NCBI GenBank assembly: GCA_023246355.1
Contig: JAHFIQ010000001.1
Location: 222,234 to 286,233 of the forward strand
Direction: 5' to 3'
DNA: 64,000 nt
Origin: Candidatus Uhrbacteria bacterium
GTDB lineage: Bacteria > Patescibacteriota > Patescibacteriia > UBA9934 > GWF2-40-263
Shown here: one piece after another, positions 1 to 64,000 of the stretch
Layout: each line of letters begins with the position of its first letter
Numbering within the stretch: the first letter of the stretch is position 1
Made by a program: the position numbers and the translations under genes
The notes under the pieces: generated by a model
What the model was told of the DNA's origin: nothing
Seen by the model: the letters and a program-made list of their open reading frames with translations, nothing else
Database searches by the model: none

Positions 1-1616
1 TTTTCAAAAGGATAATGCAGCTGCGCGTATGGCATGGAACCAGATTCAAACCAACAATCAAGCACCTCGGGGATACGTCGAAACACCTTTCCTTCTTTTT
101 CAAAGGTGACGGCATCCACATACTGCTTGTGCACATTTTGAATTTTTTTTCCTGAAAGTTGTTCTAACTCAGAAACGGATCCCACACAGTGCACATCACC
201 CTCATCACTGATCCAAAGCGGCAATGGCGTTCCCCAAAATCTTGAACGAGAAACAGACCAGTCAGGAGAACCAGCGAGTCCTTTTCCAAACCGACCTTCT
301 TTGATGTGCTCAGGAACCCAGTGAATCTCCTCTGCCTTTGTGAGTAGTCGATCAACCACGGACTCAACCGCCACAAACCAGGAAGAGGTCGCATAGTTCA
401 GCAGCGGCGTGTCACAACGCCAACACAGAGGATAGCTATGTTTGATTTTTTCCTTGGAAAACAAACGACCGCTATGCGCCAGAGCCTTGACAATCTCAAT
501 ATCCACACTCATCGTGTCGCCTTTCTTTTTGACTGGGACATCTTTCACTGTGTAGCCAGCTTGTGATAGGGGTTCTGCGACCTCACTCACAAACTGCCCA
601 TTCATCTGAACGTGAAAAATCGGCTCAACCTGTTCTCTCTTGCCTACCTCATAGTCATCAGATCCAAACCCAGGAGCAATATGAACCAACCCTGTTCCCT
701 CATCGATTGTGACAAAATCTCCCTCAACGACCCGAAAAGCATTTGGATGATCCTGAAAAAATGGAAACAACGGTTTGTATGTCAACCCAACAAGATCTGA
801 TCCTTTGAGAGAATCAGTGATCGTGTACTCTTTGCCTTGAAAAACTTTTTGGGCGAGCTCATTGGCAACAAGATAGTTCTCGCCTTCAGATTTCACAATG
901 GCGTACACGATGTCTGGATTCACAGCCACAAGTGTGTTCCCAGGCAATGTCCATGGGGTTGTCGTCCAGGCAAGCATCTTTACATCTGTGAATATCCCAC
1001 TGGTTATTGGAAACGCCACAACGACCGTCATGTCTGTGACTTCTTCATAGCCCTGATTCACCTCGAATTTCGAAAGAACCGTTTCACAACGAGGACAAAG
1101 ATGAATCGGCTTGTGTCCTTGGTAGATCAATCCCTTTTCCCACAACGTCTTAAACACCCACCAGACCGACTCCATGAAAGACAGATCCATGGTTTTGTAG
1201 TCGTCGTCCATGTCGACCCATCTACCAAGTCGCCGAATGACCTTCTTCCACTCAGTGGCATACAACATCACTTCTGCGTGGCAGGCATCATTAAATTTTG
1301 CTACGCCATATTCCTCGATGGCTTTCTTTGAACCAAGATCAAATTTTTTCTCAACGATATTTTCAATCGGCAACCCATGACAATCCCATCCCCACTTGCG
1401 ATCCACATGAAACCCACGCATGGTCCAAAAACGAGGTACCACATCTTTCATCACGCTGGCCACGATGTGTCCGTAATGCGGAAGGCCTGTGGCAAACGGC
1501 GGGCCGTCATAAAACACAAACGGCCCTTTGGGGGAGGGCTTTGCAAGGGTCTTTTGAAAAATCTTGTTGGCTTCCCACCCGTTCAGGACCTCGAGTTCGC
1601 GTTCAGGAAAATTCAT
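1..1616 (-). CDS. ileS: isoleucyl-tRNA synthetase, N-terminal part (runs off the window start)
   Basis: Reverse-strand translation from the ATG at 1616..1614 gives MNFPERELEVLNGWEANKIFQKTLAK..FVFYDGPPFATGLPHYGH, the class I HIGH motif, in an IleS-like context. Not in the ORF track because no stop lies within the window. Confidence 0.8.
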   Translation of the reverse strand, partial: MNFPERELEVLNGWEANKIFQKTLAKPSPKGPFVFYDGPPFATGLPHYGHIVASVMKDVVPRFWTMRGFHVDRKWGWDCHGLPIENIVEKKFDLGSKKAIEEYGVAKFNDACHAEVMLYATEWKKVIRRLGRWVDMDDDYKTMDLSFMESVWWVFKTLWEKGLIYQGHKPIHLCPRCETVLSKFEVNQGYEEVTDMTVVVAFPITSGIFTDVKMLAWTTTPWTLPGNTLVAVNPDIVYAIVKSEGENYLVANELAQKVFQGKEYTITDSLKGSDLVGLTYKPLFPFFQDHPNAFRVVEGDFVTIDEGTGLVHIAPGFGSDDYEVGKREQVEPIFHVQMNGQFVSEVAEPLSQAGYTVKDVPVKKKGDTMSVDIEIVKALAHSGRLFSKEKIKHSYPLCWRCDTPLLNYATSSWFVAVESVVDRLLTKAEEIHWVPEHIKEGRFGKGLAGSPDWSVSRSRFWGTPLPLWISDEGDVHCVGSVSELEQLSGKKIQNVHKQYVDAVTFEKEGKVFRRIPEVLDCWFESGSMPYAQLHYPFE

Positions 1617-1689
1617 AATGTACAGAGCGTAGCAACGAGTACTTGAAAAATCAAATGAAGAAAGGTAAGATCGTCCTGAAGATCCTTCT

Positions 1690-1923
1690 ATGAAAACAAT
1701 GACGAGAATAAAAGACAAAAAAACCGCAGAGGTCACACTCACCAGGCTCCAACAAGAAGTGGCCCTCCTGCGCTCAGCCGTGATCAGTCTTTTGGGTGTG
1801 GACTCAGAAGGTGAATACAGACCAGAGTTCGTCAAACAGACACTCAAGGCAGCGAAAGCGCCTGCCATCTACCAGTTCAAGAACGCAAAATCCTTTCTGC
1901 GTCAATTGAATACAGGGGTATGA
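1690..1923 (+). CDS. type II antitoxin (Phd/RelB-like), 77 aa
   Basis: Small ORF whose stop overlaps the downstream RelE/ParE-like toxin start (ATGA). Confidence 0.5.
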   Translation: MKTMTRIKDKKTAEVTLTRLQQEVALLRSAVISLLGVDSEGEYRPEFVKQTLKAAKAPAIYQFKNAKSFLRQLNTGV

Positions 1924-2183
1924 TTTCTCTCGAGTTCAACAAACATTTTTTAAATTCTTCCAGAAAACTTTCAACGGTCGAGCAAATAAAACTTGCCACT
2001 CTCCTTGAACGGTTTCAGCACAACCCTTTCGACGCAAGCTTGCAGACCAAAAAACTGAAAGGGGAACTGAGTGGTTTATTTTCCTTCAGAGTCACTCGTG
2101 AACGACGGGTGATTTTTCAATTTATGAATGAGACAACCATCCGACTTATCAACGTCATCCACCGCAAGGATGCCTATCGCTAA
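1920..2183 (+). CDS. RelE/ParE-family toxin
   Basis: 87 aa with C-terminus FRVTRERRVIFQFMNETTIRLINVIHRKDAY, typical of RelE/ParE; translationally coupled to the upstream antitoxin. Confidence 0.65.
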   Translation: MISLEFNKHFLNSSRKLSTVEQIKLATLLERFQHNPFDASLQTKKLKGELSGLFSFRVTRERRVIFQFMNETTIRLINVIHRKDAYR

Positions 2184-2189
2184 ATACCT

Positions 2190-2657
2190 ATGCACAAACC
2201 AACCATCTACATCGGCGCGGACCATGCCGGCTGGGATTTGAAAGAAGCGCTTGAGGACCATCTCAAAGAACAAGGATTTAACGTGACCGACATGGGAAAC
2301 GAAAATCTCGTAGGAGACGACGATTATCCAGACTTTGGCTACGCGGTGGCCAAGCGTGTGGCAACAGATGGCAACGCCCACGGCATTGTCATTTGCGGCA
2401 ATGCGCAGGGTATCTGCATCGTGGCCAACAAAGTGAAGGGCGTACGCGCGGCAACCGGGTTCAACAAAGAGGTGGCGCAGAGCGCTCGCACCGATGACAA
2501 CTCAAACGTCCTGTGTCTTCCAGGACGACACCTCACACACAAAGAAGCCAAGGGCATCGTGGACACGTGGCTCTCAACGGACTTTAGTTCTGAAGATCGA
2601 CACCTACGGAGACTCAAAAAAGTGGAGGAGATTGAGAAGCAAGAGTTTGGGAAATGA
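2190..2657 (+). CDS. rpiB: ribose-5-phosphate isomerase B
   Basis: IYIGADHAG and GIVICGNAQGICIVANK motifs of RpiB/LacAB; 155 aa. Confidence 0.85.
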   Translation: MHKPTIYIGADHAGWDLKEALEDHLKEQGFNVTDMGNENLVGDDDYPDFGYAVAKRVATDGNAHGIVICGNAQGICIVANKVKGVRAATGFNKEVAQSARTDDNSNVLCLPGRHLTHKEAKGIVDTWLSTDFSSEDRHLRRLKKVEEIEKQEFGK

Positions 2658-2706
2658 AAAGCGGCCACCTGTTTAGGTAACCGCCGTTGGTCGAAATAAA
2701 TTCGAT

Positions 2707-3651
2707 CTAGAACTGCACCAGGAAGCGGAAGGCGATGTTGACGAGCCGGTTGCCGCTCCAGTAGTCGTTGACATACGCGAGCCCACCGTCGCCGGTGTGG
2801 CCCACGATGAGCGCGCCCTGGGAACCGCAGCGGTTCTCGCACCACTCCACTGCATTGGTAGAACCAAGGTCTGGGAAGGAGTCGGCGGTGTGCTGGGTCA
2901 CCCAGTTGAAGAGGTTCCCCATGAAGTTGAAGGCCTTCACGGACTGGATGCGGGAATTGCCACCCAGGGGCTTGAAGACCCCTGAGACCTTGGGGAGGAT
3001 GTCCGCCACGAGGTCGTCTCCCTCACCCTTTTCCGAGTGCGGGTGGCTGAAGCGGGTCTTGAGGCCGATCGTCACCATGAGCCGGTCGTCGGGGTAGACG
3101 CCGTCCTGGTAGTTGGGCTTCTGGATGACCTCGAAGGCAATCCACCTTCCCAGCAACGGAAGAGGCGTGACATCAGCACCCGACAGGTATCGTTTCCAGT
3201 CAGGCTTCACGAAGCTCTTGGGATAGTCCTTCTCCTTCCAGGCCGGGACGAAGAAGAGCCCGAGCTTGAACTTGGCCATCAACCGACGTTGAGCACGGTT
3301 GAAGTCCGGTGGCTCAGGCAACTCGGTCTTGGGGCTGCCTTCCATCTCGTGCAAGGCGTCGAAGATCGTCTGCATCCAGGTGTGGAGCTGCGCCTTCCAG
3401 TCCTTTCCCGTGAGGCTGGGGTACTTGAGGCTCTTCAGGTGGTCGGAATGGGACTGCCGCCGCGACAGTTCCGCTTCTTCACGCTCGACGATCTCCGTCA
3501 GTTCAAGGAGGAAGCCTTCGCCGCGTGCTCCCAGCACTCCGGCGTGATTGAACAGGTCGAAGTACTTCACGATCGTGGGCATGCCCTCGCCGCCCGTACG
3601 ATTGACCTGACTGACGAGCTCCTTGACCCATGAAGGAATACTGAATTGCAT
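2707..3651 (-). CDS. high-GC hypothetical protein with FGE/C-type-lectin-like C-terminal domain; paralog of the DGR target
   Basis: About 60% GC. C-terminus VEWCENRCGSQGALIVGHTGDGGLAYVNDYWSGNRLVNIAFRFLV aligns with the DGR target C-terminus STWCWLRTRFGRGALDACDLGGVVRVF. Start chosen at MQFSIPSW (3651), which has a GGAGAG SD; the ORF track extends to 3666. Confidence 0.55.
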   Translation of the reverse strand: MQFSIPSWVKELVSQVNRTGGEGMPTIVKYFDLFNHAGVLGARGEGFLLELTEIVEREEAELSRRQSHSDHLKSLKYPSLTGKDWKAQLHTWMQTIFDALHEMEGSPKTELPEPPDFNRAQRRLMAKFKLGLFFVPAWKEKDYPKSFVKPDWKRYLSGADVTPLPLLGRWIAFEVIQKPNYQDGVYPDDRLMVTIGLKTRFSHPHSEKGEGDDLVADILPKVSGVFKPLGGNSRIQSVKAFNFMGNLFNWVTQHTADSFPDLGSTNAVEWCENRCGSQGALIVGHTGDGGLAYVNDYWSGNRLVNIAFRFLVQF

Positions 3652-3738
3652 TGTCTCTCCAGCCACAGGTACCAGTTCCTCCTCGACTGAGTAAACAGTC
3701 GATTTGGTTCTCCCTATGGACGGTTGTCCTACACGGTG

Positions 3739-3826
3739 CCGCCGTGCCGGTGTGAGTGCAAAACCGACGGTTTTCGGCTCTGCAAACGACTGGAGACTAT
3801 ACTCCCGTTTGGCGGAAAAGTCAAGG
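3739..3826 (-). promoter_or_regulatory. conserved promoter plus 5' leader element, copy A
   Basis: Minus strand reads TTGACT-17nt-TATAGT (-35 at 3819..3824, -10 at 3796..3801). The ~75-nt transcribed leader is about 85% identical to copy B at 16354..16442. Confidence 0.6.
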
Positions 3827-3846
3827 AATTGGTATGTTTGTGTGGT

Positions 3847-3984
3847 ATGTCAATAAAAAACGAGTATCCTGAAGGAGTTTACAGACCTATATTCGTCCAG
3901 CGTATGCGAGAGGCGCTCGACGATAAACCGATCTACTCTTACACAGACCCTGGCTCGCTCCTCAAACAGCTCGAAAAACTATGA
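3847..3984 (+). CDS. small hypothetical ORF (45 aa), possibly an orphan antitoxin-like protein
   Basis: ATG at 3847; its stop overlaps the rpe start (ATGA). No recognisable motif. Confidence 0.25.
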   Translation: MSIKNEYPEGVYRPIFVQRMREALDDKPIYSYTDPGSLLKQLEKL

Positions 3985-4673
3985 TCGAAATCGTGCCGGC
4001 CTTTTTGGCCGAATCAGAACGTGAGTTTGAGCGCAACCTTCGGCTGGTCGAGAACGACTGCCAGCTCATCCAGGTCGACGTGCTCGACGGCTCGTTGTTT
4101 CCCAACACCTGCTGGTTCGACGCGGAGCGAATCGGCAACCTCAAGACCAACGTCGAAATGGAACTTCACCTCATGGTCGAGAATCCCATTCCCATCATCG
4201 AGGCGTGGAAAAAATATGTGCCAACCTTCAAACGCGCCATTGTTTCCGCGGAGATGCATCGACCAACAGGCGCGGTCACGGGCTTCATCAAAGACGAACT
4301 CAAACTCGAAGTTGGCGTGGCGCTGAGTCCTGAGTCGCCCCTCAAAGAAATCGAAGAAGTGCTCCACCAAGTTGATGCGCTCACCATCATGAGTGTGCAT
4401 CCAGGTCGCCAAGGTCAAACCTTTGGCGATCCTGAGCACGGGGGAAACCTCCCGTTCATCTTGGAAAAAATCGCCCAAGCTCGGGCGCATCGACCTGATC
4501 TCATGATCGAAGTAGACGGAGGCGTGACAGCTGAACTCATCCCGGCTCTGATAAAAGCTGGTGCCAATCGTCTGTGTGTTGGTGGCGCGATCTTCAAATC
4601 AACTGACCCAGCTGGTACACTGAAGGAAATGAACCAATACCTTTATGAACTTTTGCAAAACAGCGCAGGCTAA
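3981..4673 (+). CDS. rpe: ribulose-phosphate 3-epimerase
   Basis: LHLMVENP and MIEVDGGV motifs; 230 aa. The last three codons and the stop are supplied by a REP element. Confidence 0.85.
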   Translation: MIEIVPAFLAESEREFERNLRLVENDCQLIQVDVLDGSLFPNTCWFDAERIGNLKTNVEMELHLMVENPIPIIEAWKKYVPTFKRAIVSAEMHRPTGAVTGFIKDELKLEVGVALSPESPLKEIEEVLHQVDALTIMSVHPGRQGQTFGDPEHGGNLPFILEKIAQARAHRPDLMIEVDGGVTAELIPALIKAGANRLCVGGAIFKSTDPAGTLKEMNQYLYELLQNSAG

Positions 4674-5457
4674 AGCCTGCGGCTACCTCACAATCTTTAC
4701 CCTGCTCGCCATCCTTGCCCTACCTGTTCACGCCGCCACCGTCTCCGCTGACGACCTCACGCCTGGCGATCTGATCCGTGGGGAATCTTTTTCCGCTGTC
4801 TACTACTATGCAGAAGATGGGCTGCGCTACGTTTTCCCAAATAGCAAAGTCTACTTCACGTGGTACGAGGACTTCGACGATGTGAGCTGGCTTTCCGATG
4901 AAGATCTCGCCACCATAGAAATCGGCGGCAACGTCACCTACAAACCAGGCATCAAGATGGTCAAGATCAACTCCAGTCCCCAGGTCTATGCGGTTGGAGC
5001 TGGTGGTATCTTGCGCGGCATTGCATCTGAAAACGTTGCACAAGAACTCTACGGCGAGGATTGGAACCAGAATATTGATGACATCCCTGATGGATTTTTT
5101 GGCAACTATGAAATTGGAGAGGACATCGAACTTTCAACCCAGTACGATCCAGATGTTGAAGAGCAAGACGCTCAAGACATCGATGACGATCGCGACATCA
5201 AACCGTTTGTGGAGATCACGGTCACAGAGGAAGGCTACAGCGAACCAACCGTGACTATCGACTCAGGAACAGCCGTCCGATGGACGAATGAGGGAGAAGA
5301 AAACCACACCGTGACGGAATGGGATAGCGTCTGGGGATCTGGAACGCTGAAGCCCGGTCACCACTTCACCCACTATTTCCGGGAAGAAGGCACCTGGCAC
5401 TACTATTCAAAAACCGACGATCGCAACATCTTTGAAGGTGCTGTGATTGTGGAATAA
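4645..5457 (+). CDS. secreted protein with degenerate cupredoxin-like C-terminal domain (paralog A)
   Basis: Signal peptide. About 60% identical to 5533..6348, but the copper-site residues are replaced (WHYYSKTDD versus FHCKYHSSM). Confidence 0.6.
   Translation: MNFCKTAQAKACGYLTIFTLLAILALPVHAATVSADDLTPGDLIRGESFSAVYYYAEDGLRYVFPNSKVYFTWYEDFDDVSWLSDEDLATIEIGGNVTYKPGIKMVKINSSPQVYAVGAGGILRGIASENVAQELYGEDWNQNIDDIPDGFFGNYEIGEDIELSTQYDPDVEEQDAQDIDDDRDIKPFVEITVTEEGYSEPTVTIDSGTAVRWTNEGEENHTVTEWDSVWGSGTLKPGHHFTHYFREEGTWHYYSKTDDRNIFEGAVIVE
4663..4687 (+). repeat. REP element copy 1 (GCGCAGGCTAAAGCCTGCGGCTACC)
   Basis: Palindromic core GCAGGCT.AAGCCTGC with a GTAG/CTAC end. The same 25-mer recurs at 12876, 13404, 13442 and 48977. 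Confidence 0.8.
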
Positions 5458-5532
5458 AAGTGGAAAAAAGATTTCTCGCCCTGTTTCCATTGTGCTATAC
5501 TACTGTCGTTCACTAATTTTTGACCCAACCTT

Positions 5533-6348
5533 ATGACAAAACGCCTTTCCTTTTTGTCAGTCTCGCTGCTCGCCATAGCCATGGTTTCAAGCGTTGTTCT
5601 CTCCGGGCTCGTTCCAACCGCTGGCGCCACCAGCCTCACAGATCCAGAAGATCTGGAGCCAGGTGACCTTATCCGTGGAGAAACATTTTCTGCTGTCTAC
5701 TATTACGGTGAAGATGGTTTCCGCTATGTGTTCCCCAACAGCAAAACCTACTTCACTTGGTATGAAGACTTCGACGACGTGGTTTGGTTGTCTGACTCGG
5801 ACATGTCCACGATCCAAATCGGCGGCAACGTCACCTACAAGCCAGGAGTAAAAATGATCAAAATCAACTCTGACCCAACCGTCTACGTGGTAGGCATGGG
5901 CGGAGAAATCCAAGGCATTCCATCGGAGGAAGTAGCTGAAGCGCTCTACGGTTCTACCTGGAACCAACAAATTGACGATGTCCCAGATGGATTCTTTAGC
6001 AACTACACCATGGGCTCGGATCTGGAATTCGCCTCGCAGTTTGATCCAGATGCAGAAGAAGCTGAGGCCGACTCCATCAACGATGACAAAGCTCTTCAAC
6101 CCTACGTCACCATCACCATCACGGACAACGAATACAGCGACGAGAACCTCACGGTCGAAGCGGGAACCGCCGTGCGCTTCGTGAATGAAGGAAGCAGCAA
6201 CCACACGGCAAGTGCAGACGACGGCTCCTGGGGAACCGGAACCCTCGCCAGTGGCAAGAACTTCTCGCGTTACTTTGACGAGGAAGGCGACTATGACTTC
6301 CACTGTAAGTATCATTCAAGCATGACGGGAACGATCACTGTTGAGTAA
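5533..6348 (+). CDS. secreted cupredoxin (plastocyanin/azurin-like) domain protein (paralog B)
   Basis: C-terminal YDFHCKYHSSMTG fits the type 1 copper site pattern H..C..H....M, with an upstream His at NHTA; signal peptide. Confidence 0.65.
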   Translation: MTKRLSFLSVSLLAIAMVSSVVLSGLVPTAGATSLTDPEDLEPGDLIRGETFSAVYYYGEDGFRYVFPNSKTYFTWYEDFDDVVWLSDSDMSTIQIGGNVTYKPGVKMIKINSDPTVYVVGMGGEIQGIPSEEVAEALYGSTWNQQIDDVPDGFFSNYTMGSDLEFASQFDPDAEEAEADSINDDKALQPYVTITITDNEYSDENLTVEAGTAVRFVNEGSSNHTASADDGSWGTGTLASGKNFSRYFDEEGDYDFHCKYHSSMTGTITVE

Positions 6349-6373
6349 ACTGTAGAAAAATCGAATGGTTATC

Positions 6374-6405
6374 AAAGCCGGAGTTCGTACTCCGGCTTTA
6401 TGTTT
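6374..6405 (+). terminator. rho-independent terminator
   Basis: Hairpin AAGCCGGAGTtcgtACTCCGGCTT followed by TATGTTT. Confidence 0.6.
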
Positions 6406-6422
6406 GCTAGAATGATTGCACT

Positions 6423-7322
6423 ATGCCGAATTTGACTATGGGTCCCAAGGTTCGAAAACCTTTGCATCTGCATGACAAAAAACTCAAGCAACTAGAGGAA
6501 CGTGCACAGATGATCCGCGAGGACGTGATCGACATGCTGGTGCAAGCTGGTTCTGGACACTCGGCTGGACCTCTTGGGATGGCGGACATCTTCACCGCCC
6601 TCTATTTTCACGTCCTGGTTCATGACCCCAAACGCCCTGACTGGAAAGACCGCGATCGTCTAATCCTGAGTAACGGCCACATCTGTCCCATCCGCTACGC
6701 CACCATGGCGCATGCTGGCTACTTCCCAAAAAAACTGTTGATGACCCTGCGCAAGCTCGGCTCACCGTTGCAAGGACATCCTGAACGAGAAAAACTTCCG
6801 GGGGTTGAGACTACCTCTGGTCCACTTGGTTCAGGATCATCACAAGCCGCAGGACTTGCCTACACCGCTCTCTTGGATCGATCCCCATGGCGAGTGTACT
6901 GCGTGATGAGCGACGGAGAATTGGCTGCCGGACAAACCTGGGAAGCCATGCTGTTTGCTAGCCGCAACAAACTCTACAACTGCACATTCGTGATCGATCG
7001 CAACAACATCCAAATCGATGGCACGACCGAGGAGATCATGCCGCTTGAACCCTTGGCCGCAAAGTTCGAAGCGTTCAATCTCAACGTCGAGCACTGCGCA
7101 GGAAACTCGATTCGAGATTTTGTCACAGCGATTGAGCGTGCGCACTCTGTCAGTGAAAAACCCACCGTGATCATCGCAGACACGATCCCCGGCTACGGCG
7201 TTGAGTTCATGGAGCATGACTTTCTCTGGCACGGAAAACCGCCATCCCCTGGAGAAGAGGCCCACCTGGCCATCGAACAACTCAGAACACTCTCAGGAAA
7301 AATAATAAGTGAGCATCAATAA
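6423..7322 (+). CDS. tkt: transketolase, N-terminal subunit (split tkt)
   Basis: GSGHSAGPLGMADI thiamine-diphosphate-binding region; 299 aa matches the N-terminal half only. Confidence 0.85.
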   Translation: MPNLTMGPKVRKPLHLHDKKLKQLEERAQMIREDVIDMLVQAGSGHSAGPLGMADIFTALYFHVLVHDPKRPDWKDRDRLILSNGHICPIRYATMAHAGYFPKKLLMTLRKLGSPLQGHPEREKLPGVETTSGPLGSGSSQAAGLAYTALLDRSPWRVYCVMSDGELAAGQTWEAMLFASRNKLYNCTFVIDRNNIQIDGTTEEIMPLEPLAAKFEAFNLNVEHCAGNSIRDFVTAIERAHSVSEKPTVIIADTIPGYGVEFMEHDFLWHGKPPSPGEEAHLAIEQLRTLSGKIISEHQ

Positions 7323-8256
7323 ATCTATGACCATTCAAAAAGCTCTACCCTGGATCACACGCGGCTTTGCCATCGTTGGGATCGTCGCTCTTATCTGGTG
7401 GGTCGCTCAATATTTCACCGGCGTTCAACCTGTCTTTACGACATCTTCTGGAGATTACTACGAACAGACCATGATCGGGTCGTCTGCATCTTTTGCAGGT
7501 GACTACGGTGAAAAAGCGATCATGCCAGGAGAAGAACTTTTGTACGACTCAGCCCTTGCCGCTGAGATCGATCAGAAGATCATCAAGACAGGCGACCTGT
7601 CGTTGATTGTTCTGGACGTGGAAAAAAGTGCCGATGTCGTGAAGGCTCTTGCGTCAGAAAAAAACGGCTATGTTCAGTCATCATCCGTATCTGAACACGA
7701 AGACGGAACACTTTCAGGCTACGTGATCATCCGTGTCCCAGCCGATCAATTTGATACAAGCGTTGAAGCGTTGAAAGCTGAGGCGCTCGTTGTCGAAGAA
7801 GAATTTGTTTCCACGCAAGACGTAACCGAGCAGTACATCGACCTTGCCGCACGTCTGAAAAATGCTCAAGTACAAGAAACGCGCTACGTGGAAATCTTGG
7901 ACGTCGCCAACACGGTGGAAGAAATTTTGCAGATTGAAAATGCGCTTGCAAACGTCCGCGGCACCATCGAATCGCTCACTGGACAAATTCAATATCTCGA
8001 CTCACAAACAAACTTCTCCACGATCACAGTGAATCTCGATGAGGAACCGGTGATCACCGTGGGCGGAAAAGAGTTTCGCCCAGGCACCACTGTGAAACTT
8101 GCTGCCCAGGCCGTCGTGCGTTTGGCTCAATGGCTCGTTGAGGCCATCATCTGGCTCGTCATCGTCGGCATTGGGATTGGTGTGCCACTGCTTATTCTTG
8201 GATGGATTCTTGTGGTAAAAATTGGAAAGAAATTGATCAATCGATTCAGGAAATAA
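7309..8256 (+). CDS. DUF4349-like membrane-anchored protein
   Basis: N-terminal TM, central coiled-coil region, C-terminal TM; resembles DUF4349 architecture. Confidence 0.5.
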   Translation: MSINKSMTIQKALPWITRGFAIVGIVALIWWVAQYFTGVQPVFTTSSGDYYEQTMIGSSASFAGDYGEKAIMPGEELLYDSALAAEIDQKIIKTGDLSLIVLDVEKSADVVKALASEKNGYVQSSSVSEHEDGTLSGYVIIRVPADQFDTSVEALKAEALVVEEEFVSTQDVTEQYIDLAARLKNAQVQETRYVEILDVANTVEEILQIENALANVRGTIESLTGQIQYLDSQTNFSTITVNLDEEPVITVGGKEFRPGTTVKLAAQAVVRLAQWLVEAIIWLVIVGIGIGVPLLILGWILVVKIGKKLINRFRK

Positions 8257-8286
8257 GTATGGCCAAAGCACGATCTGCAACCGGCA

Positions 8287-9333
8287 TCAACCGTTCTTGA
8301 ACTTCATACGTTTTACCAAATTGAGTAGTCGCCTCTGATTCCTAAATTCCTGACCATGGTCGAAAGCCGACAAACAGGACTGAATTGTCTCACTGAAATT
8401 TTCCTCTAGGATGCCCGTATCCTCGTATTGCGCTACTAAATTCTCAACCCGTCCGAAAAGTCGTTTTCGCGTTGTTCTCCTCATTGTTCGTACCGTTGGT
8501 CTCAACACCCAACCAAGAAAGTCGACACCTTGTTGGTATGTCCGAATGGAAACCTTGTACGGATGAAGGCGCAAAAGTAGACGTCGTGAGAGATACGATT
8601 CAATTTGCAGAAGGGCTGATTCCAAAAACTGACGACTCTCGTGAAGGAGAATAAAATCATCACAAAACCGAATGTACCACCGTATCCTCAGGTGTTCCTT
8701 CACCCAATGGTCGAACGCATTGAGGTAGACGTTGGCAAAAAGTTGGCTGGTGACATTCCCAAGTGGGAGTCCGCACGATACCCCCTTGACAGACAAGTGG
8801 CTTGCTACGACTTGGCCTATAAGCCGCAACAATGGTTCATTGGTGACACGCCGTGCAAGCATCCCCATAAGCACATCGTGCTGTATCGAATCGAAAAATT
8901 TGGAGATGTCGCACTTGAGCGCATAAATGCGACGCGAGTCGTTACAGGATCCTCGTCTCAAAAAATCTTCAAGTCGGTCAATCGCCGCATGCGTCCCTTT
9001 TCCCTTACGCGAAGCAAACGAATCGAAAATGAAGGATGACTCGAAAGCCGGTTCCAAGACGTTCACAAGCGCCTGATGTACAACCCTGTCACGAACGCTT
9101 GCTTTGCTGATGTACCGACGTTTCGGATCATGAATATAAAATTGCTCATACCCACCGTGGAGATAGGATCCATTCTCAAGGTCGTGTACCAGATCAAACA
9201 ATTCATCCTCAAGCCTCATGGAAAATTGAAGCACATCTTGCTTGGCCATCTTTCCACAACTGAATACTTCCCAGGCATCAAACAAATTTTCTAACGAAAT
9301 AACTTCTTGTAGTGATCCGTTCCTATGAGTCAC
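8287..9333 (-). CDS. DGR reverse transcriptase
   Basis: 348 aa; LPLGNVTSQLFANVYLNAFD is the DGR-specific SQ variant of RT motif 4, and FCDD stands in for YxDD. Confidence 0.85.
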   Translation of the reverse strand: MTHRNGSLQEVISLENLFDAWEVFSCGKMAKQDVLQFSMRLEDELFDLVHDLENGSYLHGGYEQFYIHDPKRRYISKASVRDRVVHQALVNVLEPAFESSFIFDSFASRKGKGTHAAIDRLEDFLRRGSCNDSRRIYALKCDISKFFDSIQHDVLMGMLARRVTNEPLLRLIGQVVASHLSVKGVSCGLPLGNVTSQLFANVYLNAFDHWVKEHLRIRWYIRFCDDFILLHESRQFLESALLQIESYLSRRLLLRLHPYKVSIRTYQQGVDFLGWVLRPTVRTMRRTTRKRLFGRVENLVAQYEDTGILEENFSETIQSCLSAFDHGQEFRNQRRLLNLVKRMKFKNG

Positions 9334-9361
9334 CCCCCCCCCGACGGAGTTTGATCGATGG

Positions 9362-9736
9362 TTGACTGGATTCTCCGGTGAAGAATTCGGATTGGTTCAT
9401 AAATTGTATGAATGGTACAAGCTCCTGCACACCGATGTGATTAGGTTCCCCAAAACGGAACGATACACGATTGGTGAAGTGTTGAAGATGCGGACACTTC
9501 AGCTCATCGAAGGAATCTGGGAGGCGAACTCCCTACCACTCCCAGAACGCCTTGCCTTACTCGACCGACTACAACGATCACTCGACCTTATAAAAATCCT
9601 CATTCGCCTCACGTACGATCTAGGAATCTACAAACGTGATGGTTACATCTATCGGGAAAACCGACTCATGGAAATCGGTCGCATGCTCGGAAGTTGGCGA
9701 AAGAAGACACGAGGCCGCTTGGGTCTCGTGTCTTAA
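9362..9736 (+). CDS. avd: Avd-like accessory variability determinant (four-helix-bundle, TIGR02436-like)
   Basis: 124 aa, basic; LYEWYKLL, FPKTERYTIG and a C-terminal EIGRMLGSWRKK resemble Avd proteins. TTG start. It lies on the strand opposite to the RT and TR. Confidence 0.6.
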   Translation: MTGFSGEEFGLVHKLYEWYKLLHTDVIRFPKTERYTIGEVLKMRTLQLIEGIWEANSLPLPERLALLDRLQRSLDLIKILIRLTYDLGIYKRDGYIYRENRLMEIGRMLGSWRKKTRGRLGLVS

Positions 9737-9746
9737 CAGTTAACGG

Positions 9747-9867
9747 CTTCCACGGCACGGCCACCTTCATTGTCGTACGGGATCGAGAGATTGTCAGCGT
9801 CGTTCCTGTTGACCCTCACCTCGCCGTCGTTGTCGTTGGCGTTGAGAGCACCCTGGCCGAAGCGCGT
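9747..9867 (-). repeat. DGR template repeat (TR)
   Basis: 121-bp match to the VR. On the coding (minus) strand every one of the 18 differences is an A in TR (AAC codons N-A-N-D-N-D..N-R-N..). The 3' end carries the IMH*-like GGTGGCCGTGCCGTGGAAG. Confidence 0.85.
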
Positions 9868-10145
9868 TGCGCCGCTTCCTTCCTTACTCACCAGAGGGAA
9901 CCCATGGGTTGCCTCCTGAATTCCGGGATCCGGAAATGTATTCGGACGGACAGACTGTTTGGCGATCCGCCATAAAAGCGGCACGAAGTGGTTCAACTGT
10001 TTACTCACCGTTACCGACTTCTCCGATTATCATGAACCGGATGCTCGTGGGTAACAGCAGGATGTTGGTAACCAACAAGTTCTCGCTTATTGGTCTACAA
10101 ACCTTCACCAGCAGTATTGTAACAAGATCCAAAACAAAATTAATA

Positions 10146-10182
10146 GCCCTGCTCCGCTACCGCTTGGTAGCAAGAGCAGGGC
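10146..10182 (-). promoter_or_regulatory. GC-rich nested hairpin immediately 3' of the VR (DGR target-recognition hairpin and/or terminator)
   Basis: GCCCTGCTC-tt-GCTACC-aagc-GGTAGC-g-GAGCAGGGC, followed by a T-rich run. Confidence 0.6.
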
Positions 10183-10195
10183 AGGGGGTCAAGGT

Positions 10196-10942
10196 TCAAG
10201 CAGCATTCTTGACCACTTCCACGGCACGGCCACCCTCATTGCCGAACGGGATCGAGAGAGAGGCAGCGTCGCACCTGAAGACCCTCACCACGCCGCCGAG
10301 GTCGCAGGCGTCGAGAGCACCCCGGCCGAAGCGCGTGCGCAGCCAGCACCAGGTGCTGACGTCGATGTGCTCGCCGATGAGGTCGCGGTGCGTCCAGTAG
10401 ACGATCGCGTATTCCTCCAGCGAGAGGAGCTTCACCGCCGCGGTGAGGTCATTCCAGCTCGTATTGATCCGGGGGCACCTGGGAGCGATCTCCACAGTGA
10501 ACCAGTAACCAGCCTGGGCGATCTCCCAGCCGATCTTGGCACGGTCGTCGGCGTTCGCGACAGTCCAGTGATTGGACTGACCGTGCGCAATCATCCACCC
10601 TTCATAGGTCATCTCGACCGTCGACGGGCGGTAGAACAGCTCGCGACCTTCGCGGCGCCAGCGCTTGAGGGTCGTGTTGGAGACGCCGGGCCTGGGCACC
10701 GCGATCGTGAACCCGCGGGCGCGGAAGTTCGCCTCGATGGCGACACGGCGCTCCTCGGCCAGGTCGACCTTGGGCCTGTGGTCCTTCTCGCCGGCCTTTG
10801 CGCGAACTTCGGCCTCGCTGGTGCCGTCGATGATCGCCTGCAGGACAGTACGAGCAATCGCGGCCTTGGCCGGATCGGCGAGGGCGTGGCGTTGTGCTTC
10901 GTCAAACTGGCGCCGGAGCGCCAACTCAATCATGGCTTCCAT
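10196..10942 (-). CDS. DGR target protein (high GC; C-terminal C-type-lectin/FGE-like variable domain)
   Basis: VR sits at the C-terminus. Start chosen at MEAMIE, which has an AAGGAAAG SD; the ORF track extends to 11035. Confidence 0.7.
   Translation of the reverse strand: MEAMIELALRRQFDEAQRHALADPAKAAIARTVLQAIIDGTSEAEVRAKAGEKDHRPKVDLAEERRVAIEANFRARGFTIAVPRPGVSNTTLKRWRREGRELFYRPSTVEMTYEGWMIAHGQSNHWTVANADDRAKIGWEIAQAGYWFTVEIAPRCPRINTSWNDLTAAVKLLSLEEYAIVYWTHRDLIGEHIDVSTWCWLRTRFGRGALDACDLGGVVRVFRCDAASLSIPFGNEGGRAVEVVKNAA
10216..10336 (-). repeat. DGR variable repeat (VR) at the 3' end of the target gene
   Basis: Encodes TRFGRGALDACDLGGVVRVFRCDAASLSIPFGNEGGRAVE against the TR-encoded TRFGQGALNANDNDGEVRVNRNDADNLSIPYDNEGGRAVE. 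Confidence 0.85.
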
Positions 10943-11035
10943 GGTCTTTCCTTTGCTTGTGCCCATGTCGCGCCGGAGCGCAGAGGCACGTTTTGCCCCA
11001 AATTCCAGGCCGAACGCCCAGGTTGGAACCAACAA

Positions 11036-11064
11036 ACAATACAGGAAAATTCGGTTTTTGTCAA
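11036..11064 (-). promoter_or_regulatory. sigma70-like promoter of the DGR target gene
   Basis: Minus strand TTGACA(11059..11064)-17nt-TATTGT(11036..11041). Confidence 0.55.
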
Positions 11065-11074
11065 GCGATTTGGT

Positions 11075-11641
11075 ATGATTCTGCTACCTGTGAAAAAAGA
11101 GGAACAAAACAACGCATACATCGACGCGGCGAACCTGCATCATGGTGTTCAGTCCCAAGGTTGGATTCTTGACTATCGTCGTTTCCGCATCTGGTTAAAA
11201 GAAAAGCATGGGGTAAAAAATGCCTATCTATTTCTTGGGTTGATTCCAAAGCACCATGCCCTGTATCAATCATTACAAGAGGCAGGATTCATCCTGATCT
11301 TTAAGGAAGTTATCTTTGACCGTGATGGTAAGCCTAAGGGTAATTGCGATGCGGATCTTGTCTTGCAGGTCACTGTGGACTTCTTTCATAAAACGTTCCA
11401 AAAAGCAGTCATCGTCACGAGCGATGGAGATTACGCTGGACTCGTAAAAATGCTGCACGCTCATCATGCACTGGAAATGATCGTCTCTCCAGCACAAGAA
11501 AAAAAGTGTTCAATTTTATTGAAACGATCGAATGCTCCCATGACTTATCTTGGACAGTCCCGTATGCGTCCACTTCTAGAGCGCCGAAAAGAAAAAGCCC
11601 CCGATGCGGACGGAACCGCACAGGGGTCTTCTTCGTGGTGA
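11075..11641 (+). CDS. NYN/LabA-like (PIN-like) domain protein
   Basis: AYIDAANLHHG....DADLVLQVTVD...AVIVTSDGDYAGLV pattern of DUF88/NYN. The track ORF 10367..11641 is inflated by the antisense frame of the target gene. Confidence 0.55.
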   Translation: MILLPVKKEEQNNAYIDAANLHHGVQSQGWILDYRRFRIWLKEKHGVKNAYLFLGLIPKHHALYQSLQEAGFILIFKEVIFDRDGKPKGNCDADLVLQVTVDFFHKTFQKAVIVTSDGDYAGLVKMLHAHHALEMIVSPAQEKKCSILLKRSNAPMTYLGQSRMRPLLERRKEKAPDADGTAQGSSSW

Positions 11642-11689
11642 TACAGAAACAATACAACCTCTGTGTATATAAGTCAAGAAAAAATACTA

Positions 11690-12816
11690 TGAGATCGAAA
11701 ACCCAATCAGGCATCAACCGCGAGGCGTGGCTTGCCCGCGATCTGTTTGATGAAAAAAAGCTTAGGCAGACTCCCACCCGCAACGGCTTTGGCGAGGGTT
11801 TGGTTGAAGCTGGACGAGTCAACAAAAATATCGTTGTCCTGTGTGCAGACCTCACCGAATCCACACGCGTTCTTCCCTTCAAGGAAGCCTATCCAGATCG
11901 TTTCGTTCAACTCGGGGTGAGTGAACAATCCATGCCTTCGATCGCGGCCGGCATGGCCATGGCTGGGAAAATTCCGTTCATTGCCAGCTATGCGTGCTTT
12001 TCTCCAGGTCGCAACTGGGAACAAATTCGCACCACGGTCGCACTCAACAACATGAACGTCAAAATTGCCGGCGCGCATGCGGGCGTCTCGGTCGGTCCCG
12101 ACGGCGCCACCCATCAGATGATCGAGGACCTTGCCATCATGCGAGTGCTGCCAAATATGAACGTCGTCGTCCCATGCGATACGATCGAAACACGAAAAGC
12201 AACAGAGACGATCGCGAAACTTGTCGGGCCATGCTATTTACGTTTTGCTCGAGAAAAATCGCCGGTGTTCACCACGATAAAGACGCCATTCAAAATTGGG
12301 CGTGCGGAAACATATCGATTCGGTCAGGACGTCACGATCATTGGAGCGGGGCCTCTTTTGTACGAAGCCCTCTTGGCAGCCGAAAGACTCTCCAAAGACT
12401 TTGGGATCGAATGCCGTGTTGTGAACATGCATACGATCAAGCCCTTGGATGTAAAGACGATCGTGAAGGCTGCGAAAGAAACTGGCGCGATTGTCACGGT
12501 TGAAGAAGCTCAGGCTGCTGGTGGACTTGCTGGCGCTGTGGCTGAAACCATTTCTCTGACAACACCTGTGCCCATGGAACGCATTGGTGTGCAAGATCGT
12601 TTTGGTGAATCTGGTACACCGCGCGAAGTCCAAGAAGGACTTGGCCTTACGGCCGAATTCATCGCTCTTGCCGTTGATCGTGTGCTTCGGCGCAAACATG
12701 GACAGCGTGTGCCGGATGTTCCCGCTCATGTCCTAGCCGCCCAAGAAAAACTCGTCAAAATGCAAAAGGCTGTTATGGACGCGGCGCTCAAAAAAGTCCC
12801 GAGGAAGTGGAAATAA
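11690..12816 (+). CDS. tkt: transketolase, C-terminal subunit (split tkt)
   Basis: Pyrimidine-binding and C-terminal domains (GVSEQSMPSIAAGMA, HAGVSVGPDGATHQ). The N-terminal 60 aa of the track ORF are a spurious extension. Confidence 0.85.
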
Positions 12817-12821
12817 CAAAA

Positions 12822-12848
12822 AAGAGCCTCCCCGGCTCTTTTTTGTTA
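12822..12848 (+). terminator. rho-independent terminator
   Basis: AGAGCC-tccc-CGGCTCT followed by TTTTTTGTT. Confidence 0.6.
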
Positions 12849-12875
12849 TACTGTAGTTGGCTTGAAGATCTTGGG

Positions 12876-12900
12876 GGTAGCCGCAGGCTTCAGCCTGCGC
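12876..12900 (-). repeat. REP element copy 2 (inverted orientation)
   Basis: GGTAGCCGCAGGCTTCAGCCTGCGC. Confidence 0.8.
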
Positions 12901-12925
12901 CCTGCTAAGCTGGTGCTGTTGAGAT

Positions 12926-13402
12926 ATGCTTCCAATCGAACGACCACATCGACTGGAACGTGACGATTACGAAGGTTTTCTCTGTTGTACATTCACTTGT
13001 TGCATTGAAAATAGGAAAAACTTTTTTGTCACACCGGAGATCTTTTCAATCTTCGAATCAAAGCTGCGACACGTTCTTGAAAAGAATCATTGTGGTGCTC
13101 ATGTTTATCTGTTCATGCCAGACCACCTTCATATTTTAGCAGAAGGAAAATCAGAAGAAGCGGATCTCTGGAAAATGATCGTCGACTTTAAGCAGCAAAC
13201 TGGATATTGGCTCTCAAAAAATGGAAATGGAATTCGATGGCAAAAAGATTTTTATGATCACATCCTTCGAGAGGAGGAGGATGTGACAAAGCACATGGCC
13301 TATATTCTCGATAACCCCATCCGTGCTGGTCTTGCGCGAGATTGGAGGGACTACCTGTACAAAGGATCGACACTCTATAATCTTCATGAACTCGAAATCT
13401 AG
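12926..13402 (+). CDS. REP-associated tyrosine transposase (RAYT, IS200/IS605-like Y1 HUH transposase)
   Basis: HLHIL (HuH) and YILDNPIRAGLA motifs; flanked by REPs in opposite orientations. Confidence 0.8.
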   Translation: MLPIERPHRLERDDYEGFLCCTFTCCIENRKNFFVTPEIFSIFESKLRHVLEKNHCGAHVYLFMPDHLHILAEGKSEEADLWKMIVDFKQQTGYWLSKNGNGIRWQKDFYDHILREEEDVTKHMAYILDNPIRAGLARDWRDYLYKGSTLYNLHELEI

Positions 13403-13403
13403 G

Positions 13404-13428
13404 GCGCAGGCTAAAGCCTGCGGCTACC
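13404..13428 (+). repeat. REP element copy 3
   Basis: GCGCAGGCTAAAGCCTGCGGCTACC. Confidence 0.8.
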
Positions 13429-13441
13429 GTCAAAAACCTAC

Positions 13442-13466
13442 GCGTAGGCTAAAGCCTGCGGCTACA
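13442..13466 (+). repeat. REP element copy 4
   Basis: GCGTAGGCTAAAGCCTGCGGCTAC. Confidence 0.75.
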
Positions 13467-13472
13467 ACTTCT

Positions 13473-14444
13473 ATGTACGATTTGATTACCATCGGCGATA
13501 TCAAACTGGACACCTTTGTGGTCTTGGATGGCAATGGCCAGCAATGCTCTTTAAAGATGCCTGAGGCAAAACTGTGTTTAGATTATGGAGCGAAGATCGA
13601 TGTCCAGGTGGTAGATTCTCAAATCGCTGGTTCTGCCCCAAACGTCGCTGTGGGTCTCAGCCGCATGAAGAAAAAAACCGCTGTACTTTCCGTGATGGGA
13701 GAAGACACCACGCGACCTCTGGCGATGGAAATGCTTGCACGAGAACAGGTCGACACGTCTCTGATTGAAATCGCCAAGGGTGAAAAAAGTACGTTCTCCG
13801 TGGTCTTGAACTACGCCGGCGAAAAAACGATTCTCACCGGCCACATCAAACACGAATACCATCTCCCCAAATCTTTTCCTAAACCCGAGTGGCTCTACGT
13901 GGGCGAGATGGGTGAAGGATACGAAAAAATCTACAAGCAAGTCATTGCGTACGCTAAAGACGACGGTGTACACATCGTGATGAATCCAGGATCGATCCAA
14001 GTGGAAGAACACAAACCCGCACTCTTTGAACTGCTCAAGTATCTCGAAGTCTTATTTATCAACCGCGAAGAAGCTCAAATCATTTCTGGTTCCAAATCGC
14101 TCGAGATTCACAAACTCGCAGGCGCCCTCTACAAATTTGGTCCCAAGCACGTGATCATCACCGATGGCCCACACGGGTCGTATGAATACGGTGGCCATGA
14201 GTTGAGATTTTGTCCGATCTTCCCTGGGAAACTCGTGGAGGCCACGGGCGCTGGCGACGCCTTTGCCTCGGGATACCTGGGCGCCGTCCTACACGGTGAA
14301 TCCTGCTCTGAAGGTCTGCGCTGGGGCTCGGTGAACTCCGCATCCGTGGTCGGACACGTAGGGCCGACCAAGGGACTGCTCAGCGCCACGGAAATTCGCA
14401 CACGTCTCAAAAAGAAATCTGGCTTCAGAGTAAAAACCGTTTAA
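13473..14444 (+). CDS. PfkB-family carbohydrate kinase (ribokinase-like)
   Basis: TGAGDAFASG motif and ribokinase fold pattern; start at MYDLITIGD. Confidence 0.75.
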   Translation: MYDLITIGDIKLDTFVVLDGNGQQCSLKMPEAKLCLDYGAKIDVQVVDSQIAGSAPNVAVGLSRMKKKTAVLSVMGEDTTRPLAMEMLAREQVDTSLIEIAKGEKSTFSVVLNYAGEKTILTGHIKHEYHLPKSFPKPEWLYVGEMGEGYEKIYKQVIAYAKDDGVHIVMNPGSIQVEEHKPALFELLKYLEVLFINREEAQIISGSKSLEIHKLAGALYKFGPKHVIITDGPHGSYEYGGHELRFCPIFPGKLVEATGAGDAFASGYLGAVLHGESCSEGLRWGSVNSASVVGHVGPTKGLLSATEIRTRLKKKSGFRVKTV

Positions 14445-14445
14445 T

Positions 14446-15369
14446 ATGCTCGTCTCTCTCAAAGACCTCCTCACAAAAGCCTCTCGCGGTCACTATGCCG
14501 TCGGAGCCTTTAACGTTAACAATCTTGAAACCATCCAGGCGATCATGGATGCAGCAGACGCTGAGAGAGCGCCGGTGATTCTCTCAACCTCTGAAGGGGC
14601 CATTGACTACGCTGGCATGGAGGAACTCGCAAGCCTCGCTCATATCGCCGCACGCAGAACAAAACGGCCAGTCGTGTTTCACCTTGATCATGGAAAAAAT
14701 TATGACTTGGTTGTTGAAGCAATCGCGTCAGGCTGGTACACGAGCGTGATGTACGACGGCTCATCACTTCCGCTCACGGAAAACATCAAGCGAACAACGC
14801 AGATCGTAAAGCTCGCGCACAAGAAAAAAATCAGTGTCGAGGCAGAGCTCGGCGCGATCGCCGGCATCGAAGATTTTGTGTCCGTGGAAGATCGCGATGC
14901 GCATCTCACGGATCCCGAGCAGGCAGCCGAATTTGTGAAAAAGACTGGATGTGATGCCCTCGCCATCGCCATCGGCACCAAACATGGCGCGTTCAAGTTC
15001 ACAGGTGAATCACGACTCGACTTCGGTCGCCTCAAAGAAATCGCCGAGCGCGTTTCTGTTCCCTTGGTCTTGCACGGTGCCTCAGGCGTTCCTGCCAATA
15101 TCAAAAAAATCTGCACCACGTACGGCTGCGAAATTTCAAGCGCCAAAGGCGTCTCCGATTCAGCGGTGCGTAAGGCGGTGATGCTGGGTGTGTGCAAAGT
15201 GAACGTGGACACGGACCTGCGTCTGGCGTTTGATGCTGGGATCCGCAAATTTCTGAAAGAACGCCCCGAGGTCATCGACCCACGTGAAATTTTAAAACCC
15301 GCCAAGGAGTTGATGACCAAAGTCGTAAAACAAAAAATGAAAATGCTTGGGAGTAGTGGGAAAGGATAG
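14446..15369 (+). CDS. fba: class II fructose/tagatose-bisphosphate aldolase
   Basis: VVFHLDHG, LHGASG and GVCKVNVDTD motifs. Confidence 0.85.
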   Translation: MLVSLKDLLTKASRGHYAVGAFNVNNLETIQAIMDAADAERAPVILSTSEGAIDYAGMEELASLAHIAARRTKRPVVFHLDHGKNYDLVVEAIASGWYTSVMYDGSSLPLTENIKRTTQIVKLAHKKKISVEAELGAIAGIEDFVSVEDRDAHLTDPEQAAEFVKKTGCDALAIAIGTKHGAFKFTGESRLDFGRLKEIAERVSVPLVLHGASGVPANIKKICTTYGCEISSAKGVSDSAVRKAVMLGVCKVNVDTDLRLAFDAGIRKFLKERPEVIDPREILKPAKELMTKVVKQKMKMLGSSGKG

Positions 15370-15477
15370 CTTTCAACTTGAGGTTGCCAATCAAACTCTG
15401 GTCAAGGCTCTTTCGAGGATTTCGGGGACGGCAAACCTTGATCGGCCGTTCATCACCCTACTCTCACAAATGAGTGT

Positions 15478-15510
15478 AAATGAAAACGTCCGGGTCTCCC
15501 AGACCGGACG
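15478..15510 (-). terminator. terminator of the minus-strand high-GC gene
   Basis: On the minus strand: CGTCCGGtctgggagaCCCGGACG followed by TTTTCATTT. Confidence 0.5.
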
Positions 15511-15564
15511 TGAAGGAAGAAGGTTGAGGCTCAAAGAAGATTGAACCATGAGGGATGAATGTTG

Positions 15565-16275
15565 CTACTTCCGGCGAAGACGCACGGTCCCGTAACCCGG
15601 GTCGGCGAGGCCAGAGCGCCTGTCGAGGTCGAGCCTCACCTGACCCCTCCACACCTCGAGGAAGGCACAGTTCATGCGGCTGTCACGGAGCACCGTCCTG
15701 GGGAGGTCGATGGAGTGCTCGTTCTCCACCACGATCGTTGGGTGAAGGGCGTAGGCGAAGACGCCTTCGAGAGCCGTACCGGCCAGGACGTCGCCGACGA
15801 GCTCGTCTCGGCAGTGGTCGGGGCGACGGTTGCGGTTCTTGCGTCCGTCGTCGTGGCGGAACCAGAACGGCTCGGTGGGGAGCGGGAAGTTCTGGTCGAA
15901 GGGCTCGGCTGAGTCCTCGGCGTAGCCCAGCTCCTCGTACTCGATTTCCAGCATCCTGCAGGAGCGCAGAAGTCCCGGACGAGGGTCGCACAGGGAGAGC
16001 AGCGGTAGCTCTGGGTCGTCGGCGACCAACCCTTCCGGAATCTTGGGGATCCCGGCCAGGTACGCCTTGAAGTTCTTGGCGCCGACACTCGGGTCACGAC
16101 CGAAGCCCCGATCCCACAGGCGCTTGGCCTGAATGCGCCACTGGTTCACGCCGCCCATCTCCAGGCGACGGATAAGTTCCTCGACCTCTGAGCCGATGCC
16201 TTCCTGACCGGCGCTCAGTCGCGCAGCCTGGATCTCGTGGAGCTTGGCCACATGGCCAACATCGAACAGTCTCAT
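15565..16275 (-). CDS. high-GC hypothetical protein (236 aa)
   Basis: About 66% GC. Shares the conserved promoter/leader with the 2707 gene; weak similarity to the N-terminal regions of 2707 and the DGR target. Confidence 0.5.
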   Translation of the reverse strand: MRLFDVGHVAKLHEIQAARLSAGQEGIGSEVEELIRRLEMGGVNQWRIQAKRLWDRGFGRDPSVGAKNFKAYLAGIPKIPEGLVADDPELPLLSLCDPRPGLLRSCRMLEIEYEELGYAEDSAEPFDQNFPLPTEPFWFRHDDGRKNRNRRPDHCRDELVGDVLAGTALEGVFAYALHPTIVVENEHSIDLPRTVLRDSRMNCAFLEVWRGQVRLDLDRRSGLADPGYGTVRLRRK

Positions 16276-16353
16276 TTGAAACTCCGTAAGTCGGTATCCT
16301 CACAAGAGCCTAAGCCCTCTGTTTGGTACGCCGACGGACAGATGCGCACAGTT

Positions 16354-16442
16354 CCGCCGTGCCGGTGTGTGTGTGCAAAACCGGAGGATTCCGGCTCTGC
16401 AAACGACTGGAGACTATACTCCTGTTTGGCGGAAAAGTCAAG
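16354..16442 (-). promoter_or_regulatory. conserved promoter plus 5' leader element, copy B
   Basis: TTGACT(16436..16441)-17nt-TATAGT(16413..16418); the leader is about 85% identical to copy A. Confidence 0.6.
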
Positions 16443-16462
16443 AGTTGATATAGTATTCGTAT

Positions 16463-16657
16463 ATGAATTACCCATTCACGGTCACAAAAAAGGACGAGAC
16501 ATACACTGTTCAATTTGGTCAAGAATATTGGGAAAAATTTGCTGCCGCCATGGGTCTTTTGTCTGACGAATGTCTTGCAAGCATCCAGATGGCTGAGGAG
16601 GATTTCAAAAAAGGACGTGTACTCACTATAAAATCTTTCAGAGAGCTCGAGGATTAA
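16463..16657 (+). CDS. type II antitoxin (64 aa)
   Basis: Small acidic ORF; its stop overlaps the toxin start (ATGA). Confidence 0.5.
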   Translation: MNYPFTVTKKDETYTVQFGQEYWEKFAAAMGLLSDECLASIQMAEEDFKKGRVLTIKSFRELED

Positions 16658-16932
16658 TGGCTATGCGTTCCCTCATTGCCTCATCTGAATTCAGGCGTCG
16701 ATACAATGAACTTCCAGAAACAGTCAAAGATCGACTCGACAAACAGAAGGAACTCCTCACGACAGACATTCGACATCCTTCGCTCCACGTAGAAAAGCTC
16801 GCACCCAAGAGCAAAAATATGTGGAGTTTTCGAATAGATATTCACTACCGTGTTCTCTTTCAAGTGCTTGATAACGGAGACCTCTTTCTCCTGACCGTCG
16901 GAACCCATGATTGGGTGTATCGACGCATCTGA
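16657..16932 (+). CDS. RelE/ParE-superfamily toxin
   Basis: WSFRIDIHYRVLFQVLDNGDLFLLTVGTHD is the RelE/ParE C-terminal pattern. Confidence 0.6.
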   Translation: MAMRSLIASSEFRRRYNELPETVKDRLDKQKELLTTDIRHPSLHVEKLAPKSKNMWSFRIDIHYRVLFQVLDNGDLFLLTVGTHDWVYRRI

Positions 16933-16936
16933 ATCT

Positions 16937-17941
16937 ATGTACGACGTCATAACCATCGGCGCGGCCACACGAGACGTTTTTCTCGTGTCTGACAAATTCA
17001 TCGCACTCAAATCACGCAAGTTTGGAACAGGTGCGGGAGAATGCGTGGCGCTTGGATCAAAAATTGACATTGACGAGCTTGTGCTGACAACTGGTGGCGG
17101 CGCAACCAATGCGGCGGCCACGTTTGCTCACTTAGGATTTCGTACCGCTACCATTTGTCGCATCGGTGATGACTCCCCTGGCAAAGACGTGGTTGAGGAC
17201 CTGACCGCCCAGGGAGTCAGCACACATTTGGTGCGCATGATGAGAGGCGGCGAGACGGCGTACTCAACGCTTCTCACCATGAAAGATGGTGAGCGCACGG
17301 CTCTCGTGCATCGGGGAACAAGCTCTTCATTCACACAGGCCGATATTCCTGTATCGATCTTTGAACAGACACGTTGGATCTATCTCACTTCCCTGGGAGG
17401 AAATCTTCCGCTCGTACGAAAGATCGCCACAGCCGCGCAAAAGGCCAATGTAAAAATTGCGTGGAACCCAGGTGGAGCTGAACTCAAAGGTGGATTTGCA
17501 AGCATCGAAACACTGCTTCCGATGATTTCAGTTCTGATCATGAACCGCGAGGAAGCAATGCTTCTCACAAAAAAATCCGGCCTAAAGGCCGGATCCGGCT
17601 CCGCCGGAAAGGACCTCACAAAAATCTTTGAATTACTCCACACAGATGGGGCTGTGCATCTGGTCACCGACGGTACCAACGGATCAACGGTGTATCGCGA
17701 CGGCTGGATGGCCCATGCGGGAACCAGTGGAGTGAACGGCATTTCTCGCACCGGAGCTGGTGACGCATTTGGATCTGGATTTGTCGCCGGACTCATCAAA
17801 ACGGAAGATCTCAAAGAAGCCCTGCGTGTGGGCACACTGAACGCCGAGTCTGTCATTCAACAATTCGGCGCAAAAAAAGGTATTTTGAAATCCTGGCCAG
17901 GACAACTTAAAAAACAACGGATCAAGATTTCGGTTTTATGA
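16937..17941 (+). CDS. PfkB-family sugar kinase (second copy)
   Basis: TGAGDAFGSG motif; start at MYDVITIG. Confidence 0.75.
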   Translation: MYDVITIGAATRDVFLVSDKFIALKSRKFGTGAGECVALGSKIDIDELVLTTGGGATNAAATFAHLGFRTATICRIGDDSPGKDVVEDLTAQGVSTHLVRMMRGGETAYSTLLTMKDGERTALVHRGTSSSFTQADIPVSIFEQTRWIYLTSLGGNLPLVRKIATAAQKANVKIAWNPGGAELKGGFASIETLLPMISVLIMNREEAMLLTKKSGLKAGSGSAGKDLTKIFELLHTDGAVHLVTDGTNGSTVYRDGWMAHAGTSGVNGISRTGAGDAFGSGFVAGLIKTEDLKEALRVGTLNAESVIQQFGAKKGILKSWPGQLKKQRIKISVL

Positions 17942-18924
17942 GACATCACGTTTTCGTGACGCGGAAAATTCCAGACGAAGGGCTCAAGATGCTCAAAGCC
18001 GATAAGCGCATCGCGCTTTCTGTCTATCAAAAAAACCAAGTCATTCCACGCGCTGAACTTTTGCGTCGTGTGAAAGGGATGAACATCATCCTTTCGATCC
18101 TCACCGAAAAAATCGATGCAGCGGTCATGGACGCAGCTGGACCATCCCTGAAGATGATCGCCAACTACGCGGTTGGGTTTGATAACATCGATCTTGCCGA
18201 AGCAAAAAAACGAGGTATCGCCGTCACCAATGCGGCTCATCCGTGTGTCTCTGAATCTGTGGCTGAGCACACCATCGCTTTGTTGTTTGCCTTGGCTCAC
18301 AGGATCGTAGAAGCAGATCACTTCACGCGGTCAGGTCAGTACAAGGGCTGGGAGCCTGAGCTTCTGCTCGGAGGTGACCTCATGGGCAAAACACTCGGCC
18401 TCATCGGCACAGGTAATATCGGCACCATGGTTGCGCGCCGACTCTCAGGAGGATTTGGCATCAAGATTCTCTACACGGACGTGAAACGCAATCCTGCATT
18501 TGAAAAAGCATTCGGTGCAAAATTTAAAAGCAAGGAAGCGCTCCTGCGCGAATCTGATTTTGTGTCCCTGCATGTCCCGCTACTTCCCGCAACGCAACAC
18601 CTGATGAATCATGCCGCGTTTGGACTCATGAAATCGTCTGCCTTCTTGATCAACACGGCGCGTGGTCCTATCGTTGATTCTGCCGCCCTCGTAGATGCCT
18701 TGAAGAAAAAACAAATTGCTGGCGCCGCTCTTGACGTCTTCGAAGGCGAGCCTACATTTGCTCTCAAAAAAAGTGATGCGACGTTTCTTCAGCATGCCTG
18801 GAACGTCATTCTCACCCCACACACGGCCTCGGCCACGGTTGAAACACGACAAGCCATGAGTCGTACAGCCGCTGAAAATATCTTGGCGTTTGTAAGAGGC
18901 AAACGACCACCGAATCAAATTTAA
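17938..18924 (+). CDS. D-isomer-specific 2-hydroxyacid dehydrogenase (glyoxylate/hydroxypyruvate reductase-like)
   Basis: GLIGTGNIGTMVARRL NAD-binding motif and catalytic-domain pattern. Confidence 0.8.
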   Translation: MRHHVFVTRKIPDEGLKMLKADKRIALSVYQKNQVIPRAELLRRVKGMNIILSILTEKIDAAVMDAAGPSLKMIANYAVGFDNIDLAEAKKRGIAVTNAAHPCVSESVAEHTIALLFALAHRIVEADHFTRSGQYKGWEPELLLGGDLMGKTLGLIGTGNIGTMVARRLSGGFGIKILYTDVKRNPAFEKAFGAKFKSKEALLRESDFVSLHVPLLPATQHLMNHAAFGLMKSSAFLINTARGPIVDSAALVDALKKKQIAGAALDVFEGEPTFALKKSDATFLQHAWNVILTPHTASATVETRQAMSRTAAENILAFVRGKRPPNQI

Positions 18925-18959
18925 AAGCGACGAACCTTCGTTCATCGCTGAGATGCCGC

Positions 18960-20363
18960 CTATTGTGGGTGGCGTTTTTCGTATTCACTCTGACGTGCAC
19001 GCGCTTCGTCTGCCAACTTTGGCCAGACCTGCTTCTCGATCTGCGCGCGAAACGCTTCGTCGAAAAGAACCTTGTAGATCCACTCGTACTTCAGCAGATA
19101 CAGCCGCGTTTCCTCGGGCAACTCCACACAGGCCTTTCCTGTGGAAGCCTGATCCGGGCTCCTCTGTGCACAGGAAGCAGCGCAGTCGTTCTCCCTCCAA
19201 CGCTCTTTGCATTCGTGGATCACACGGTGGACCGTCGCCACGTTCGCGTTGTACCCGGCGGCCAGGACGAGCTGACGTTCCCATACATTGTTTACGATGT
19301 AGGTCCGATGGGCGTCTTCATCTTTGCCAGCGAAGGTCCAGAGCTCTGCGTCCGCGTGACAGATCATCGCCTTGATCGAGGTGTGATGATCTGTGCGACC
19401 GTCCACGGAATTTTCGGGAAGGTCTGCACGGGGATACTGCTCACGAATGGCCTTGTAAGGACCACCGACAATCTGACCGATCCCACGCGCATCTGCGAAG
19501 GACTTGGTGTACTGGTAGCTGCGCCAGCGGTTGAGGCTCAGAGTCACCAGGGCGCGATCGAGCATTTCGAGTCGATCGGCATCCGTGCCTTCCACAAACC
19601 ACTTGTCCGAGTACATCTGCTCGGTCAAGATGAGCGCGATCACGTGGTCGGGTGTGCCGAAATCGGTCACGTAGCGGTTGGCGATGAACTGACTGCGTAC
19701 ATCCTTTGCGCGCAGCTCGTAGAACGCGGCCAAAACCGCATCGCGTAGATACTCCACGCCAGCCGTCCGAAGCTCGGGGTCGTTGAGCCTGGTCGAATAG
19801 GGAATGTAGACCGCTGGACTGATTCCGTCAGGACCATTCGTGTCGTAAACCGCGGTTCGAATCGCGACCACTGTCCAGCCCGGAGGCGAGAAGACATTGA
19901 ATGGCGGATTGACTCCACCATTGCAGGCGCCGTCACGCTCGCATCTGACCGTGAAGCCTTCCTGCGACGGTTTGCCGCCATAGACTTCGATGAGTTGCAT
20001 CTTCCCCTGTTCATTGGAAGCCGCCAGAAGGTAGTCTCCCAGACAGCGCTTCCATCCTTCCTGTGAGTCGCTTTTGGGCACACACTTCTCTTGCGAGAGA
20101 TGCGAGGAGGAGACGAGCTTCACTCCATAGCGGATCACCTCCACAAGATCTTGTGGCACGTCCGGCAAACGCGGAGGCCCTGGAGGGACGAACGCTCTGT
20201 GACCGTCGATCTGCACCGCGACCACAGGGGGCGGCGCCGCGAAAGGGTCGATCACGTCGACAGACTGCTGTGCTGGATTGCAGGCTCGCAGCAGCAGCGG
20301 CAGCAACAACATGAGGGCAAGCAGCATCGCAACCGCTTTGAGCGGATGATACTTGGTAAGCAC
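18960..20363 (-). CDS. high-GC secreted lipoprotein, hypothetical (possible lytic-transglycosylase-like)
   Basis: Lipobox LLRAC; about 63% GC; own TTGACA-17-TATCTT promoter. GIGQIVGGPY only weakly resembles the SLT motif. Confidence 0.45.
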   Translation of the reverse strand: MLTKYHPLKAVAMLLALMLLLPLLLRACNPAQQSVDVIDPFAAPPPVVAVQIDGHRAFVPPGPPRLPDVPQDLVEVIRYGVKLVSSSHLSQEKCVPKSDSQEGWKRCLGDYLLAASNEQGKMQLIEVYGGKPSQEGFTVRCERDGACNGGVNPPFNVFSPPGWTVVAIRTAVYDTNGPDGISPAVYIPYSTRLNDPELRTAGVEYLRDAVLAAFYELRAKDVRSQFIANRYVTDFGTPDHVIALILTEQMYSDKWFVEGTDADRLEMLDRALVTLSLNRWRSYQYTKSFADARGIGQIVGGPYKAIREQYPRADLPENSVDGRTDHHTSIKAMICHADAELWTFAGKDEDAHRTYIVNNVWERQLVLAAGYNANVATVHRVIHECKERWRENDCAASCAQRSPDQASTGKACVELPEETRLYLLKYEWIYKVLFDEAFRAQIEKQVWPKLADEARARQSEYEKRHPQ

Positions 20364-20402
20364 GGGGCCTCCCGTTCGTGAGGGACATCCTCAGAACTGA
20401 AA

Positions 20403-20431
20403 AAAGATACAGGAAACTTGCGGTTTTGTCA
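20403..20431 (-). promoter_or_regulatory. sigma70-like promoter (TTGACA-17nt-TATCTT)
   Basis: The -35/-17/-10 architecture is near-identical to the DGR target promoter, including AAAACCG..TTTCCTG in the spacer. Confidence 0.55.
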
Positions 20432-20499
20432 AACGATCCGATTGACACAGGCCCAGAGCATTGATACGATTCCGCCGTCCAAAAGTCACACAGGCTGAT

Positions 20500-20575
20500 G
20501 GGCCAATAGCTCAGTTGGTAGAGCATCGCCTTTGCAAGGCGGGGGTCTGGGGTTCGAATCCCCATTGGTCCACCA
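20500..20575 (+). tRNA. tRNA-Ala (anticodon TGC)
   Basis: Cloverleaf with a G3:U70 pair, anticodon loop cTTTGCAAg, encoded CCA. Confidence 0.85.
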
Positions 20576-20608
20576 TCCTGTGTGGTTTTTTGTTATGATA
20601 CGTAACGT

Positions 20609-21907
20609 ATGCGTTTATTGATTCTCTTGTTTGTCCTCATTCCAACCCAGATCGCCTTGGCTTCCCATCCCCAAACGGTCACCATCAAATCGTTTGACGG
20701 AACGATTGAATTTGCATTTCCTGTGAGTGACGACGTAGGTGGAGTGAGTTTGGCGCTTGCAGATCTTGGAACAGATGGTGTCTCTGAAATTATTGTCGGA
20801 GCAGGACTGGGGTCTGAACCTCGTGTCACCGTGCTGAGGCAAGACGGTTCACAGGTCGGATCTTTCCTGGCTTATGCATCGACCTTGGGGGTGGGCATCA
20901 ACGTCATCGCCTGTGATCTAACTGGAGATGGTGTGAACGAAATTGTCACATCACCACAGCGAGGAGGCGGCCCACACATTCGTGTCTGGAGCGCGATGGG
21001 AGACGCGATCGACCAGGGAGGATTTTTTGCCTACGAAGAATCATTCCGAGCGGGAGTGAATCTCGCCTGCGGTGATCTCACTGGAAATGGAGTGGCTGAG
21101 CTTGTCACACTTCCTGGTCCAGGTGGTGGTCCACATGTTCGTGTGTGGAGTTGGAGCGCACAGGGGATGCAGATGACACAAAATTTTTTTGCGTTTCATG
21201 AAAGCGATCGCACAGGACTTGTAGGAGTGGTAAATGACGGAACACTTCTTGTGAGTGAGCAACACACACAAACTCCCACGATCAAAAAAATAGTTATCCA
21301 CAGTTCCCCAGAAACAATTCAGGAAGAACTTTTTCCGATTGAAGCACTCGGCGTCTCATCTGTGACCGTCTTCAATCACCATCTGCTTGTGTCCACAACC
21401 AACGACGGTCTCCTCTTCGACCTCACAGAGAATACCTCACAGTCGCTTGATGACTCACCGAATAATCTCATCCTTGCAAACGATGGAACACACATGATCT
21501 ACAGCCGAGGGAGAAATTATTTTTCATCTTCAACAGATCCACAGAGCATCGTTGTCGATATTTCTGAACAACGTTTATACGCGTGGGAAGAAGGTGTTTT
21601 ACAAAACAGTTTTCTTATCTCAAGCGGAAAAAATAACGCCACTCCGCTTGGAAATCATTCAATTTTAGCCAAACTTCCACTCGTGCACTACGCCTGGTTC
21701 TATGGATCCGGCAGTCCCCTGAACTACGACTTGGGCTGGGTTCCCTACAACCTGCGCTTCTATCCGCACATCTACATTCACTACGCACCGTGGCACAATA
21801 ATTTTGGTCACCCAATGAGTCACGGGTGCGTGAACGTCTCACTCGAAGACATGAAGTGGATTTACGATTGGGCGGATGTTGGAGTACCCGTGAGTATCAT
21901 GGAGTAA
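20609..21907 (+). CDS. FG-GAP/VCBS-repeat protein with C-terminal L,D-transpeptidase (YkuD) domain
   Basis: Repeated DLTGDGV..GGGPHIRVW units; C-terminal catalytic SHGCVN motif; signal peptide. Confidence 0.7.
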   Translation: MRLLILLFVLIPTQIALASHPQTVTIKSFDGTIEFAFPVSDDVGGVSLALADLGTDGVSEIIVGAGLGSEPRVTVLRQDGSQVGSFLAYASTLGVGINVIACDLTGDGVNEIVTSPQRGGGPHIRVWSAMGDAIDQGGFFAYEESFRAGVNLACGDLTGNGVAELVTLPGPGGGPHVRVWSWSAQGMQMTQNFFAFHESDRTGLVGVVNDGTLLVSEQHTQTPTIKKIVIHSSPETIQEELFPIEALGVSSVTVFNHHLLVSTTNDGLLFDLTENTSQSLDDSPNNLILANDGTHMIYSRGRNYFSSSTDPQSIVVDISEQRLYAWEEGVLQNSFLISSGKNNATPLGNHSILAKLPLVHYAWFYGSGSPLNYDLGWVPYNLRFYPHIYIHYAPWHNNFGHPMSHGCVNVSLEDMKWIYDWADVGVPVSIME

Positions 21908-22214
21908 ATAAAAAAATGTGACGCACCTCATTCACCGTTTTCAAACTCACCTTTTTTTCTACACGTGAACTCTCATTTTTTTTTGAAAAGTTTTTTTACA
22001 TCCACATTCCTCTTGTTGCAAAAAAAAATATACTCTACAATACATCTATCGCTCGAAGCAGCGCGTCCTGCGTCGACGACAAACTGCACGTCTCTTAATT
22101 TGTGTGCAGTGCTCGATCGAGCACATTAACATCTCGTTCACCTCACGGAGGAACAATGTGTTCTGACTTGAATCGCTCTGTCGATTCATGGAGGTGATTC
22201 AGAACAACAATATT

Positions 22215-22292
22215 ATGGCAGCAAAAAAGAAGGCCAAGAAAGCAGCGCCAAAGAAGCGCAAGGCCGCAAAGAAATCCAAGAAGCGCTCGTAG
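22215..22292 (+). CDS. small lysine/alanine-rich basic peptide (25 aa, MAAKKKAKKAAPKKRKAAKKSKKRS)
   Basis: Followed by a strong terminator; the start is uncertain (an in-frame upstream ATG would give 34 aa). Confidence 0.3.
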   Translation: MAAKKKAKKAAPKKRKAAKKSKKRS

Positions 22293-22304
22293 TAGTCAAA
22301 CATG

Positions 22305-22345
22305 AAACACTCTCCAGGACGCGCCGGAGAGTGTTTTTTAGTGGC
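22305..22345 (+). terminator. rho-independent terminator
   Basis: CACTCTCC-aggacgcgcc-GGAGAGTG followed by TTTTTT. Confidence 0.6.
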
Positions 22346-22460
22346 TACAAAAACTTCACCTGCTGCGTTGCGGGTCCCGACCATCGCCGCGCAGTAGCGC
22401 TGCTACAGCTTTGGCGAATGGCCACCCGCGCCTTGCATCTGAAGCTTTTGTAGCCACTAA
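22338..22460. repeat. about 120-bp element bounded by a 22-bp inverted repeat (TTTTAGTGGCTACAAAAACTTC / GAAGCTTTTGTAGCCACTAAAA) enclosing a GC-rich core
   Basis: 21 of 22 positions complementary. Sits between convergent genes; possibly a MITE, structured ncRNA or bidirectional terminator. Confidence 0.4.
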
Positions 22461-23734
22461 AATAAAGTCTTTTGATTTTTTATAGAGCCATCTTCATCAA
22501 GGACCCTCACTTTTCCGTAGATTCCATCGTATCCAGGCTTGATCATTAACCGACCATCCCGGACGCGACCGATCGCCTCAGCAAGCATGGGTACATGTGA
22601 AAACGATTCGATCTGCGTGAGAGGCGTTTCAAGAAGCAAGGTAAACTCATTAGCCAAACCCTCTGTGAGACGCAGATATTCCTCTTCGACTTTTTTCGAA
22701 GCCACAGAACTCACGCCGTAGCACTCAGCAAGAATTTCGGCGAGTGGGACGATCGACTTGAACGGAATCTTGCGGCTGCTAACCGTTGTCGGATCGCGAT
22801 CAGCCAACGCTTCCACACGATGATGAACACCGAGGGTAAGAAAACGCTTACACGAAGGACAGCGCTCCCCCAACCGTTTTGATTCTTTTGGATCGCATGA
22901 AAATGCGCAGGCCGCACAACCGTCAAAATGATACTTCCCTTCTTCTGGAAAAAATTCAATCGTATATTTGAAACGTGACGCGTCTTGTTTTTTGAGGACA
23001 TCGATAAAGTCGTCATACGTCGGCGGCGTATCAAACTCGAACACATTTGCCTCACGGCCTAATTTTCGTGGAGAATGCGCATCCGAATTTGAAATCATCA
23101 CAACCGCATCAAGCTGCGAGAGCTGCCAATTCATCGCTGGATCTGACGAAAGTCCTGTCTCGATCGCGTAGATGTACGAACTCATCTCACCAAAGCATTC
23201 GTGAATCGCATCAAACCCTGACTTGCTCCCAAAGATGGCATACCACGGCGTCCAGGCATGAGCCGGAATCATGATGATCCGCTCGTCGATATCTTTTAAA
23301 AGCTTGTACAAATCCTCTGAATCAATTCCCAAAATCGGCCGACCGTCAGACTTCAGATTGAATCCACGCTTCGTGAGTTCGTTGTTCACCTTCTCACACG
23401 TCTCAAGCGACGGCGAAAAAACAAGATTGTGTACTCTGCGAGTCTTATCACCTTTTTTGTAAATCTGGCTCACCTCGGTCACGAGCATGAACTCAGTGTT
23501 CTCCCCCCTTGCCAAGGGGGGATCAAGGGGGGTCTTAAGCTGATAAATCCCTTGCCTTTCCTCAATGAGATTCTCTCGTACATGTTTGAACCATTCCGGA
23601 TGCGTCCAATCACCCGTGGCAACAATATCGATGCCTTTTCGCACACACCAGCTCGCGATCGAGGGCAATACCAAATCTTTCGAACAGGCTCGAGAATATT
23701 TGGAGTGAATATGCCAGTCGACAATGGTACGCAT
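22457..23734 (-). CDS. PHP-domain metal-dependent phosphoesterase with Cys4 zinc ribbon (EndoQ/TIGR00375-like)
   Basis: N-terminal VDWHIHSKYS PHP motif; CAACAFSCD...CPSCKR zinc ribbon. Confidence 0.55.
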   Translation of the reverse strand: MRTIVDWHIHSKYSRACSKDLVLPSIASWCVRKGIDIVATGDWTHPEWFKHVRENLIEERQGIYQLKTPLDPPLARGENTEFMLVTEVSQIYKKGDKTRRVHNLVFSPSLETCEKVNNELTKRGFNLKSDGRPILGIDSEDLYKLLKDIDERIIMIPAHAWTPWYAIFGSKSGFDAIHECFGEMSSYIYAIETGLSSDPAMNWQLSQLDAVVMISNSDAHSPRKLGREANVFEFDTPPTYDDFIDVLKKQDASRFKYTIEFFPEEGKYHFDGCAACAFSCDPKESKRLGERCPSCKRFLTLGVHHRVEALADRDPTTVSSRKIPFKSIVPLAEILAECYGVSSVASKKVEEEYLRLTEGLANEFTLLLETPLTQIESFSHVPMLAEAIGRVRDGRLMIKPGYDGIYGKVRVLDEDGSIKNQKTLF

Positions 23735-23737
23735 ACC

Positions 23738-24016
23738 TTACGAACGATAAATCTCACGTCTGTGTCCCACAGCAGCAATAACGATTTTTTGATTTTTTTG
23801 ATCCACAACTACCACGACTCGATAATCACCAACACGAAACCGAGCATCACCAATCGCAGGTGGTCGAAGACGAACGGCGTGTATGAGCGCCTCAGGTTGA
23901 TTGGCAAACCAACCCAATTTTTTGATGATGCGTTGAGCGATCGTACGATCAAGAGCTTCAAGATCTGCCAGCGCGTGTGAGCTCCACTCAAATACGTACG
24001 CCATACCTCTTGGCAA
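23738..24016 (-). CDS. ParE/RelE-family toxin
   Basis: FRVGDYRVVVVVDQKNQKIVIAAVGHRREIY is the ParE/RelE signature. Confidence 0.65.
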   Translation of the reverse strand: MPRGMAYVFEWSSHALADLEALDRTIAQRIIKKLGWFANQPEALIHAVRLRPPAIGDARFRVGDYRVVVVVDQKNQKIVIAAVGHRREIYRS

Positions 24017-24278
24017 CCACAGAAAACGGTACCGTCTTTGCTGCTTTCATTTCACGACGAGCTTCCTTCACACGCGTCTTAAATGAAGAGCTGGAAAACG
24101 CTTGGATATCCTCAAGCAGATCTCCGAGCTCTTCGTTGGAAAAGAAAAACCCGACCGTTTTACTTCCACGCACCACACGCGTAATGCCACGCAACGCTCT
24201 CGATGGATTTTTTTGGATGTCCCGAATGGAGGCGACGCTTTCTTGAGCCAAAACGTTGAGCTTGTCGGTCATAGTCAT
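23988..24278 (-). CDS. Phd/YefM-like antitoxin
   Basis: Upstream of the toxin and overlapping it by 29 nt; 96 aa. Confidence 0.5.
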   Translation of the reverse strand: MTMTDKLNVLAQESVASIRDIQKNPSRALRGITRVVRGSKTVGFFFSNEELGDLLEDIQAFSSSSFKTRVKEARREMKAAKTVPFSVVAKRYGVRI

Positions 24279-24343
24279 TACGTTAAAAGTTACATACTCA
24301 TCATAATCCTCTCACTCGCCATGGTCAACAACACTCATACAGT

Positions 24344-24691
24344 ATGATACGATGTTCACCTATGAATCTTTCGGATTATCAAATCTTCGCAAAAACCACA
24401 GCCCTTTATCCAAACGCTGGTCAAAATCTCTACTACCCCGCTCTAGGCCTCGGGGGTGAAACTGGCGAGGTGCTCAATAAGGTCAAAAAGGTCATGCGGG
24501 ATCACGGAGGAACAGTCACAGACGAATACCGCGCGATCCTCAGAAGCGAGCTTGGCGATGTCTTATGGTATGTTGCGGCTCTTGCACGAGAGCTGAACCT
24601 CGACCTGGATGATATCGCACAGGCAAACCTCGACAAGCTGCTTTCACGCAAAGAGCGTGGGACACTCGGTGGAGACGGCGACACCCGCTAA
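24344..24691 (+). CDS. MazG-like nucleotide pyrophosphohydrolase (small all-alpha NTP-PPase)
   Basis: GLGGETGEVLNKV and ELGDVLWYVAALA motifs; the start may be at 24362. Confidence 0.6.
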   Translation: MIRCSPMNLSDYQIFAKTTALYPNAGQNLYYPALGLGGETGEVLNKVKKVMRDHGGTVTDEYRAILRSELGDVLWYVAALARELNLDLDDIAQANLDKLLSRKERGTLGGDGDTR

Positions 24692-25248
24692 TCGTTGCCT
24701 AAAATAAACTTCATAATCTCATCGTGGTCGACAGCATCAAAATTTGTCGTGTCCACGATTTTTGTTTTGCCTGAGAGCGGCAAGGGAAGAAATGATTTGT
24801 TGAACCACTTAGTTTCAAATTCTTGAAGCACGTCCTCAAGGGCGTCATTATGACCTGGATGACGATGCGTGTTGGCTCGTTCAATAAATCGATCGCGTAG
24901 GACATCTTGATCCGCGATTAAGTGAACCTGGATGAACTGCACCCCATGCGCTTTCTCAAACCGTTCAAACCATTCCAGATCTGCCCAGTGAATGAATGGG
25001 TTATCGACGATCACAGACTCCCCGCGTTTCAAATACATCTCAACCACTCCCATGAACAAGGGAAAGGCGAGAGCTCCAAGCTCGCGCGACCACTCCCGAT
25101 CACGATATTCAATTACATCAAACAAATGCTCTTTGAGCAGGTCCTTGGACACGCGACGAAATCCCGTCGCCTCCACTACACGATCAGCCAGGACACTTTT
25201 TCCCGTGGCTGGCGCACCGCCAATAATGATGAGCTTAGGAACTGACAT
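24688..25248 (-). CDS. P-loop NTPase (AAA_33/zeta-toxin-like kinase fold)
   Basis: Walker A IIIGGAPATGKS; start chosen at MSVPKL. Confidence 0.55.
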   Translation of the reverse strand: MSVPKLIIIGGAPATGKSVLADRVVEATGFRRVSKDLLKEHLFDVIEYRDREWSRELGALAFPLFMGVVEMYLKRGESVIVDNPFIHWADLEWFERFEKAHGVQFIQVHLIADQDVLRDRFIERANTHRHPGHNDALEDVLQEFETKWFNKSFLPLPLSGKTKIVDTTNFDAVDHDEIMKFILGND

Positions 25249-25993
25249 GACGTTTGAGAAGCACGGCTTCAGCAATCTCGCGTTCCTCTTGCGTGTTAAT
25301 ACCCACGGCCTCCTCAGGCGGAATGCTCATGCTGGCGATTTCATGGCCTTGGGCAACCGCAAGCTCGATGAGATCGGTCAAATAATATTCGCGCTTGGCG
25401 TTCAAATTTTTCACTTGCCCGATATTTTCCCAAAGCCACTTCGTCTCAAAACAGAAAAAACACGGGTTCACTTCACGAATCTCTCGCTCAGATTCCATGG
25501 CATCTTTGTACTCACGAGAACCAATCATATGACCATGGACGTCTCGCAAAATACGTCCCCAATGGAGATAGGCACTGTACCATCCATCAAATGAAGGAAC
25601 GGTTGTCGTCATCATGGTGAGCACACGTTTCTCCCGTTCATGAAGCAGGGCGAGATCACGCAGAGTTCGTGCGGAAACAAACGGGTGATCGCCATAGAGC
25701 ACAATGATGGCGTCTGCGTCATTCACGACATCACGGCACACTTTCACGGCGTGAGCGGTTCCCAACTGTTCTTCTTGCACGACATACTCACACACCCCGC
25801 CAAACTGGGAACAAAGCTGTTCGCGTTCATGCCCAACCACGATCACGGGAACGCCGTCTACACCAGAGGCCTGCACGGACTCGTACAGGTGCTGCAAAAT
25901 AGGCTTCCCGCCAATAGGCGTGAGCGTCTTGGGGAGCTCAGACTTCATGCGTGTCCCCTTCCCAGCGGCCAAAATGATGAATCGAAAGGTCAT
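25235..25993 (-). CDS. sugar-phosphate nucleotidyltransferase (GlmU N-terminal-domain-like)
   Basis: ILAAGKGTRM motif with LGTAHAV. Confidence 0.65.
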   Translation of the reverse strand: MTFRFIILAAGKGTRMKSELPKTLTPIGGKPILQHLYESVQASGVDGVPVIVVGHEREQLCSQFGGVCEYVVQEEQLGTAHAVKVCRDVVNDADAIIVLYGDHPFVSARTLRDLALLHEREKRVLTMMTTTVPSFDGWYSAYLHWGRILRDVHGHMIGSREYKDAMESEREIREVNPCFFCFETKWLWENIGQVKNLNAKREYYLTDLIELAVAQGHEIASMSIPPEEAVGINTQEEREIAEAVLLKRHVSS

Positions 25994-26171
25994 AGCGTCC
26001 GTATTCTAACAGCGGGTCATTTTTTTACAATATCGACAGCAAAATCCCCCCGATCAGCCCCACGATCACACCAAACCCAAATATAAAAACCGTTTTAAAC
26101 AGCTGACAGAGGTAGCAAGATTGTTTTTCTTGATCCATACCCAGACATTGTAACAAATCAAAAAGACTCCT

Positions 26172-26286
26172 TTGTCCTGGCGCCTACCTACTCTCGCGCA
26201 ATCGCACTACCATTGGCCCAAGAGAGCTTAACGGCCGTGTTCGAGATGGGAACGGGTGTGGCCTCTCAAGGAAGTGGCACCAAGAC
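26172..26286 (-). rRNA. rrf: 5S rRNA
   Basis: Reverse complement contains ..CCCGTTCCCATCTCGAACACGG..GCGAGAGTAGGTAGGCGCCAGG. Confidence 0.8.
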
Positions 26287-26623
26287 AAAGGAGTCTTTCT
26301 TTTTTTGTAGAAGAGATATTTCTCGCTTGAGACGAATCAAACGTAGAAATGGTTGTAGAGCTCGACCTATTAGTACTGCTCCGCTGAACGTCTTACGACG
26401 CTTACACGTACAGCCTATCAACCTCATAGTCTCTGAGGGGTCTCAAATGAAAACTAATCTTGGGAACGGCTTCGCACTTAGATGCTTTCAGCGCTTATCC
26501 GTACCGAACGTAGCTACCCGGCATTGCCCTTGGCAGGACAACCGGTACACGAGAGGTTCGTTCATTCCGGTCCTCTCGTACTAGGAATGAATTCCCTCAA
26601 TTTTCGATGCCCACGGCAGATAG

Positions 26624-26656
<33 letters not shown>

Positions 26657-26665
26657 ACTCACGTA

Positions 26666-26697
<32 letters not shown>

Positions 26698-27283
26698 AAC
26701 CTTCTCCAGCTCCAGGATGCGATGAGTCGACATCGAGGTGCCGAACCTCCCCGTCGCTGTGGACGCTTGGGGGAGACTAGCCTGTTATCCCCGGAGTAGC
26801 TTTTATCCGATGAGCTTCCGCCGTCCTATTTCGTACGGTCGGATCACTAACTTCTGCTTTCGCAACTGCTCGACTGGTCGGTCTCGCAGTAAAGCTGGCT
26901 TCTGGGTTTGCCCTTAGAGCGCGATTTCCATCCGCGCCAAGCCAACCTTTGTAAACGCCTCCGTTACATTTTAGGAGGCACCCGCCCCAGGTAAACTACC
27001 CACCAGATCCTGTCCCTGACTCCGGTTTCACGGAGTCTGGTTAGAATGCACACGACACAAGGGTGGTATCTCACTGGTGCCCGAAGGCTCCCACCTATTC
27101 TCAACATGTGATGCATGAACCCAAGATCAAGTTATAGTAAAGCTTCACGGGGTCTTTTCGTCTAGCCGCGGGTAGTGAGCATCTTCACTCACATTGCAAT
27201 TTCGCCGAGTCCATCGTTGAGAGAGTTCTCAACTTGTTATGCCATTCGTGCAGGACGGAACTTACCCGTCAAGGAATTTCGCT

Positions 27284-28002
27284 CGGGTCTGTTACACTCC
27301 CATTCATGGGAGGAGGTGATCATTTCTGTCACCTTCTGCATGTCACCATGCAGGTCGGACTATATCATCGTCTGTTAAGACGTTTGGCGTGTAGTCTCTG
27401 AGGATTCTAGAAATCGTGATGGAACCTTTCGGTTCATACTTTGAATAATGCGAGCAGCATCTTGAAGACCTTCAATTGTTTGATGTCGTCTGTTTTCCAT
27501 TAACTGTAAAACGGCGACAAACTTTTCGAAGTCTTCTTGTTTTGCTGTTCGTAATGGATGTTGAATGAAGAATGGGATGATCTTCAAACGAAGATCCCTC
27601 GTTGACCTCACACAATATCTCAGCAACGATTCGCGGTGATTGTCTGACCTTCGATTAAGATAGATCGATCCACACTGAAAGTGATCATGGATCAACTTCA
27701 GTGCCTCTCGACTCTTCTCACCTTGGGTTACGACAAACTCTGGGAACAATTGCCAGCCAAAGCTAGTGGTTGAATTACGGATCATGCTGACTGAGAAGCA
27801 ACCCTCTCCGTCGACAAATCCTACAATCCACCCAACGATATCTAGTCTTTCCTGCTGATTGTCTGGTCTATTAATCGCCATACTATGGCCGAATAATACC
27901 ATAGACCAGGTGTTCCAGCATATAGCCAAATTTTCTCTCTACATCTCCGCGGCAAACGAAGTTCAAGAGGAGGACATTCACCTCACTAAGGCAGTGTTAT
28001 TC
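27284..28002 (-). mobile_element. group I intron in 23S rRNA (inserted after ..GTCCTAAGGT, E. coli position about 1917) carrying a homing endonuclease gene
   Basis: The exon sequence is continuous when 27284..28002 is removed (GTCCTAAGGT | AGCGAAATTCCTTG). The intron ends in G and the upstream exon ends in U. Confidence 0.75.
27375..27929 (-). CDS. LAGLIDADG homing endonuclease
   Basis: IVGFVDGEGCF motif; lies wholly within the intron. Confidence 0.8.
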   Translation of the reverse strand: MAICWNTWSMVLFGHSMAINRPDNQQERLDIVGWIVGFVDGEGCFSVSMIRNSTTSFGWQLFPEFVVTQGEKSREALKLIHDHFQCGSIYLNRRSDNHRESLLRYCVRSTRDLRLKIIPFFIQHPLRTAKQEDFEKFVAVLQLMENRRHQTIEGLQDAARIIQSMNRKVPSRFLESSETTRQTS

Positions 28003-28856
28003 ACCTTAGGACGATTATAGTTATCGCCGGCGTTCATCCGCGCTTCAGTCGAAGGCTGCCGCCCTTGCGGGCTTGACCCCCTTCCTTAACGTTCGGACAC
28101 TGGCCAGGCATCAGCCCCTATACATCACCTTACGGTTTAGCAGGGACCTGTGTTTTTGGTAAACAGTCAGTTGAGATCTTTCGCTGCGGGTCGCATCCTC
28201 CCGGATGCAACCAGGCCTTATCCCGAAGTTACGGCCACTGTTTTGCCTAGTTCCTAAACGATGGTTCTCTCGTACGCCTTGGCACATTCACGTGCCCATC
28301 TACCTGTGTCGGTTTCCGGTACGGGTCTCTCTCACATAATCTTAGCAGCTTTTCTTGGCGCCCTGTCCTTTCCCCTTGTCAGTCCGATTGGACCAACTTG
28401 CGATTGTCTCCGTGCTCGAGATTGAACTCAGCTTGGCGGACTTCCCTACCAAGCGCCTAGAAACACCCAACGCTATAGCCATAGAGCGCGGGAAATTTCA
28501 GAACGCGTCCCTGCGTCAGTGTGAAAGAGAGTGCAGGAATAATAACCTGCTGTGCATCGACTACGCCTTTCGGCCTCGCCTTAGCTCCCGACTAACCCTG
28601 GGTCGATTCGCGTTGCCCAGGAAACCTTAGATTTACGGCGGACGGGATTCTCACCCGTCTTTTTGCTACTCATGCCAACATTCTCTCTTCGCATCGCTCC
28701 ACCCGTGGTCACCCACGAGCTTCAGTGCTGATACGAATGCTCCCCTACCGCGCCCTTCACTAACGTGAAGGACACCCTCAACTTCGGCACGTCATTTAGC
28801 CCCGGTACATTTTCGGCGCAAGAAAGCTTGACCAGTGAGCTGTTACGCTATCTTTA

Positions 28857-28894
<38 letters not shown>

Positions 28895-29511
28895 AGCCTT
28901 CTCACCACCTTTTACACTTAATGACGATTTAGGGGCCTTAGTTTGAGATCTGGGCTGTTGCCCTTTCGACCAATGGAGCTTCGCCCCCATGGTCTGACTG
29001 CCGGGAACACATAATGGTATTCGGAGTTTGGTTAGGCTCGCTAGCCGAAGCCGCTAAGCCCATTCAGTGCTCTACCCCCATTATGTTATTTACCGACGCT
29101 AGTCCAAAAACTATCTCGGGGAGAACCAGCTATTACCGAGTTCGATTGGAATTTCTCCGCTATCCACGCGTCATCCCCGACTTTTGCACAGGTCGTGGGT
29201 TCGGGCCTCCACGGGTTGTTACACCCGCTTCACCCTGCGCATGGATAGGTCACCCGGTTTCGGGTCGTGTGCGCGTCACACTCTATCTTTCTACTCGACC
29301 CCGCTTACCAAACTTGGCAGCGATTGAATCGAGTAGAGAGAAAGATCACGCGGGTTAACGCTCGCTTTCACTACGCCTTCGTCCCGGAGGACTTAAGCAA
29401 GCGACGCACAGCACACTCGTTGGCTCATTCTTCAATAGGAATGCCATCACCCCTTGCGAGGCTCTGACTCCTTGTAAGCATACGGTTTCAGATACTATTT
29501 CATTCCCCTCT

Positions 29512-29544
<33 letters not shown>

Positions 29545-30509
29545 GTTCACTATCGATCAGAACATGTATTTAGCCTTACCAGATAGTCCCGGCAGGTTCC
29601 TACAGGATTTCACGAGTCCCGTAGTACTCAAGGATGTCACTTATGATGGTGCGAATGAATTTCACATACAGGACTATCACCTTCTGTGGTTCTCTTTTCC
29701 AAGAGATTTTGTTATTCATCACACAGGTCCCATCACTCGTCTTTGAAAGAAGACGACCGTAACCCTTACAACCCCTACAACCACAACGGCTTCCACCTTT
29801 CGCCACCGTTTACATGTTGACTTGCGTCGCGATGCTCACCGTAACTTCATGATCGTAGGTTTGGGCTATTTCCTGTTCGCTCGCCGCTACTAAGGAAATG
29901 GATTCGCTTGCACGTTTCCACGCATCGAGAACTCGTGCGTAAAAATGTGAAACGAATAATACTTTTTCTTTTCCTCTGGGTACTGAGATGTTTCACTTCC
30001 CCAGGTTCCCTTCCTGCACCTATGTATTCAGTACAGGACCATGCGGCATTCCCCGCATGAGGTTTCCCTATTCGGAAATCTTCGGATCAAAGGTTGCTTG
30101 CCACCTCCCCGAAGCTTATCGCAGGCTGCTACGTCCTTCATCGGCACGTTCTGTCGAGCCATTCACCGTATGCCCTTATTAATGCTCTACAACCATTTCT
30201 AAATTCGATTTAGAGAATGGTGTATCTCTTCTACCCTATTGTTCAATTGTGAAAGGTCGTCTGGCCGATATGAGAGACGGCTCTATTCTTCGGTGCAGAT
30301 TTTGTCATCTGAACCCAAGGACACAAAAAACCGCGCAGGCGGTCTTCACCGTAACCAAAGTGTTTACGATAAGATCGCTCTGTCATCGTGAAACTTGTGT
30401 TACGTTTGTCATAGATGTGGTCTCCGTGAGCTCTCCCTCTCTTCAATCCCTCTGGATTCAGCCTCGGTTCAGGGGACAAAAGAGGAAGAACGTGTTTCAA
30501 ATTACTGGC

Positions 30510-30542
30510 AAGAGTTTAAAGGAACCCAGAAAGACTGTCAAG
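30510..30542 (-). promoter_or_regulatory. candidate rRNA-operon promoter (TTGACA-17nt-TAAACT)
   Basis: On the minus strand about 330 nt upstream of the 23S 5' end. Confidence 0.35.
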
Positions 30543-30603
30543 AGAACTATCCCCGGCTCTTCCACAGCCATAAAAAGACATAAAAATGGTAGGATTTAAG
30601 CCT

Positions 30604-31029
30604 ATGTTTACGATCAATATCGTCCAGGTAGGCAAGATGAAAAAAGGCCCACTTGCTGAGCTCGCTCATGAGCTTCACAAACGCCTGCCGCCCTATGCCA
30701 GAGTTCAGCTCAGAACCGTTAAGGAACTCACGGGCGCAGAATCATGGTGGGGTAATGACTCGTTAAAGATTCTCTTAAGCGAAAAAGGAAAGACGACGGA
30801 TTCGATCGCGTTTGCTCAGGCTCTCACCACATGGAGTGATCACGGACAACGTGCTGTGACATTTGTGGTGGCAGGTCCACACGGATTCTCACCAGCCGTT
30901 CTCAAACACGCCGACCATTTGCTCTCTTTGTCACAAATGACCTTCACCCACGAAATGGCGTACGTCATTTTACTCGAACAACTCTACCGCGCCGGAACGA
31001 TCCTCGCGGGCAAGACGTATCACTACTAA
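30604..31029 (+). CDS. rlmH: 23S rRNA (pseudouridine1915-N3)-methyltransferase RlmH (SPOUT)
   Basis: FVVAGPHGFS...LSLSQMTFTHEMAYVILLEQLYRA C-terminal SPOUT pattern. Confidence 0.75.
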   Translation: MFTINIVQVGKMKKGPLAELAHELHKRLPPYARVQLRTVKELTGAESWWGNDSLKILLSEKGKTTDSIAFAQALTTWSDHGQRAVTFVVAGPHGFSPAVLKHADHLLSLSQMTFTHEMAYVILLEQLYRAGTILAGKTYHY

Positions 31030-31036
31030 ATTAAAT

Positions 31037-31714
31037 CTACTTTAACGTCTGAATCCCGATATAGTCGTCGGTCAAACTTTGACCTGGGGCAAATTCAAAT
31101 GGACGTCCAGCAATTTCTTCGATGGTTTCCAAAAGCACCGGATAGCGCTCGGCCATGTAGTGATCGTCGCCGTTGGTTTCAACGAGGCGTGCTTTCAGTT
31201 GTGCGGCCAAACGCTCGCCATGTTCAAACGGCACGAGCGCGTCGTCTTTTGAATGGATGACCACAAACTCGCGCGCCTTCCACATGAGGACCTCCGCATC
31301 AAGGTCTGCCAAAAACAATCTCTGCAATTCTGGACGAGACACATTCCAAGGGGCTGCCACGAGAATCACGGCTCGCGGTGTCTCGGTCATCTCAACCGCT
31401 TCCAGATACTGAGGGATGATAAACGCCCCAAGCGAATGGCCAAGCAAAATATCATCGGACTTGATAAAGCCCACTTGGCTTTTCATCGCCTCGATGATAA
31501 CCGGCAAATTCAATTCTTCTTTTGTGGAAAGTGGAAGCGCAGGCACCACAACCTCAAATCCCTTGTCGCGCAGAGCGCCAGCAAGCCAAGGGTGAAAGTT
31601 CATCTGTGGGTTGGCATTAAAGCCATGGACAAGGATGACGCGCATAATGGTGAGAGCGTACCCAAAAATGATTTGCTTGTCGAGATTGTCGTTGTCATCG
31701 CAAAGTAAATACAC
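31037..31714 (-). CDS. alpha/beta-hydrolase (RBBP9/YdeN-like serine hydrolase)
   Basis: VILVHGFNANP and GHSLGA nucleophile elbow; GTG start, or the internal ATG at 31645. Confidence 0.6.
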   Translation of the reverse strand: MYLLCDDNDNLDKQIIFGYALTIMRVILVHGFNANPQMNFHPWLAGALRDKGFEVVVPALPLSTKEELNLPVIIEAMKSQVGFIKSDDILLGHSLGAFIIPQYLEAVEMTETPRAVILVAAPWNVSRPELQRLFLADLDAEVLMWKAREFVVIHSKDDALVPFEHGERLAAQLKARLVETNGDDHYMAERYPVLLETIEEIAGRPFEFAPGQSLTDDYIGIQTLK

Positions 31715-31729
31715 TAAACTCGTCTGTAT

Positions 31730-31814
31730 GCCGGGGTGGCGAAACTGGTAGACGCGCCAGCCTTAGGAGCTGGTATCGCAAGATATGGAGGTTCGAGTCC
31801 TCTCCCCGGCACCA
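31730..31814 (+). tRNA. tRNA-Leu (anticodon TAG)
   Basis: Long variable arm; anticodon loop cTTAGGa; CCA encoded. Confidence 0.8.
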
Positions 31815-31818
31815 CGCT

Positions 31819-32475
31819 ATGGATCAAAAACAGCAACGCATCATCGACCACGTCTCACAAGCGGTTCGTGCACGGATGTCTGGCGATTCGTCACATGACT
31901 GGTGGCATGTATTTCGTGTGTCGAACATGGCAAAACAACTCTGTAAACAAGAAGGCGCAGATTCTTTTGTGGTCGAACTTGGTGCCCTCTTGCATGACGT
32001 GGCTGACTGGAAATTTCATGACGGCGACGATACGGTTGGTCCACGAGTCGCTCGTGAGATTCTCGTGGAGCACGAAGTCGACTCAACCGTGATCGATCAG
32101 GTCTGTGAAATTATTTCGACGATCTCATTCAAAGGCGCTGGCGTTCCGACACCCATGAAAACGCTCGAGGGAAAAATCGTTCAAGATGCAGATCGATTGG
32201 ATGCGATCGGCGCGATCGGCATCGCTCGAACATTTGCTTACGGAGGAAATAAAAATCGCGAGATGTACAATCCAGAGCGTGAACCAACGCTCCATCAAAA
32301 CAAAGAGGACTACTTCCGCAACGATGGCGCGACGATCAATCACTTCTACGAAAAGCTTCTTCTGCTCAAAGACCGAATGAACACCAACACGGCCAAACAG
32401 ATCGCACAGAACCGACATCAGTTTATGGAACTGTATCTGAAAGAATTTTTTCGTGAGTGGGAAGGAAGGGGATAA
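31819..32475 (+). CDS. HD-domain phosphohydrolase
   Basis: HDWWHVFRV...LLHDVADWK HD motif. Confidence 0.75.
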   Translation: MDQKQQRIIDHVSQAVRARMSGDSSHDWWHVFRVSNMAKQLCKQEGADSFVVELGALLHDVADWKFHDGDDTVGPRVAREILVEHEVDSTVIDQVCEIISTISFKGAGVPTPMKTLEGKIVQDADRLDAIGAIGIARTFAYGGNKNREMYNPEREPTLHQNKEDYFRNDGATINHFYEKLLLLKDRMNTNTAKQIAQNRHQFMELYLKEFFREWEGRG

Positions 32476-32477
32476 CT

Positions 32478-33002
32478 ATGTACTCCCCCGTCACCCACAT
32501 CCCCTACACCATCTGCTTCTGCAAAGCCGGCGATAAAATTTTGATGCTCCATCGCCATCGTCCTCCCAACCAAGGACTCTGGAATGGAGTTGGCGGAAAA
32601 ATCAAAGATGACGAGTCCATCGAGGAAAGTCTGCACCGAGAGGTATTCGAGGAAACAGGACTCGACATCCAAGATGCACTCGAGATTCGATTGGCTGGTG
32701 TTGTGAGCTGGACCGGCGCTCGAGATCCAAACAACGAAAACCGTGGGATGTACGCATACGTCGTCGAGTTTCCTGAGTCAGTCATCAACAATTCTCAGGA
32801 AACAGATGAAGGGACACTCCAGTGGAAGCCGATCACCTGGATCCTGAGTCACACCAACACCGAGGTCACCGAAAATATTCCCTACTTTCTTCCACGCATG
32901 CTCTGTCATCTCCCTCCTGCCGAGTATCGATGTGTATACGACAACGGCGTGCTCAAAGAATTTCTGATTCGTCCATGGAAAAACCAGTCGATTCAAAAAT
33001 AA
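32478..33002 (+). CDS. NUDIX hydrolase
   Basis: Nudix box GGKIKDDESIEESLHREVFEETGL. Confidence 0.75.
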   Translation: MYSPVTHIPYTICFCKAGDKILMLHRHRPPNQGLWNGVGGKIKDDESIEESLHREVFEETGLDIQDALEIRLAGVVSWTGARDPNNENRGMYAYVVEFPESVINNSQETDEGTLQWKPITWILSHTNTEVTENIPYFLPRMLCHLPPAEYRCVYDNGVLKEFLIRPWKNQSIQK

Positions 33003-33090
33003 TCCACACCCACGCTCTTGACGGCCTGCCAGATCCATGATGTCATGAAGGTACAAGTGAATCCCTCCCCAATCGCTCGCTCACCATTTT

Positions 33091-35787
33091 TTGTGTAAGC
33101 GGCGTTGGGGAGTTTTTGTTTGTCGCGCGTTCTGTGCACAGCTCATTAACAATCTAAACCGACCTATGATGCTATTTAATCGAGCCTGGCTTGTTGTTGT
33201 CATGCTTCTGTCGATCGTGGCCCTCCCGATCCGCGCAGGAGCAACTTCACCCACGGTGATCTTTTCTGAGATCGCCTGGGCTGGTTCGTCGATCTCAAGT
33301 TCTGACGAATGGATCGAGCTCACAAATCTTACTTCTGAAACAATCGATGTCTCAGGATGGACGATCACGGGGGCAGGATCCAGTGGAAAAAAACTGACGC
33401 TCCCAACAAGCAGCTCCATGGCCCCTTACTCAACCTTTCTCATCACCAATTATGAACATGGAAACAAAAACACGGTCCTTGCCTCTGCACCCAACTACAC
33501 AACGTCCACCGTGTCCCTGCCAAATGACGGATTCGCACTTACTCTCTTTGATGCTCTCGGTACAACCATCGATACCGCAGGAGGAAGTGGAGCTCCTTTC
33601 GCTGGAGGATCTGGCGCTACTGCAACGTCTGCTGATGGACGATACCGATCCATGGTCCGAATCGATGGACTGATGGCTGGATCAGAAAAAACAGCTTGGA
33701 CAGATGCAACAAGTTCATCTGGATTTCTCGAAGGTGTTACAGATTTGGGAACACCTGGAGTTGTTGAACCGGTCGAACAAGTTGTGATCGTTGAGAACGT
33801 GGAGACCGCGGAAGTCGCAGAGGCTGAAGTGACAGAAACACCGGTCCAAGAAGAAGTGGTCGTTGTGGTCGTGCCAATCGCAGTGGAAGAAGTATCCGTT
33901 GCACAAACCGTAGAAGAGACAGTCGAGGTCATCGTTGATGAAATTCAATCAGCCCCCTCTGTCCTATCCGACCCAGAAGTCCTAGCTCAAGATCCAATCA
34001 TTGAGGAAACCATTCAAGCAGATGTGGTCGAGGAAACAACGGAGAATGAGGTGGACAAGGTGGATGAGGTGGAAGAAGTGGAAGAGGAAGTAAAAATTGA
34101 AACAGTGTTAACCGAACCACTCGTGTCCTACACACCCGGGGTGATTCTGATCAACGAGTTCGTTGTGGATCCATTGGACACTCAAACCGAATGGATCGAA
34201 TTGGTGAACCGTTCAGGTGAAACAATCACACCCACCAACTGGACCATCGAGGACGCAGCAGGAAAAACAACGGACCTCTCGAATCTAATTCTTGCCCCGG
34301 GATCGTTTGCGATCGTCGATGCTCCAAAAGGAAAACTCAACAACGACCGTGACACGATCACTCTGCGCGACGCCACACATCTCATCATCGACTCAGTGAG
34401 CTACGGCGGCTCACTGCCCTCACCTCAAGACGGGATGGCACTCGCACGAAATAGTTCAGATGAGTTTGTACTCACGGAAACCACAACACCTGGAACGGTG
34501 AACGTAATTTTTGTGGAACAAGCCGTAGAGGCTATCAAAGCCGCCGAAACGAAAGAAGAATCGGTTGAGAAAGATGCATCGGTATCATCTGACCAAGATG
34601 CAGCGAATGAAGTACAGACCTACACAGGTCCGACAACCCTTGGGTTCTCCTCGCTCTATCCCAATACAACAGGGTCAGATGAAACGGAAGAATATATCGA
34701 GCTCACCAACACGGGAACAGAATCCATCGACCTGCTGGGCTGGTCCATCGAAGACAGCACACTCGATCGCTACACAGGCTCAGAGTCACAAATCGTGGAG
34801 CCTGGAGCTCACGTGAAAATCGGACGAATAGATTCTGGCATCACTCTCAACAACACGGGTGACACACTTGAGCTCCGTGATCCAAACAACGAGGTTGTGG
34901 ACACCGTGAGTTATGGTAATGCAGCAAAGGGAGCGGCCTACACACTTGAAGACGATGCATGGTCCTGGTCAGGAACTGTCTCAGTTGCTGAAGCGATCGC
35001 TGCCACAATGGCAGTGAGCACTACACGAACCATCTCAAGTGCATCCTCTTCTTCCACATCCTCAAGAACGCAAACCATGACCATCGAGGAATCAAAAAAC
35101 CTGTCAGACGGTAAGCGTGTACGAGTGGAAGGAATCGTCACAGCCCTGCCTGGAGTGTTTGCTCGCCAGACGCTCTATGTCATGGACGAAACCGGTGGCA
35201 TTCAAATCTACTTCTACGATGCTGACTTTCCCGAACTCGTGATCGGGCAGAGGATCTCTCTCATAGGAGAAATGAGCACGTCCCACGGCGAGCGACGCAT
35301 TAAAATACACACGCAAGAGGATGTGGTCACCACAGAACAAACCGCGACGAACACACCGATTCTTCTCTCGATCCCAGAGATAGGCGATGATCAGGTGGGG
35401 TTACTCATCACCACAAAAGGCTTGGTGCAATCGCGTGAAAGCGGAAAGCTCCTGATCGAAGATTCTGGATCCGAACTGGTTGTGTCTTTGAAGAGCAACC
35501 CTGAGATTGATGCAGCTCGCTTTGAGCGGGGGGATCACATCACCATCACTGGTGTCCTTACCAGCTACGACGGTGAGCATCGTATTCGACCACGTACAGA
35601 GGAAGACATCATGATCGACGAGTCCGTCGAAACCCTTGCTCTGTCAACAGATGAGGATGGCAAATCTCTATTTGAAGATGCCCAAGCACGCACAGGTATG
35701 ATCCTCTTGCTCGTCACGGCTGCATCGCTGGGGTTGCTCGCTTTCCGTCAACGTCGTATTCGACAGCTCACCTTGAGCACACCCTAA
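33091..35787 (+). CDS. large secreted protein with three lamin-tail-domain (LTD) repeats, acidic linker, OB-fold region and C-terminal TM anchor
   Basis: Three repeats of the ..EWIELTN.S....D.SGW.I.D.. pattern typical of LTDs; signal peptide; C-terminal hydrophobic segment followed by RQRRIR. Confidence 0.55.
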   Translation: MCKRRWGVFVCRAFCAQLINNLNRPMMLFNRAWLVVVMLLSIVALPIRAGATSPTVIFSEIAWAGSSISSSDEWIELTNLTSETIDVSGWTITGAGSSGKKLTLPTSSSMAPYSTFLITNYEHGNKNTVLASAPNYTTSTVSLPNDGFALTLFDALGTTIDTAGGSGAPFAGGSGATATSADGRYRSMVRIDGLMAGSEKTAWTDATSSSGFLEGVTDLGTPGVVEPVEQVVIVENVETAEVAEAEVTETPVQEEVVVVVVPIAVEEVSVAQTVEETVEVIVDEIQSAPSVLSDPEVLAQDPIIEETIQADVVEETTENEVDKVDEVEEVEEEVKIETVLTEPLVSYTPGVILINEFVVDPLDTQTEWIELVNRSGETITPTNWTIEDAAGKTTDLSNLILAPGSFAIVDAPKGKLNNDRDTITLRDATHLIIDSVSYGGSLPSPQDGMALARNSSDEFVLTETTTPGTVNVIFVEQAVEAIKAAETKEESVEKDASVSSDQDAANEVQTYTGPTTLGFSSLYPNTTGSDETEEYIELTNTGTESIDLLGWSIEDSTLDRYTGSESQIVEPGAHVKIGRIDSGITLNNTGDTLELRDPNNEVVDTVSYGNAAKGAAYTLEDDAWSWSGTVSVAEAIAATMAVSTTRTISSASSSSTSSRTQTMTIEESKNLSDGKRVRVEGIVTALPGVFARQTLYVMDETGGIQIYFYDADFPELVIGQRISLIGEMSTSHGERRIKIHTQEDVVTTEQTATNTPILLSIPEIGDDQVGLLITTKGLVQSRESGKLLIEDSGSELVVSLKSNPEIDAARFERGDHITITGVLTSYDGEHRIRPRTEEDIMIDESVETLALSTDEDGKSLFEDAQARTGMILLLVTAASLGLLAFRQRRIRQLTLSTP

Positions 35788-35807
35788 TATGAGCCCGTAC
35801 AAAATCA

Positions 35808-36149
35808 GTGCCTCGCAACTTCAAGGTTCTATTGAACGCCAAGCCTACGCCTACGGCATCTCCCCAGCCGTTTCAACCTTACTCGGGGAATATGTCATCG
35901 AACTCATCAAAAACACCTATGTCAGACCCACAGAGAAACAACTGGTTCCAAGCCCTGTTGGACAGAATTAACATGTTCGCAGAACAGTTCGAGCTGGACG
36001 AAGTCGAAACAGGAGCATTCCGTGACTTCGTGGTCACAACCGCCCGAGAACAATTCAAAGTCGGAAGCAAATCCGGCGCCGGATGGGCCTTTAAGAAAGC
36101 TCGTGAAGGGCAGGCCCAACCCCCTCGTCTTGTTGAACAACCTGTATGA
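35808..36149 (+). CDS. hypothetical protein
   Basis: ORF only; the alternative overlapping frame 35789..35971 is also open. Confidence 0.25.
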   Translation: MPRNFKVLLNAKPTPTASPQPFQPYSGNMSSNSSKTPMSDPQRNNWFQALLDRINMFAEQFELDEVETGAFRDFVVTTAREQFKVGSKSGAGWAFKKAREGQAQPPRLVEQPV

Positions 36150-36164
36150 ACGGCTAATGAGTAG

Positions 36165-36192
36165 AGCCCGGTTGAAGGCCTAACCGGGCTTC
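36165..36192 (+). terminator. terminator hairpin (AGCCCGGTT-gaaggcct-AACCGGGCT)
   Basis: 9-bp GC-rich stem followed by a pyrimidine-rich tail; an extended -10 TGGTATAAT for the next gene follows at about 36203. Confidence 0.45.
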
Positions 36193-36229
36193 TTCCTCCC
36201 ATGGTATAATCACACAAACGAAACAACCT

Positions 36230-36703
36230 ATGGAAAAAGAAATGACCCTCAATCAACTTGCCAACAAAATGGACCAACGCTTTGATGGGTTAGAGAAGCG
36301 ATTCGAAGGGATTGACCAACAGTTCGTTGGGATAGAGAAACGATTCGAAGGGATCGATCAACGGTTCGATGGGATGGATCAACGGTTCGATGGGATGGAG
36401 AAGCGGTTCGGTGAGATGGATCAACGGTTCGATGGGATGGAGAAGCGGTTCGGTGAGATGGATCAACAGTTCGTCGGAATAGAAAAGCGCCTTGGGAACG
36501 TGGAAAACAAAGTGGACGGCATTGCCACGGACTTGGAAGATTTAGCGATTATGACAAAGATGGGATTCGATGATCTGGGAGAAAAAGTCGACGCAAACAC
36601 TAAATCGATCTCTGTTCTCAGTCACCGAGTTGGGAAGCTACAAGACAAGTCCCTGGATCATGACGTGCGAATCAGACGACTTGAAAGAGCCCAACCAGCC
36701 TAA
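36230..36703 (+). CDS. coiled-coil repeat protein with about nine tandem 11-residue repeats (consensus KRFEGIDQRFDGMx)
   Basis: 33-nt nucleotide period between about 36290 and 36490. Confidence 0.6.
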   Translation: MEKEMTLNQLANKMDQRFDGLEKRFEGIDQQFVGIEKRFEGIDQRFDGMDQRFDGMEKRFGEMDQRFDGMEKRFGEMDQQFVGIEKRLGNVENKVDGIATDLEDLAIMTKMGFDDLGEKVDANTKSISVLSHRVGKLQDKSLDHDVRIRRLERAQPA

Positions 36704-36709
36704 TAATAA

Positions 36710-36742
36710 AACACCTCCGACATTTCCTCGGAGGTGTTTATT
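36710..36742 (+). terminator. rho-independent terminator
   Basis: ACACCTCCGA-catttcc-TCGGAGGTGT followed by TTATTGTT. Confidence 0.65.
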
Positions 36743-36745
36743 GTT

Positions 36746-37210
36746 CTACTTCCAACTAAACAGAATCCCGGCCATCACTAGAAGGGACACAAGATAGTAG
36801 ACGTTGTCCAACAGCCACAAGTTTTTGGAACGTCCTCCCCAAATCACACTATTTAAACTCACGGTTGCAATGAAACCCAACCACGTCCAAAAAGCTGCCT
36901 CAAATGCCATGCTGAGAGTAACCGCGTTGAGCGCGACAAAATGTGCCAGCACGTAGGACATCAGAAGTGACACGCCAAAACCCATGGCATAGATCGCGTG
37001 CATGTTGGGATGGCATTTTTCTATGCTTTCTTTGGTCATGCCTGAGAGGGCCATCCACTTTTTTCCAAACAAGGGGCCGTACCAGATGGAACCGATGATC
37101 ATATTGGCTATGGCCGCCACAAGCACGGCAACCAGGTTGACTTCAATGGACATAGGAAAAGAGAGAGTGAATAATGATTCCATGGTAGCACCGCTTGAAA
37201 AGAAAAACAT
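36746..37210 (-). CDS. DUF1761-like small membrane protein
   Basis: Four predicted TM helices; the start may be MESLFTL. Confidence 0.45.
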   Translation of the reverse strand: MFFFSSGATMESLFTLSFPMSIEVNLVAVLVAAIANMIIGSIWYGPLFGKKWMALSGMTKESIEKCHPNMHAIYAMGFGVSLLMSYVLAHFVALNAVTLSMAFEAAFWTWLGFIATVSLNSVIWGGRSKNLWLLDNVYYLVSLLVMAGILFSWK

Positions 37211-37240
37211 CTACTGGTACACTCATGCTCGAAATTCATT

Positions 37241-37315
37241 GCGGGTATAGCTCAGTGGTAGAGCGTCTCCTTGCCAAGGAGAAGGTCGCGGGTTCGAACC
37301 CCGTTGCCCGCTCCA
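37241..37315 (+). tRNA. tRNA-Gly (anticodon GCC)
   Basis: Anticodon loop cTTGCCAa; CCA encoded. Confidence 0.85.
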
Positions 37316-37372
37316 CAATGCACCTTAGACTGTCTAGGGTGTTTTGTTTTAGGCTGCTATACTAAAACGTAC

Positions 37373-39106
37373 ATGTCTCGCAAGACCATAACCAACAAAC
37401 AGATCGTCGATGTCCTGCGCGAAATAGCGCTGTATCTTCGGGCACAGGATGTGGCGTTCAAGCCGCAAGCCTACGAAATCGCCGCAGAGGGAATCGCGGG
37501 GTTAGAAACAGAACTCTCTGCCCTCTTTGCCGCGTGTGGAAAAAAATGCATTGATGACATTCCTGGCGTCGGTGAATCGATCGCAGAAAAGATCGAGGAG
37601 ATTTTGACGACCGGCAGGCTCGCCTATTACCAACAGCTCAAAAAAAAATTTCCCTTTGACATGCTCGCCCTTTCGCAAATCCAGGAAGTCGGTCCGAAGA
37701 CCGCGATGAAACTGTTCAAAACACTCCACATCAAAACCGTGCGAGATCTGGAACGCGCTGGTGCGACACACAAAATCGAACAGGTCCCTGGCCTCGGACA
37801 CAAAAGTGAACAGAAGATCATGCGCGGGATTGCTTTCTTAAAAACCGCAGGTGGCCGACGTGTCATCCACGATGTTCTTCCCTATGCACAGCGTCTCGTG
37901 CATCGTCTGCAAAAAGTCGAAGGCGTGACACACCTCGATGTAGCTGGATCTCTGCGCCGTCGCAAAGAAACCATCGGGGACATCGATCTTATCGCCACAA
38001 CCACACAGCCGAGAAAACTTATTCGCACCTTCACGTCTCTCCCTGAAATCACGGAGGTTCTCGAGTCCGGTGAGACAAAAATCGCGGTGCGCTATTCCAA
38101 TGGGTTGAGTGGTGATCTGCTGATCCTTGAACCAGAGCACTACGGCACCGCTCTCCTGCACTTTACCGGCAGTCGTGAACACAACATTCTCTTGCGCGAG
38201 TTGGCCATCAAGAAAAAAATGAAGCTCTCTGAGCATGGTCTGTTCAGAAAACAAACACGTGTCACATGTCGTACAGAGGAAGCCGTGTATCAAGCGCTCG
38301 GACTCCAGTTTATTCCTCCCGAGTTGCGCACAGGTCGCGACGAGATCGAACTCGCACAGCGCAAAAAAATCCCTGAACTCATCCGCTTCGGCAGTCTCAA
38401 GGGAGATCTCCAAGTCCAAACCAGCTGGACCGATGGTTCTGCTTCTATCGAAGAAATGGCTCGTGCGGCCAAAGCCTGTGGACTCTCCTACATGGGGGTC
38501 ACTGATCACACAAAGGCGCTTGCCATGACAGGAGGACTGGATGAAAAAGCCCTACGTCGTCAAGGAAAAGAAATCGATCGTCTCAACAAAAGACAACGGG
38601 GCTTCCGCATTTTGAAATCGACTGAGTGTGATATTTTGAGAGATGGAACATTGGATCTTCATGATGATGCTCTGAGCACTCTTGATCTGGTCTGTGTCTC
38701 CGTCCACTCCCACTTTACGCTACCCAAACGCGAGATGACTGAGCGCATTATCCGCGCTCTCAAGCATCCCCTCGTGAATATCTTTTTCCATCCCACCGGC
38801 CGAGTCGTTGGCAGACGTGAACCCTACCAAGTCGACATGGATCGCGTAATCCGCGCCGCCAAGCAGTTCAACGTCGCGCTGGAAATCAACGGATCAGAAC
38901 GTCTTGACCTCCATGAACACTACATCCGTGCGTGTCTCAACATCGGGACAAAGCTCGTTGTCAATTCAGACGCGCACAACCCTTCACACTTCGCAGAACA
39001 TCTTGACCACGGCGTGGCTCAAGCCCGTAAGGGTTGGGCAACCCAGGCCGATATCTTAAACACAAAACCGCTCAAGCAATTCTTGGCGGCTCTGAGGAAG
39101 AAATAA
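37373..39106 (+). CDS. polX: family X DNA polymerase with C-terminal PHP domain (PolX)
   Basis: HhH motifs, VAGSLRRRKETIGDIDLIA (Pol beta palm) and a C-terminal PHP histidine cluster. Confidence 0.8.
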   Translation: MSRKTITNKQIVDVLREIALYLRAQDVAFKPQAYEIAAEGIAGLETELSALFAACGKKCIDDIPGVGESIAEKIEEILTTGRLAYYQQLKKKFPFDMLALSQIQEVGPKTAMKLFKTLHIKTVRDLERAGATHKIEQVPGLGHKSEQKIMRGIAFLKTAGGRRVIHDVLPYAQRLVHRLQKVEGVTHLDVAGSLRRRKETIGDIDLIATTTQPRKLIRTFTSLPEITEVLESGETKIAVRYSNGLSGDLLILEPEHYGTALLHFTGSREHNILLRELAIKKKMKLSEHGLFRKQTRVTCRTEEAVYQALGLQFIPPELRTGRDEIELAQRKKIPELIRFGSLKGDLQVQTSWTDGSASIEEMARAAKACGLSYMGVTDHTKALAMTGGLDEKALRRQGKEIDRLNKRQRGFRILKSTECDILRDGTLDLHDDALSTLDLVCVSVHSHFTLPKREMTERIIRALKHPLVNIFFHPTGRVVGRREPYQVDMDRVIRAAKQFNVALEINGSERLDLHEHYIRACLNIGTKLVVNSDAHNPSHFAEHLDHGVAQARKGWATQADILNTKPLKQFLAALRKK

Positions 39107-39107
39107 A

Positions 39108-39923
39108 TCACATGGCGGCACCTGCAATGCGATCTGTCACACGTGTGAAGCTTTCAAACCCTGGAAGTTGCGCCACACGATTATTCACGTATGTCTTGAT
39201 CATGTCCACTCCGTCTTTTCCACTGAACAGAGTGCGGATGACCACATTCGATTCCGCCTCGGTCTTCACCCCTTCCCCAACGGGCCTCCAAAATTTTTCA
39301 ACAAGATAGCGAGCGAGCTGCTGGCGCAGTGGATGCTCCTTCAAATGAATGCGCGCCACACTCCAGTAAAACAGTGAGTGCTTCGCTTCCTCACGCGCAA
39401 TGGCTTTCAAAAGATATTCAAGAACCGGATGACCTGAGAGTTCCCAGAGTCGACGATAGCCTGTCAGAGTGGAGTATTCGTGAATCGCTCCCCAGGTCAT
39501 GTGCACGCTCGTAAAGTTTTTACCAAATGGGAGCGTCATCCATTCTTGGATTTTGCTGCGCAAACGATAGGAAACCGTAAGACGATCAAATCCTTTTTTC
39601 TTCCAGTCTGCTTCCTGCGGACAACCAGCCTCTTCTAAAAACCGACTGAGGATCGCTCCGTGCATGGGCTCTTCTTCCACCCACTGCTCCATGAACTGAC
39701 GAATGATCGGATCTTTCCCTGTTGCGCTTTTCATGAGCTCGGCAAAATACCGCTCGGTCATCGTCTCGATGTCGCGCATGTACAACAGGACCGGAAAAAA
39801 CTTCTCATCAATGGGATGACGCTTCACCTCATTCCACGGCACCGAATCTAAAAAAGCCTTGGTGATCACCCGCTCACCACTCTGGTACCATGTGAGTGCT
39901 TCCTCTGCTGTCTCAAATAACAT
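39108..39923 (-). CDS. ferritin-like di-iron protein, hypothetical
   Basis: Two E..H motifs (EEEPMHG, REEAKHS) spaced as in di-iron carboxylate proteins. Confidence 0.4.
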   Translation of the reverse strand: MLFETAEEALTWYQSGERVITKAFLDSVPWNEVKRHPIDEKFFPVLLYMRDIETMTERYFAELMKSATGKDPIIRQFMEQWVEEEPMHGAILSRFLEEAGCPQEADWKKKGFDRLTVSYRLRSKIQEWMTLPFGKNFTSVHMTWGAIHEYSTLTGYRRLWELSGHPVLEYLLKAIAREEAKHSLFYWSVARIHLKEHPLRQQLARYLVEKFWRPVGEGVKTEAESNVVIRTLFSGKDGVDMIKTYVNNRVAQLPGFESFTRVTDRIAGAAM

Positions 39924-39948
39924 AGTTGTCCCATCTTAACGTGATTGC

Positions 39949-40695
39949 ATGCTCCGTCAAGCTCAGAGTCCCTTTGAAGAAATAGAACGACACTTGCGTG
40001 GTCGAGTCGAGCCTGATCCGATCTACAAAGCGTTTCGTGAAAAGACGTCGAAGCTGAACGTTTTAGGATTGCGTTTGCCAATCATCCAGGAAATAGAGCA
40101 GACCGGTTTCTCTTTTTACAAAAACCCTCAGAATGAAATCCTGAACGTCTGGGATCACGTCTGGAACACAGCAACGACCCATGAAGTGATGTATCTGCCA
40201 CTCTTTTACTATCGTCGACACCGGACAGAACTTGATCCTCCTCACTGGCGCGTAATGAAGCAGTGGATCAACCGTGTGGAAAACTGGGAGCATGCGGATG
40301 CTCTGTGCCAACTCTATTCGATTTTTTTCGAGCGATATCCAAAGTTGGTCTTGCCAACACTCAAAACATGGAATCACTCCAAGAATCCTTGGAAGCGCCG
40401 CGCGTCAGTCGTCTCGACGATCTATTATGCCTCGCCTCGGCGCAAGGCCCCACCCATGAAGAGCGTTTTCTCACTCATCAAGCCGCTCGTCCTGGACACA
40501 AACGTCTACGTCCAAAAAGCCGTGGGTTGGCAGCTACGTGAAGCCTACAAGCTATGGCCACAAGAGACGCTCACCTTCCTCAAGAAACATCTTCTGGCTC
40601 TGAGTGCGATCAGCTTTTCCTACGCAACAGAAAAACTCACAACACACGAAAAAACGCCACTAAAACAGCGACGCCAGATCGAACGCAAAAAATAA
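39949..40695 (+). CDS. DNA alkylation repair protein (AlkD-like HEAT-repeat glycosylase family)
   Basis: NVWDHVWNT...WNHSKNPWKRRASV pattern of PF08713. Confidence 0.55.
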   Translation: MLRQAQSPFEEIERHLRGRVEPDPIYKAFREKTSKLNVLGLRLPIIQEIEQTGFSFYKNPQNEILNVWDHVWNTATTHEVMYLPLFYYRRHRTELDPPHWRVMKQWINRVENWEHADALCQLYSIFFERYPKLVLPTLKTWNHSKNPWKRRASVVSTIYYASPRRKAPPMKSVFSLIKPLVLDTNVYVQKAVGWQLREAYKLWPQETLTFLKKHLLALSAISFSYATEKLTTHEKTPLKQRRQIERKK

Positions 40696-40780
40696 AAACT
40701 TTTTTTGCGATCGCAAAAAATTCCAAACGTTTTTTCGATCGTCAAAAATAAGACCCCGGACGTGTTCCGGGGATGATGTC

Positions 40781-41302
40781 TCATGGCCAGGTGATCGTGG
40801 GAGTCTCGGAGCCCGATCGAATGCGGGAGGCCACGTGACTGAACACCCGCAAGCTGGAGCAGAAGTCGATCGCGAGCCTGTGGCGTACCACACCTTCCTT
40901 GAGGGTCTCGATGGAGACGACAGCCTTGACGACCTCGTCTGTGTTCTCGACATGTATCTCGTACTCACCATTCTGGATCCCGGCGACGGACTCGAAGTAG
41001 ACGACACCGGACACGACTTTGACAGGGTACGTGCCAACATCGAGAAGGTAGTCAGGTGGCATGAACCCACCTGGATCATAGGCGATCTTCCGTCCATTGC
41101 CCTCCTGGACATAGAACACTTGAGCCTGTTTGTCCCAAAAGATGAAGCCGCAGGCCTCAGGCAGACCGATCCTCTTTGCGTTCTTCCTCATCCAGTCGTT
41201 CTTTCCCGTCCAGGAGTCGAAACCCTCCTCCAACCTCCGACGGTCTTCGTCGGTAAGCCTGAACGGCGACATGTCGAGGTAGAACCGAATCAACGCTTCC
41301 AT
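40781..41302 (-). CDS. high-GC hypothetical protein (173 aa)
   Basis: About 60% GC; CAGGAG SD before MEALIRFY. Confidence 0.45.
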   Translation of the reverse strand: MEALIRFYLDMSPFRLTDEDRRRLEEGFDSWTGKNDWMRKNAKRIGLPEACGFIFWDKQAQVFYVQEGNGRKIAYDPGGFMPPDYLLDVGTYPVKVVSGVVYFESVAGIQNGEYEIHVENTDEVVKAVVSIETLKEGVVRHRLAIDFCSSLRVFSHVASRIRSGSETPTITWP

Positions 41303-41439
41303 GACTTGCTCCTGTCATGTGGAGAATTCCTGCCATGATGGTCAGGGCCACTCTGACACAGAGAACCTACTTGAATAACGAAAATAAGACAAGACTCTAA
41401 CTTCACGCCCACAAAAAACTCTGCTAACCTTCCGCACAT

Positions 41440-41525
41440 GGGCGAGTGGCGGAATGGTATACGCAGGGGACTTAAAATCCCCAGAGGGCAACCTCATGAG
41501 GGTTCGACTCCCTCCTCGCCTACCA
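41440..41525 (+). tRNA. tRNA-Leu (anticodon TAA)
   Basis: Long variable arm; anticodon loop cTTAAAa; CCA encoded. Confidence 0.8.
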
Positions 41526-41529
41526 AGAT

Positions 41530-42546
41530 ATGATCGAACGAGAAGAGAGGGAGATACCGGAAACGGTCGTGAACACACAAGCTCCCACGGAAGAGCGGGA
41601 ATTTGAGGTTGGACTGCGGCCCCAGACCCTGCAGGATTTTGTGGGCCAGGAAGACATCAAAGAAAATTTGTCGATTTTTATCGAAGCAGCAAAAAAACGT
41701 GGAGAGGCACCTGAACACGTCATGCTCTATGGCAACCCGGGGCTAGGCAAAACCACACTCGCCCACATCATTGCCAACGAGATGGGGTCCCAGATTCGTA
41801 TCACGTCGGGGCCTGCCCTTGAACGCGTCGGCGACCTGGCCGCGATTCTCTCCAACATGGGACGTGGCGATGTGTTGTTCATTGACGAGATCCACCGCAT
41901 GAACAAAACGATTGAAGAAGTCCTCTACCCTGCCATGGAAGACTTCGCACTCGATATCATTGTTGGCAAAGGCCCAACCGCGCGCACCCTGCGCCTCAAC
42001 CTGGAACGCTTTACCATCATCGGCGCGACAACAAGACTCTCGCTTCTGTCTTCGCCACTACGCGATCGTTTTGGCGTAACGCATCACTTAAACTTCTACG
42101 AGGAAGCGGATATTAGTCGCATCATTTCCCGCAGCGCAAAACTCTTAAACGTCGAGCTCGATGGGGATGCCATGGACCTCCTTTCCAGGAGATCTCGCCG
42201 CACGCCCCGCATTGCCAACCGTCTGCTGCGACGCGTACGTGATTTTGCCGATGTGCGAGCACAAGGTCGCATCTCGCCTCAAGTCTGCGAAGATGCGATG
42301 AAGATGCTACACGTCGACCATCTGGGACTCGACCAAACCGACCGACGTATTTTGCAAACCATCATCGAAAAATTTAACGGTGGTCCCGTGGGTCTTTCCA
42401 CCATCGCCGCCGCCACCCAAGAAGAAATGGAAACGATTGAAGACGTCCACGAACCCTTTCTCATCCAAATTGGATTTTTGACTCGCACTCCTCGTGGACG
42501 CATGGTCACCGAACACGCTTACACGCATTTGAAGCTTGAGGAGTAG
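41530..42546 (+). CDS. ruvB: Holliday junction branch-migration helicase RuvB
   Basis: Walker [20 protein letters not shown]; [10 protein letters not shown]; C-terminal winged helix. Confidence 0.9.
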
Positions 42547-42596
42547 CAAGTATACTTGCTACTTGATACTTGCTACTTGCTCCTTTTATCTGTGAT
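42547..42596 (+). terminator. terminator hairpin with tandem TACTTGC heptads
   Basis: Perfect palindrome AGTAGCAAGTA|TACTTGCTACT, then TTGATACTTGCTACTTGCTCC TTTT. Confidence 0.55.
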
Positions 42597-42601
42597 ACAA
42601 T

Positions 42602-42895
42602 TTGGACAGTATGTTCGATCTTCCAAATTTCAGCATTCCCATCTACGTGTTTCTTTTTGTGTTCGCCGCCTACATGCTTTTTTATGTTCTCTACGCCCTG
42701 TTCAATATTTATCACCTCATTCGCTACGGCGTGTACGGCCTTGGTCTCTACCTCATCGTAACCATCTTCACCGGTGGCACCATTATTTTAGTCGCTGGAT
42801 CCGTCTTCCTACTTATGGACTATGATTGGCTCCATCCCATCACCTTCGGCGACGCGGTTGATTACTACAACGAAGATCTTTTTCCAAACTTATGA
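42602..42895 (+). CDS. small membrane protein
   Basis: Three predicted TM helices; overlaps the next gene (ATGA). Confidence 0.4.
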   Translation: MDSMFDLPNFSIPIYVFLFVFAAYMLFYVLYALFNIYHLIRYGVYGLGLYLIVTIFTGGTIILVAGSVFLLMDYDWLHPITFGDAVDYYNEDLFPNL

Positions 42896-43473
42896 TGCGC
42901 CTTGATCGTCTCCCCAATCAACGACCTGATGAACGCGTCGTCTTATTCCTGAGGCGACACTGGTTTGCGATTCTCTCAATCGCCACGGCTTTTACTCTAC
43001 TCACAAGCGTGCCGCTGCTGCTTGGATGGTTTTTTTGGGATACGGTGCAGGGGTGGACAGAGCAGGAAGTGCTGGGGCCAATCATCGTGATCATCGGCAG
43101 CATCTATTTTCTCTCTGTCTGGCTCTTTGCCTTTCTGGAATTCACGGATTATTACCTGGACACGTGGATCATCACCAGCGAACGGATCATCAACATCGAA
43201 CAACAAGGGCTGTTCAACCGCACAGCATCAGAATTAGACCTCGCATCTGTCCAAGACACCACAGCTGAAATCCGCGGCATCTGGCAGACCTTGTTTACCT
43301 ACGGCAATGTCTTTGTTCAAACCGGTGGAGAAAAAGCACGATTCCATTTCAAAAATATTGACAACCCGGAACACGTAAAGGAGCTGATCAACGCCTTGGT
43401 CGAGGAGGATAAACAACGACTCAGCATGCTGGGCGCTGGCGGGAAAGGCAAAATGAAAACGATGATCAAATAA
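42892..43473 (+). CDS. bacterial PH-domain (bPH_2/YdbT-like) membrane protein
   Basis: Two N-terminal TM helices followed by a PH-like domain pattern. Confidence 0.45.
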   Translation: MMRLDRLPNQRPDERVVLFLRRHWFAILSIATAFTLLTSVPLLLGWFFWDTVQGWTEQEVLGPIIVIIGSIYFLSVWLFAFLEFTDYYLDTWIITSERIINIEQQGLFNRTASELDLASVQDTTAEIRGIWQTLFTYGNVFVQTGGEKARFHFKNIDNPEHVKELINALVEEDKQRLSMLGAGGKGKMKTMIK

Positions 43474-43491
43474 GAGGCAGGGGCCTCTTAT

Positions 43492-44559
43492 TTAGTTTTG
43501 CTTCTGCCAGGCGTACGACTCCCAGGCCCAGTCCGCAAGACGCTCAGCGTTCACAAAAGAGTCACTGCGCGAGTCAGCGCCAAATAAGACAATCAAAAGC
43601 TCTCGATCTGTGTCTGCGCCATCCGGACGCAACGCTACAACCAAATTCCATCCAGACTCTATCAGGTATCCTGTCTTGCCACCGGTCACATAGACATCAT
43701 CATACTCGGGTTTGTAAATCATCCAATTCGTGGTGGTCATTTTTTTGGTAGTGCCTTGAGTGATATCCGTGATGTATTTGATATACGTCGAAGTGAAGCG
43801 AGCAACCTCCTGACGAGCAAGAATGTCCGAGGCGAGGCGAGCCATCTCCCGTGCGGTGGAGACGTTGCCAAGCTCAATCCCGGTTGGGTCGACAAAACGT
43901 GTGTGGGTGAGGTTGAGGGCAGCTGCACGAATGTTCATCTCGCTCACAAAATCCTTCTTGGATAAACCGGTCGCACGAGACAGCGCGTTGGCGGCATTAT
44001 TCGCAGATCCGACAAGCGCCGCATAGAACAAATCCTGAATCGTAAACTGATCCCCATCGTACACCGAAAGCTTTGCTCCACCGACATCATCCTGTGATTG
44101 AATATCCGCGACCGTACTCATGGAAACTCCCTCGTCGAGGACCACATCTGCTGTCACCAATTTCGTGAGGCTCGCGATCGGCCAAACCCGATTCTCATTT
44201 TTGACCGTCAGAATTTTTCCTGTGGATCGATCCATCACCACATACGACTGTGCTTGAATTTCTGATTCAATTTCTGTTGCGTCCACACGCACAGGAATGC
44301 CATCATCTTGCTCCGGTCCATACGCAGCCAGTGTCTCATCCTCCTGCCAGCCGTACTGCACCGCCCAATCTTCCAAGTCCAAAAGAAACCCAGCCGCTGT
44401 GCCTGGTATGGCCAGACCTGTTTTACGATCAAACGCGGCTTGGAGATCTGGACGGTGTTCGTACACGTTCATGAGTGCGTCTGTCTGAGCCAAAAGCGCC
44501 GTCGGAAAAACGACGGCGATCAGAAGTCCGATAAAACTGAAAGGTCGAATTATTCCCAT
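43492..44559 (-). CDS. dacA: D-alanyl-D-alanine carboxypeptidase (S11, PBP5/DacA-like)
   Basis: SLTK (SxxK), SAN and KTG motifs; signal peptide from MGIIRPFSFIGLL. Confidence 0.75.
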   Translation of the reverse strand: MGIIRPFSFIGLLIAVVFPTALLAQTDALMNVYEHRPDLQAAFDRKTGLAIPGTAAGFLLDLEDWAVQYGWQEDETLAAYGPEQDDGIPVRVDATEIESEIQAQSYVVMDRSTGKILTVKNENRVWPIASLTKLVTADVVLDEGVSMSTVADIQSQDDVGGAKLSVYDGDQFTIQDLFYAALVGSANNAANALSRATGLSKKDFVSEMNIRAAALNLTHTRFVDPTGIELGNVSTAREMARLASDILARQEVARFTSTYIKYITDITQGTTKKMTTTNWMIYKPEYDDVYVTGGKTGYLIESGWNLVVALRPDGADTDRELLIVLFGADSRSDSFVNAERLADWAWESYAWQKQN

Positions 44560-46466
44560 CGTTGATTCAGTTGAATCCCTGTATAAAAGTAAGGCAAAAT
44601 TTCCTCCCATGTGCTTCCCTCGTTGGCCATGCACAAAGCCTCTGTGGCACTCATGCCAACCCCATGGCCCCACAGCGTGTATCCACGTTTTTTATCGCAC
44701 GGCGCATCAACCCCTTTGAGCCATGCCACGTCTCCACCCCAAACTTCGCTCCAACTTCTGGTACGCCCATCCGAACGAGAAAAGTACGGCGTGAGCGCGG
44801 TGCGGCCGTCGTAATTCACCGTCACACCACGCGTGTCATCGACGGCTTGTTTGATGAGTGGATTATTTTTTTCATACTCATACCCGAAGTACACTTGGTC
44901 ATCGGCGTAGGAATTCATGGTGAAATACTCATCCGCATGTTTGGTTCCACGCTCCCAGTGATACAACGCATACGTCCTGGCAACGGTGATGAGCGCCTTT
45001 TTAAATTCCTCATGGCTGGCGTTGGATGTTTCGCCCAGTCCATACAAATACTCTTCGATCGGAAGTTCGTTGATGAGCCAGGTGCGATCATGGGCGCTGT
45101 TATAGCGCAGCTCAAGCACATCGCGAAACTGGTTGAGGGCATAGGCCGCACCACGCGTTTCTCGTCGATCAAAGTTTTCAACCGTACACACGGCGTCTTC
45201 ATCGTTTGGCACAAAACGGAGATACTTGTAAGTCTGCTCAATCGCTTTTCCGCGATTGAAATAGTAGCGCTGATTTTTGTAAAACGCGCGGACCATGTCC
45301 CCCGCATCTATCTGACCGAGCAAACCTCCCTCTGAGTCCAGAAGCTTCCAATCTGAATCACACGAAACTTCCACTTGCCAATCTGTTTCCTCATCCACGA
45401 TCAGCACGCCGATTCTCATCGTGGGCTCGTCAATCATTCTGTCTGCCTGAACATCGTCCTCATCCACAGAGAGCGGCTCGTCTTTGATCTCGTCTGATCC
45501 TTCGGTCACGGTCACGGGAATGTCGATTTCAAAATCTGGAATGACTTCATCATCGACCGCGATCTTGTAGCTCACCGTATGCGTACCATTGGTTGAAGGA
45601 GCGGTGAAAGTAAAAGTGAAAAAATCCAGACCACCTGGCTTCACAGATCCTGAATCATTCACGACCAGCTGAGTAGAAGACACCCACGTGGCGTGCGCTG
45701 TTTCGTCCTCATCTGAGGAAGCAATCGCAAAATCGCTCGTGACAATTTCACGCTTTTGCCAAGTCGCTGTACCGGTATTTTTCACCCCGACTTTATAGGA
45801 CACGGAAGCTCCGGCTTTTGCCGATACGGATTTTGCTGAACGCAAAAGGACAGTCGCAGACAAGCCGTTTGATTCAGGTGATGCCTGTCCGTCTGCGAGC
45901 GATGGATCATCTTGTTGCTGAGCAACGACATCCTCCTCACCATCCTCTACCTTGATGGTCAACGTAAACTCCCCCCCAGGAATCCAAGCCGTATCCTCAG
46001 CAGCCAACTGGAACGTTTCTTCATAGGTGCCTTCTGATTTTGGTGCCTTGAGCGTCAAGTAAATACTCCCAACACCTCCAACAGACACAGACGATTCTTT
46101 CAAAAGGGCCGCTTGCGTGTAATCCACCCAATCATCGGCGCGAAAATCGCTCACGCGATATTTTGGATCGTAGGTGTAAATAGAAACGTAGGAGGAGCCA
46201 GAATTCGTCCATGTTTTTGTTCCGATGTTTTTGAAGGTCATGAGGACTTGGGTTTGCTCGCCCGGTTCCATGGTGAATCCGGACTTGGGCATAGACACTT
46301 GCAGGGCTTCAAATCCGTTCTTCGCCGCTGCCTCGGCCTGGCTGGGTAACAAAAAAAGTCCTCCCAAGATGAAGAACAGTGAAATCAAAACCAACGAAAT
46401 GTTCGAGGTTCTCACGTCAGATGCAGCAAAATCTTTCGCGAGCCGTGGAATCATAGGTACGGTCAT
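44550..46466 (-). CDS. SpoIID/LytB-domain protein with N-terminal Ig-like domains
   Basis: C-terminal SpoIID domain with GHGVGMS; signal peptide. Confidence 0.7.
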   Translation of the reverse strand: MTVPMIPRLAKDFAASDVRTSNISLVLISLFFILGGLFLLPSQAEAAAKNGFEALQVSMPKSGFTMEPGEQTQVLMTFKNIGTKTWTNSGSSYVSIYTYDPKYRVSDFRADDWVDYTQAALLKESSVSVGGVGSIYLTLKAPKSEGTYEETFQLAAEDTAWIPGGEFTLTIKVEDGEEDVVAQQQDDPSLADGQASPESNGLSATVLLRSAKSVSAKAGASVSYKVGVKNTGTATWQKREIVTSDFAIASSDEDETAHATWVSSTQLVVNDSGSVKPGGLDFFTFTFTAPSTNGTHTVSYKIAVDDEVIPDFEIDIPVTVTEGSDEIKDEPLSVDEDDVQADRMIDEPTMRIGVLIVDEETDWQVEVSCDSDWKLLDSEGGLLGQIDAGDMVRAFYKNQRYYFNRGKAIEQTYKYLRFVPNDEDAVCTVENFDRRETRGAAYALNQFRDVLELRYNSAHDRTWLINELPIEEYLYGLGETSNASHEEFKKALITVARTYALYHWERGTKHADEYFTMNSYADDQVYFGYEYEKNNPLIKQAVDDTRGVTVNYDGRTALTPYFSRSDGRTRSWSEVWGGDVAWLKGVDAPCDKKRGYTLWGHGVGMSATEALCMANEGSTWEEILPYFYTGIQLNQRWE

Positions 46467-46522
46467 AGGATAGCATTTTTTTCACCTCTCGTCAAAACGA
46501 TTGTGCTACACTTGACGCAGTT

Positions 46523-47941
46523 ATGACCACGGGAACATCTCTCGCACGCAACTTTTCGATCCAACTGAGTGGAAAAATCCTCTCGGTCTTGATTGGACTT
46601 CTCTCCGTGGCCATCATCACGCGAGCGCTTGGCACCTCTGCCTTCGGTGAGTTCACCACGTCCACGACCTACTTACAGATGTTTGGAAGTGTGGTGGATT
46701 TTGGCCTCACCCTCACGCTTATCGTGATGATTTCGGAAACCGGAGCTGACGAACCACGCATCGTAGGAAATTTTTTTGGCCTCCGTCTGTTGTCGGGATT
46801 CATCCTGTTTACGCTGGCGCCACTCACCGTGCTGTTCTTTCCCTGGTCCGCGGCCATCAAACAAGCTGTGTTCATTGGAGCGTTTGCCTACTTTCTCATG
46901 GGCGGTGCCACCATGCTCGTGGGAGTCTTCCAACGTCATGAAAGCATGTGGCGCGCGGCGATCGCCGAGCTCGTGAACCGTGGTGTGCTCGTCCTCTTTG
47001 TCGGATTGTTTGCTCTCACTTCCCCGAGCGTTGCTGTCATGATGGTCGCCAGTGTAATCGCCAACTTTATTTGGCTGATGTTGATGGTCCGCTTCGCCCA
47101 TCCCTTTGTTCATGTACAGCCGCTCTTTGAGTGGAACGAGTGGAAAAAAATCATCTCGCGCTCCTGGCCCATTGCTGTGTCCATTATCTTTAACCTACTC
47201 TACTTAAAAGGTGACATTTTATTTCTTGCCTATTTCCGCAGTCAGACAGACGTTGGACTCTACGGGATGAGCTACCGCATCATCGATGTGCTCACGGTTC
47301 TCCCCGTGATGTTCATGGGTCTCGTCCTTCCAAGTCTGGTTGCTGCCTGGAGCGCGGGGCGCAAAGAGGAATTTCGTTTGCGTGTGGCCAGAACCTTTGA
47401 CGTGTTTGTGATGGCGATTGTCCCACTTATCATCGGCGCACAACTGGTTGCGACCAAACTGATTGTCTTGATCGCGGGAGACCGTTTTGCGCAGGCTGGT
47501 CCTGTGCTTGCTGTGCTTATCCTGGCTCTCATTGGCATTTACGGCGGAGCCTTGTACGGACATCTGGTGGTTGCCATCCATCGACAAAAACAGATGACCT
47601 GGGGCTACGTGTCTGTGGCGATCCTCTCGATCATCGGCTACCTCTTTTTCATTCCTCCCTATGGAATCTGGGGGGCTGTTGCTGTGACGCTATTCTCAGA
47701 AGCCTGTATCGCGCTTATCACCTTTCTGGTTGTCTATCGCGTCACAGGATCCCTTCCGCATCTTACGGTCACGCTAAAATCTCTCATCGCTGGGACGGTG
47801 ATGTTTCTTGTGCTCAAACATATTCCTGAAACACATGTAGTAATCGATCTGCTCGTTGGGGCATCCGTCTATGGTGCTGTCCTGCTCGCTCTGAAAGCCG
47901 TCACGATCACTGAGCTCAAATCACTGTTGCCTACACGATAG
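46523..47941 (+). CDS. MOP-superfamily polysaccharide/lipid-II flippase (Wzx/MurJ-like)
   Basis: About 14 predicted TM helices; PST-family N-terminal pattern. Confidence 0.55.
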   Translation: MTTGTSLARNFSIQLSGKILSVLIGLLSVAIITRALGTSAFGEFTTSTTYLQMFGSVVDFGLTLTLIVMISETGADEPRIVGNFFGLRLLSGFILFTLAPLTVLFFPWSAAIKQAVFIGAFAYFLMGGATMLVGVFQRHESMWRAAIAELVNRGVLVLFVGLFALTSPSVAVMMVASVIANFIWLMLMVRFAHPFVHVQPLFEWNEWKKIISRSWPIAVSIIFNLLYLKGDILFLAYFRSQTDVGLYGMSYRIIDVLTVLPVMFMGLVLPSLVAAWSAGRKEEFRLRVARTFDVFVMAIVPLIIGAQLVATKLIVLIAGDRFAQAGPVLAVLILALIGIYGGALYGHLVVAIHRQKQMTWGYVSVAILSIIGYLFFIPPYGIWGAVAVTLFSEACIALITFLVVYRVTGSLPHLTVTLKSLIAGTVMFLVLKHIPETHVVIDLLVGASVYGAVLLALKAVTITELKSLLPTR

Positions 47942-47942
47942 T

Positions 47943-49178
47943 ATGTTCGTCGTCTATCTCATCTTTACCGCAGCTTTTGCTCTGATCGCTTGGCGAGACC
48001 TTCAGCTCGGTCTGCTGCTCATGATCACCCTGCTGCCAAGCTATCTTCTGCGCACAGAAATTTTCGGTCTGCCAACAACTCTGCTGGAAATGCTGCTCGT
48101 CGCGTTTGTGACCATATGGTGCATAAGACGTCGCCCACATGTCTTTTCTTTTTTTGCTCTTCCCCGTTCACTTGCCCTCCCAATCTTCCTCCTTGTGCTT
48201 GCCTCCTTTATTTCTCTTTTCATTGCTCCTGATCTCGCCTCTGCACTGGGAATCTGGAAAGCCTACTTCCTAGAACCAATGCTTTTATTCTTCATCATCC
48301 GATTTGAACACATCGACGCATCTCGTATCTTCAAAGCTCTGGGCATCACCGCTCTCTTTCTCTCCCTTGTCGCCATCCTCCAGTGGCTCACAGGTCAGGG
48401 CATCCCAATCCCTTGGGATATTGAAGGCCGCGTGACAAGTGTGTTTGAGTATCCAAATGCCCTCGGGTTATTTTTAGGGCCGATTGTTATCATCGGCGCC
48501 CTGTCGTGGAGACAAGATAAAAAATTCTGGATCACGACGATCCTCCTCTCTGCGATTGCCATCGTCCTAGCACAATCTGAGGCCGCAGTCGTGGCTGTGC
48601 TTGCGACACTCGTGATCGCTGGACTTTCAAACAAACAAACGCGCAACAAAACGCTCCTTGCCGTGCTTACCGCGATCCTCTTGATCACTCTTTCACCCTG
48701 GCGCGGATTCGTGATGGAAAAACTCACGCTCCAAGACTATTCAGGCCAAGTGCGTCTGACTCAATGGAGTGAGACTGTGGAGATGCTGAAAGATCACTGG
48801 CTTTTCGGCGCTGGCCTCTCAGGATATCCAACCGTGTTTGAGCCTTATCACCAAGCCACCCATATTGAAATCTTTCAGTACCCGCACAACATCATCCTGA
48901 ATATCTGGGTAGAATTGGGACTGCTGGGAGTTATTGCATTCATACTTCTTGCGTACCAAGCCATACTCGAATTCTGGCGCAGGCTGAAGCCTGCGGCTAC
49001 CACCTCTTCCACCTTGGCCACCTTTGCATCCCTATTCGCCCTCCTGGAAATCACCATCCACGGTCTGGTCGACGTCCCGTACTTCAAAAACGACCTCGCG
49101 ATTCTGACGTGGATTTTGTTGGCCATTATTTTTTCAGACAAGGAAAAAAATAAAAGATCAACTCCCTATGAGACCTGA
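47943..49178 (+). CDS. O-antigen-ligase-like (Wzy_C) membrane protein with an in-frame REP insertion
   Basis: Polytopic membrane protein; REP copy 5 at 48977..49001 encodes ..RRLKPAAT.. Confidence 0.5.
   Translation: MFVVYLIFTAAFALIAWRDLQLGLLLMITLLPSYLLRTEIFGLPTTLLEMLLVAFVTIWCIRRRPHVFSFFALPRSLALPIFLLVLASFISLFIAPDLASALGIWKAYFLEPMLLFFIIRFEHIDASRIFKALGITALFLSLVAILQWLTGQGIPIPWDIEGRVTSVFEYPNALGLFLGPIVIIGALSWRQDKKFWITTILLSAIAIVLAQSEAAVVAVLATLVIAGLSNKQTRNKTLLAVLTAILLITLSPWRGFVMEKLTLQDYSGQVRLTQWSETVEMLKDHWLFGAGLSGYPTVFEPYHQATHIEIFQYPHNIILNIWVELGLLGVIAFILLAYQAILEFWRRLKPAATTSSTLATFASLFALLEITIHGLVDVPYFKNDLAILTWILLAIIFSDKEKNKRSTPYET
48977..49001 (+). repeat. REP element copy 5 (inside a CDS)
   Basis: GCGCAGGCTGAAGCCTGCGGCTACC. 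Confidence 0.75.
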
Positions 49179-49953
49179 AACACCGAGCCAGTACCTTGAA
49201 AAACACCTAAGCCAAGAAATGGATGAACAATCTGTGACGAATGCCATCAGACGTCTTGAGGTTCCTTTTGGAGAAGCTACATACGAAGGGGAAAGTAAGA
49301 TCGAAGTAAAAAAGGAACCGTTCATGGTCACATTAGAGTACACAGAGATTCGGCCAGATAATCCTGTGCTCGACAAAACACGAGATACTCACGTCGTGCT
49401 CTATCGCGTCGATGAACTCACAATCAACCGCACTGATGTGGGAACGTTAAGTATTTCTGCCTTTGTGCCAGAGGGCTGGCATGTCTACTTCGACCCGAGC
49501 GAGACAGAGGAAACAAGTTACGCAGATCTCCATGAAAAAATGATCGTCTTGCGTCGCGATCCACTCCAACCTATCGGTCTTCTTACACTGCTTCACGAAA
49601 TTGGGCACACCTACGAATCTGAAATGCCAAAAGAATTCACACAGGAGACATTCGAAAACCGAAATACATTTGACCAAACCGATCTCGCCGCAAAGCTCCA
49701 GTCAGAACGCGATGCATGGGCCTTTGCGTTTAAAAAAATCAGGCCATTCCTTGATGCATCACCCACAAACGGATTCTCTATTCAACGACAGGATGCGCTC
49801 GTGTACGCAAAAAAATATGCCTTGCAGTCCTACGACATCTGGGTTCGGTCTCAACAAAGTGAACGACGCACCATGACGGACTTCGCAAAGGACTACTATG
49901 ATTTGGATCAACCTGACTGGTGGGATCTTGAAGTTGAAGAAGAAAAAACGTAA
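49168..49953 (+). CDS. hypothetical protein with HEIGH zincin-like motif (possible ImmA/IrrE-type metallopeptidase)
   Basis: LLTLLHEIGHTYE contains HExxH; no other recognisable domain. Confidence 0.35.
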   Translation: MRPETPSQYLEKHLSQEMDEQSVTNAIRRLEVPFGEATYEGESKIEVKKEPFMVTLEYTEIRPDNPVLDKTRDTHVVLYRVDELTINRTDVGTLSISAFVPEGWHVYFDPSETEETSYADLHEKMIVLRRDPLQPIGLLTLLHEIGHTYESEMPKEFTQETFENRNTFDQTDLAAKLQSERDAWAFAFKKIRPFLDASPTNGFSIQRQDALVYAKKYALQSYDIWVRSQQSERRTMTDFAKDYYDLDQPDWWDLEVEEEKT

Positions 49954-50001
49954 CTCGTTTTTTTGACGCATCTGACAACGTTGGGGTAACCTTCATGTAC
50001 T

Positions 50002-50256
50002 ATGTGGAATACAAAACCTACACTTTCCAATGGACAAAATCTACGTGGTCGTACTGTGCGCGCTCGACAACTTGCCGATGGACACTTTGAATTCTTGGAG
50101 CCGGTTCAACTTGTTGAATCTGAGTTCGAGGTAACGATCGTAGAAAAACCAGTCCTTGAAAAAAAACGCACTGGTACAAGTGCCCTCCCACCTGCATGGA
50201 ACATGGGCGTGCTGGATCCGCTCCATCGAGAAGACATCTATGAGGACAACATCTGA
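50002..50256 (+). CDS. VapB-like antitoxin
   Basis: Small ORF overlapping the PIN toxin start. Confidence 0.45.
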   Translation: MWNTKPTLSNGQNLRGRTVRARQLADGHFEFLEPVQLVESEFEVTIVEKPVLEKKRTGTSALPPAWNMGVLDPLHREDIYEDNI

Positions 50257-50683
50257 ACGTGGAATTATTGACACGAATGTACTCGTAGCAGCCTTTGATG
50301 CAGCGTCTCCTGAGCATCTCGCGTGCCGTCGCCTCGTGGAAGACGCTGAGGCTGGTCGAGTTCAGGCGTGTCTCGCTCCGATGGTTCTTTTCGAATTCAT
50401 GGCCGTCGTAACAAACACGAAACGAGTTCGGACAGCTCGCTCCCCGGTCGAAGCAGCCGCCTTAATCGAAAAAATCAGCCACGCCATCCCAATGATCCAT
50501 CCACCGCATGATATTCATTTTCGAGTTTCCAAATTGTACCGCGATGTTCCTCATTTTAGTGGTAAACAAGTATTTGATCTCGTCCTCGCAATAACAGCCC
50601 TCACAAACGGTGTCACGGGTATCTACACATATAACGACAAGGACTTCCTTGCTGTTCCTGGCCTAGAAGTGCTGACTCCGTAG
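50243..50683 (+). CDS. vapC: PIN-domain VapC toxin
   Basis: IIDTNVLV...TNTKRV...TYNDKDF acidic PIN residues. Confidence 0.65.
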   Translation, partial: RTTSERGIIDTNVLVAAFDAASPEHLACRRLVEDAEAGRVQACLAPMVLFEFMAVVTNTKRVRTARSPVEAAALIEKISHAIPMIHPPHDIHFRVSKLYRDVPHFSGKQVFDLVLAITALTNGVTGIYTYNDKDFLAVPGLEVLTP

Positions 50684-50749
50684 CCACCAAATTCCAGCTC
50701 CAACAACGGCTGGTTTTTTGGTAGATCGCCATCCAAATTTTCTCCATCT

Positions 50750-51379
50750 ATGCTCCTCACGCGTCTCCTGCGCAGAAAAAAATCGAATGAGCCACGGACA
50801 GAGCACACGCGTTGGGTCCTGTTTCTTGTGATTGCGATTTTAGCGAGCACCGTTATCTTGAAACTAATAGACACAACGATAGCCCCTGCCCGTTCGCTCC
50901 TCGCCACGGCTCCTGGTCTTGTCGTGCTCTCAACCCTGGACCAACTCGGCGACACCTCGAGTCTTGCCATCACGCCGCCTACAGAAACAGTTGGTGGAGA
51001 GCTCTACGTCATTGGACTCTATAAGGAAATCAACAACGTCTTTCCAACCGGCACGGTCTCACTTGTGTATGTGAAAGATGGTTGGCGGACACTGGAAGTT
51101 GATTATCTACCAAATCGCACGCTACAGGACCAACTCGCCATGCTTTCTCTGTATCCCAGAGAGGAAGTCACGCTCAGCGAAACAACCTCTGCAACGATCC
51201 TAACACGTGACGACTCACCCAGATGCATCGACTACAATGATGGCCTCCCAAACAAATGTGAGATCACGCATCAGCTGCTCTTTGAAAACGAAGGCCTGCT
51301 TATTTCTCTCTCAAGCGACGGGGATCATGTGACGGTAGGTGAGCTGATTGAGATTGCAAAATCTTTCGCTGACCGGTAG
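50750..51379 (+). CDS. membrane-anchored hypothetical protein
   Basis: N-terminal TM segment; no motifs recognised. Confidence 0.35.
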   Translation: MLLTRLLRRKKSNEPRTEHTRWVLFLVIAILASTVILKLIDTTIAPARSLLATAPGLVVLSTLDQLGDTSSLAITPPTETVGGELYVIGLYKEINNVFPTGTVSLVYVKDGWRTLEVDYLPNRTLQDQLAMLSLYPREEVTLSETTSATILTRDDSPRCIDYNDGLPNKCEITHQLLFENEGLLISLSSDGDHVTVGELIEIAKSFADR

Positions 51380-51390
51380 TCTCTCTGCAA

Positions 51391-51479
51391 TGGAGAGGTC
51401 GCATAGTTGGTCTAGTGCGCGCGACTCGAAATCGCGTAACCCGCAAGGGTTCGAGGGTTCGAATCCCTCCCTCTCCGCC
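51391..51479 (+). tRNA. tRNA-Ser (anticodon CGA)
   Basis: Long variable arm; anticodon loop cTCGAAa; CCA encoded. Confidence 0.8.
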
Positions 51480-51635
51480 AATCCATTGAAGCCAACTGCT
51501 TGGCTTCAATGGATTGGTCACAGACAGAAAGAAGGGATTCGAACGCCGGAGCCATGCCACGCCGACTGTGTCGGGAGGCGTGGCGGCGAGGCGGTGGCCA
51601 GGCCGAGGAGGCGGAAGCCGACGAGAGCCGCGGCC

Positions 51636-51656
51636 GAATCCCTCCCTCTCCGCCAA
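51636..51656 (+). repeat. 21-bp direct repeat of the tRNA-Ser 3' end (GAATCCCTCCCTCTCCGCCAA)
   Basis: Identical to 51460..51480; the intervening 155 bp is GC-rich and begins with a perfect 13-bp-stem hairpin at 51481..51512. Confidence 0.7.
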
Positions 51657-51661
51657 GGTTT

Positions 51662-52384
51662 ATGGAAGTTCTCTTCATCTCACTCATCACCTTCATCGCG
51701 GCTACCGTTGGAACAACTACGGGTTTTGGGACTTCGACCCTGATGATTCCGATACTCGTGATGTTTTTGCCTCCAATTGAAACGATTTTTTTAGTGGCAA
51801 TCATTCACTGGTTTGGGGACATCTGGAAAATCGTCCTCTTTCGTTCTGGATTCCACCTCCGTTTACTTTTGCTCTTTGGTCTGGTTGGTCTCGCAACGAG
51901 TTATGTAGGAGCGTCTCTCACACTGGGAGTGAACGAACCACTTTTTTTGCGCCTGCTTGGTCTGTTTGTTGCAGGCTATGCCCTCTTTTTAGTTTTTCAA
52001 CCGAAATGGAAAGTCCCAGCTGGGGATCTTACAGCCGTAACTGGTGGAGCCTTATCAGGATTTTTTGCTGGATTGTTCGGTATTGGAGGAGCTATCCGCA
52101 GTTTATTTCTGACGATTTTTGACTTACCAAAAGCGATGTATCTCGCCACCGCCGGAGCCATTGGACTTCTCGTTGATTCAACCCGTATCATCACCTACTT
52201 CACTGAGGGAGTGACTCTCCCAAACAGGCTCTGGTGGGGACTCTTCCTGTTTATTCCCATTTCGTTTGTCGGCGCGCAAACCGCAAAAAAAATTGTGGAC
52301 AAAATTCCACAACCCATGTTCCGTGCGGTTGTTGCGTTCTTGCTTTTCGTCATCGGATTAAAACTCCTCTTGTTTCCATCGTGA
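51662..52384 (+). CDS. TauE/SafE-family (DUF81) sulfite/anion exporter
   Basis: Eight TM helices with GxGGG repeats. Confidence 0.6.
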   Translation: MEVLFISLITFIAATVGTTTGFGTSTLMIPILVMFLPPIETIFLVAIIHWFGDIWKIVLFRSGFHLRLLLLFGLVGLATSYVGASLTLGVNEPLFLRLLGLFVAGYALFLVFQPKWKVPAGDLTAVTGGALSGFFAGLFGIGGAIRSLFLTIFDLPKAMYLATAGAIGLLVDSTRIITYFTEGVTLPNRLWWGLFLFIPISFVGAQTAKKIVDKIPQPMFRAVVAFLLFVIGLKLLLFPS

Positions 52385-52444
52385 GTGCAATCTCTGGAAT
52401 CCTCAATACCTCTGAAGGCGAAAAACCGCTACAATGGTTCCCGT

Positions 52445-52996
52445 ATGAACCATTCAACCATCTACGCAGATGACGACAAGGAACCAGTATCGCTCTTGCT
52501 GCGGCTTAGAATGCCCTCTCTGCTGCTTGGACTTGTGCTTGGCATGGGCACCTCGTTTCTCACCTCCCGATTTGAAGAGGTGATCGCTGCAAATGTTCAC
52601 ACCGCGTTTTTCATTCCCTTTGTGGTCTACATCGCCGATGCGATCGGCACACAAACGCAAACCATCTATGCCCGTGACCTGAAGTCAGGCCACGCAAAAT
52701 TTAAAGCGTACCTCTTGAAAGAATCCGCCCTGGGTCTCATCCTTGGTTTGTTGTTTGGAGCTTCTTCCTTCGCGATCATCACCCTGTGGCTTCACGACAA
52801 CCTTCTGGCAATGAGTGTTGGCATCTCCGTTGTGTGTGTGATTATGACCGCGCCGCTCATTGCCCTGCTTGTCACACGATTTTTGAATGATCTTCACGAA
52901 GACCCGGCCGTTGGGTCAGGTCCCATTGCGACCGTGATCCAAGACGCGATCAGCATTCTGATCTACGGGAGCATCTTGAGTTTCTTCATTTTATGA
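52445..52996 (+). CDS. MgtE-family divalent cation transporter membrane domain
   Basis: PF01769-like TM pattern (IADAIGTQTQTI). Confidence 0.45.
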   Translation: MNHSTIYADDDKEPVSLLLRLRMPSLLLGLVLGMGTSFLTSRFEEVIAANVHTAFFIPFVVYIADAIGTQTQTIYARDLKSGHAKFKAYLLKESALGLILGLLFGASSFAIITLWLHDNLLAMSVGISVVCVIMTAPLIALLVTRFLNDLHEDPAVGSGPIATVIQDAISILIYGSILSFFIL

Positions 52997-53056
52997 GCGC
53001 ACGGCTTTTCGTGTTCGGCCTCATCTTTTTTGTTCTTCTGCTGATCATCGCCGTCT

Positions 53057-54040
53057 ATGCTTCCAAGGAATAGCGCCCTGTGTCTGTTACTGCTCTTGGG
53101 ACTTGGCTGCACACAGACACCTGCGATCACCATCACAGCTACCACGCTTCCCGAGTATCAAGAACAACTCTCAGCTCTCGTTCAATCGGATGATCCTTCT
53201 ATTGCTCTTCAAACCCTTGCCGCTCTCATGGAAACAGACAGCTTTGCTCTCAACAACTGTCATGAAATTTTGCACGAGATAGGCGAAGCCGCGCTCAACA
53301 AGTATGGTTTTGTTGAAGCCCTAAGCTATCAAGATGATCTGTGCAACTCAGGCTTCGTCCATGGCGTGATCGAAGCGTATTTTAAAGAGGCACAGGACAT
53401 CACGGTCTCCATGCAAGAAGTTTGTGTAGGACTTCCGGAGCCATCGCTCAGTGCTTGGGAGTGCTATCACGGCACAGGCCATGGATTTATGCTCGCCACA
53501 GGAACGGATCTTGATGCATCTCTTGCTCTGTGCGGCGAGCACAAAAATACCTTTGAACAAAAGGCCTGCGTGAACGGCGTGTTCATGGAAGTCTTCACAC
53601 TCGATGATGTGTCACGTGCGTATTATCTCCCGGCTTCTGCTGATGCTCTTACATTCTGTGGAGGAATAACCAGCGGACGCACGGATTGCTTTACCTATGC
53701 AGGAACGTTGTACCTCAAAGAGCATCCAGACGACTTTGAAGGACTGATCGCTTGGTGCTCGGGCGCAACAGATACGGATAGAGCGCACTGCATTGCTGGA
53801 GCCGGAAGTGAAATGATGAAACGATCCATGGACAACCCAGAGCGTGTGGAGACTTCCTGTCTAAACGCCGAAGAAAATCTTGTGCCTGAATGTCTCATGG
53901 GAGCGGTCACGCAAGCCGTCTTTCACACAGGAAATTCAGCTGAAGTGAAATCAACCGTCTGTCGCGCATGGAGTTCAGAAAACAAAAAAGGTTGCTCTCG
54001 TGCCGTCGAGTTGATTGCCGATCGCTATCAAATCGAATAG
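53057..54040 (+). CDS. Cys-rich lipoprotein, hypothetical
   Basis: Lipobox LLGLGC; many conserved Cys residues. Confidence 0.4.
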   Translation: MLPRNSALCLLLLLGLGCTQTPAITITATTLPEYQEQLSALVQSDDPSIALQTLAALMETDSFALNNCHEILHEIGEAALNKYGFVEALSYQDDLCNSGFVHGVIEAYFKEAQDITVSMQEVCVGLPEPSLSAWECYHGTGHGFMLATGTDLDASLALCGEHKNTFEQKACVNGVFMEVFTLDDVSRAYYLPASADALTFCGGITSGRTDCFTYAGTLYLKEHPDDFEGLIAWCSGATDTDRAHCIAGAGSEMMKRSMDNPERVETSCLNAEENLVPECLMGAVTQAVFHTGNSAEVKSTVCRAWSSENKKGCSRAVELIADRYQIE

Positions 54041-54053
54041 AATGAAGGTACCT

Positions 54054-54917
54054 ATGAAGATTCGAAAAGCGATTATTCCCGTGGCCGGCATGGGCACGCG
54101 GTTTCTCCCTGCCTCCAAGGCCCAACCCAAAGAAATGCTCGCGGTCGTGGACAAGCCCATCATCCAGTACATTGTGGAAGAAGCCGTGGCAAGCGGGATC
54201 GAAGAAATCATTTTTGTGACCTCCATTGGCAAGCGCGCCATAGAAGATCACTTTGATCGCAACTTCGAGCTTGAATATCGCTTGGAGCAAAAGAAAAAAA
54301 TGAAGGAACTCGACCAAGTGAAAGCCGTGGGCAAGCTCGCGAAGTTTGCCTTCGTCCGCCAGTCCAAACCTTTGGGTGATTGTCATGCCGTGCTCTCAGC
54401 TCTTCCCTTCATCGATGCCCATGAACCCGTTGCTGTTCTCTTTGGCGATGACATCATCGACGGAAAAATTCCTGCCCTGCGACAACTCATGGACGTGTAT
54501 GAAAAATACGGCGACCCGGTGGTCTCTCTGCACAAAGTCCCGAAAAAAATGGTACCGAGTTTCGGAGTGGTTGATGGAAAACGCTTGGACAAAAAAACCT
54601 GGGAGATCAGTCGGTTTGTTGAAAAGCCAACGCTCGCGCAAGCTCCGTCAGACTTGGTCGTGATCGGCCGATATATTCTCACACCAGAGGTTATGGCGCT
54701 CCTCACAAAAACCAAGCCAGGCCCAGACGGAGAAATTCGCCTCGCCGGCGCCTTCGAAGATTTGCTCGCACAAAAGAAGGCTCTCTACGGATGCATCTTT
54801 GAAGGCACCTGGTACAACTGTGGAAATAAATTTGGATTTTTGAAAGCGCAAATTGAACTTGGGCTCAAGCACCCAGAAACAGGAAAAGAGCTCAGACGCT
54901 ATCTTGCAACCGTATGA
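54054..54917 (+). CDS. galU: UTP--glucose-1-phosphate uridylyltransferase
   Basis: KAIIPVAGMGTRFLPASKAQPKEML N-terminal signature. Confidence 0.85.
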   Translation: MKIRKAIIPVAGMGTRFLPASKAQPKEMLAVVDKPIIQYIVEEAVASGIEEIIFVTSIGKRAIEDHFDRNFELEYRLEQKKKMKELDQVKAVGKLAKFAFVRQSKPLGDCHAVLSALPFIDAHEPVAVLFGDDIIDGKIPALRQLMDVYEKYGDPVVSLHKVPKKMVPSFGVVDGKRLDKKTWEISRFVEKPTLAQAPSDLVVIGRYILTPEVMALLTKTKPGPDGEIRLAGAFEDLLAQKKALYGCIFEGTWYNCGNKFGFLKAQIELGLKHPETGKELRRYLATV

Positions 54918-56284
54918 AAAATTTTTGGAGGTCCGTCATGGTGCTCATGCTCCCCGCTCTCATCTTGAGTGGCTGTGGAGGTTCAAGCGCAGCTCAGACG
55001 CTTGCTAGCAAACCTGTCACGATTACGATTTGGCGCGTGTTTGACGACAGCGATACGTTTCAAAGTCTCATGAGCGCCTACCAGGCCATCCACCCAAATA
55101 TTTCTTTTTCGTACAAAGAGCTTCGTTATGATGAATACGAAGATGAACTGATTCGCGCATTTGCTGAAGGCAAGGGTCCAGATATTTTTTCCCTGCACAA
55201 TACCTGGATTGGCGAATACGAAAGTTTGATCAAACCCTTGCCAAAATCTCTCTCCATTGCCTACGCTGAAACACGCGGCACGATCAAAAAAGAAACCGTT
55301 TACACAATAGAAGAAGAACCAACCATGTCTGAAAGGACCCTCAAGGCAGACTTCGTCGACGTGGTTGCCCAAGATGTCCTAAGGTCCTACAAAGCGAATG
55401 CAAAATCTGAATCTGAAGATCGCATATTCGCCTTGCCCCTTTCGATGGACACGCTGGCACTCTACTACAACAAGGATTTGCTGGACGCCGCTGGAATCGC
55501 AGAACCCCCTTCCACCTGGACCGAATTTCAAGACGACGTGACGCTGCTTACCAAAATCGGGAGCAACGACCAAATTCTCCAGGCCGGTGCGGCCATGGGA
55601 ACATCCCAAAACGTTGAACGCGCGTTTGATTTGGTCTCCCTGCTCATGATGCAAAACGGCACAGCCATGACCGACTCGCGTGACCGTCCGACCTTTGCCA
55701 ATGAAACAGACGCGGGATTTTTGGCTGGCGAGGCTGTACGTTTTTACACAGACTTCGCCAATCCTCTGAAAGCTGTCTACACCTGGAACGCACAGCAACC
55801 AAATTCGTTTGATGCGTTTGTGAACGGCAACTCCGCCTTTTTCTTTGGCTACTCCTACCACAACGCTTTCATCAAAACCGCCAACAGCAAACTTGATTTT
55901 GGCATTGCACCGATTCCGCAAATTGACGGAGGGAAAACCGTCAACTACGCCAACTACTGGGTGGAGACAGTGGCCAAATCAAGTGACGCTGGAGATTGGG
56001 CCTGGGACTTTGTGCAGTTTGCGGCACAGGAAGACAACGTCGACAGCTACTTAGAAGCCGCGAACAAACCCACGGCTCTGCGTGGCCTCCTTTCGACTCA
56101 ACTCGAAGACGAGGTCCTTTCTGTGTTTGCTGGTCAGGCACTCACAGCGGATTCGTGGTACAAAGGAAGCGACGCACAAGTCGCTGAAGATGCGTTCCTA
56201 GATCTCATTGATGCGATTCTTGCTGGCGACGAACAAGAAACAGCTCTCAAAGAAGCTCAGAACAAAGTGAGCCAAACGCTATGA
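54914..56284 (+). CDS. ABC transporter extracellular solute-binding lipoprotein (family 1, sugar-type)
   Basis: Lipobox LILSGCGG; SBP_bac_1-like length and pattern. Confidence 0.6.
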   Translation: MKNFWRSVMVLMLPALILSGCGGSSAAQTLASKPVTITIWRVFDDSDTFQSLMSAYQAIHPNISFSYKELRYDEYEDELIRAFAEGKGPDIFSLHNTWIGEYESLIKPLPKSLSIAYAETRGTIKKETVYTIEEEPTMSERTLKADFVDVVAQDVLRSYKANAKSESEDRIFALPLSMDTLALYYNKDLLDAAGIAEPPSTWTEFQDDVTLLTKIGSNDQILQAGAAMGTSQNVERAFDLVSLLMMQNGTAMTDSRDRPTFANETDAGFLAGEAVRFYTDFANPLKAVYTWNAQQPNSFDAFVNGNSAFFFGYSYHNAFIKTANSKLDFGIAPIPQIDGGKTVNYANYWVETVAKSSDAGDWAWDFVQFAAQEDNVDSYLEAANKPTALRGLLSTQLEDEVLSVFAGQALTADSWYKGSDAQVAEDAFLDLIDAILAGDEQETALKEAQNKVSQTL

Positions 56285-57024
56285 TGAATTTTTCTCGTCA
56301 TTTCAAAATGGGCTTCCTCGCGTTGCTTGGAATGACGCTAGCCTTAATGCCCTTCCCTGTCTTTGCCTACTCCTCAAATATCTGCACGGCTGGCAGCACT
56401 TGTGGAGCGAACGAAGTTGGTGTGTTCATGCAAGGCATTTCACTGGCCTGTGGCAACACCGGAGACTGTACGCTCAATGACATCATGCTGGTGTTTGTGA
56501 ACACCGGAAACTATGTCGTGGGTCTCATCGGTGGGATTGTGCTTCTCATGTACATCATTGGCGGCGTGTATTTCCTCACCTCAGCCGGAAACCCAGAACG
56601 CGTCAAAGAAGGAAAAAAATATCTCAGCATCTCCACAATCGGACTGCTCATTGTGATGTTTAGCTACCTTGGAATCTACGCACTAAAAGGCGTTCTTCAG
56701 GGAGGAACCTTCTCCGTGAGTGGTGACTATGTCGCCTGCACAGGGACCGACGCAAATGAAGGAGCTGCTTGCGATCTCAACAGCACTTGCGTGGAGGGAA
56801 TCTGTCTGAGTCAATGCGAACAAAATCACGCTGACAGTTACTCATATAGCTCCTCAACTGGCATCGCAAGTTTTTATACTTGTGTCGATAAAGATCACAC
56901 CGCAACGTCTCAATCAGAAAGTACGGATGGAACCTGGTACACAGGATCCTGCCAAACCAATCTCTGTCCAGGAGGGACAGGTACACAATGCTGCCTACTA
57001 AATAGAGTACAAAGCTCAGAGTAA
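56281..57024 (+). CDS. T4SS-pilin-like (TrbC/VirB2-like, PF18895-type) protein 1, with extra Cys-rich C-terminal extension
   Basis: Signal peptide plus the conserved two-TM core GGVYFLTSAGNPERVKEGKKYL..IGLLIVMFSY. Confidence 0.55.
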   Translation: MMNFSRHFKMGFLALLGMTLALMPFPVFAYSSNICTAGSTCGANEVGVFMQGISLACGNTGDCTLNDIMLVFVNTGNYVVGLIGGIVLLMYIIGGVYFLTSAGNPERVKEGKKYLSISTIGLLIVMFSYLGIYALKGVLQGGTFSVSGDYVACTGTDANEGAACDLNSTCVEGICLSQCEQNHADSYSYSSSTGIASFYTCVDKDHTATSQSESTDGTWYTGSCQTNLCPGGTGTQCCLLNRVQSSE

Positions 57025-57028
57025 TTTT

Positions 57029-57364
57029 ATGCAACGTTTTCTCATCATCTCCCTCGGTGCACTCTTGGCTTCACTCCCTCGTCTAAGCCACGCAGCCGCG
57101 CTCACGAACCCGCTTGGGACAACCGACCTCACGGTGATTATCGCCCGTCTTATCCAAGCCATCCTTGGCATCACTGGCGCGATTGCGCTTCTCATGTTCA
57201 TCTGGGGTGGATTCCAGTGGCTGATCTCTGCTGGATCTCCTGAGAAAGTAAAAAAAGGGAAAGAGACACTGACTTGGGCTGTAATCGGCTTGGCTGTCAT
57301 TGTTGGCGCCTACATGTTGGTCTCGGCTGTTGTGTCCGCCCTTGAATCCGGAACCCTTGCCTAA
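57029..57364 (+). CDS. T4SS-pilin-like protein 2
   Basis: WGGFQWLISAGSPEKVKKGKETL..IGLAVIVGAYM. Confidence 0.55.
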   Translation: MQRFLIISLGALLASLPRLSHAAALTNPLGTTDLTVIIARLIQAILGITGAIALLMFIWGGFQWLISAGSPEKVKKGKETLTWAVIGLAVIVGAYMLVSAVVSALESGTLA

Positions 57365-57493
57365 AACCTACTCCCTACAACCTACCCCCTTCCTGTGTGG
57401 ATATCTTTATTCGTTCAAATCCCCAAAAAGCTTTAGAATAATAGCAACCTAGTTTTTAACTTTTAAGCATTTCCTCTAAAGGAGGTGAAGCCT

Positions 57494-57952
57494 ATGTACA
57501 ACCTTGTTTCAAAAAAGCACATTGGATATTTCCTCGGTGCTGTTCTGGCTCTTTCGTTTGGTGCCATTGCCCTCATGGGTGTGCATCCTGTAGCAGCTCA
57601 AGATTCTGACTCTGCTCTTACAGCTGATGAACTCTTTGGCGGATCAACTGGTGATTCATTCGCTGCTTCCGCTGGTCTTGGTGACGCAAATTTGGTGGAC
57701 TCCATTGCGTCCATCATTCGTATCGCCTTAGGATTTCTGGGAGTCATCGCCGTGGTGATCATCTTGCTTGGTGGATTCAAGTGGATGACGGCCGGTGGCA
57801 ACGATGAAAAAGTAAAAGGTGCCAAAAAATTGATCTTCTCAGGTATCATTGGTTTGGTGATTGTCATCGCAGCTTACGCCATCGCGAGCTTTGTCATCGA
57901 TTCGATCATTTCTGCCACAAGCGACTCTTCTTCTTCCTCAAGTTCAGAATAA
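57494..57952 (+). CDS. T4SS-pilin-like protein 3
   Basis: GGFKWMTAGGNDEKVKGAKKL..IGLVIVIAAYAIASFVI; GGAGGTG SD 6 nt upstream. Confidence 0.55.
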   Translation: MYNLVSKKHIGYFLGAVLALSFGAIALMGVHPVAAQDSDSALTADELFGGSTGDSFAASAGLGDANLVDSIASIIRIALGFLGVIAVVIILLGGFKWMTAGGNDEKVKGAKKLIFSGIIGLVIVIAAYAIASFVIDSIISATSDSSSSSSSE

Positions 57953-58027
57953 ATCCTGTCCCCTATCCTCTGGATGGGGGCCTGCCCAGTGTCGCCACTT
58001 TGTTGTGACCCTGGGTGAGCCTCTTCT

Positions 58028-58453
58028 ATGACTTTGACCTATAAACGTTCGATCATCTTCGGACTGGCTCTTTCGATGCTCTTCACGAGCTTCAGCCTTG
58101 CCCTCGCAGAAGAGGACACAACCGAGAGCGCGACCACAACTATTTCAGCAGGCCTCGATTCTGCGGCCGAGGGCTCTTACTCTGACACAGCCTCACTCAC
58201 GGAATTCATCGGTAACCTCATTCAAGTTCTGCTCACGGCCACGGGTATTCTCTTCCTGGTTCTCACGGTCTATGCTGGAGTGCTCTACATGACCGCAGCC
58301 GGAGATGAGAACAAGATCAAAAAAGCCAAGGGGATGATCGTGAGTGCACTTATTGGTCTCATTATCATCATCGGTGCCTATGCACTTACAAGTTATGTGA
58401 TCAGCGCGCTTTCCACTGCTTCCACAGCTACTACCGAAGCTTCTACAACCTAA
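58028..58453 (+). CDS. T4SS-pilin-like protein 4
   Basis: YAGVLYMTAAGDENKIKKAKGM..IGLIIIIGAYALTSYVI. Confidence 0.55.
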   Translation: MTLTYKRSIIFGLALSMLFTSFSLALAEEDTTESATTTISAGLDSAAEGSYSDTASLTEFIGNLIQVLLTATGILFLVLTVYAGVLYMTAAGDENKIKKAKGMIVSALIGLIIIIGAYALTSYVISALSTASTATTEASTT

Positions 58454-58478
58454 AACCTAATCCCTACCACCTTAATCT

Positions 58479-58865
58479 ATGAAACACCTTTGGACAAAAT
58501 TCGCTGCCTGGGCCTCCGTGCTTCCCATTCTTCTGCTCCCTGCCGCTGCCATGGCACAACTCTCAAGTGCTTCAGATGAGCTTACTTCCGTTGGAACAGC
58601 GATCGGAACAGACGCGACAACGAATGATCTTCCAGCTCTCATTGGAAACTTGATCAGTGTGCTTCTCTCAGTTCTGGGTATCATCTTTGTCGTGCTGGTT
58701 GTCTACGCCGGTTTCCTGTACCTCACAGCGGCTGGTGATGATGAGAAGGTCAAAAAGGCAAAGAAACTTCTCTCTCAATCTGTCATTGGGCTCGTCATCA
58801 TCATCGCTGCTTACGCGATTGCCAGCTATGTGATCGATGCCCTGTCCACAGCAGCAACGGGTTAA
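58479..58865 (+). CDS. T4SS-pilin-like protein 5
   Basis: YAGFLYLTAAGDDEKVKKAKKL..IGLVIIIAAYAIASYVI. Confidence 0.55.
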   Translation: MKHLWTKFAAWASVLPILLLPAAAMAQLSSASDELTSVGTAIGTDATTNDLPALIGNLISVLLSVLGIIFVVLVVYAGFLYLTAAGDDEKVKKAKKLLSQSVIGLVIIIAAYAIASYVIDALSTAATG

Positions 58866-58959
58866 CAAATCGTCAATCATAAAGCCGATCACACGATCGG
58901 TTTTTTGTTTCCAAAGGAAAACCCGCCGTGGCTAGAAGCCAGGCGGGTCGTTGCACGGG

Positions 58960-59787
58960 TTACCGTGCGGGCCAGTCTCGCCAGAGCGAGTAGGCATTCG
59001 CCGAGAGGTTGCCGCCGGGAGAGGAGGCAGAGCCAGGGCGGCAGTGGAGTGGCGCGTTGTCACCATGGCGCGGGGTGCGCCAGACGGTCTGCAGAGGCAG
59101 CCCAGGCACCTGGATCACCTTCCCGCTTTCACGCAGGTAGGTGAAGGTGAGAGCGTCGCCGCTTCGCCAGGTGGTGTAGAAACCAGTCTGGCGAGCAGGA
59201 TCGAGCACCTTGTAGGGCGTGGCGTCGGGTTCACCGTCACCGTCCAGATCCGCGTAGACTTCGACGAAACCCGAGGGAGCACCTGGCGGCGCCCACACAG
59301 GAACCGGGATCCCGTGGTTCATCACGATCACCCGAGCCTTGCTGGTTCCGCCGCAGCGTTCGTAGGAGCTTCGATCGCCCAGTGCGGTCACGTGAAGCGT
59401 GTCGCCCTCGATCTGCGTGAGGGTCTGGTAGATCGACACGAGACTCGGGCGCTGAACGCTCTGGTAGGGCACGCCGCCGACCACCGCAAAGGTGGTGCGA
59501 GCAGGAGCCGTAGAAGGCACAGAGATCGAAGTCGGTTCTTGACGATCGGCCGTCAGCTTGGCGACCGAGTCGCTGAGGCTCGCGACCTGCTCGCGAATCT
59601 CGACCTGGCCCTCTTGGATCTGACCGAGTTGATCGCTCAGGTCCTCTTGCGCTGCCTCGAGCGCCTGGAACCGAGGCTCGGCCATGCACGCCGCGATGGC
59701 CGCGGCATTGTGGTAGCGGTCCATGCAGGACTTGGCCAGATCCTGCGGCGCATCCGCGAACGCTACCGAGATGATGAGCGCGATCAT
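58960..59787 (-). CDS. high-GC secreted coiled-coil protein, hypothetical
   Basis: Signal peptide; about 66% GC; first gene of a three-gene minus-strand block. Confidence 0.45.
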   Translation of the reverse strand: MIALIISVAFADAPQDLAKSCMDRYHNAAAIAACMAEPRFQALEAAQEDLSDQLGQIQEGQVEIREQVASLSDSVAKLTADRQEPTSISVPSTAPARTTFAVVGGVPYQSVQRPSLVSIYQTLTQIEGDTLHVTALGDRSSYERCGGTSKARVIVMNHGIPVPVWAPPGAPSGFVEVYADLDGDGEPDATPYKVLDPARQTGFYTTWRSGDALTFTYLRESGKVIQVPGLPLQTVWRTPRHGDNAPLHCRPGSASSPGGNLSANAYSLWRDWPAR

Positions 59788-60257
59788 TTCTGCTCCTGGA
59801 TGGCATGAAGGGCGAGGGTCACGTCTTCTTCCGCACAGGCGGCCTGCTCGGCCGGGTTTGCGCGTTTTCGATCCTTGGGACAGGGAACGAGGCTGTTGTC
59901 ATGGGAGACGTTCTGCACCACGGTGGTGCCAAGTCGAGGAAGCGAACCTCCCTGACCGGTCCCCATGTACCAGCCGCTCGTGGTCGAAACCACATCCGCC
60001 GGCGCGTAGCCGTACAGACCAGACCCCGTGACGTAGCCATTGCCGGTCGTGAAACCGACGAAGGTATCCGTCATCTGCAGGTTGACTGGTTGCCCCTTGT
60101 CCATGGCCGCCTGTGCCAGGTCGAAGGACCGCTGTGCTTCCACGATGTCGACGGCCCCCTTGGCCGTTCCGAAGTAGGTGACGACCGGGGGTTCTTCGCC
60201 CACCGGTTGATGGATGGTTGCGCAGCCCACGAGGGCCAGAGGGATGAAGAATCGCAT
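59784..60257 (-). CDS. high-GC lipoprotein, hypothetical
   Basis: Lipobox LALVGC; start at MRFFIP. Confidence 0.45.
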   Translation of the reverse strand: MRFFIPLALVGCATIHQPVGEEPPVVTYFGTAKGAVDIVEAQRSFDLAQAAMDKGQPVNLQMTDTFVGFTTGNGYVTGSGLYGYAPADVVSTTSGWYMGTGQGGSLPRLGTTVVQNVSHDNSLVPCPKDRKRANPAEQAACAEEDVTLALHAIQEQK

Positions 60258-60384
60258 GGTGTTCTCCTTCGAAAAGAACGCTACAAAATACCATAAAAAT
60301 GGCATTTTGTCAATCAAAAACGCTTGAAACCCAATAAAATCAAATAGAAAAGCGGCTCATCCGAAGATGAACCGCCGTAATCGA

Positions 60385-62466
60385 CTACTTCTTGGGGCAG
60401 CCGATTTGCTCTCGCTGGTAGACCGAGATTGGCTGGTCGCAGATGTCCGTATGGCTCTTCTTGGGAGCCGGGGCAGGAGCCGCGACCACAGGCGTGGACG
60501 CGGCCGAGGAGGACTGGTAGCTCAGACCCCAGGGGAACCCTGAGCAGAGGAACCCTGCAGCGATCGTGATGACCATGCCCACCATGAGCGGGCCAACGCC
60601 GCGAATGCGCAAACGCGCGGGAGTCCCGTCGGGTACCTTTCGATACTCGAACCAGGACACGAGTGCGCTGAGTCCCATCAACCCTGCCAGAACCATCGCG
60701 AGCTTGAACCAGCTGGAAATGGTCGACAGACCCTTAACTCCTTGCGCGATGATCGCCACCTCGCTGGGATGAGCCGAGACCCAACCGTAGAGGAAGACGT
60801 TCAAGACCAGGTAGATCGCAAACGCGATGCTGAGCACCTTGCCGCTTTGCACGGCCGCGAGCTCTGCCTCGTAGCGATGGTTCGCCTCCACGTAGAGGAA
60901 ACCGACGGCCACCGTTCCCAGAAGGATCAGCGGAATCGGCAGACGCTGCGCAGGTGGAACTCCTAGCGCGATGGCGATCTGGGTCACCAGGCACATGACC
61001 AGCGTGAAGGCCGCGATCCTGCGACCGTAGGACTTCAGCAGATCCTTCTCATCGTGAAAGATGAACTTCATCCACCCAAACAGTGTCTGGATGAACGGAA
61101 ACGTGCAGGTGACCAGAAACGTGATGACTCCTGCCCACAGCACGTTCAAAGTTGCGGCTTCAGGTGCCGTCACCACGCTTCCACGGAACATCGCCACACC
61201 CTGCAAGGGCATGTTGAGTCCCATGAGGTACATCTTGCCCGCGAGGATCAGCAGCGCGATGAGGATGAGAGCTGGCACCCACACCGTGGCGGACAGTCCG
61301 AGAATCCCCAGACCAACCCACCAGGGACTGGCACCGCTCAGGGTCGCAGCACGACGGAAACGTCGAAGCCCACGAACGACCTTGGTGTAAAGCGGCTGCT
61401 CGCCACCCAACCACTTGTCGATCGCCTGGGTCTCGATCTCCACGAGCACGTCCAAGGAAAACTCTCCCTCGGGCGCTCCCTGACCGATCCGGCTGTGGTA
61501 GCCTTCGCCCAAGAGCTCATTGACGAACTTGGGTTCAGGCTTGCCCTTCAAGAGCGATTCCACCAGTCCCTCAGACTCCTCGCTGTCCAACCAGTCGAGG
61601 AGTCCTTCCCGCTGGAAGCGAGCATAGGACTTCATGTAGGCACGGATGACTTCCCAGGTATGCGGCGACCACTCACCGGCCTTCACAGGCGTGAAGAGCC
61701 GGGTGATGCGATCCAGCACCGAGGTCTCGACTTGGACGCCAGTGGCTTGCACCATCTGGGCCCATTCGGCAACGGTGTAGAGACGAACCGGCGAGGTCTG
61801 GATGACCCTGGTGGGCGGACCCTGAGGCTGGTTGCGACCACCACCCCCACGAGTTTCTTCTCGATGTGGGTTACGAACTTCGTAGTCTGTGACGAACCGC
61901 TGATAGGCCACATCCAGAACGACCGGGTTTCCCCAGGCCGTCATCCGAATGTTCCCTTGGTCGTCACGCGCCACGGGGAAGAACGGGTGTGCCATCCCAT
62001 ACGCGACATGCTCGATGATGGCCACCATGTCCACCGTCTTGTTGCGTTCAGCTGCAGCCGCACCTGCGGGCGAGACGGTCCGGTCAACGGCCGTGTTGAT
62101 CTGACGCTCGATCACGTCGGTTGCGGCTTCGCCCATGCCGATCAAGGCCGGAGCAGAAGCATGCAACGCCAGACGCACGGCGCGAACGATCGGCCGCTGA
62201 TCTCCCGGAAGGAACGTGAGAGCCTTGCGGCTGATGACCTCCGCCGCGATCGTGAAGACCAAGTGCGGAGCGTACTGAAGACCGGGAATGGCGCGAGCCG
62301 CTGCAACCAGGGCCGAGTCCGGACCGAACATCTGTCGATACGCACGCTTGGTGAGCGCGTTCTCGTCGTCACCAGCGGCAATGCCGGCGTCGATCGCCTT
62401 GCGAAATTCTCCCTCGACATGTCGTTCGGCCATTTCTGCGCCGATCCGATCGATGATGCCAGCCAT
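60385..62466 (-). CDS. high-GC large polytopic membrane protein (about 690 aa), hypothetical
   Basis: About 380-aa soluble N-domain followed by 8 or more TM helices; GGAGAG SD; TTGACA-17-TATAAA promoter at 62604..62632. Confidence 0.5.
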   Translation of the reverse strand: MAGIIDRIGAEMAERHVEGEFRKAIDAGIAAGDDENALTKRAYRQMFGPDSALVAAARAIPGLQYAPHLVFTIAAEVISRKALTFLPGDQRPIVRAVRLALHASAPALIGMGEAATDVIERQINTAVDRTVSPAGAAAAERNKTVDMVAIIEHVAYGMAHPFFPVARDDQGNIRMTAWGNPVVLDVAYQRFVTDYEVRNPHREETRGGGGRNQPQGPPTRVIQTSPVRLYTVAEWAQMVQATGVQVETSVLDRITRLFTPVKAGEWSPHTWEVIRAYMKSYARFQREGLLDWLDSEESEGLVESLLKGKPEPKFVNELLGEGYHSRIGQGAPEGEFSLDVLVEIETQAIDKWLGGEQPLYTKVVRGLRRFRRAATLSGASPWWVGLGILGLSATVWVPALILIALLILAGKMYLMGLNMPLQGVAMFRGSVVTAPEAATLNVLWAGVITFLVTCTFPFIQTLFGWMKFIFHDEKDLLKSYGRRIAAFTLVMCLVTQIAIALGVPPAQRLPIPLILLGTVAVGFLYVEANHRYEAELAAVQSGKVLSIAFAIYLVLNVFLYGWVSAHPSEVAIIAQGVKGLSTISSWFKLAMVLAGLMGLSALVSWFEYRKVPDGTPARLRIRGVGPLMVGMVITIAAGFLCSGFPWGLSYQSSSAASTPVVAAPAPAPKKSHTDICDQPISVYQREQIGCPKK

Positions 62467-62603
62467 GGAGTCTCTCCTGTGCGGGATGAACCGCCTTGAG
62501 TTGAAAGGTGCGCGCCCTGCCAGACTGCGAGAGGATTCCCGCAAATTCCGACAGAACAAAAGACCTTCAAAAGTTTGGCTTTCGCCGCACTGAAGAAGGT
62601 CTG

Positions 62604-62632
62604 TTTATACGTGAATTTTCTCAAAATGTCAA
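62604..62632 (-). promoter_or_regulatory. sigma70 promoter for the high-GC island operon
   Basis: Minus strand TTGACA(62627..62632)-17nt-TATAAA(62604..62609). Confidence 0.55.
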
Positions 62633-63813
62633 GGAATCTGTCGTCGAAGGCTAACAAAATCAACCTTTTGTGCGATTCCATCAGTCACGACCTTACGATC
62701 TTGATTACGGCCAATCATCACCCCGCCGACCACCCTCCCTTGCCGTTCAAAGATTTGCGTCACGCCACCTGACTCAATAGACCCGACAAGGTGAACGTGA
62801 TCAGCCGCTGCTTTTTCGACATCTCCGACAAAAATAATTTCTAGTCCAATCGCATTGGTTGCATACGAAGATACGAGTCGAAACTCGGTCTTCTCACCGC
62901 TCATTGTTTTTGCCACACAGCGACCTTGACTCATCGCGTTCATCCAGTTGCCTATCTGGATCTGACGCTCAATTATGGGATCAAAAAATTCTGCGATATC
63001 ACCGGCCGTGTACACGTCAGGAACATTGGTCTCAAGAAACGCATTGGCTTTTACTCCAACTCCTGTTTCAACATGAGCCTCCCGCATCCAAGAAAAATCT
63101 GGTTGAATGCCGATGCCAACTCCCAACAGACTCACGGCGTGCTCTCCAGTTGTTGTCACAACCGATGTGAGTTCCTTCTCTCCTTTCAGTTCTGTGACGC
63201 TTGTGTTTGCCTGAAGCTCCACCTGATGATTTTTGAGATGATTCTCCATAAGCGCTCCAGCTTCAGGCAGAAGTGATCGAGTCCAGAAGTGGGCTCCGCG
63301 ATGAAACAGGGTTGTAGGAATTTGGAAGTGAGAAAAAATATTCAGGTACTCACAGGCAATGAAGCCACCCCCAAAAATCCCTGCGTGTGATCCTGGACCC
63401 TGCTCAGACAAAAGTTGCACGAGGTGATCTGCGTCATCGAGCGTCCGAAAATAGGACACGCCACGCACGTCCTCATCAACCGCTCTCACCTCACCACCCG
63501 TGGCGATCAAGAGTTTGTCGTAGGGAAGCTCACGCCCGTCTGAAAGTCCAACAAACTTATTGCGGGGATCAAGTTGCTTGCAGGTGATTCCTGTAAGCCA
63601 CTCGATGTTCTGCTCTGTGTACCAAGATTCCTTTTTCAAAAAAACCCGCTCACGAACAATTTTGCCTTTCAGATAGTGTGGAAGCAAGACACGTGAATAG
63701 AGTGGATGATGTTCCTCACTGACAAGGGTAATATCCGCGCTCTTGTCACGTTTGCGTAACTCTTCAGCTGCGGTTGTCCCAGCCACTCCTGCGCCGATGA
63801 TTAAAAATCGCAT
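62629..63813 (-). CDS. FAD-dependent pyridine-nucleotide-disulfide oxidoreductase (ferredoxin/NADH reductase-like)
   Basis: N-terminal IIGAGVAGTTAAEELRK; second GxGxxA at IFGGGFIACE. Confidence 0.75.
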   Translation of the reverse strand: MRFLIIGAGVAGTTAAEELRKRDKSADITLVSEEHHPLYSRVLLPHYLKGKIVRERVFLKKESWYTEQNIEWLTGITCKQLDPRNKFVGLSDGRELPYDKLLIATGGEVRAVDEDVRGVSYFRTLDDADHLVQLLSEQGPGSHAGIFGGGFIACEYLNIFSHFQIPTTLFHRGAHFWTRSLLPEAGALMENHLKNHQVELQANTSVTELKGEKELTSVVTTTGEHAVSLLGVGIGIQPDFSWMREAHVETGVGVKANAFLETNVPDVYTAGDIAEFFDPIIERQIQIGNWMNAMSQGRCVAKTMSGEKTEFRLVSSYATNAIGLEIIFVGDVEKAAADHVHLVGSIESGGVTQIFERQGRVVGGVMIGRNQDRKVVTDGIAQKVDFVSLRRQIP

Positions 63814-63837
63814 AGGTCGAATAAGACCAATAGGACC

Positions 63838-64000
63838 TAGAGTTCCGGAAAGAGTTGAACACCAGCCTCATCAAAAATAAAAATCGCAAGCGTTGGACAG
63901 GACTGCGCGGCCAAAATCATATTTTCTTTTTCTTCTTCTGTGACCTCAACAATGCGCTCATAGCTGCGCGGTGTTGGCTCAAGGCCATGATCAAGCACAT
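63838..64000 (-). CDS. small ferredoxin-like protein, C-terminal part (partial at window end)
   Basis: Ends ..ENMILAAQSCPTLAIFIFDEAGVQLFPEL, resembling mono-cluster ferredoxin C-termini; upstream in an operon with the oxidoreductase. Confidence 0.4.

What the first reader, a model, noticed from the sequence alone, without database searches (positions are those of the whole stretch)
51391..51660. Duplicated 3' end of tRNA-Ser suggests an att-site remnant of an integrative element
The final 21 nt of tRNA-Ser(CGA), GAATCCCTCCCTCTCCGCCAA, recur 155 bp downstream at 51636..51656. The interval is GC-rich, unlike the flanks, and starts with a perfect 13-bp-stem hairpin at 51481..51512. tRNA 3'-end duplication is the classic footprint of site-specific integration. 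Here the element seems to have been almost entirely deleted, or is a miniature element.
Basis: partly seen in the sequence, partly recalled or inferred. Interest (0 to 1): 0.5.

Follow-up and report, generated by a model that had tools for sequence, protein, structure and literature searches.

The report
Miniature structured insertion in tRNA T-loop
The duplicated tRNA-Ser end is real: it flanks one copy of a small, non-coding, conserved folded element found beside many kinds of tRNA genes in Patescibacteria, which matches no catalogued RNA family and is linked to no gene.

Summary
The 22-nt sequence CGAATCCCTCCCTCTCCGCCAA occurs at 51460..51481, the end of tRNA-Ser(CGA), and again at 51635..51656. 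A hairpin and a GC-rich stretch lie between the two copies.

The interval is not a decayed scar. It is an intact copy of a conserved family I call "X". One metagenome pattern scan gave about 70 further copies. They follow tRNA genes of 16 amino-acid types and one tmRNA gene.

Each copy has a hairpin, an arm complementary to the host tRNA's T-arm, a three-way-junction core with strong covariation, and a second copy of the tRNA's last ~20 nt. In 43 of 53 loci that second copy starts at T-loop C56.

Two relatives keep an intact tRNA-Ser at the ancestral site. A third has X there, and the sequences part exactly at T55|C56. So X sits in the T-loop and the second repeat is the displaced native 3' end.

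No integrase or other gene is linked to X, and Rfam 15, phage and plasmid searches found nothing. The "miniature element" reading is supported; how it moves is still inferred.

Population variants of this same locus carry a GIY-YIG nuclease cassette right after the tRNA.

The parts
51392..51480 (+). tRNA-Ser(CGA) gene with encoded CCA; the host (target) gene
   Evidence: ARAGORN; Rfam tRNA, 57.1 bits
51460..51481 (+). Repeat copy 1, CGAATCCCTCCCTCTCCGCCAA. It runs from T-loop C56 to CCA plus one A and is the working 3' end of the tRNA
   Evidence: Across the family the repeat starts at C56 in 43 of 53 loci
51482..51513 (+). Hairpin P0: 14-bp perfect stem with CTGC loop. The apex GCCAACTGCTTGGC (51491..51504) is the family consensus. 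The stem extends to 51478..51517 with CCAA/TTGG
   Evidence: Sequence. P0 covaries in the family, with 9 pairs all showing compensatory changes
51514..51533 (+). Spacer. TTGG at 51514..51517 is complementary to the CCAA that ends either repeat copy
   Evidence: Analogous closing strands occur in other copies
51534..51543 (+). 5' arm GGGATTCGAA: the reverse complement of T-loop plus the first T-stem 3' bases of the tRNA. GGGATT (51534..51539) forms helix P1 with AATCCC (51637..51642)
   Evidence: P1 is 88% paired over 66 copies. The pair at T-loop position 59 shows all four Watson-Crick types. The arm fits the live tRNA better than copy 2 in all 10 loci where the fits differ
51544..51599 (+). 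Core: P2 (CGCC/GGCG), a GGA/GA internal loop, the variable hairpin P2a (51551..51587), and the start of P3 (TGGCC)
   Evidence: Matches the pattern CGCCGGAGC-N33-GCGAGGCGGTGGCC. P2a shows 8 pairs with compensatory changes and 3 double changes against L095
51595..51636 (+). Helix P3 with inner hairpin P3a (GGAA loop at 51613..51616). P3 includes a conserved U.G pair, 51595:51636
51635..51656 (+). Repeat copy 2, interpreted as the displaced native 3' end of the tRNA (attR-like)
   Evidence: By analogy with L095 versus L094/L228, where this copy keeps the ancestral flank
51474..51659 (+). Extent of the whole element as matched by the family covariance model R1
   Evidence: 118 bits, E = 6e-28; the only hit in the window
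51662..52384 (+). TauE/SafE family gene with its true start at ATG 51662. It is not part of the element. Gene callers wrongly extend it to 51509, through the element
   Evidence: Pfam TauE covers residues 8-235 of the 240-aa form. In L013 a C-to-T change at 51599 puts an in-frame TAG in the extension

Best explanation
The interval 51482..51634, together with one copy of the 22-nt repeat, is a complete copy of a small non-coding insertion element ("X"). The family is widespread in Patescibacteria.

X sits inside the T-loop of a tRNA or tmRNA gene, between T55 and C56. The gene stays intact because a full copy of its 3' end (C56 to CCA) lies on the tRNA side of the element. The original 3' end is pushed about 155 nt downstream, where it is no longer needed and slowly decays. 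This is the same logic as attL and attR of tRNA-integrating islands.

The element encodes no protein. It consists of:
- a hairpin (P0);
- one or two strands complementary to the host tRNA's own 3' segment;
- a conserved three-way junction (P2/P2a, P3/P3a).

Shown:
- the family exists and its structure covaries;
- the breakpoint is at T55|C56;
- presence is patchy among relatives;
- copy 2 decays;
- no gene is linked to the element.

Inferred:
- X is, or was, mobile and non-autonomous;
- it is moved in trans by a site-specific recombinase acting in the T-arm;
- the folded arms possibly rebuild a duplex copy of the target.

The folded core may act as RNA. The + strand is mildly favoured.
For: **Family**
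About 70 stretches are X, and 66 distinct copies went into the alignment.
- In 53 distinct copies with a mappable repeat, the host tRNAs cover 16 amino-acid types. One further copy follows a tmRNA gene.

**Structure**
- On the 66 distinct copies, 93.7% of pair cells form standard pairs, against 34-44% when partners are slid.
- The covariation score is 0.44, against 0.06-0.08 for slid partners. None of 500 shuffles reached it.
- 19 of 32 RNAalifold pairs show compensatory changes.

**Repeat**
- It starts at C56 in 43 of 53 loci. The preceding bases are GGTT in the tRNA and GAGGC or GCGGC in X.
- The modal length is 19 nt, ending at the tRNA end give or take a few bases.

**Filled versus empty site**
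- L094 and L228 have an intact inverted tRNA-Ser beside the homologue of the 209-aa gene.
- L095 has the same flank and the same 21 nt, then X. The alignment breaks exactly at T55|C56.
- L096 and L099 also lack X.

**Copy 2 is a relic**
- In all 10 loci where the fits differ, the 5' arm fits the live tRNA better than copy 2.

**Recombination in the T-arm**
- L111 has tRNA-Asp positions 36-55 fused to a Ser-type 3' end, a Ser-type complementary strand, the X core, and then the Asp 3' end.
- Tandem X-like units occur in L126 and L165.

**Non-autonomous and not catalogued**
- No protein family recurs near X.
- Rfam 15 has no match at E<=10 in the window, E<=1 in 12 loci, or E<=0.01 in 6 loci.
- There is no match in the phage or plasmid collections.

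**Known principle**
- Islands at tRNA and tmRNA genes restore the gene and leave a displaced fragment (PMC4383910, abstract).
- The attB site of phage Ms6 lies in a tRNA T-loop (PMC1762012, abstract).
Against: - No recombinase or any other mobilising protein was identified, so movement is inferred from distribution, not observed.
- No strain pair shows this locus itself with and without X. The closest filled/empty comparison involves species whose neighbouring protein is about 72-77% identical to the window's.
- The element's arms are matched to more than 16 different tRNA types. Neither a simple target-site duplication nor Campbell integration with a fixed attP explains that.
- The right end of the repeat varies from 10 to 83 nt.
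- X copies beside tRNA-Arg(GCG) in five different contigs are near-identical, including their variable hairpins. That looks like long vertical residence rather than frequent hopping.
- The invariance of helix P2 comes from the search pattern, which required it.
- Strand evidence is weak. Leaving out one conserved U.G pair, there are 42 G.U against 31 A.C pair cells.
Confidence: 0.6

Rival explanations
1. X is not mobile. It is a cis-encoded functional RNA in the tRNA trailer, for example a processing, quality-control or regulatory RNA. Its arm pairs with the T-arm of its own tRNA and it co-evolves with that tRNA. The second 3' end would be a built-in mimic or decoy.
For: - Strong structural covariation and a conserved junction.
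- The 5' arm tracks the live tRNA in 10 of 10 informative loci.
- Near-identical X copies sit beside tRNA-Arg(GCG) in five contigs, which suggests vertical inheritance.
- The + strand folds better in 7 of the 8 clearest copies tested.
- There is a conserved U.G pair, and the C51599U variant keeps pairing as U.G.
Against: - Only 1 of the 5 tRNAs in this window has X.
- Orthologous tRNA-Ser genes in L094, L096, L099 and L228 lack it.
- Copy 2 decays in several loci.
- Strong terminators lie between the tRNA and X in many loci, for example L116, L136 and L210.
- Chimeric and tandem copies (L111, L126, L165) look like recombination products.
Confidence: 0.2
2. X is a self-directed element of a new type. 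The arms complementary to the tRNA 3' segment act as a guide, as RNA or as folded single-stranded DNA. The guide directs insertion at T55|C56, either with a partner enzyme encoded elsewhere or by ribozyme chemistry.
For: - The arms are complementary to the target segment and bound the duplicated region.
- A conserved scaffold carries variable "programmable" arms across 16 tRNA types plus tmRNA.
- No linked protein was found.
Against: - No partner enzyme was identified.
- No similarity to any Rfam ribozyme, intron or guide-RNA family.
- The arms pair with each other at the same positions, unlike known bridge or guide RNAs.
- This is pure inference from anatomy.
Confidence: 0.12
3. The interval is the leftover of a large integrase-borne island or prophage that was almost completely deleted between its att sites.
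For: A direct repeat from the T-loop to the 3' end is the classical footprint of such islands (PMC4383910 abstract).
Against: About 70 independent copies share the same length class, the same helices and the same core. Random deletions would not converge on one structured 130-160-nt unit. There are also no pseudogene fragments: tblastn with the GIY-YIG protein set found nothing significant in the interval, and the only long reading frame through it carries a stop codon in variant L013.
Confidence: 0.03
4. The duplication is a local replication accident at the palindromic T-arm and terminator hairpin (snap-back, or a tandem-inversion duplication). No foreign element is involved.
For: The arrangement is: 3' end, then a hairpin, then an inverted partial copy, then a direct copy. 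That resembles a tandem-inversion duplication. The hairpin stem continues into the tRNA's CCAA.
Against: The ~95-nt core and the P0 apex are foreign to the tRNA and conserved across unrelated loci.
Confidence: 0.02

Closest known systems
Genomic islands and prophages integrated at tRNA/tmRNA genes by tyrosine integrases with a T-loop crossover (Islander database, PMC4383910; mycobacteriophage Ms6, PMC1762012)
   Same: - The target is the 3' part of a tRNA or tmRNA gene.
- The breakpoint lies in the T-loop.
- The gene is regenerated, and a displaced fragment of about 20 nt marks the far end.
- Several elements compete for one site.
   Different: - X is 130-160 bp with no integrase, no cargo and no linked gene.
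- It has a conserved, covarying three-way-junction fold.
- It carries strands complementary to the tRNA 3' segment.
- One family occupies at least 16 tRNA types, whereas an island's attP is normally tied to one.
MITEs and other miniature non-autonomous bacterial elements (abstracts of PMC11602168 and PMC3184786, seen)
   Same: Small, non-coding, structured, multi-copy, intergenic, and dependent on functions supplied in trans.
   Different: - X has no element-specific terminal inverted repeats. Its "arms" are derived from the target.
- The duplication is about 19-22 nt, set by tRNA landmarks, rather than a short fixed target-site duplication.
- It shows strict specificity for the tRNA T-loop.
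Folded single-strand recombination sites: CTX phage attP(+) and integron attC (from my own knowledge, not tested here)
   Same: Two inverted copies of a target-like sequence, separated by about 90 nt, can fold into a hairpin that mimics the duplex target. The integrated form keeps both copies next to a hybrid site.
   Different: No Xer or IntI involvement is shown. GNRA-type loops and G.U pairs point at least as much to RNA. This is an analogy only.
[quoted passage not shown]
   Same: The same phylum, and also RNA-structured insertions in tRNA genes.
   Different: Those introns sit in the anticodon loop (for example at 35/36), interrupt the gene and must be spliced out. X sits at 55/56, leaves a complete tRNA upstream, is far smaller, and matches no intron model in Rfam.
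Free-standing GIY-YIG homing-endonuclease cassettes (relevant to the alternative allele at this site)
   Same: A small GIY-YIG gene (Pfam PF01541) is inserted at a fixed point after the tRNA-Ser 3' end. A decaying second copy of that end lies behind it in some loci.
   Different: It is a separate element from X. It inserts after ...CCGCC of either the tRNA or X's repeat (L031, L114). The protein is only 78 aa, with no DNA-binding domain. Nuclease activity and homing are untested.

Membership tests
tRNA-integrating island / integrative element (tyrosine integrase type) | A direct repeat made of the tRNA 3' segment, with a regenerated gene at one end and a displaced fragment at the other | tested here: met
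   22-nt exact repeat. The displaced fragment keeps the ancestral flank in L095 compared with L094/L228
tRNA-integrating island / integrative element (tyrosine integrase type) | An integrase gene within or next to the element | tested here: not met
   No real ORF lies in the 155 bp; the frame through it carries a stop codon in L013. Neighbours are TauE, a PIN protein and a 209-aa protein with no Pfam hit. No recombinase among 20 window ORFs. No recurrent neighbour near ~60 copies
tRNA-integrating island / integrative element (tyrosine integrase type) | Presence/absence polymorphism at the same tRNA gene in relatives | tested here: met
   Absent in L094, L096, L099 and L228; present in the window and L095
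tRNA-integrating island / integrative element (tyrosine integrase type) | Excision to a circle and re-integration catalysed by a recombinase | not testable with these tools
   Needs read-level junction searches or experiments
MITE | Element-specific terminal inverted repeats and a short fixed target-site duplication | tested here: not met
   The inverted arms change with the host tRNA (pair 96:209). Repeat length ranges from 10 to 83 nt, mode 19
MITE | Many copies, non-coding, no transposase of its own | tested here: met
   About 70 copies from one capped scan. No linked protein. Copy number per genome was not measured
Any Rfam 15 RNA family (ribozymes, introns, tmRNA, tRNA-like RNAs, riboswitches) | A covariance-model match | tested here: not met
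   Only the tRNA itself matches in 51300..51800 at E<=10. Nothing matches over X in 12 + 6 other loci
Conserved structured RNA (generic) | Helices supported by compensatory changes across diverged copies | tested here: met
   The alignment was made by MAFFT and not fitted to the structure. P2 is invariant by ascertainment
Conserved structured RNA (generic) | Transcribed, with defined ends and strand | not testable with these tools
   Only indirect hints favour the + strand
   Relatives lack it. No terminator-like site in 51000..52000

The most novel reading that the evidence does not exclude
X is a new class of programmable, protein-gene-free mobile element or tRNA mimic. A conserved folded scaffold carries arms complementary to the 3' segment of a chosen tRNA. 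Those arms direct insertion precisely at T55|C56, by an RNA-guided or folded-ssDNA-guided partner enzyme or by ribozyme chemistry. Re-matching the arms would let one family colonise every tRNA type and tmRNA in Patescibacteria.
Probability: 0.15. Interest if true: 0.9.

Novelty: new variant of a known kind. Interest (0 to 1): 0.72.

Why it matters
tRNA genes are the classic landing sites for large integrase-borne islands. Here the same footprint is left by a unit of about 150 nt with no gene at all. It has a conserved fold, sits beside tRNAs of 16 amino-acid types and a tmRNA, and belongs to a phylum with tiny genomes where selfish DNA should be costly.

If it is mobile, it defines a new miniature class of tRNA-targeting elements. 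It also poses a sharp, testable question: what moves it, and how do its arms come to match each tRNA?

If it is instead a functional tRNA-linked RNA, it is an uncatalogued, widespread RNA family.

There are practical consequences too:
- X makes gene callers extend downstream genes. Here the TauE gene gains 51 spurious codons.
- X and the GIY-YIG cassettes break metagenome assemblies at tRNA genes.

Tried and rejected
1. **Coding N-terminal extension of TauE (51509..51661).** Rejected. Variant L013 has an in-frame TAG there, and the Pfam TauE domain starts at residue 8 of the 240-aa form.
2. **Minus-strand RNA.** The window's own P1 has A.C mismatches that would be G.U on the minus strand. But 7 of the 8 clearest copies fold better on the + strand, and the conserved U.G pair and the C51599U variant favour the + strand. 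Left as "+ favoured, not settled".
3. **Reverse-transcribed copy of mature tRNA (a primer-binding-site-like idea).** Rejected. Where CCA is not encoded, the repeat copies the gene's own flank (for example GCAA, ACAAA) and not CCA. In some loci it also runs on into the terminator.
4. **Known RNA families** (tmRNA, ribozymes, group I intron, SRP, 5S-like). No Rfam match.
5. **Remnant of the GIY-YIG cassette.** There is no protein or DNA similarity between the interval and the cassettes apart from the tRNA end. The two are separate elements that can sit in either order (L089, L031, L114).
6. **Another copy of the interval in the window.** None found, by BLAST or by covariance model.
7. **A linked protein.** None found.
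8. **Phage and plasmid collections.** No match. The five viral-contig pattern hits look like chance matches in GC-rich coding DNA.
9. **Plain target-site duplication.** It does not fit L111, where the two copies come from different tRNA types, nor the variable right end.
10. **The far end of the GIY-YIG allele at this locus.** I could not recover it. All contigs end inside the multi-copy GIY gene.
11. **Literature searches.** They found no description of X or of the GIY-YIG/tRNA-Ser linkage.

Full report
**1. The observation**

- tRNA-Ser(CGA) lies at 51392..51480 on the + strand (ARAGORN; Rfam, 57 bits).
- Its last bases recur downstream. None of 100 shuffles gave a match, even with 3 mismatches allowed.
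- The identity is 22 nt: CGAATCCCTCCCTCTCCGCCAA at 51460..51481 and 51635..51656.
- A perfect 14-bp hairpin (51482..51513) follows the tRNA. It extends to 18 bp with the tRNA's CCAA and the TTGG at 51514..51517.
- GC content reaches 0.74 in 51550..51649, against about 0.5 around it.
- The interval folds much better than shuffles on either strand (z = -5.3 and -5.9).
- It contains GGGATTCGAA at 51534..51543, which is the reverse complement of the tRNA's T-loop and the start of its T-stem 3' strand.
- The genome is a Patescibacteria (CPR) genome, close to Candidatus Uhrbacteria. The 23S rRNA carries about 900 extra nt, and homologues of the neighbouring 209-aa protein are named Uhrbacteria.

**2. 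The interval is not coding**

Gene callers start the downstream TauE gene at 51509, reading through the interval. A population variant (L013) has C-to-T at 51599, which makes an in-frame TAG. The Pfam TauE domain begins at residue 8 of the protein that starts at ATG 51662.

**3. The site is polymorphic in the source population**

Contigs carrying the identical upstream protein fall into two classes.

- One class is identical to the window.
- The other (L003 plus six similar contigs) diverges right after ...CTCTCCGCC (window 51479) into a different sequence that opens a GIY-YIG gene.
- In the same sample, another contig (L009) starts exactly 140 nt (k-1) before that point and continues with the window's sequence. 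This marks a branch in the assembly graph at the tRNA 3' end.

This GIY-YIG family has 78-aa proteins with Pfam PF01541. In GTDB species genomes from several phyla, 64 of 75 copies lie 65-372 nt downstream of a tRNA-Ser gene on the same strand. It is a second, separate occupant of this site.

**4. The interval belongs to a large family**

Weak BLAST hits to two GIY loci (L089, L056), and a search for tRNAs whose 3' end recurs downstream, showed the same layout beside tRNA-Arg, Tyr, Glu and Ser genes.

Two copies from different classes share the strings CGCCGGAGC and GCGAGGCGGTGGCC around a variable hairpin: the window's copy and the one beside tRNA-Arg in a Moranbacteria genome (L050).

Roughly half of those are chance hits in GC-rich coding DNA.

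About 70 stretches are real copies, and 66 distinct sequences went into the alignment. Where enough upstream DNA is present, nearly all lie within 130 nt downstream of a tRNA gene on the same strand.

The 53 distinct copies with a mappable repeat follow these tRNAs:

| tRNA | copies |
|---|---|
| Ser | 11 |
| Leu | 10 |
| Arg | 9 |
| Pro | 7 |
| Gly | 6 |
| Lys | 3 |
| Val | 3 |
| Asp | 2 |
| Glu | 2 |
| Gln, Asn, Ile, Met, Phe, Ala, Thr | 1 each |

One further copy follows a tmRNA gene (L178).

All five copies in taxonomically labelled genomes are Patescibacteria: L050, L056, L080, L089 and L095.

**5. Anatomy**

From 5' to 3', on the tRNA strand, the element has:

1. Often a terminator-like hairpin.
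2. Often a strand complementary to the tRNA's CCA/acceptor end.
3. GGA, hairpin P0 (consensus GCAAGCCAA-CUGC-UUGGCUUGC), then G.
4. A 5' arm complementary to the T-stem 3' strand and T-loop.
5. P2 (CGCC).
6. GGA, hairpin P2a, GA.
7. P2' (GGCG), then G.
8. P3 with inner hairpin P3a.
9. The direct copy of the tRNA's 3' segment.

On 66 distinct copies aligned by MAFFT:

- 93.7% of pair cells form standard pairs, against 34-44% for slid partners.
- The covariation score is 0.44, against 0.06-0.08 for slid partners. None of 500 shuffles reached it.
- P0 and P2a are full of compensatory changes.
- The P1 pair opposite T-loop position 59 shows A-U, U-A, C-G and G-C.

P2 never varies, but the search pattern required it, so this says nothing.

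A covariance model built from the alignment finds one copy in the window (51474..51659, 118 bits). It also finds weaker relatives in L080, L089 and L056. More diverged look-alikes (L034, L029, L050-Ser, L031, L048, L087) escape it, so the superfamily is broader.

Rfam 15 has nothing for X. The phage and plasmid collections have no match either.

**6. Where the element sits**

In 43 of 53 loci the repeat starts at C56. The preceding bases are GGTT in the tRNA and GAGGC or GCGGC in X. The modal length is 19 nt, and most repeats end at the tRNA end give or take a few bases. Three run on for 58-83 nt through the terminator.

Relatives settle the direction.

- In L094 and L228, the homologue of the 209-aa gene is followed by a terminator and an intact inverted tRNA-Ser(CGA).
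- In L095, the same flank and the same 21 nt are followed by X.
- The alignment breaks exactly between C56 and T55.

So the copy distal to the tRNA body is the native 3' end left in place, and X lies in the T-loop. L096 and L099 also lack X.

L095's X is nearly identical to the window's in P3 and the repeat. It has three double compensatory changes in P2a: GCCACGCC/GGCGTGGC becomes GTCCCACC/GGTGGGAC.

**7. Which copy is alive**

The two copies give different fits to the 5' arm in 10 loci. In all 10, the arm fits the tRNA's copy better than the distal copy. In several of these loci the distal copy is visibly decayed (L104, L173, L180, L208).

L111 shows recombination in the T-arm. Positions 36-55 of a tRNA-Asp are fused to a Ser-type 3' end. 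A Ser-type complementary strand, P0 and the core follow, and only then the Asp 3' end. L126 and L165 hold two X-like units in tandem behind one tRNA.

**8. What it is**

The best reading is a miniature, non-autonomous insertion element of the tRNA T-loop. It uses the regenerate-and-displace logic known from integrase-borne islands (PMC4383910; T-loop attB of phage Ms6, PMC1762012). It does so without any gene, and with a selected fold.

No protein family recurs near X. No recombinase was seen among 20 window ORFs. How X moves is therefore inferred.

One possibility is a trans-acting site-specific recombinase that crosses over in the conserved T-arm. The paired arms might present a duplex copy of the target, as in CTX phage or integron attC sites. 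That analogy comes from my own knowledge and was not tested.

It remains unexplained how the arms become matched to each of 16 tRNA types, and why the right end of the repeat varies. These gaps leave room for two rivals:

- a fixed, functional tRNA-trailer RNA;
- a guide-directed mechanism of a new kind.

The acting strand is probably the tRNA strand. Support comes from better folds in 7 of 8 copies, a conserved U.G pair at 51595:51636, and the C51599U variant, which keeps a U.G pair. The overall G.U versus A.C count is not decisive.

**9. Verdict**

- The element is a new variant of a known kind, tRNA-gene-integrating elements. It is undescribed in Rfam 15 and in the literature I could search.

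Noticed in passing
L003:6731-6934 (allele of window 51480 onward); L010:7781-8280; L014-L093: A 78-aa GIY-YIG nuclease gene family sits directly downstream of tRNA-Ser genes. This holds for 64 of 75 copies, at a median distance of 102 nt, with any Ser anticodon. Hosts include Patescibacteria, Bacteroidota, Gammaproteobacteria and Bdellovibrionales. The cassette starts right after ...CCGCC with a conserved two-hairpin leader. A decayed second copy of the tRNA end follows the ORF in a few loci. One allele of the window's own locus carries it.
   Followed up: partly
window 8287-11035: A diversity-generating retroelement. The reverse transcriptase ORF (RVT_1) is at 8287..9333 on the minus strand. 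The template repeat is at 9740..9867 and the variable repeat at 10209..10336, inside a minus-strand ORF. 18 of the 21 mismatches fall at template T on the + strand, which is A on the minus strand.
   Followed up: partly
window 26349-30194: The 23S rRNA gene spans 3846 nt against a 2925-position model, so it carries about 900 nt of insertions, as is common in CPR bacteria. An ORF of 184 aa (27375..27929, minus strand) lies inside it.
   Followed up: no
L178:249-750 (minus strand): A copy of the X element lies 38 nt downstream of a tmRNA gene and repeats the tmRNA's 3' end. The family therefore targets tmRNA as well as tRNA genes.
   Followed up: partly
L195 (~2.3 kb), L095:3830-3900, L150, L202, L056:330-370: In five loci the sequence upstream of X, or of a GIY cassette, is not a recognisable tRNA. 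It ends in a shared motif: ...(G)TTCGAA(C/T)TTTGT(C/A)CAA..ACACCGCC(A). L195 and L056 also share an upstream ...TTCCTCCCCAGACCCCTCCT... region. ARAGORN and Rfam find nothing there. It may be an unrecognised tRNA-like RNA gene.
   Followed up: partly
window 50750-52445 versus L094, L096, L099, L229: The stretch between the 209-aa gene and the MgtE-domain gene differs in every relative: a Fic protein, a 155-aa ORF, a LAGLIDADG endonuclease plus small ORFs, or TauE (this window). The tRNA-Ser is inverted in the relatives compared with the window. This is a local hot spot of rearrangement around the tRNA.
   Followed up: partly
L126:1544-2000, L165:1760-2202, L111 (oriented 929-1370): Tandem or nested X-like units lie behind one tRNA (L126, L165). 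L111 is a scrambled tRNA-Asp locus with partial tRNA copies and an Asp/Ser chimeric T-arm junction.
   Followed up: partly
window 54914-58000 (from L001/L007 gene tables): A cluster of small genes with T4SS_pilin/TrbC Pfam hits lies a few kb downstream of the element.
   Followed up: no

Follow-up and report, generated by a model that had tools for sequence, protein, structure and literature searches.

Pilin arrays in Patescibacteria and related systems

Much of the diversity of bacteria belongs to the Patescibacteria, which apparently live attached to host cells. Arrays of divergent VirB2-like genes in this phylum have already been published: 441 tandem arrays, with 2–11 genes each, have been reported (Quinonero-Coronel 2025, PMC12102498). 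In the sole genetic study, the array of the Saccharibacterium Southlakia epibionticum was found to be essential, and it lies inside an essential locus for a type IV secretion system (T4SS) (Wang 2023, PMC10633639).

We analyzed a stretch of 64 kb of DNA (the window) that contains five such genes in a row. As the sequence had suggested, the DNA comes from the candidate phyla radiation: the closest genomes are those of Candidatus Uhrbacteria, which the entries in Table S1 of PMC12102498 place in the Patescibacteria class ABY1. The source is an ultra-small groundwater bacterium. The locus is of a kind that is already known. Our main reading, to which we give a probability of roughly 60%, is that the array is an old and fixed set of functionally differentiated pilin-like proteins from the VirB2/TrbC superfamily (PF18895).

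Like the published arrays from the same phylum (PMC12102498, PMC10633639), this one consists of tandem PF18895/PF04956 genes. Its five paralogs are 22–50% identical to each other, while in the published arrays the mean identity is about 25% and the highest value is 54% (PMC12102498). But the essential array is part of a T4SS gene cluster (PMC10633639), whereas ours is part of a string of galU, a gene for a solute-binding protein (SBP), and pilin genes, and no T4SS genes were found for at least 58 kb upstream and at least 15 kb downstream. Also, the published papers suggest variation, whereas this set is conserved gene for gene.

More distant systems are similar in some respects only. The VirB2/TrbC conjugative pilins of diderm T4SS (the T pilus, RP4 TrbC, and F TraA) also combine a long signal peptide with a pair of hydrophobic helices and a short basic loop, and gene 2 passes the PF04956 threshold for this family. 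However, the other four genes fall under that threshold, the neighbors VirB5, VirB6, and VirB4 are absent, and the organism is most likely a monoderm, as reviews describe the phylum. The Mbov_0395 family (NF045849), from the ICEs of Mycoplasma, also comprises small hairpin proteins, which serve conjugation in a monoderm, and gene 5 matches it, but it is a single gene within an ICE instead of a chromosomal array of five. Bartonella and Anaplasma have several divergent copies of VirB2 in tandem, which have been read as supporting antigenic variation or flexibility of host range; here, in contrast, the orthologs are conserved and variation between strains was not seen. Finally, the modular pilins of type IV pili (such as in Streptococcus sanguinis) carry grafted domains. 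They resemble one of our proteins in combining a pilin module with an extra folded domain, predicted to be displayed on a filament, but they belong to an unrelated superfamily of pilins and use a different assembly machine.

Gene content, protein architecture, and expression signals

The five consecutive pilin-like genes that had been predicted were all confirmed as open reading frames (Table 1). They have the same orientation as galU and the SBP gene, and the ends of these genes overlap or are tightly spaced. The last nucleotides of galU are also the first of the SBP gene, and the stop codon of the SBP gene overlaps the start codon of paralog 1 (ATGA, as read from the sequence). The GalU-like protein scores 319 bits against NCBIfam's galU family (TIGR01099), which is slightly below the cut-off of 326.8. 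Among proteins with solved structures, the nearest relatives of the SBP are the binding proteins of sugar ABC transporters (4qrz, 1e-17).

Table 1. Features of the locus, with positions in the window.
Feature	Position	Strand	Evidence or comment
GalU-like UTP-glucose-1-phosphate uridylyltransferase gene	54015..54917	+	Pfam NTP_transferase, 111 bits
Sugar-type solute-binding lipoprotein (SBP) gene	54914..56284	+	Pfam SBP_bac_1, 100.7 bits; lipobox LSGC
Pilin paralog 1, 247 aa	56281..57024	+	PF18895, 29.7 bits
Pilin paralog 2, 111 aa (closest of the five to the canonical form)	57029..57364	+	PF18895, 58.0 bits
Pilin paralog 3, 155/152 aa	57485/57494..57952	+	PF18895, 34.0 bits
Pilin paralog 4, 141 aa	58028..58453	+	PF18895, 36.0 bits
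Pilin paralog 5, 128 aa	58479..58865	+	PF18895, 44.7 bits
24-nt element	57360..57383, 58449..58472	+	At the stop codons of paralogs 2 and 4
Promoter-like site (57414..57442) and Shine-Dalgarno AGGAGG (57480..57485)	57414..57485	+	Ahead of paralog 3
Two-way terminator-like hairpin	58881..58904	.	Lies between the array and convergent genes downstream, and closes both
Multi-pass membrane protein, 693/724 aa	60385..62559	-	Considered as a possible VirB6

The resemblance to VirB2/TrbC-like pilins was borne out by searches with protein family profiles. All five paralogs exceed the gathering score of PF18895 (T4SS_pilin; 26.6 bits), with E values of 7e-7 to 1e-15. Paralog 2 also scores above the cut-off for PF04956 (TrbC/VirB2; 28.7 bits versus 27.9), while paralogs 3 and 5 score 16.7 and 19.4 bits, and paralogs 1 and 4 had no match to PF04956 in the Pfam search. 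In a scan of paralogs 1, 2, and 5 against NF045849, paralog 5 scored 46.9 bits (the cut-off is 40) and aligned to 69 of the 80 positions of the profile; paralogs 1 and 2 scored 24.6 and 34.6 bits, which is below the cut-off. We read the match of paralog 5 as homology and not as the same function. A sequence-profile search of the PDB with the five paralogs gave no meaningful match, and fold searches could not distinguish the hairpin from generic helical hairpins.

Each paralog has a predicted Sec-type signal peptide with an AxA-like site (for paralogs 1–5, VFA/Y, SHA/A, VAA/Q, ALA/E, and AMA/Q), and beyond it, a hydrophobicity scan found two more hydrophobic segments. This agrees with the prediction of secreted proteins with a core of two transmembrane helices. 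The loop that joins the helices is rich in lysine (AG(N/D)xEKVKKGK), and in an alignment of the five paralogs, the invariant residues of the hairpin are G, G, G, K, K, IGL, and Y. The core motif that was originally described fits, except that AG replaces GG in paralogs 4 and 5. The mature N-terminal regions had been described as unrelated; they are very divergent, but those of paralogs 3, 4, and 5 can still be aligned. Both ends of the hairpin would face outward. Furthermore, paralog 3 has a Ser-rich C-terminal tail and paralog 4 has a Ser/Thr-rich tail.

Paralog 1 has the extra Cys-rich domain that was noticed at the outset. Its signal peptide is followed by an N-terminal segment with 4 cysteines, the two-helix hairpin, and a beta-rich C-terminal domain of 107 residues (141–247). 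Across 41 homologues, 14 cysteines are conserved: 4 in the mature N-terminus and 10 in the C-terminal domain. In the AF2 model (pLDDT = 85.6), the helices span residues 65–100 and 105–140, and the C-terminal domain is modelled with pLDDT above 90. When compared with 1.84 billion representatives, this domain matched just 16 clusters. To our knowledge, no classical VirB2 protein has been described with a large C-terminal domain that is rich in disulfides. The PF18895 module is also found at the N-terminus of giant surface proteins (641 and 3341 aa) that contain Big_5 or TIG domains, which implies that the C-terminus of the pilin module can bear domains that lie outside the cell.

Gene 3 is the only gene in the array with a strong and conserved Shine-Dalgarno sequence, which lies 8 nt 5' of its ATG (the start that gene callers choose, for a protein of 152 aa). 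This Shine-Dalgarno is retained in the related loci L006, L007, L008, L009, L010, and L070. The 24-nt element has just two matches in the window, as compared to none expected from shuffled sequences. The terminator-like hairpin has a 10-bp stem followed by a run of T on the + strand, and there is a counterpart site on the - strand. The GC content jumps after position 58900. We rejected a chimeric assembly as the cause, because the same junction recurs in independent assemblies and relatives have a high GC content in this block as well.

Linkage to the SBP and GalU, and the T4SS machinery

The original prediction was to be checked by looking for T4SS genes on the same contig and would have been undermined by the lack of both a pilin match and a T4SS ATPase in the genome. 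The pilin match is present, but neither the window nor the 10 kb that follow it yielded a VirB4, VirD4, or VirB6. No open reading frame of at least 500 aa in the window encodes an ATPase, and no T4SS family turned up there or in those 10 kb. The large membrane protein downstream of the array matches nothing in Pfam or NCBIfam and has only 7 homologues, and its AF2 model is too poor to use (pLDDT = 52.6). Similarly, in 79 related loci, we found no VirB4, VirD4, or VirB6 less than 10 kb from the arrays, using a Walker-A screen of open reading frames of at least 450 aa and Pfam searches of selected neighbors.

What does accompany the pilin genes is the SBP. In 46 of the 66 informative loci, a homologue of the SBP ends less than 150 nt ahead of a pilin gene. 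These loci are from genomes labelled as Uhrbacteria, Falkowbacteria, Magasanikbacteria, or Komeilibacteria, and their SBPs are 33–89% identical. In 34 related loci, a GalU homologue is encoded 5' of the SBP; in the window, the other upstream neighbors are a 327-aa unknown protein and MgtE-like and TauE-like genes. By contrast, each downstream neighbor is common to at most 7 loci. An SBP gene directly 5' of the pilins, a conserved ribosome-binding site for gene 3 only, and giant surface proteins that begin with a pilin module seem to be unreported.

We considered that in ABY1 the array might be an envelope module that is independent of T4SS and that works with the co-transcribed SBP and GalU, as a membrane or surface assembly, in glycan capture, anchoring, or uptake, with VirB2 as its ancestry only. 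We know of no mechanism of this kind, and we view it as a minority possibility, with perhaps half the appeal of our main reading or less. It would account for the linkage to the SBP and for the other contexts of these arrays, which likewise involve envelope genes (PBP1A and a family-2 glycosyltransferase). Furthermore, the SBP gene has no adjoining ABC permease or ATPase gene of the sort that would be expected in an operon for an SBP-dependent importer. But linkage of genes does not prove that they function together, and homology points toward pilins of the conjugative type.

Published surveys of VirB4 bear on this proposal in both directions. In the entries of Table S3 of PMC12102498, the VirB2 matches from ABY1 are flagged as not being near virB4. 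In Table S1 of the same paper, VirB4 is listed as absent from three of four relatives with an orthologous array (it is listed as present in L009), and from 18 of 36 Uhrbacteria metagenome-assembled genomes (MAGs) among those listed. These missing entries could be due to the incompleteness of the MAGs. On the other hand, that paper describes arrays that adjoin virB4 in other classes of Patescibacteria, and VirB4 is present in at least some array-bearing ABY1 genomes (PMC12102498).

A more ambitious version, which we think is improbable, is that the VirB2-like hairpins of ABY1 have been uncoupled from T4SS and, with the co-translated SBP and GalU, form a new apparatus for the binding or uptake of host glycans, either as a filament or as an assembly in the membrane. 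If so, this apparatus would have fixed, specialized subunits, including "modular" VirB2-type pilins that present disulfide-rich or Ig-like domains.

Conservation of the five genes and their proposed roles

The same five genes, with the same pattern of sizes, were found in 10 of 11 species of Uhrbacteria. Paralogs 1, 2, and 3 each form a single clade of orthologs across all 11 species. The pilins are about as similar to their orthologs as the neighboring housekeeping genes (the SBP and GalU) are to theirs. For genes 1, 2, 3, and 5, the N-terminal regions are 82–91% identical to those of L006 and 70–91% identical to those of L008, and the core of gene 3 is 97% identical to that of its ortholog in L006. 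Conservation of the N-terminal region is lowest in gene 4 (55% identity to L006 and 46% to L008), and the C-terminal domain of gene 1 is just 35% identical to that of L008. Where omega could be estimated, it was about 0.02–0.2 (rough values, because dS is saturated), which indicates purifying selection, including on the N-terminal regions, where the comparison to L006 gave 0.03–0.2.

We also considered recent duplication or gene conversion within the array and rejected both. The DNA of the cores is only 63–75% identical between copies, and there are no long tracts of near-identity that would point to gene conversion.

The array was originally suggested to promote antigenic or host-surface variation, and this idea has been offered for arrays in Patescibacteria (PMC12102498), but we consider a variation cassette, with the paralogs as alternative major pilins for changing the surface or switching host strains, to be the least probable explanation: although the paralogs differ most in their exposed N-terminal regions, and although divergence is faster than in the cores for two regions, the N-terminal one of gene 4 and the C-terminal domain of gene 1, the comparison across relatives showed no flux in copy number or gene order and no fast change of the exposed N-terminal regions of genes 1, 2, 3, and 5, and independent assemblies from five samples are 99.98–100% identical.

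Instead, an old set that is conserved gene for gene argues for a structure with several subunits, which is our main reading. We propose that the five products contribute to one predicted surface filament or envelope structure at the interface with the host cell. We infer the roles of genes 1–5 only from their expression signals and domain content. Gene 3 would be the main building block, and a candidate for the major subunit, because it alone has a strong conserved ribosome-binding site and because a promoter-like site of its own precedes it. As for gene 1, it would be a specialized subunit that displays its disulfide-rich modules on the outside, and genes 2, 4, and 5 may be minor or adaptor subunits. 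By analogy to the Saccharibacteria, assembly is probably powered by a VirB4-type machine that is encoded elsewhere in the genome.

In ABY1, the partners to which the array is linked are GalU and a lipoprotein that binds sugars, and not a secretion ATPase, which sharpens the question of what role these arrays play. The capacity of the pilin module for large domains that face outward sharpens this question further.

The five pilin-like genes

The array consists of five tandem genes that the original prediction described as paralogs of type IV secretion system (T4SS) pilins with a common core. They are present as described, and all five proteins exceed the gathering score (26.6 bits) of Pfam family PF18895, "Type IV secretion system pilin". 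Gene 2 is also above the cut-off of PF04956 (TrbC/VirB2; 28.7 versus 27.9), and gene 5 matches NCBIfam NF045849 (pilin-like conjugal transfer protein, Mycoplasma ICEs; 46.9 versus a cut-off of 40). Pairwise identities are 22–50%, and the aligned core has invariant G, G, G, K, K, IGL, and Y residues. Each protein has three hydrophobic stretches: an N-terminal one followed by an AxA-type site, and two long ones further on, with an AG(N/D)xEK(V/I)KKGK loop between them. VirB2-type pilins have the same signal-plus-hairpin layout, so both ends of the mature proteins would lie outside the cell.

Features of the array and of the rest of the window (SBP, solute-binding lipoprotein)
Feature	Position	Strand	Details
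Split transketolase, one half	6423-7322
Diversity-generating retroelement	8287-11035	-
Reverse transcriptase ORF of retroelement	8287-9333	-	RVT_1
Template repeat	9740-9867	-	128 nt
Variable repeat	10209-10336	-	84% identical to template; 3' end of ORF 10196-11035 (279 aa, no family)
Split transketolase, other half	11506-12816
5S rRNA	26175-26284		adjoins 23S rRNA gene
23S rRNA	26349-30194	-	about 900 nt over Rfam model length
LAGLIDADG homing endonuclease ORF	27375-27929		in 23S rRNA insertion
Lamin-tail protein	33091-35787	+	898 aa
Cys-rich exported protein	53057-54040	+	327 aa, no family
GalU-like gene	54015-54917	+	end overlaps SBP start
Sugar-type SBP gene	54914-56284	+	stop overlaps gene 1 start within ATGA
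Gene 1	56281-57024	+	247 aa; PF18895 29.7 bits
Gene 2	57029-57364	+	111 aa; PF18895 58.0 bits
CCTAAAACCTAMTCCCTACMACCT, copy 1	57360-57383		24 nt
Promoter-like site	57414-57442	+	ahead of gene 3
Shine-Dalgarno AGGAGG	57480-57485	+	consensus; 8 nt ahead of gene 3 ATG
Gene 3	57485-57952	+	155 aa, or 152 aa from ATG 57494 (start chosen by gene callers); PF18895 34.0 bits
Gene 4	58028-58453	+	141 aa; PF18895 36.0 bits
CCTAAAACCTAMTCCCTACMACCT, copy 2	58449-58472		24 nt
Gene 5	58479-58865	+	128 aa; PF18895 44.7 bits
Two-way terminator-like hairpin	58881-58904		closes array downstream
GC-rich block	58960-62559	-	GC 0.61 versus 0.51 for window

The extra cysteine-rich part of the first protein was also correctly predicted. 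In an alignment of 41 relatives, 14 cysteines are kept: 4 in the mature N-terminal segment and 10 in the C-terminal 107 residues. An AlphaFold2 model built on this alignment (mean pLDDT 85.6) has a signal helix, hairpin helices at 65–100 and 105–140, and a beta-rich C-terminal domain with pLDDT >90; fold searches for gene 1 gave no useful match. Gene 1 has 75 relatives among the 5.8 billion proteins searched, mainly of 220–250 aa, and those that bear a source name are labelled Uhrbacteria or Patescibacteria group bacteria. Its C-terminal domain is uncommon, with matches in just 16 clusters out of 1.84 billion representatives (mostly proteins of ~150–250 aa). It is 85% identical to its counterpart in the related locus L006 and only 35% identical to that of another, L008, with the cysteines retained.

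Larger proteins can also begin with the PF18895 module, such as one of 641 aa with Big_5 and one of 3341 aa with Big_5 and TIG; this supports an outward pilin C-terminus that is able to carry displayed domains. Large surface proteins (635–3341 aa) in which the module is followed by Big_5, Big_7, or TIG were seen in four related loci (L025, 9878-11803; L040, 8022-19951; L026; and L030). In L025, a type IV pilus cluster (T2SSE, T2SSF, and prepilin peptidase) precedes this gene by a few genes.

Genomic setting

The window is ordinary chromosome. Its RNA genes are those for 23S and 5S rRNA and for five tRNAs (no 16S gene lies within it); its protein-coding genes include those for transketolase, aldolase, sugar kinases, and cell-wall enzymes, for PolX and RuvB, and for a polysaccharide flippase, together with one that resembles O-antigen ligase. 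The nearest genomes by gene 5 identity (91, 88, 85, 76, and 70%) are mostly labelled Candidatus Uhrbacteria, which Table S1 of PMC12102498 places in GTDB class ABY1.

Gene 3 has a Shine-Dalgarno sequence that is kept in six related species, while genes 1, 2, 4, and 5 lack one. The window holds just two copies of the element CCTAAAACCTAMTCCCTACMACCT (0 expected by chance), and both begin within the stop-codon region of a pilin gene (genes 2 and 4); the element is apparently not conserved in L006 or L008. Just 5' of galU, the Cys-rich exported protein has a homologue in a single related locus (L009).

The GC-rich block beside the array has the same position in Uhrbacteria and is equally GC-rich in relatives (0.60–0.64 versus 0.51–0.55). 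Its genes encode proteins of 275 aa, 157–177 aa, and 693–724 aa (the last with ~8 membrane helices) of no known family, and they evolve fast (37–55% identity versus 79–91% for neighbours). For the 693–724 aa protein, a search of 5.8 billion proteins yielded just 7 homologues.

Elsewhere in the window, the retroelement sits between the halves of the split transketolase; 18 of the 21 mismatches between its repeats are at A on the minus strand of the template. Insertions in rRNA genes that hold homing endonucleases, as in this 23S rRNA gene, are of a kind reported for CPR bacteria. The 898-aa protein may be surface or nuclease-related; it combines three lamin-tail domains with a region resembling OB-fold/DUF5689.

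Linkage to a sugar-binding lipoprotein, and the place of VirB4

Among 78 non-self loci with pilin hits, 49 have a homologue of the SBP, and in 46 of those its gene ends <150 nt ahead of a same-strand pilin ORF. Another 12 loci have too little upstream sequence to judge, and 17 have room yet lack the SBP; the gene is directly upstream of pilins in 46/66 informative loci. SBP identities among linked loci are 33–89%, and these loci include Falkow-, Magasanik-, and Komeilibacteria-labelled genomes, among them the complete chromosome CP066698.1. GalU is upstream in 34 loci, downstream neighbours are common to at most 7 loci, and PBP1A with a family-2 glycosyltransferase is a second recurring context of the arrays. 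Many related contigs (L007, L015, L017, L023, and others) are publicly labelled "uncultured Gammaproteobacteria bacterium"; these labels look wrong, since the contigs share their galU-SBP-pilin string with Uhrbacteria and other Patescibacteria. The main text of PMC12102498 does not contain "solute" or "substrate-binding", and we found no literature joining CPR, VirB2, and a substrate-binding protein.

No ATPase was found among window ORFs of at least 500 aa, and no VirB4, VirD4, VirB6, VirB3, or TrsD family in the window ORFs scanned or in the 10 kb past the window's end. A Walker-A screen of ORFs with 450 aa or more, with Pfam on selected neighbours, found no VirB4-like protein within 10 kb of any array. 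Table S3 of PMC12102498 flags Microgenomatia arrays as near virB4 and the VirB2 hits of ABY1 as not near it. Table S1 lists VirB4 as absent from three of four Uhrbacteria MAGs with the orthologous array (L012, L013, and L014) and present in L009; among 36 of the Uhrbacteria MAGs that it lists, VirB4 is present in 18 and absent in 18, though MAG incompleteness limits the meaning of these counts. The main rival to our reading is a T4SS-independent envelope module that works with the SBP. Dependence on a VirB4 machine is plausible, given the homology and the analogy with Saccharibacteria: in a Saccharibacterium, a series of pilins lies within an essential T4SS cluster (Wang et al. 2023, PMC10633639; repeated in a 2025 T4SS review).

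Conservation of the array and its proposed role

Nearly all of the 79 loci from one scan of species-representative genomes have tandem arrays (2–15 pilin-like ORFs), which makes arrays the norm here. Together with the Saccharibacterium series, a published survey makes this kind of feature already known: Quinonero-Coronel et al. (2025, PMC12102498) used PF04956 and PF18895 to search 3,035 genomes of Patescibacteria, reported 441 arrays of 2–11 pilin genes in 383 assemblies, with a mean identity of 25% and a maximum of 54%, and suggested antigenic variation or host adaptation.

We compared 11 Uhrbacteria genomes (the window and ten relatives). Ten of the 11 have a five-gene array with one order of sizes (long, ~110, ~150, ~115–140, and ~128 aa), and one relative carries a sixth gene. 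In a neighbour-joining tree of the 92-column core, paralogs 1, 2, and 3 each form one clade that includes all 11 genomes, and paralogs 4 and 5 group as sisters, with a degree of lineage-specific reshuffling. The duplications are thus older than these species. The five pilin cores are 85–97% identical to those of L006 and 76–88% to those of L008; the corresponding values are 89% and 79% for the SBP, and 91% and 89% for GalU. The N-terminal regions are unlike between paralogs but conserved between orthologs, with 82–91% identity to L006 for genes 1, 2, 3, and 5, and 55% for gene 4. Omega between orthologs is ~0.02–0.2; these values are rough because dS is saturated.

The original prediction took the diversification as antigenic or host-surface variation, which these data do not support. 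A variation cassette is the weakest of the three readings: orthologs are conserved, the copy set is fixed in 10/11 genomes, and neither the strain-level data (99.98–100% identity to the window in contigs of five metagenome samples) nor the DNA-level data (copies only 63–75% identical in core DNA) fit it.

Best supported is the reading that these are specialised VirB2-like subunits, fixed as a set, which build one surface or envelope structure. Gene 3 would likely encode the main subunit and gene 1 a subunit that displays disulfide-rich modules, and the set would be co-expressed with the sugar-binding lipoprotein and GalU. The array is real and correctly named, and it is a new member of a published kind, to which it adds modestly through its SBP linkage, its gene-for-gene conservation, and the modular pilins.
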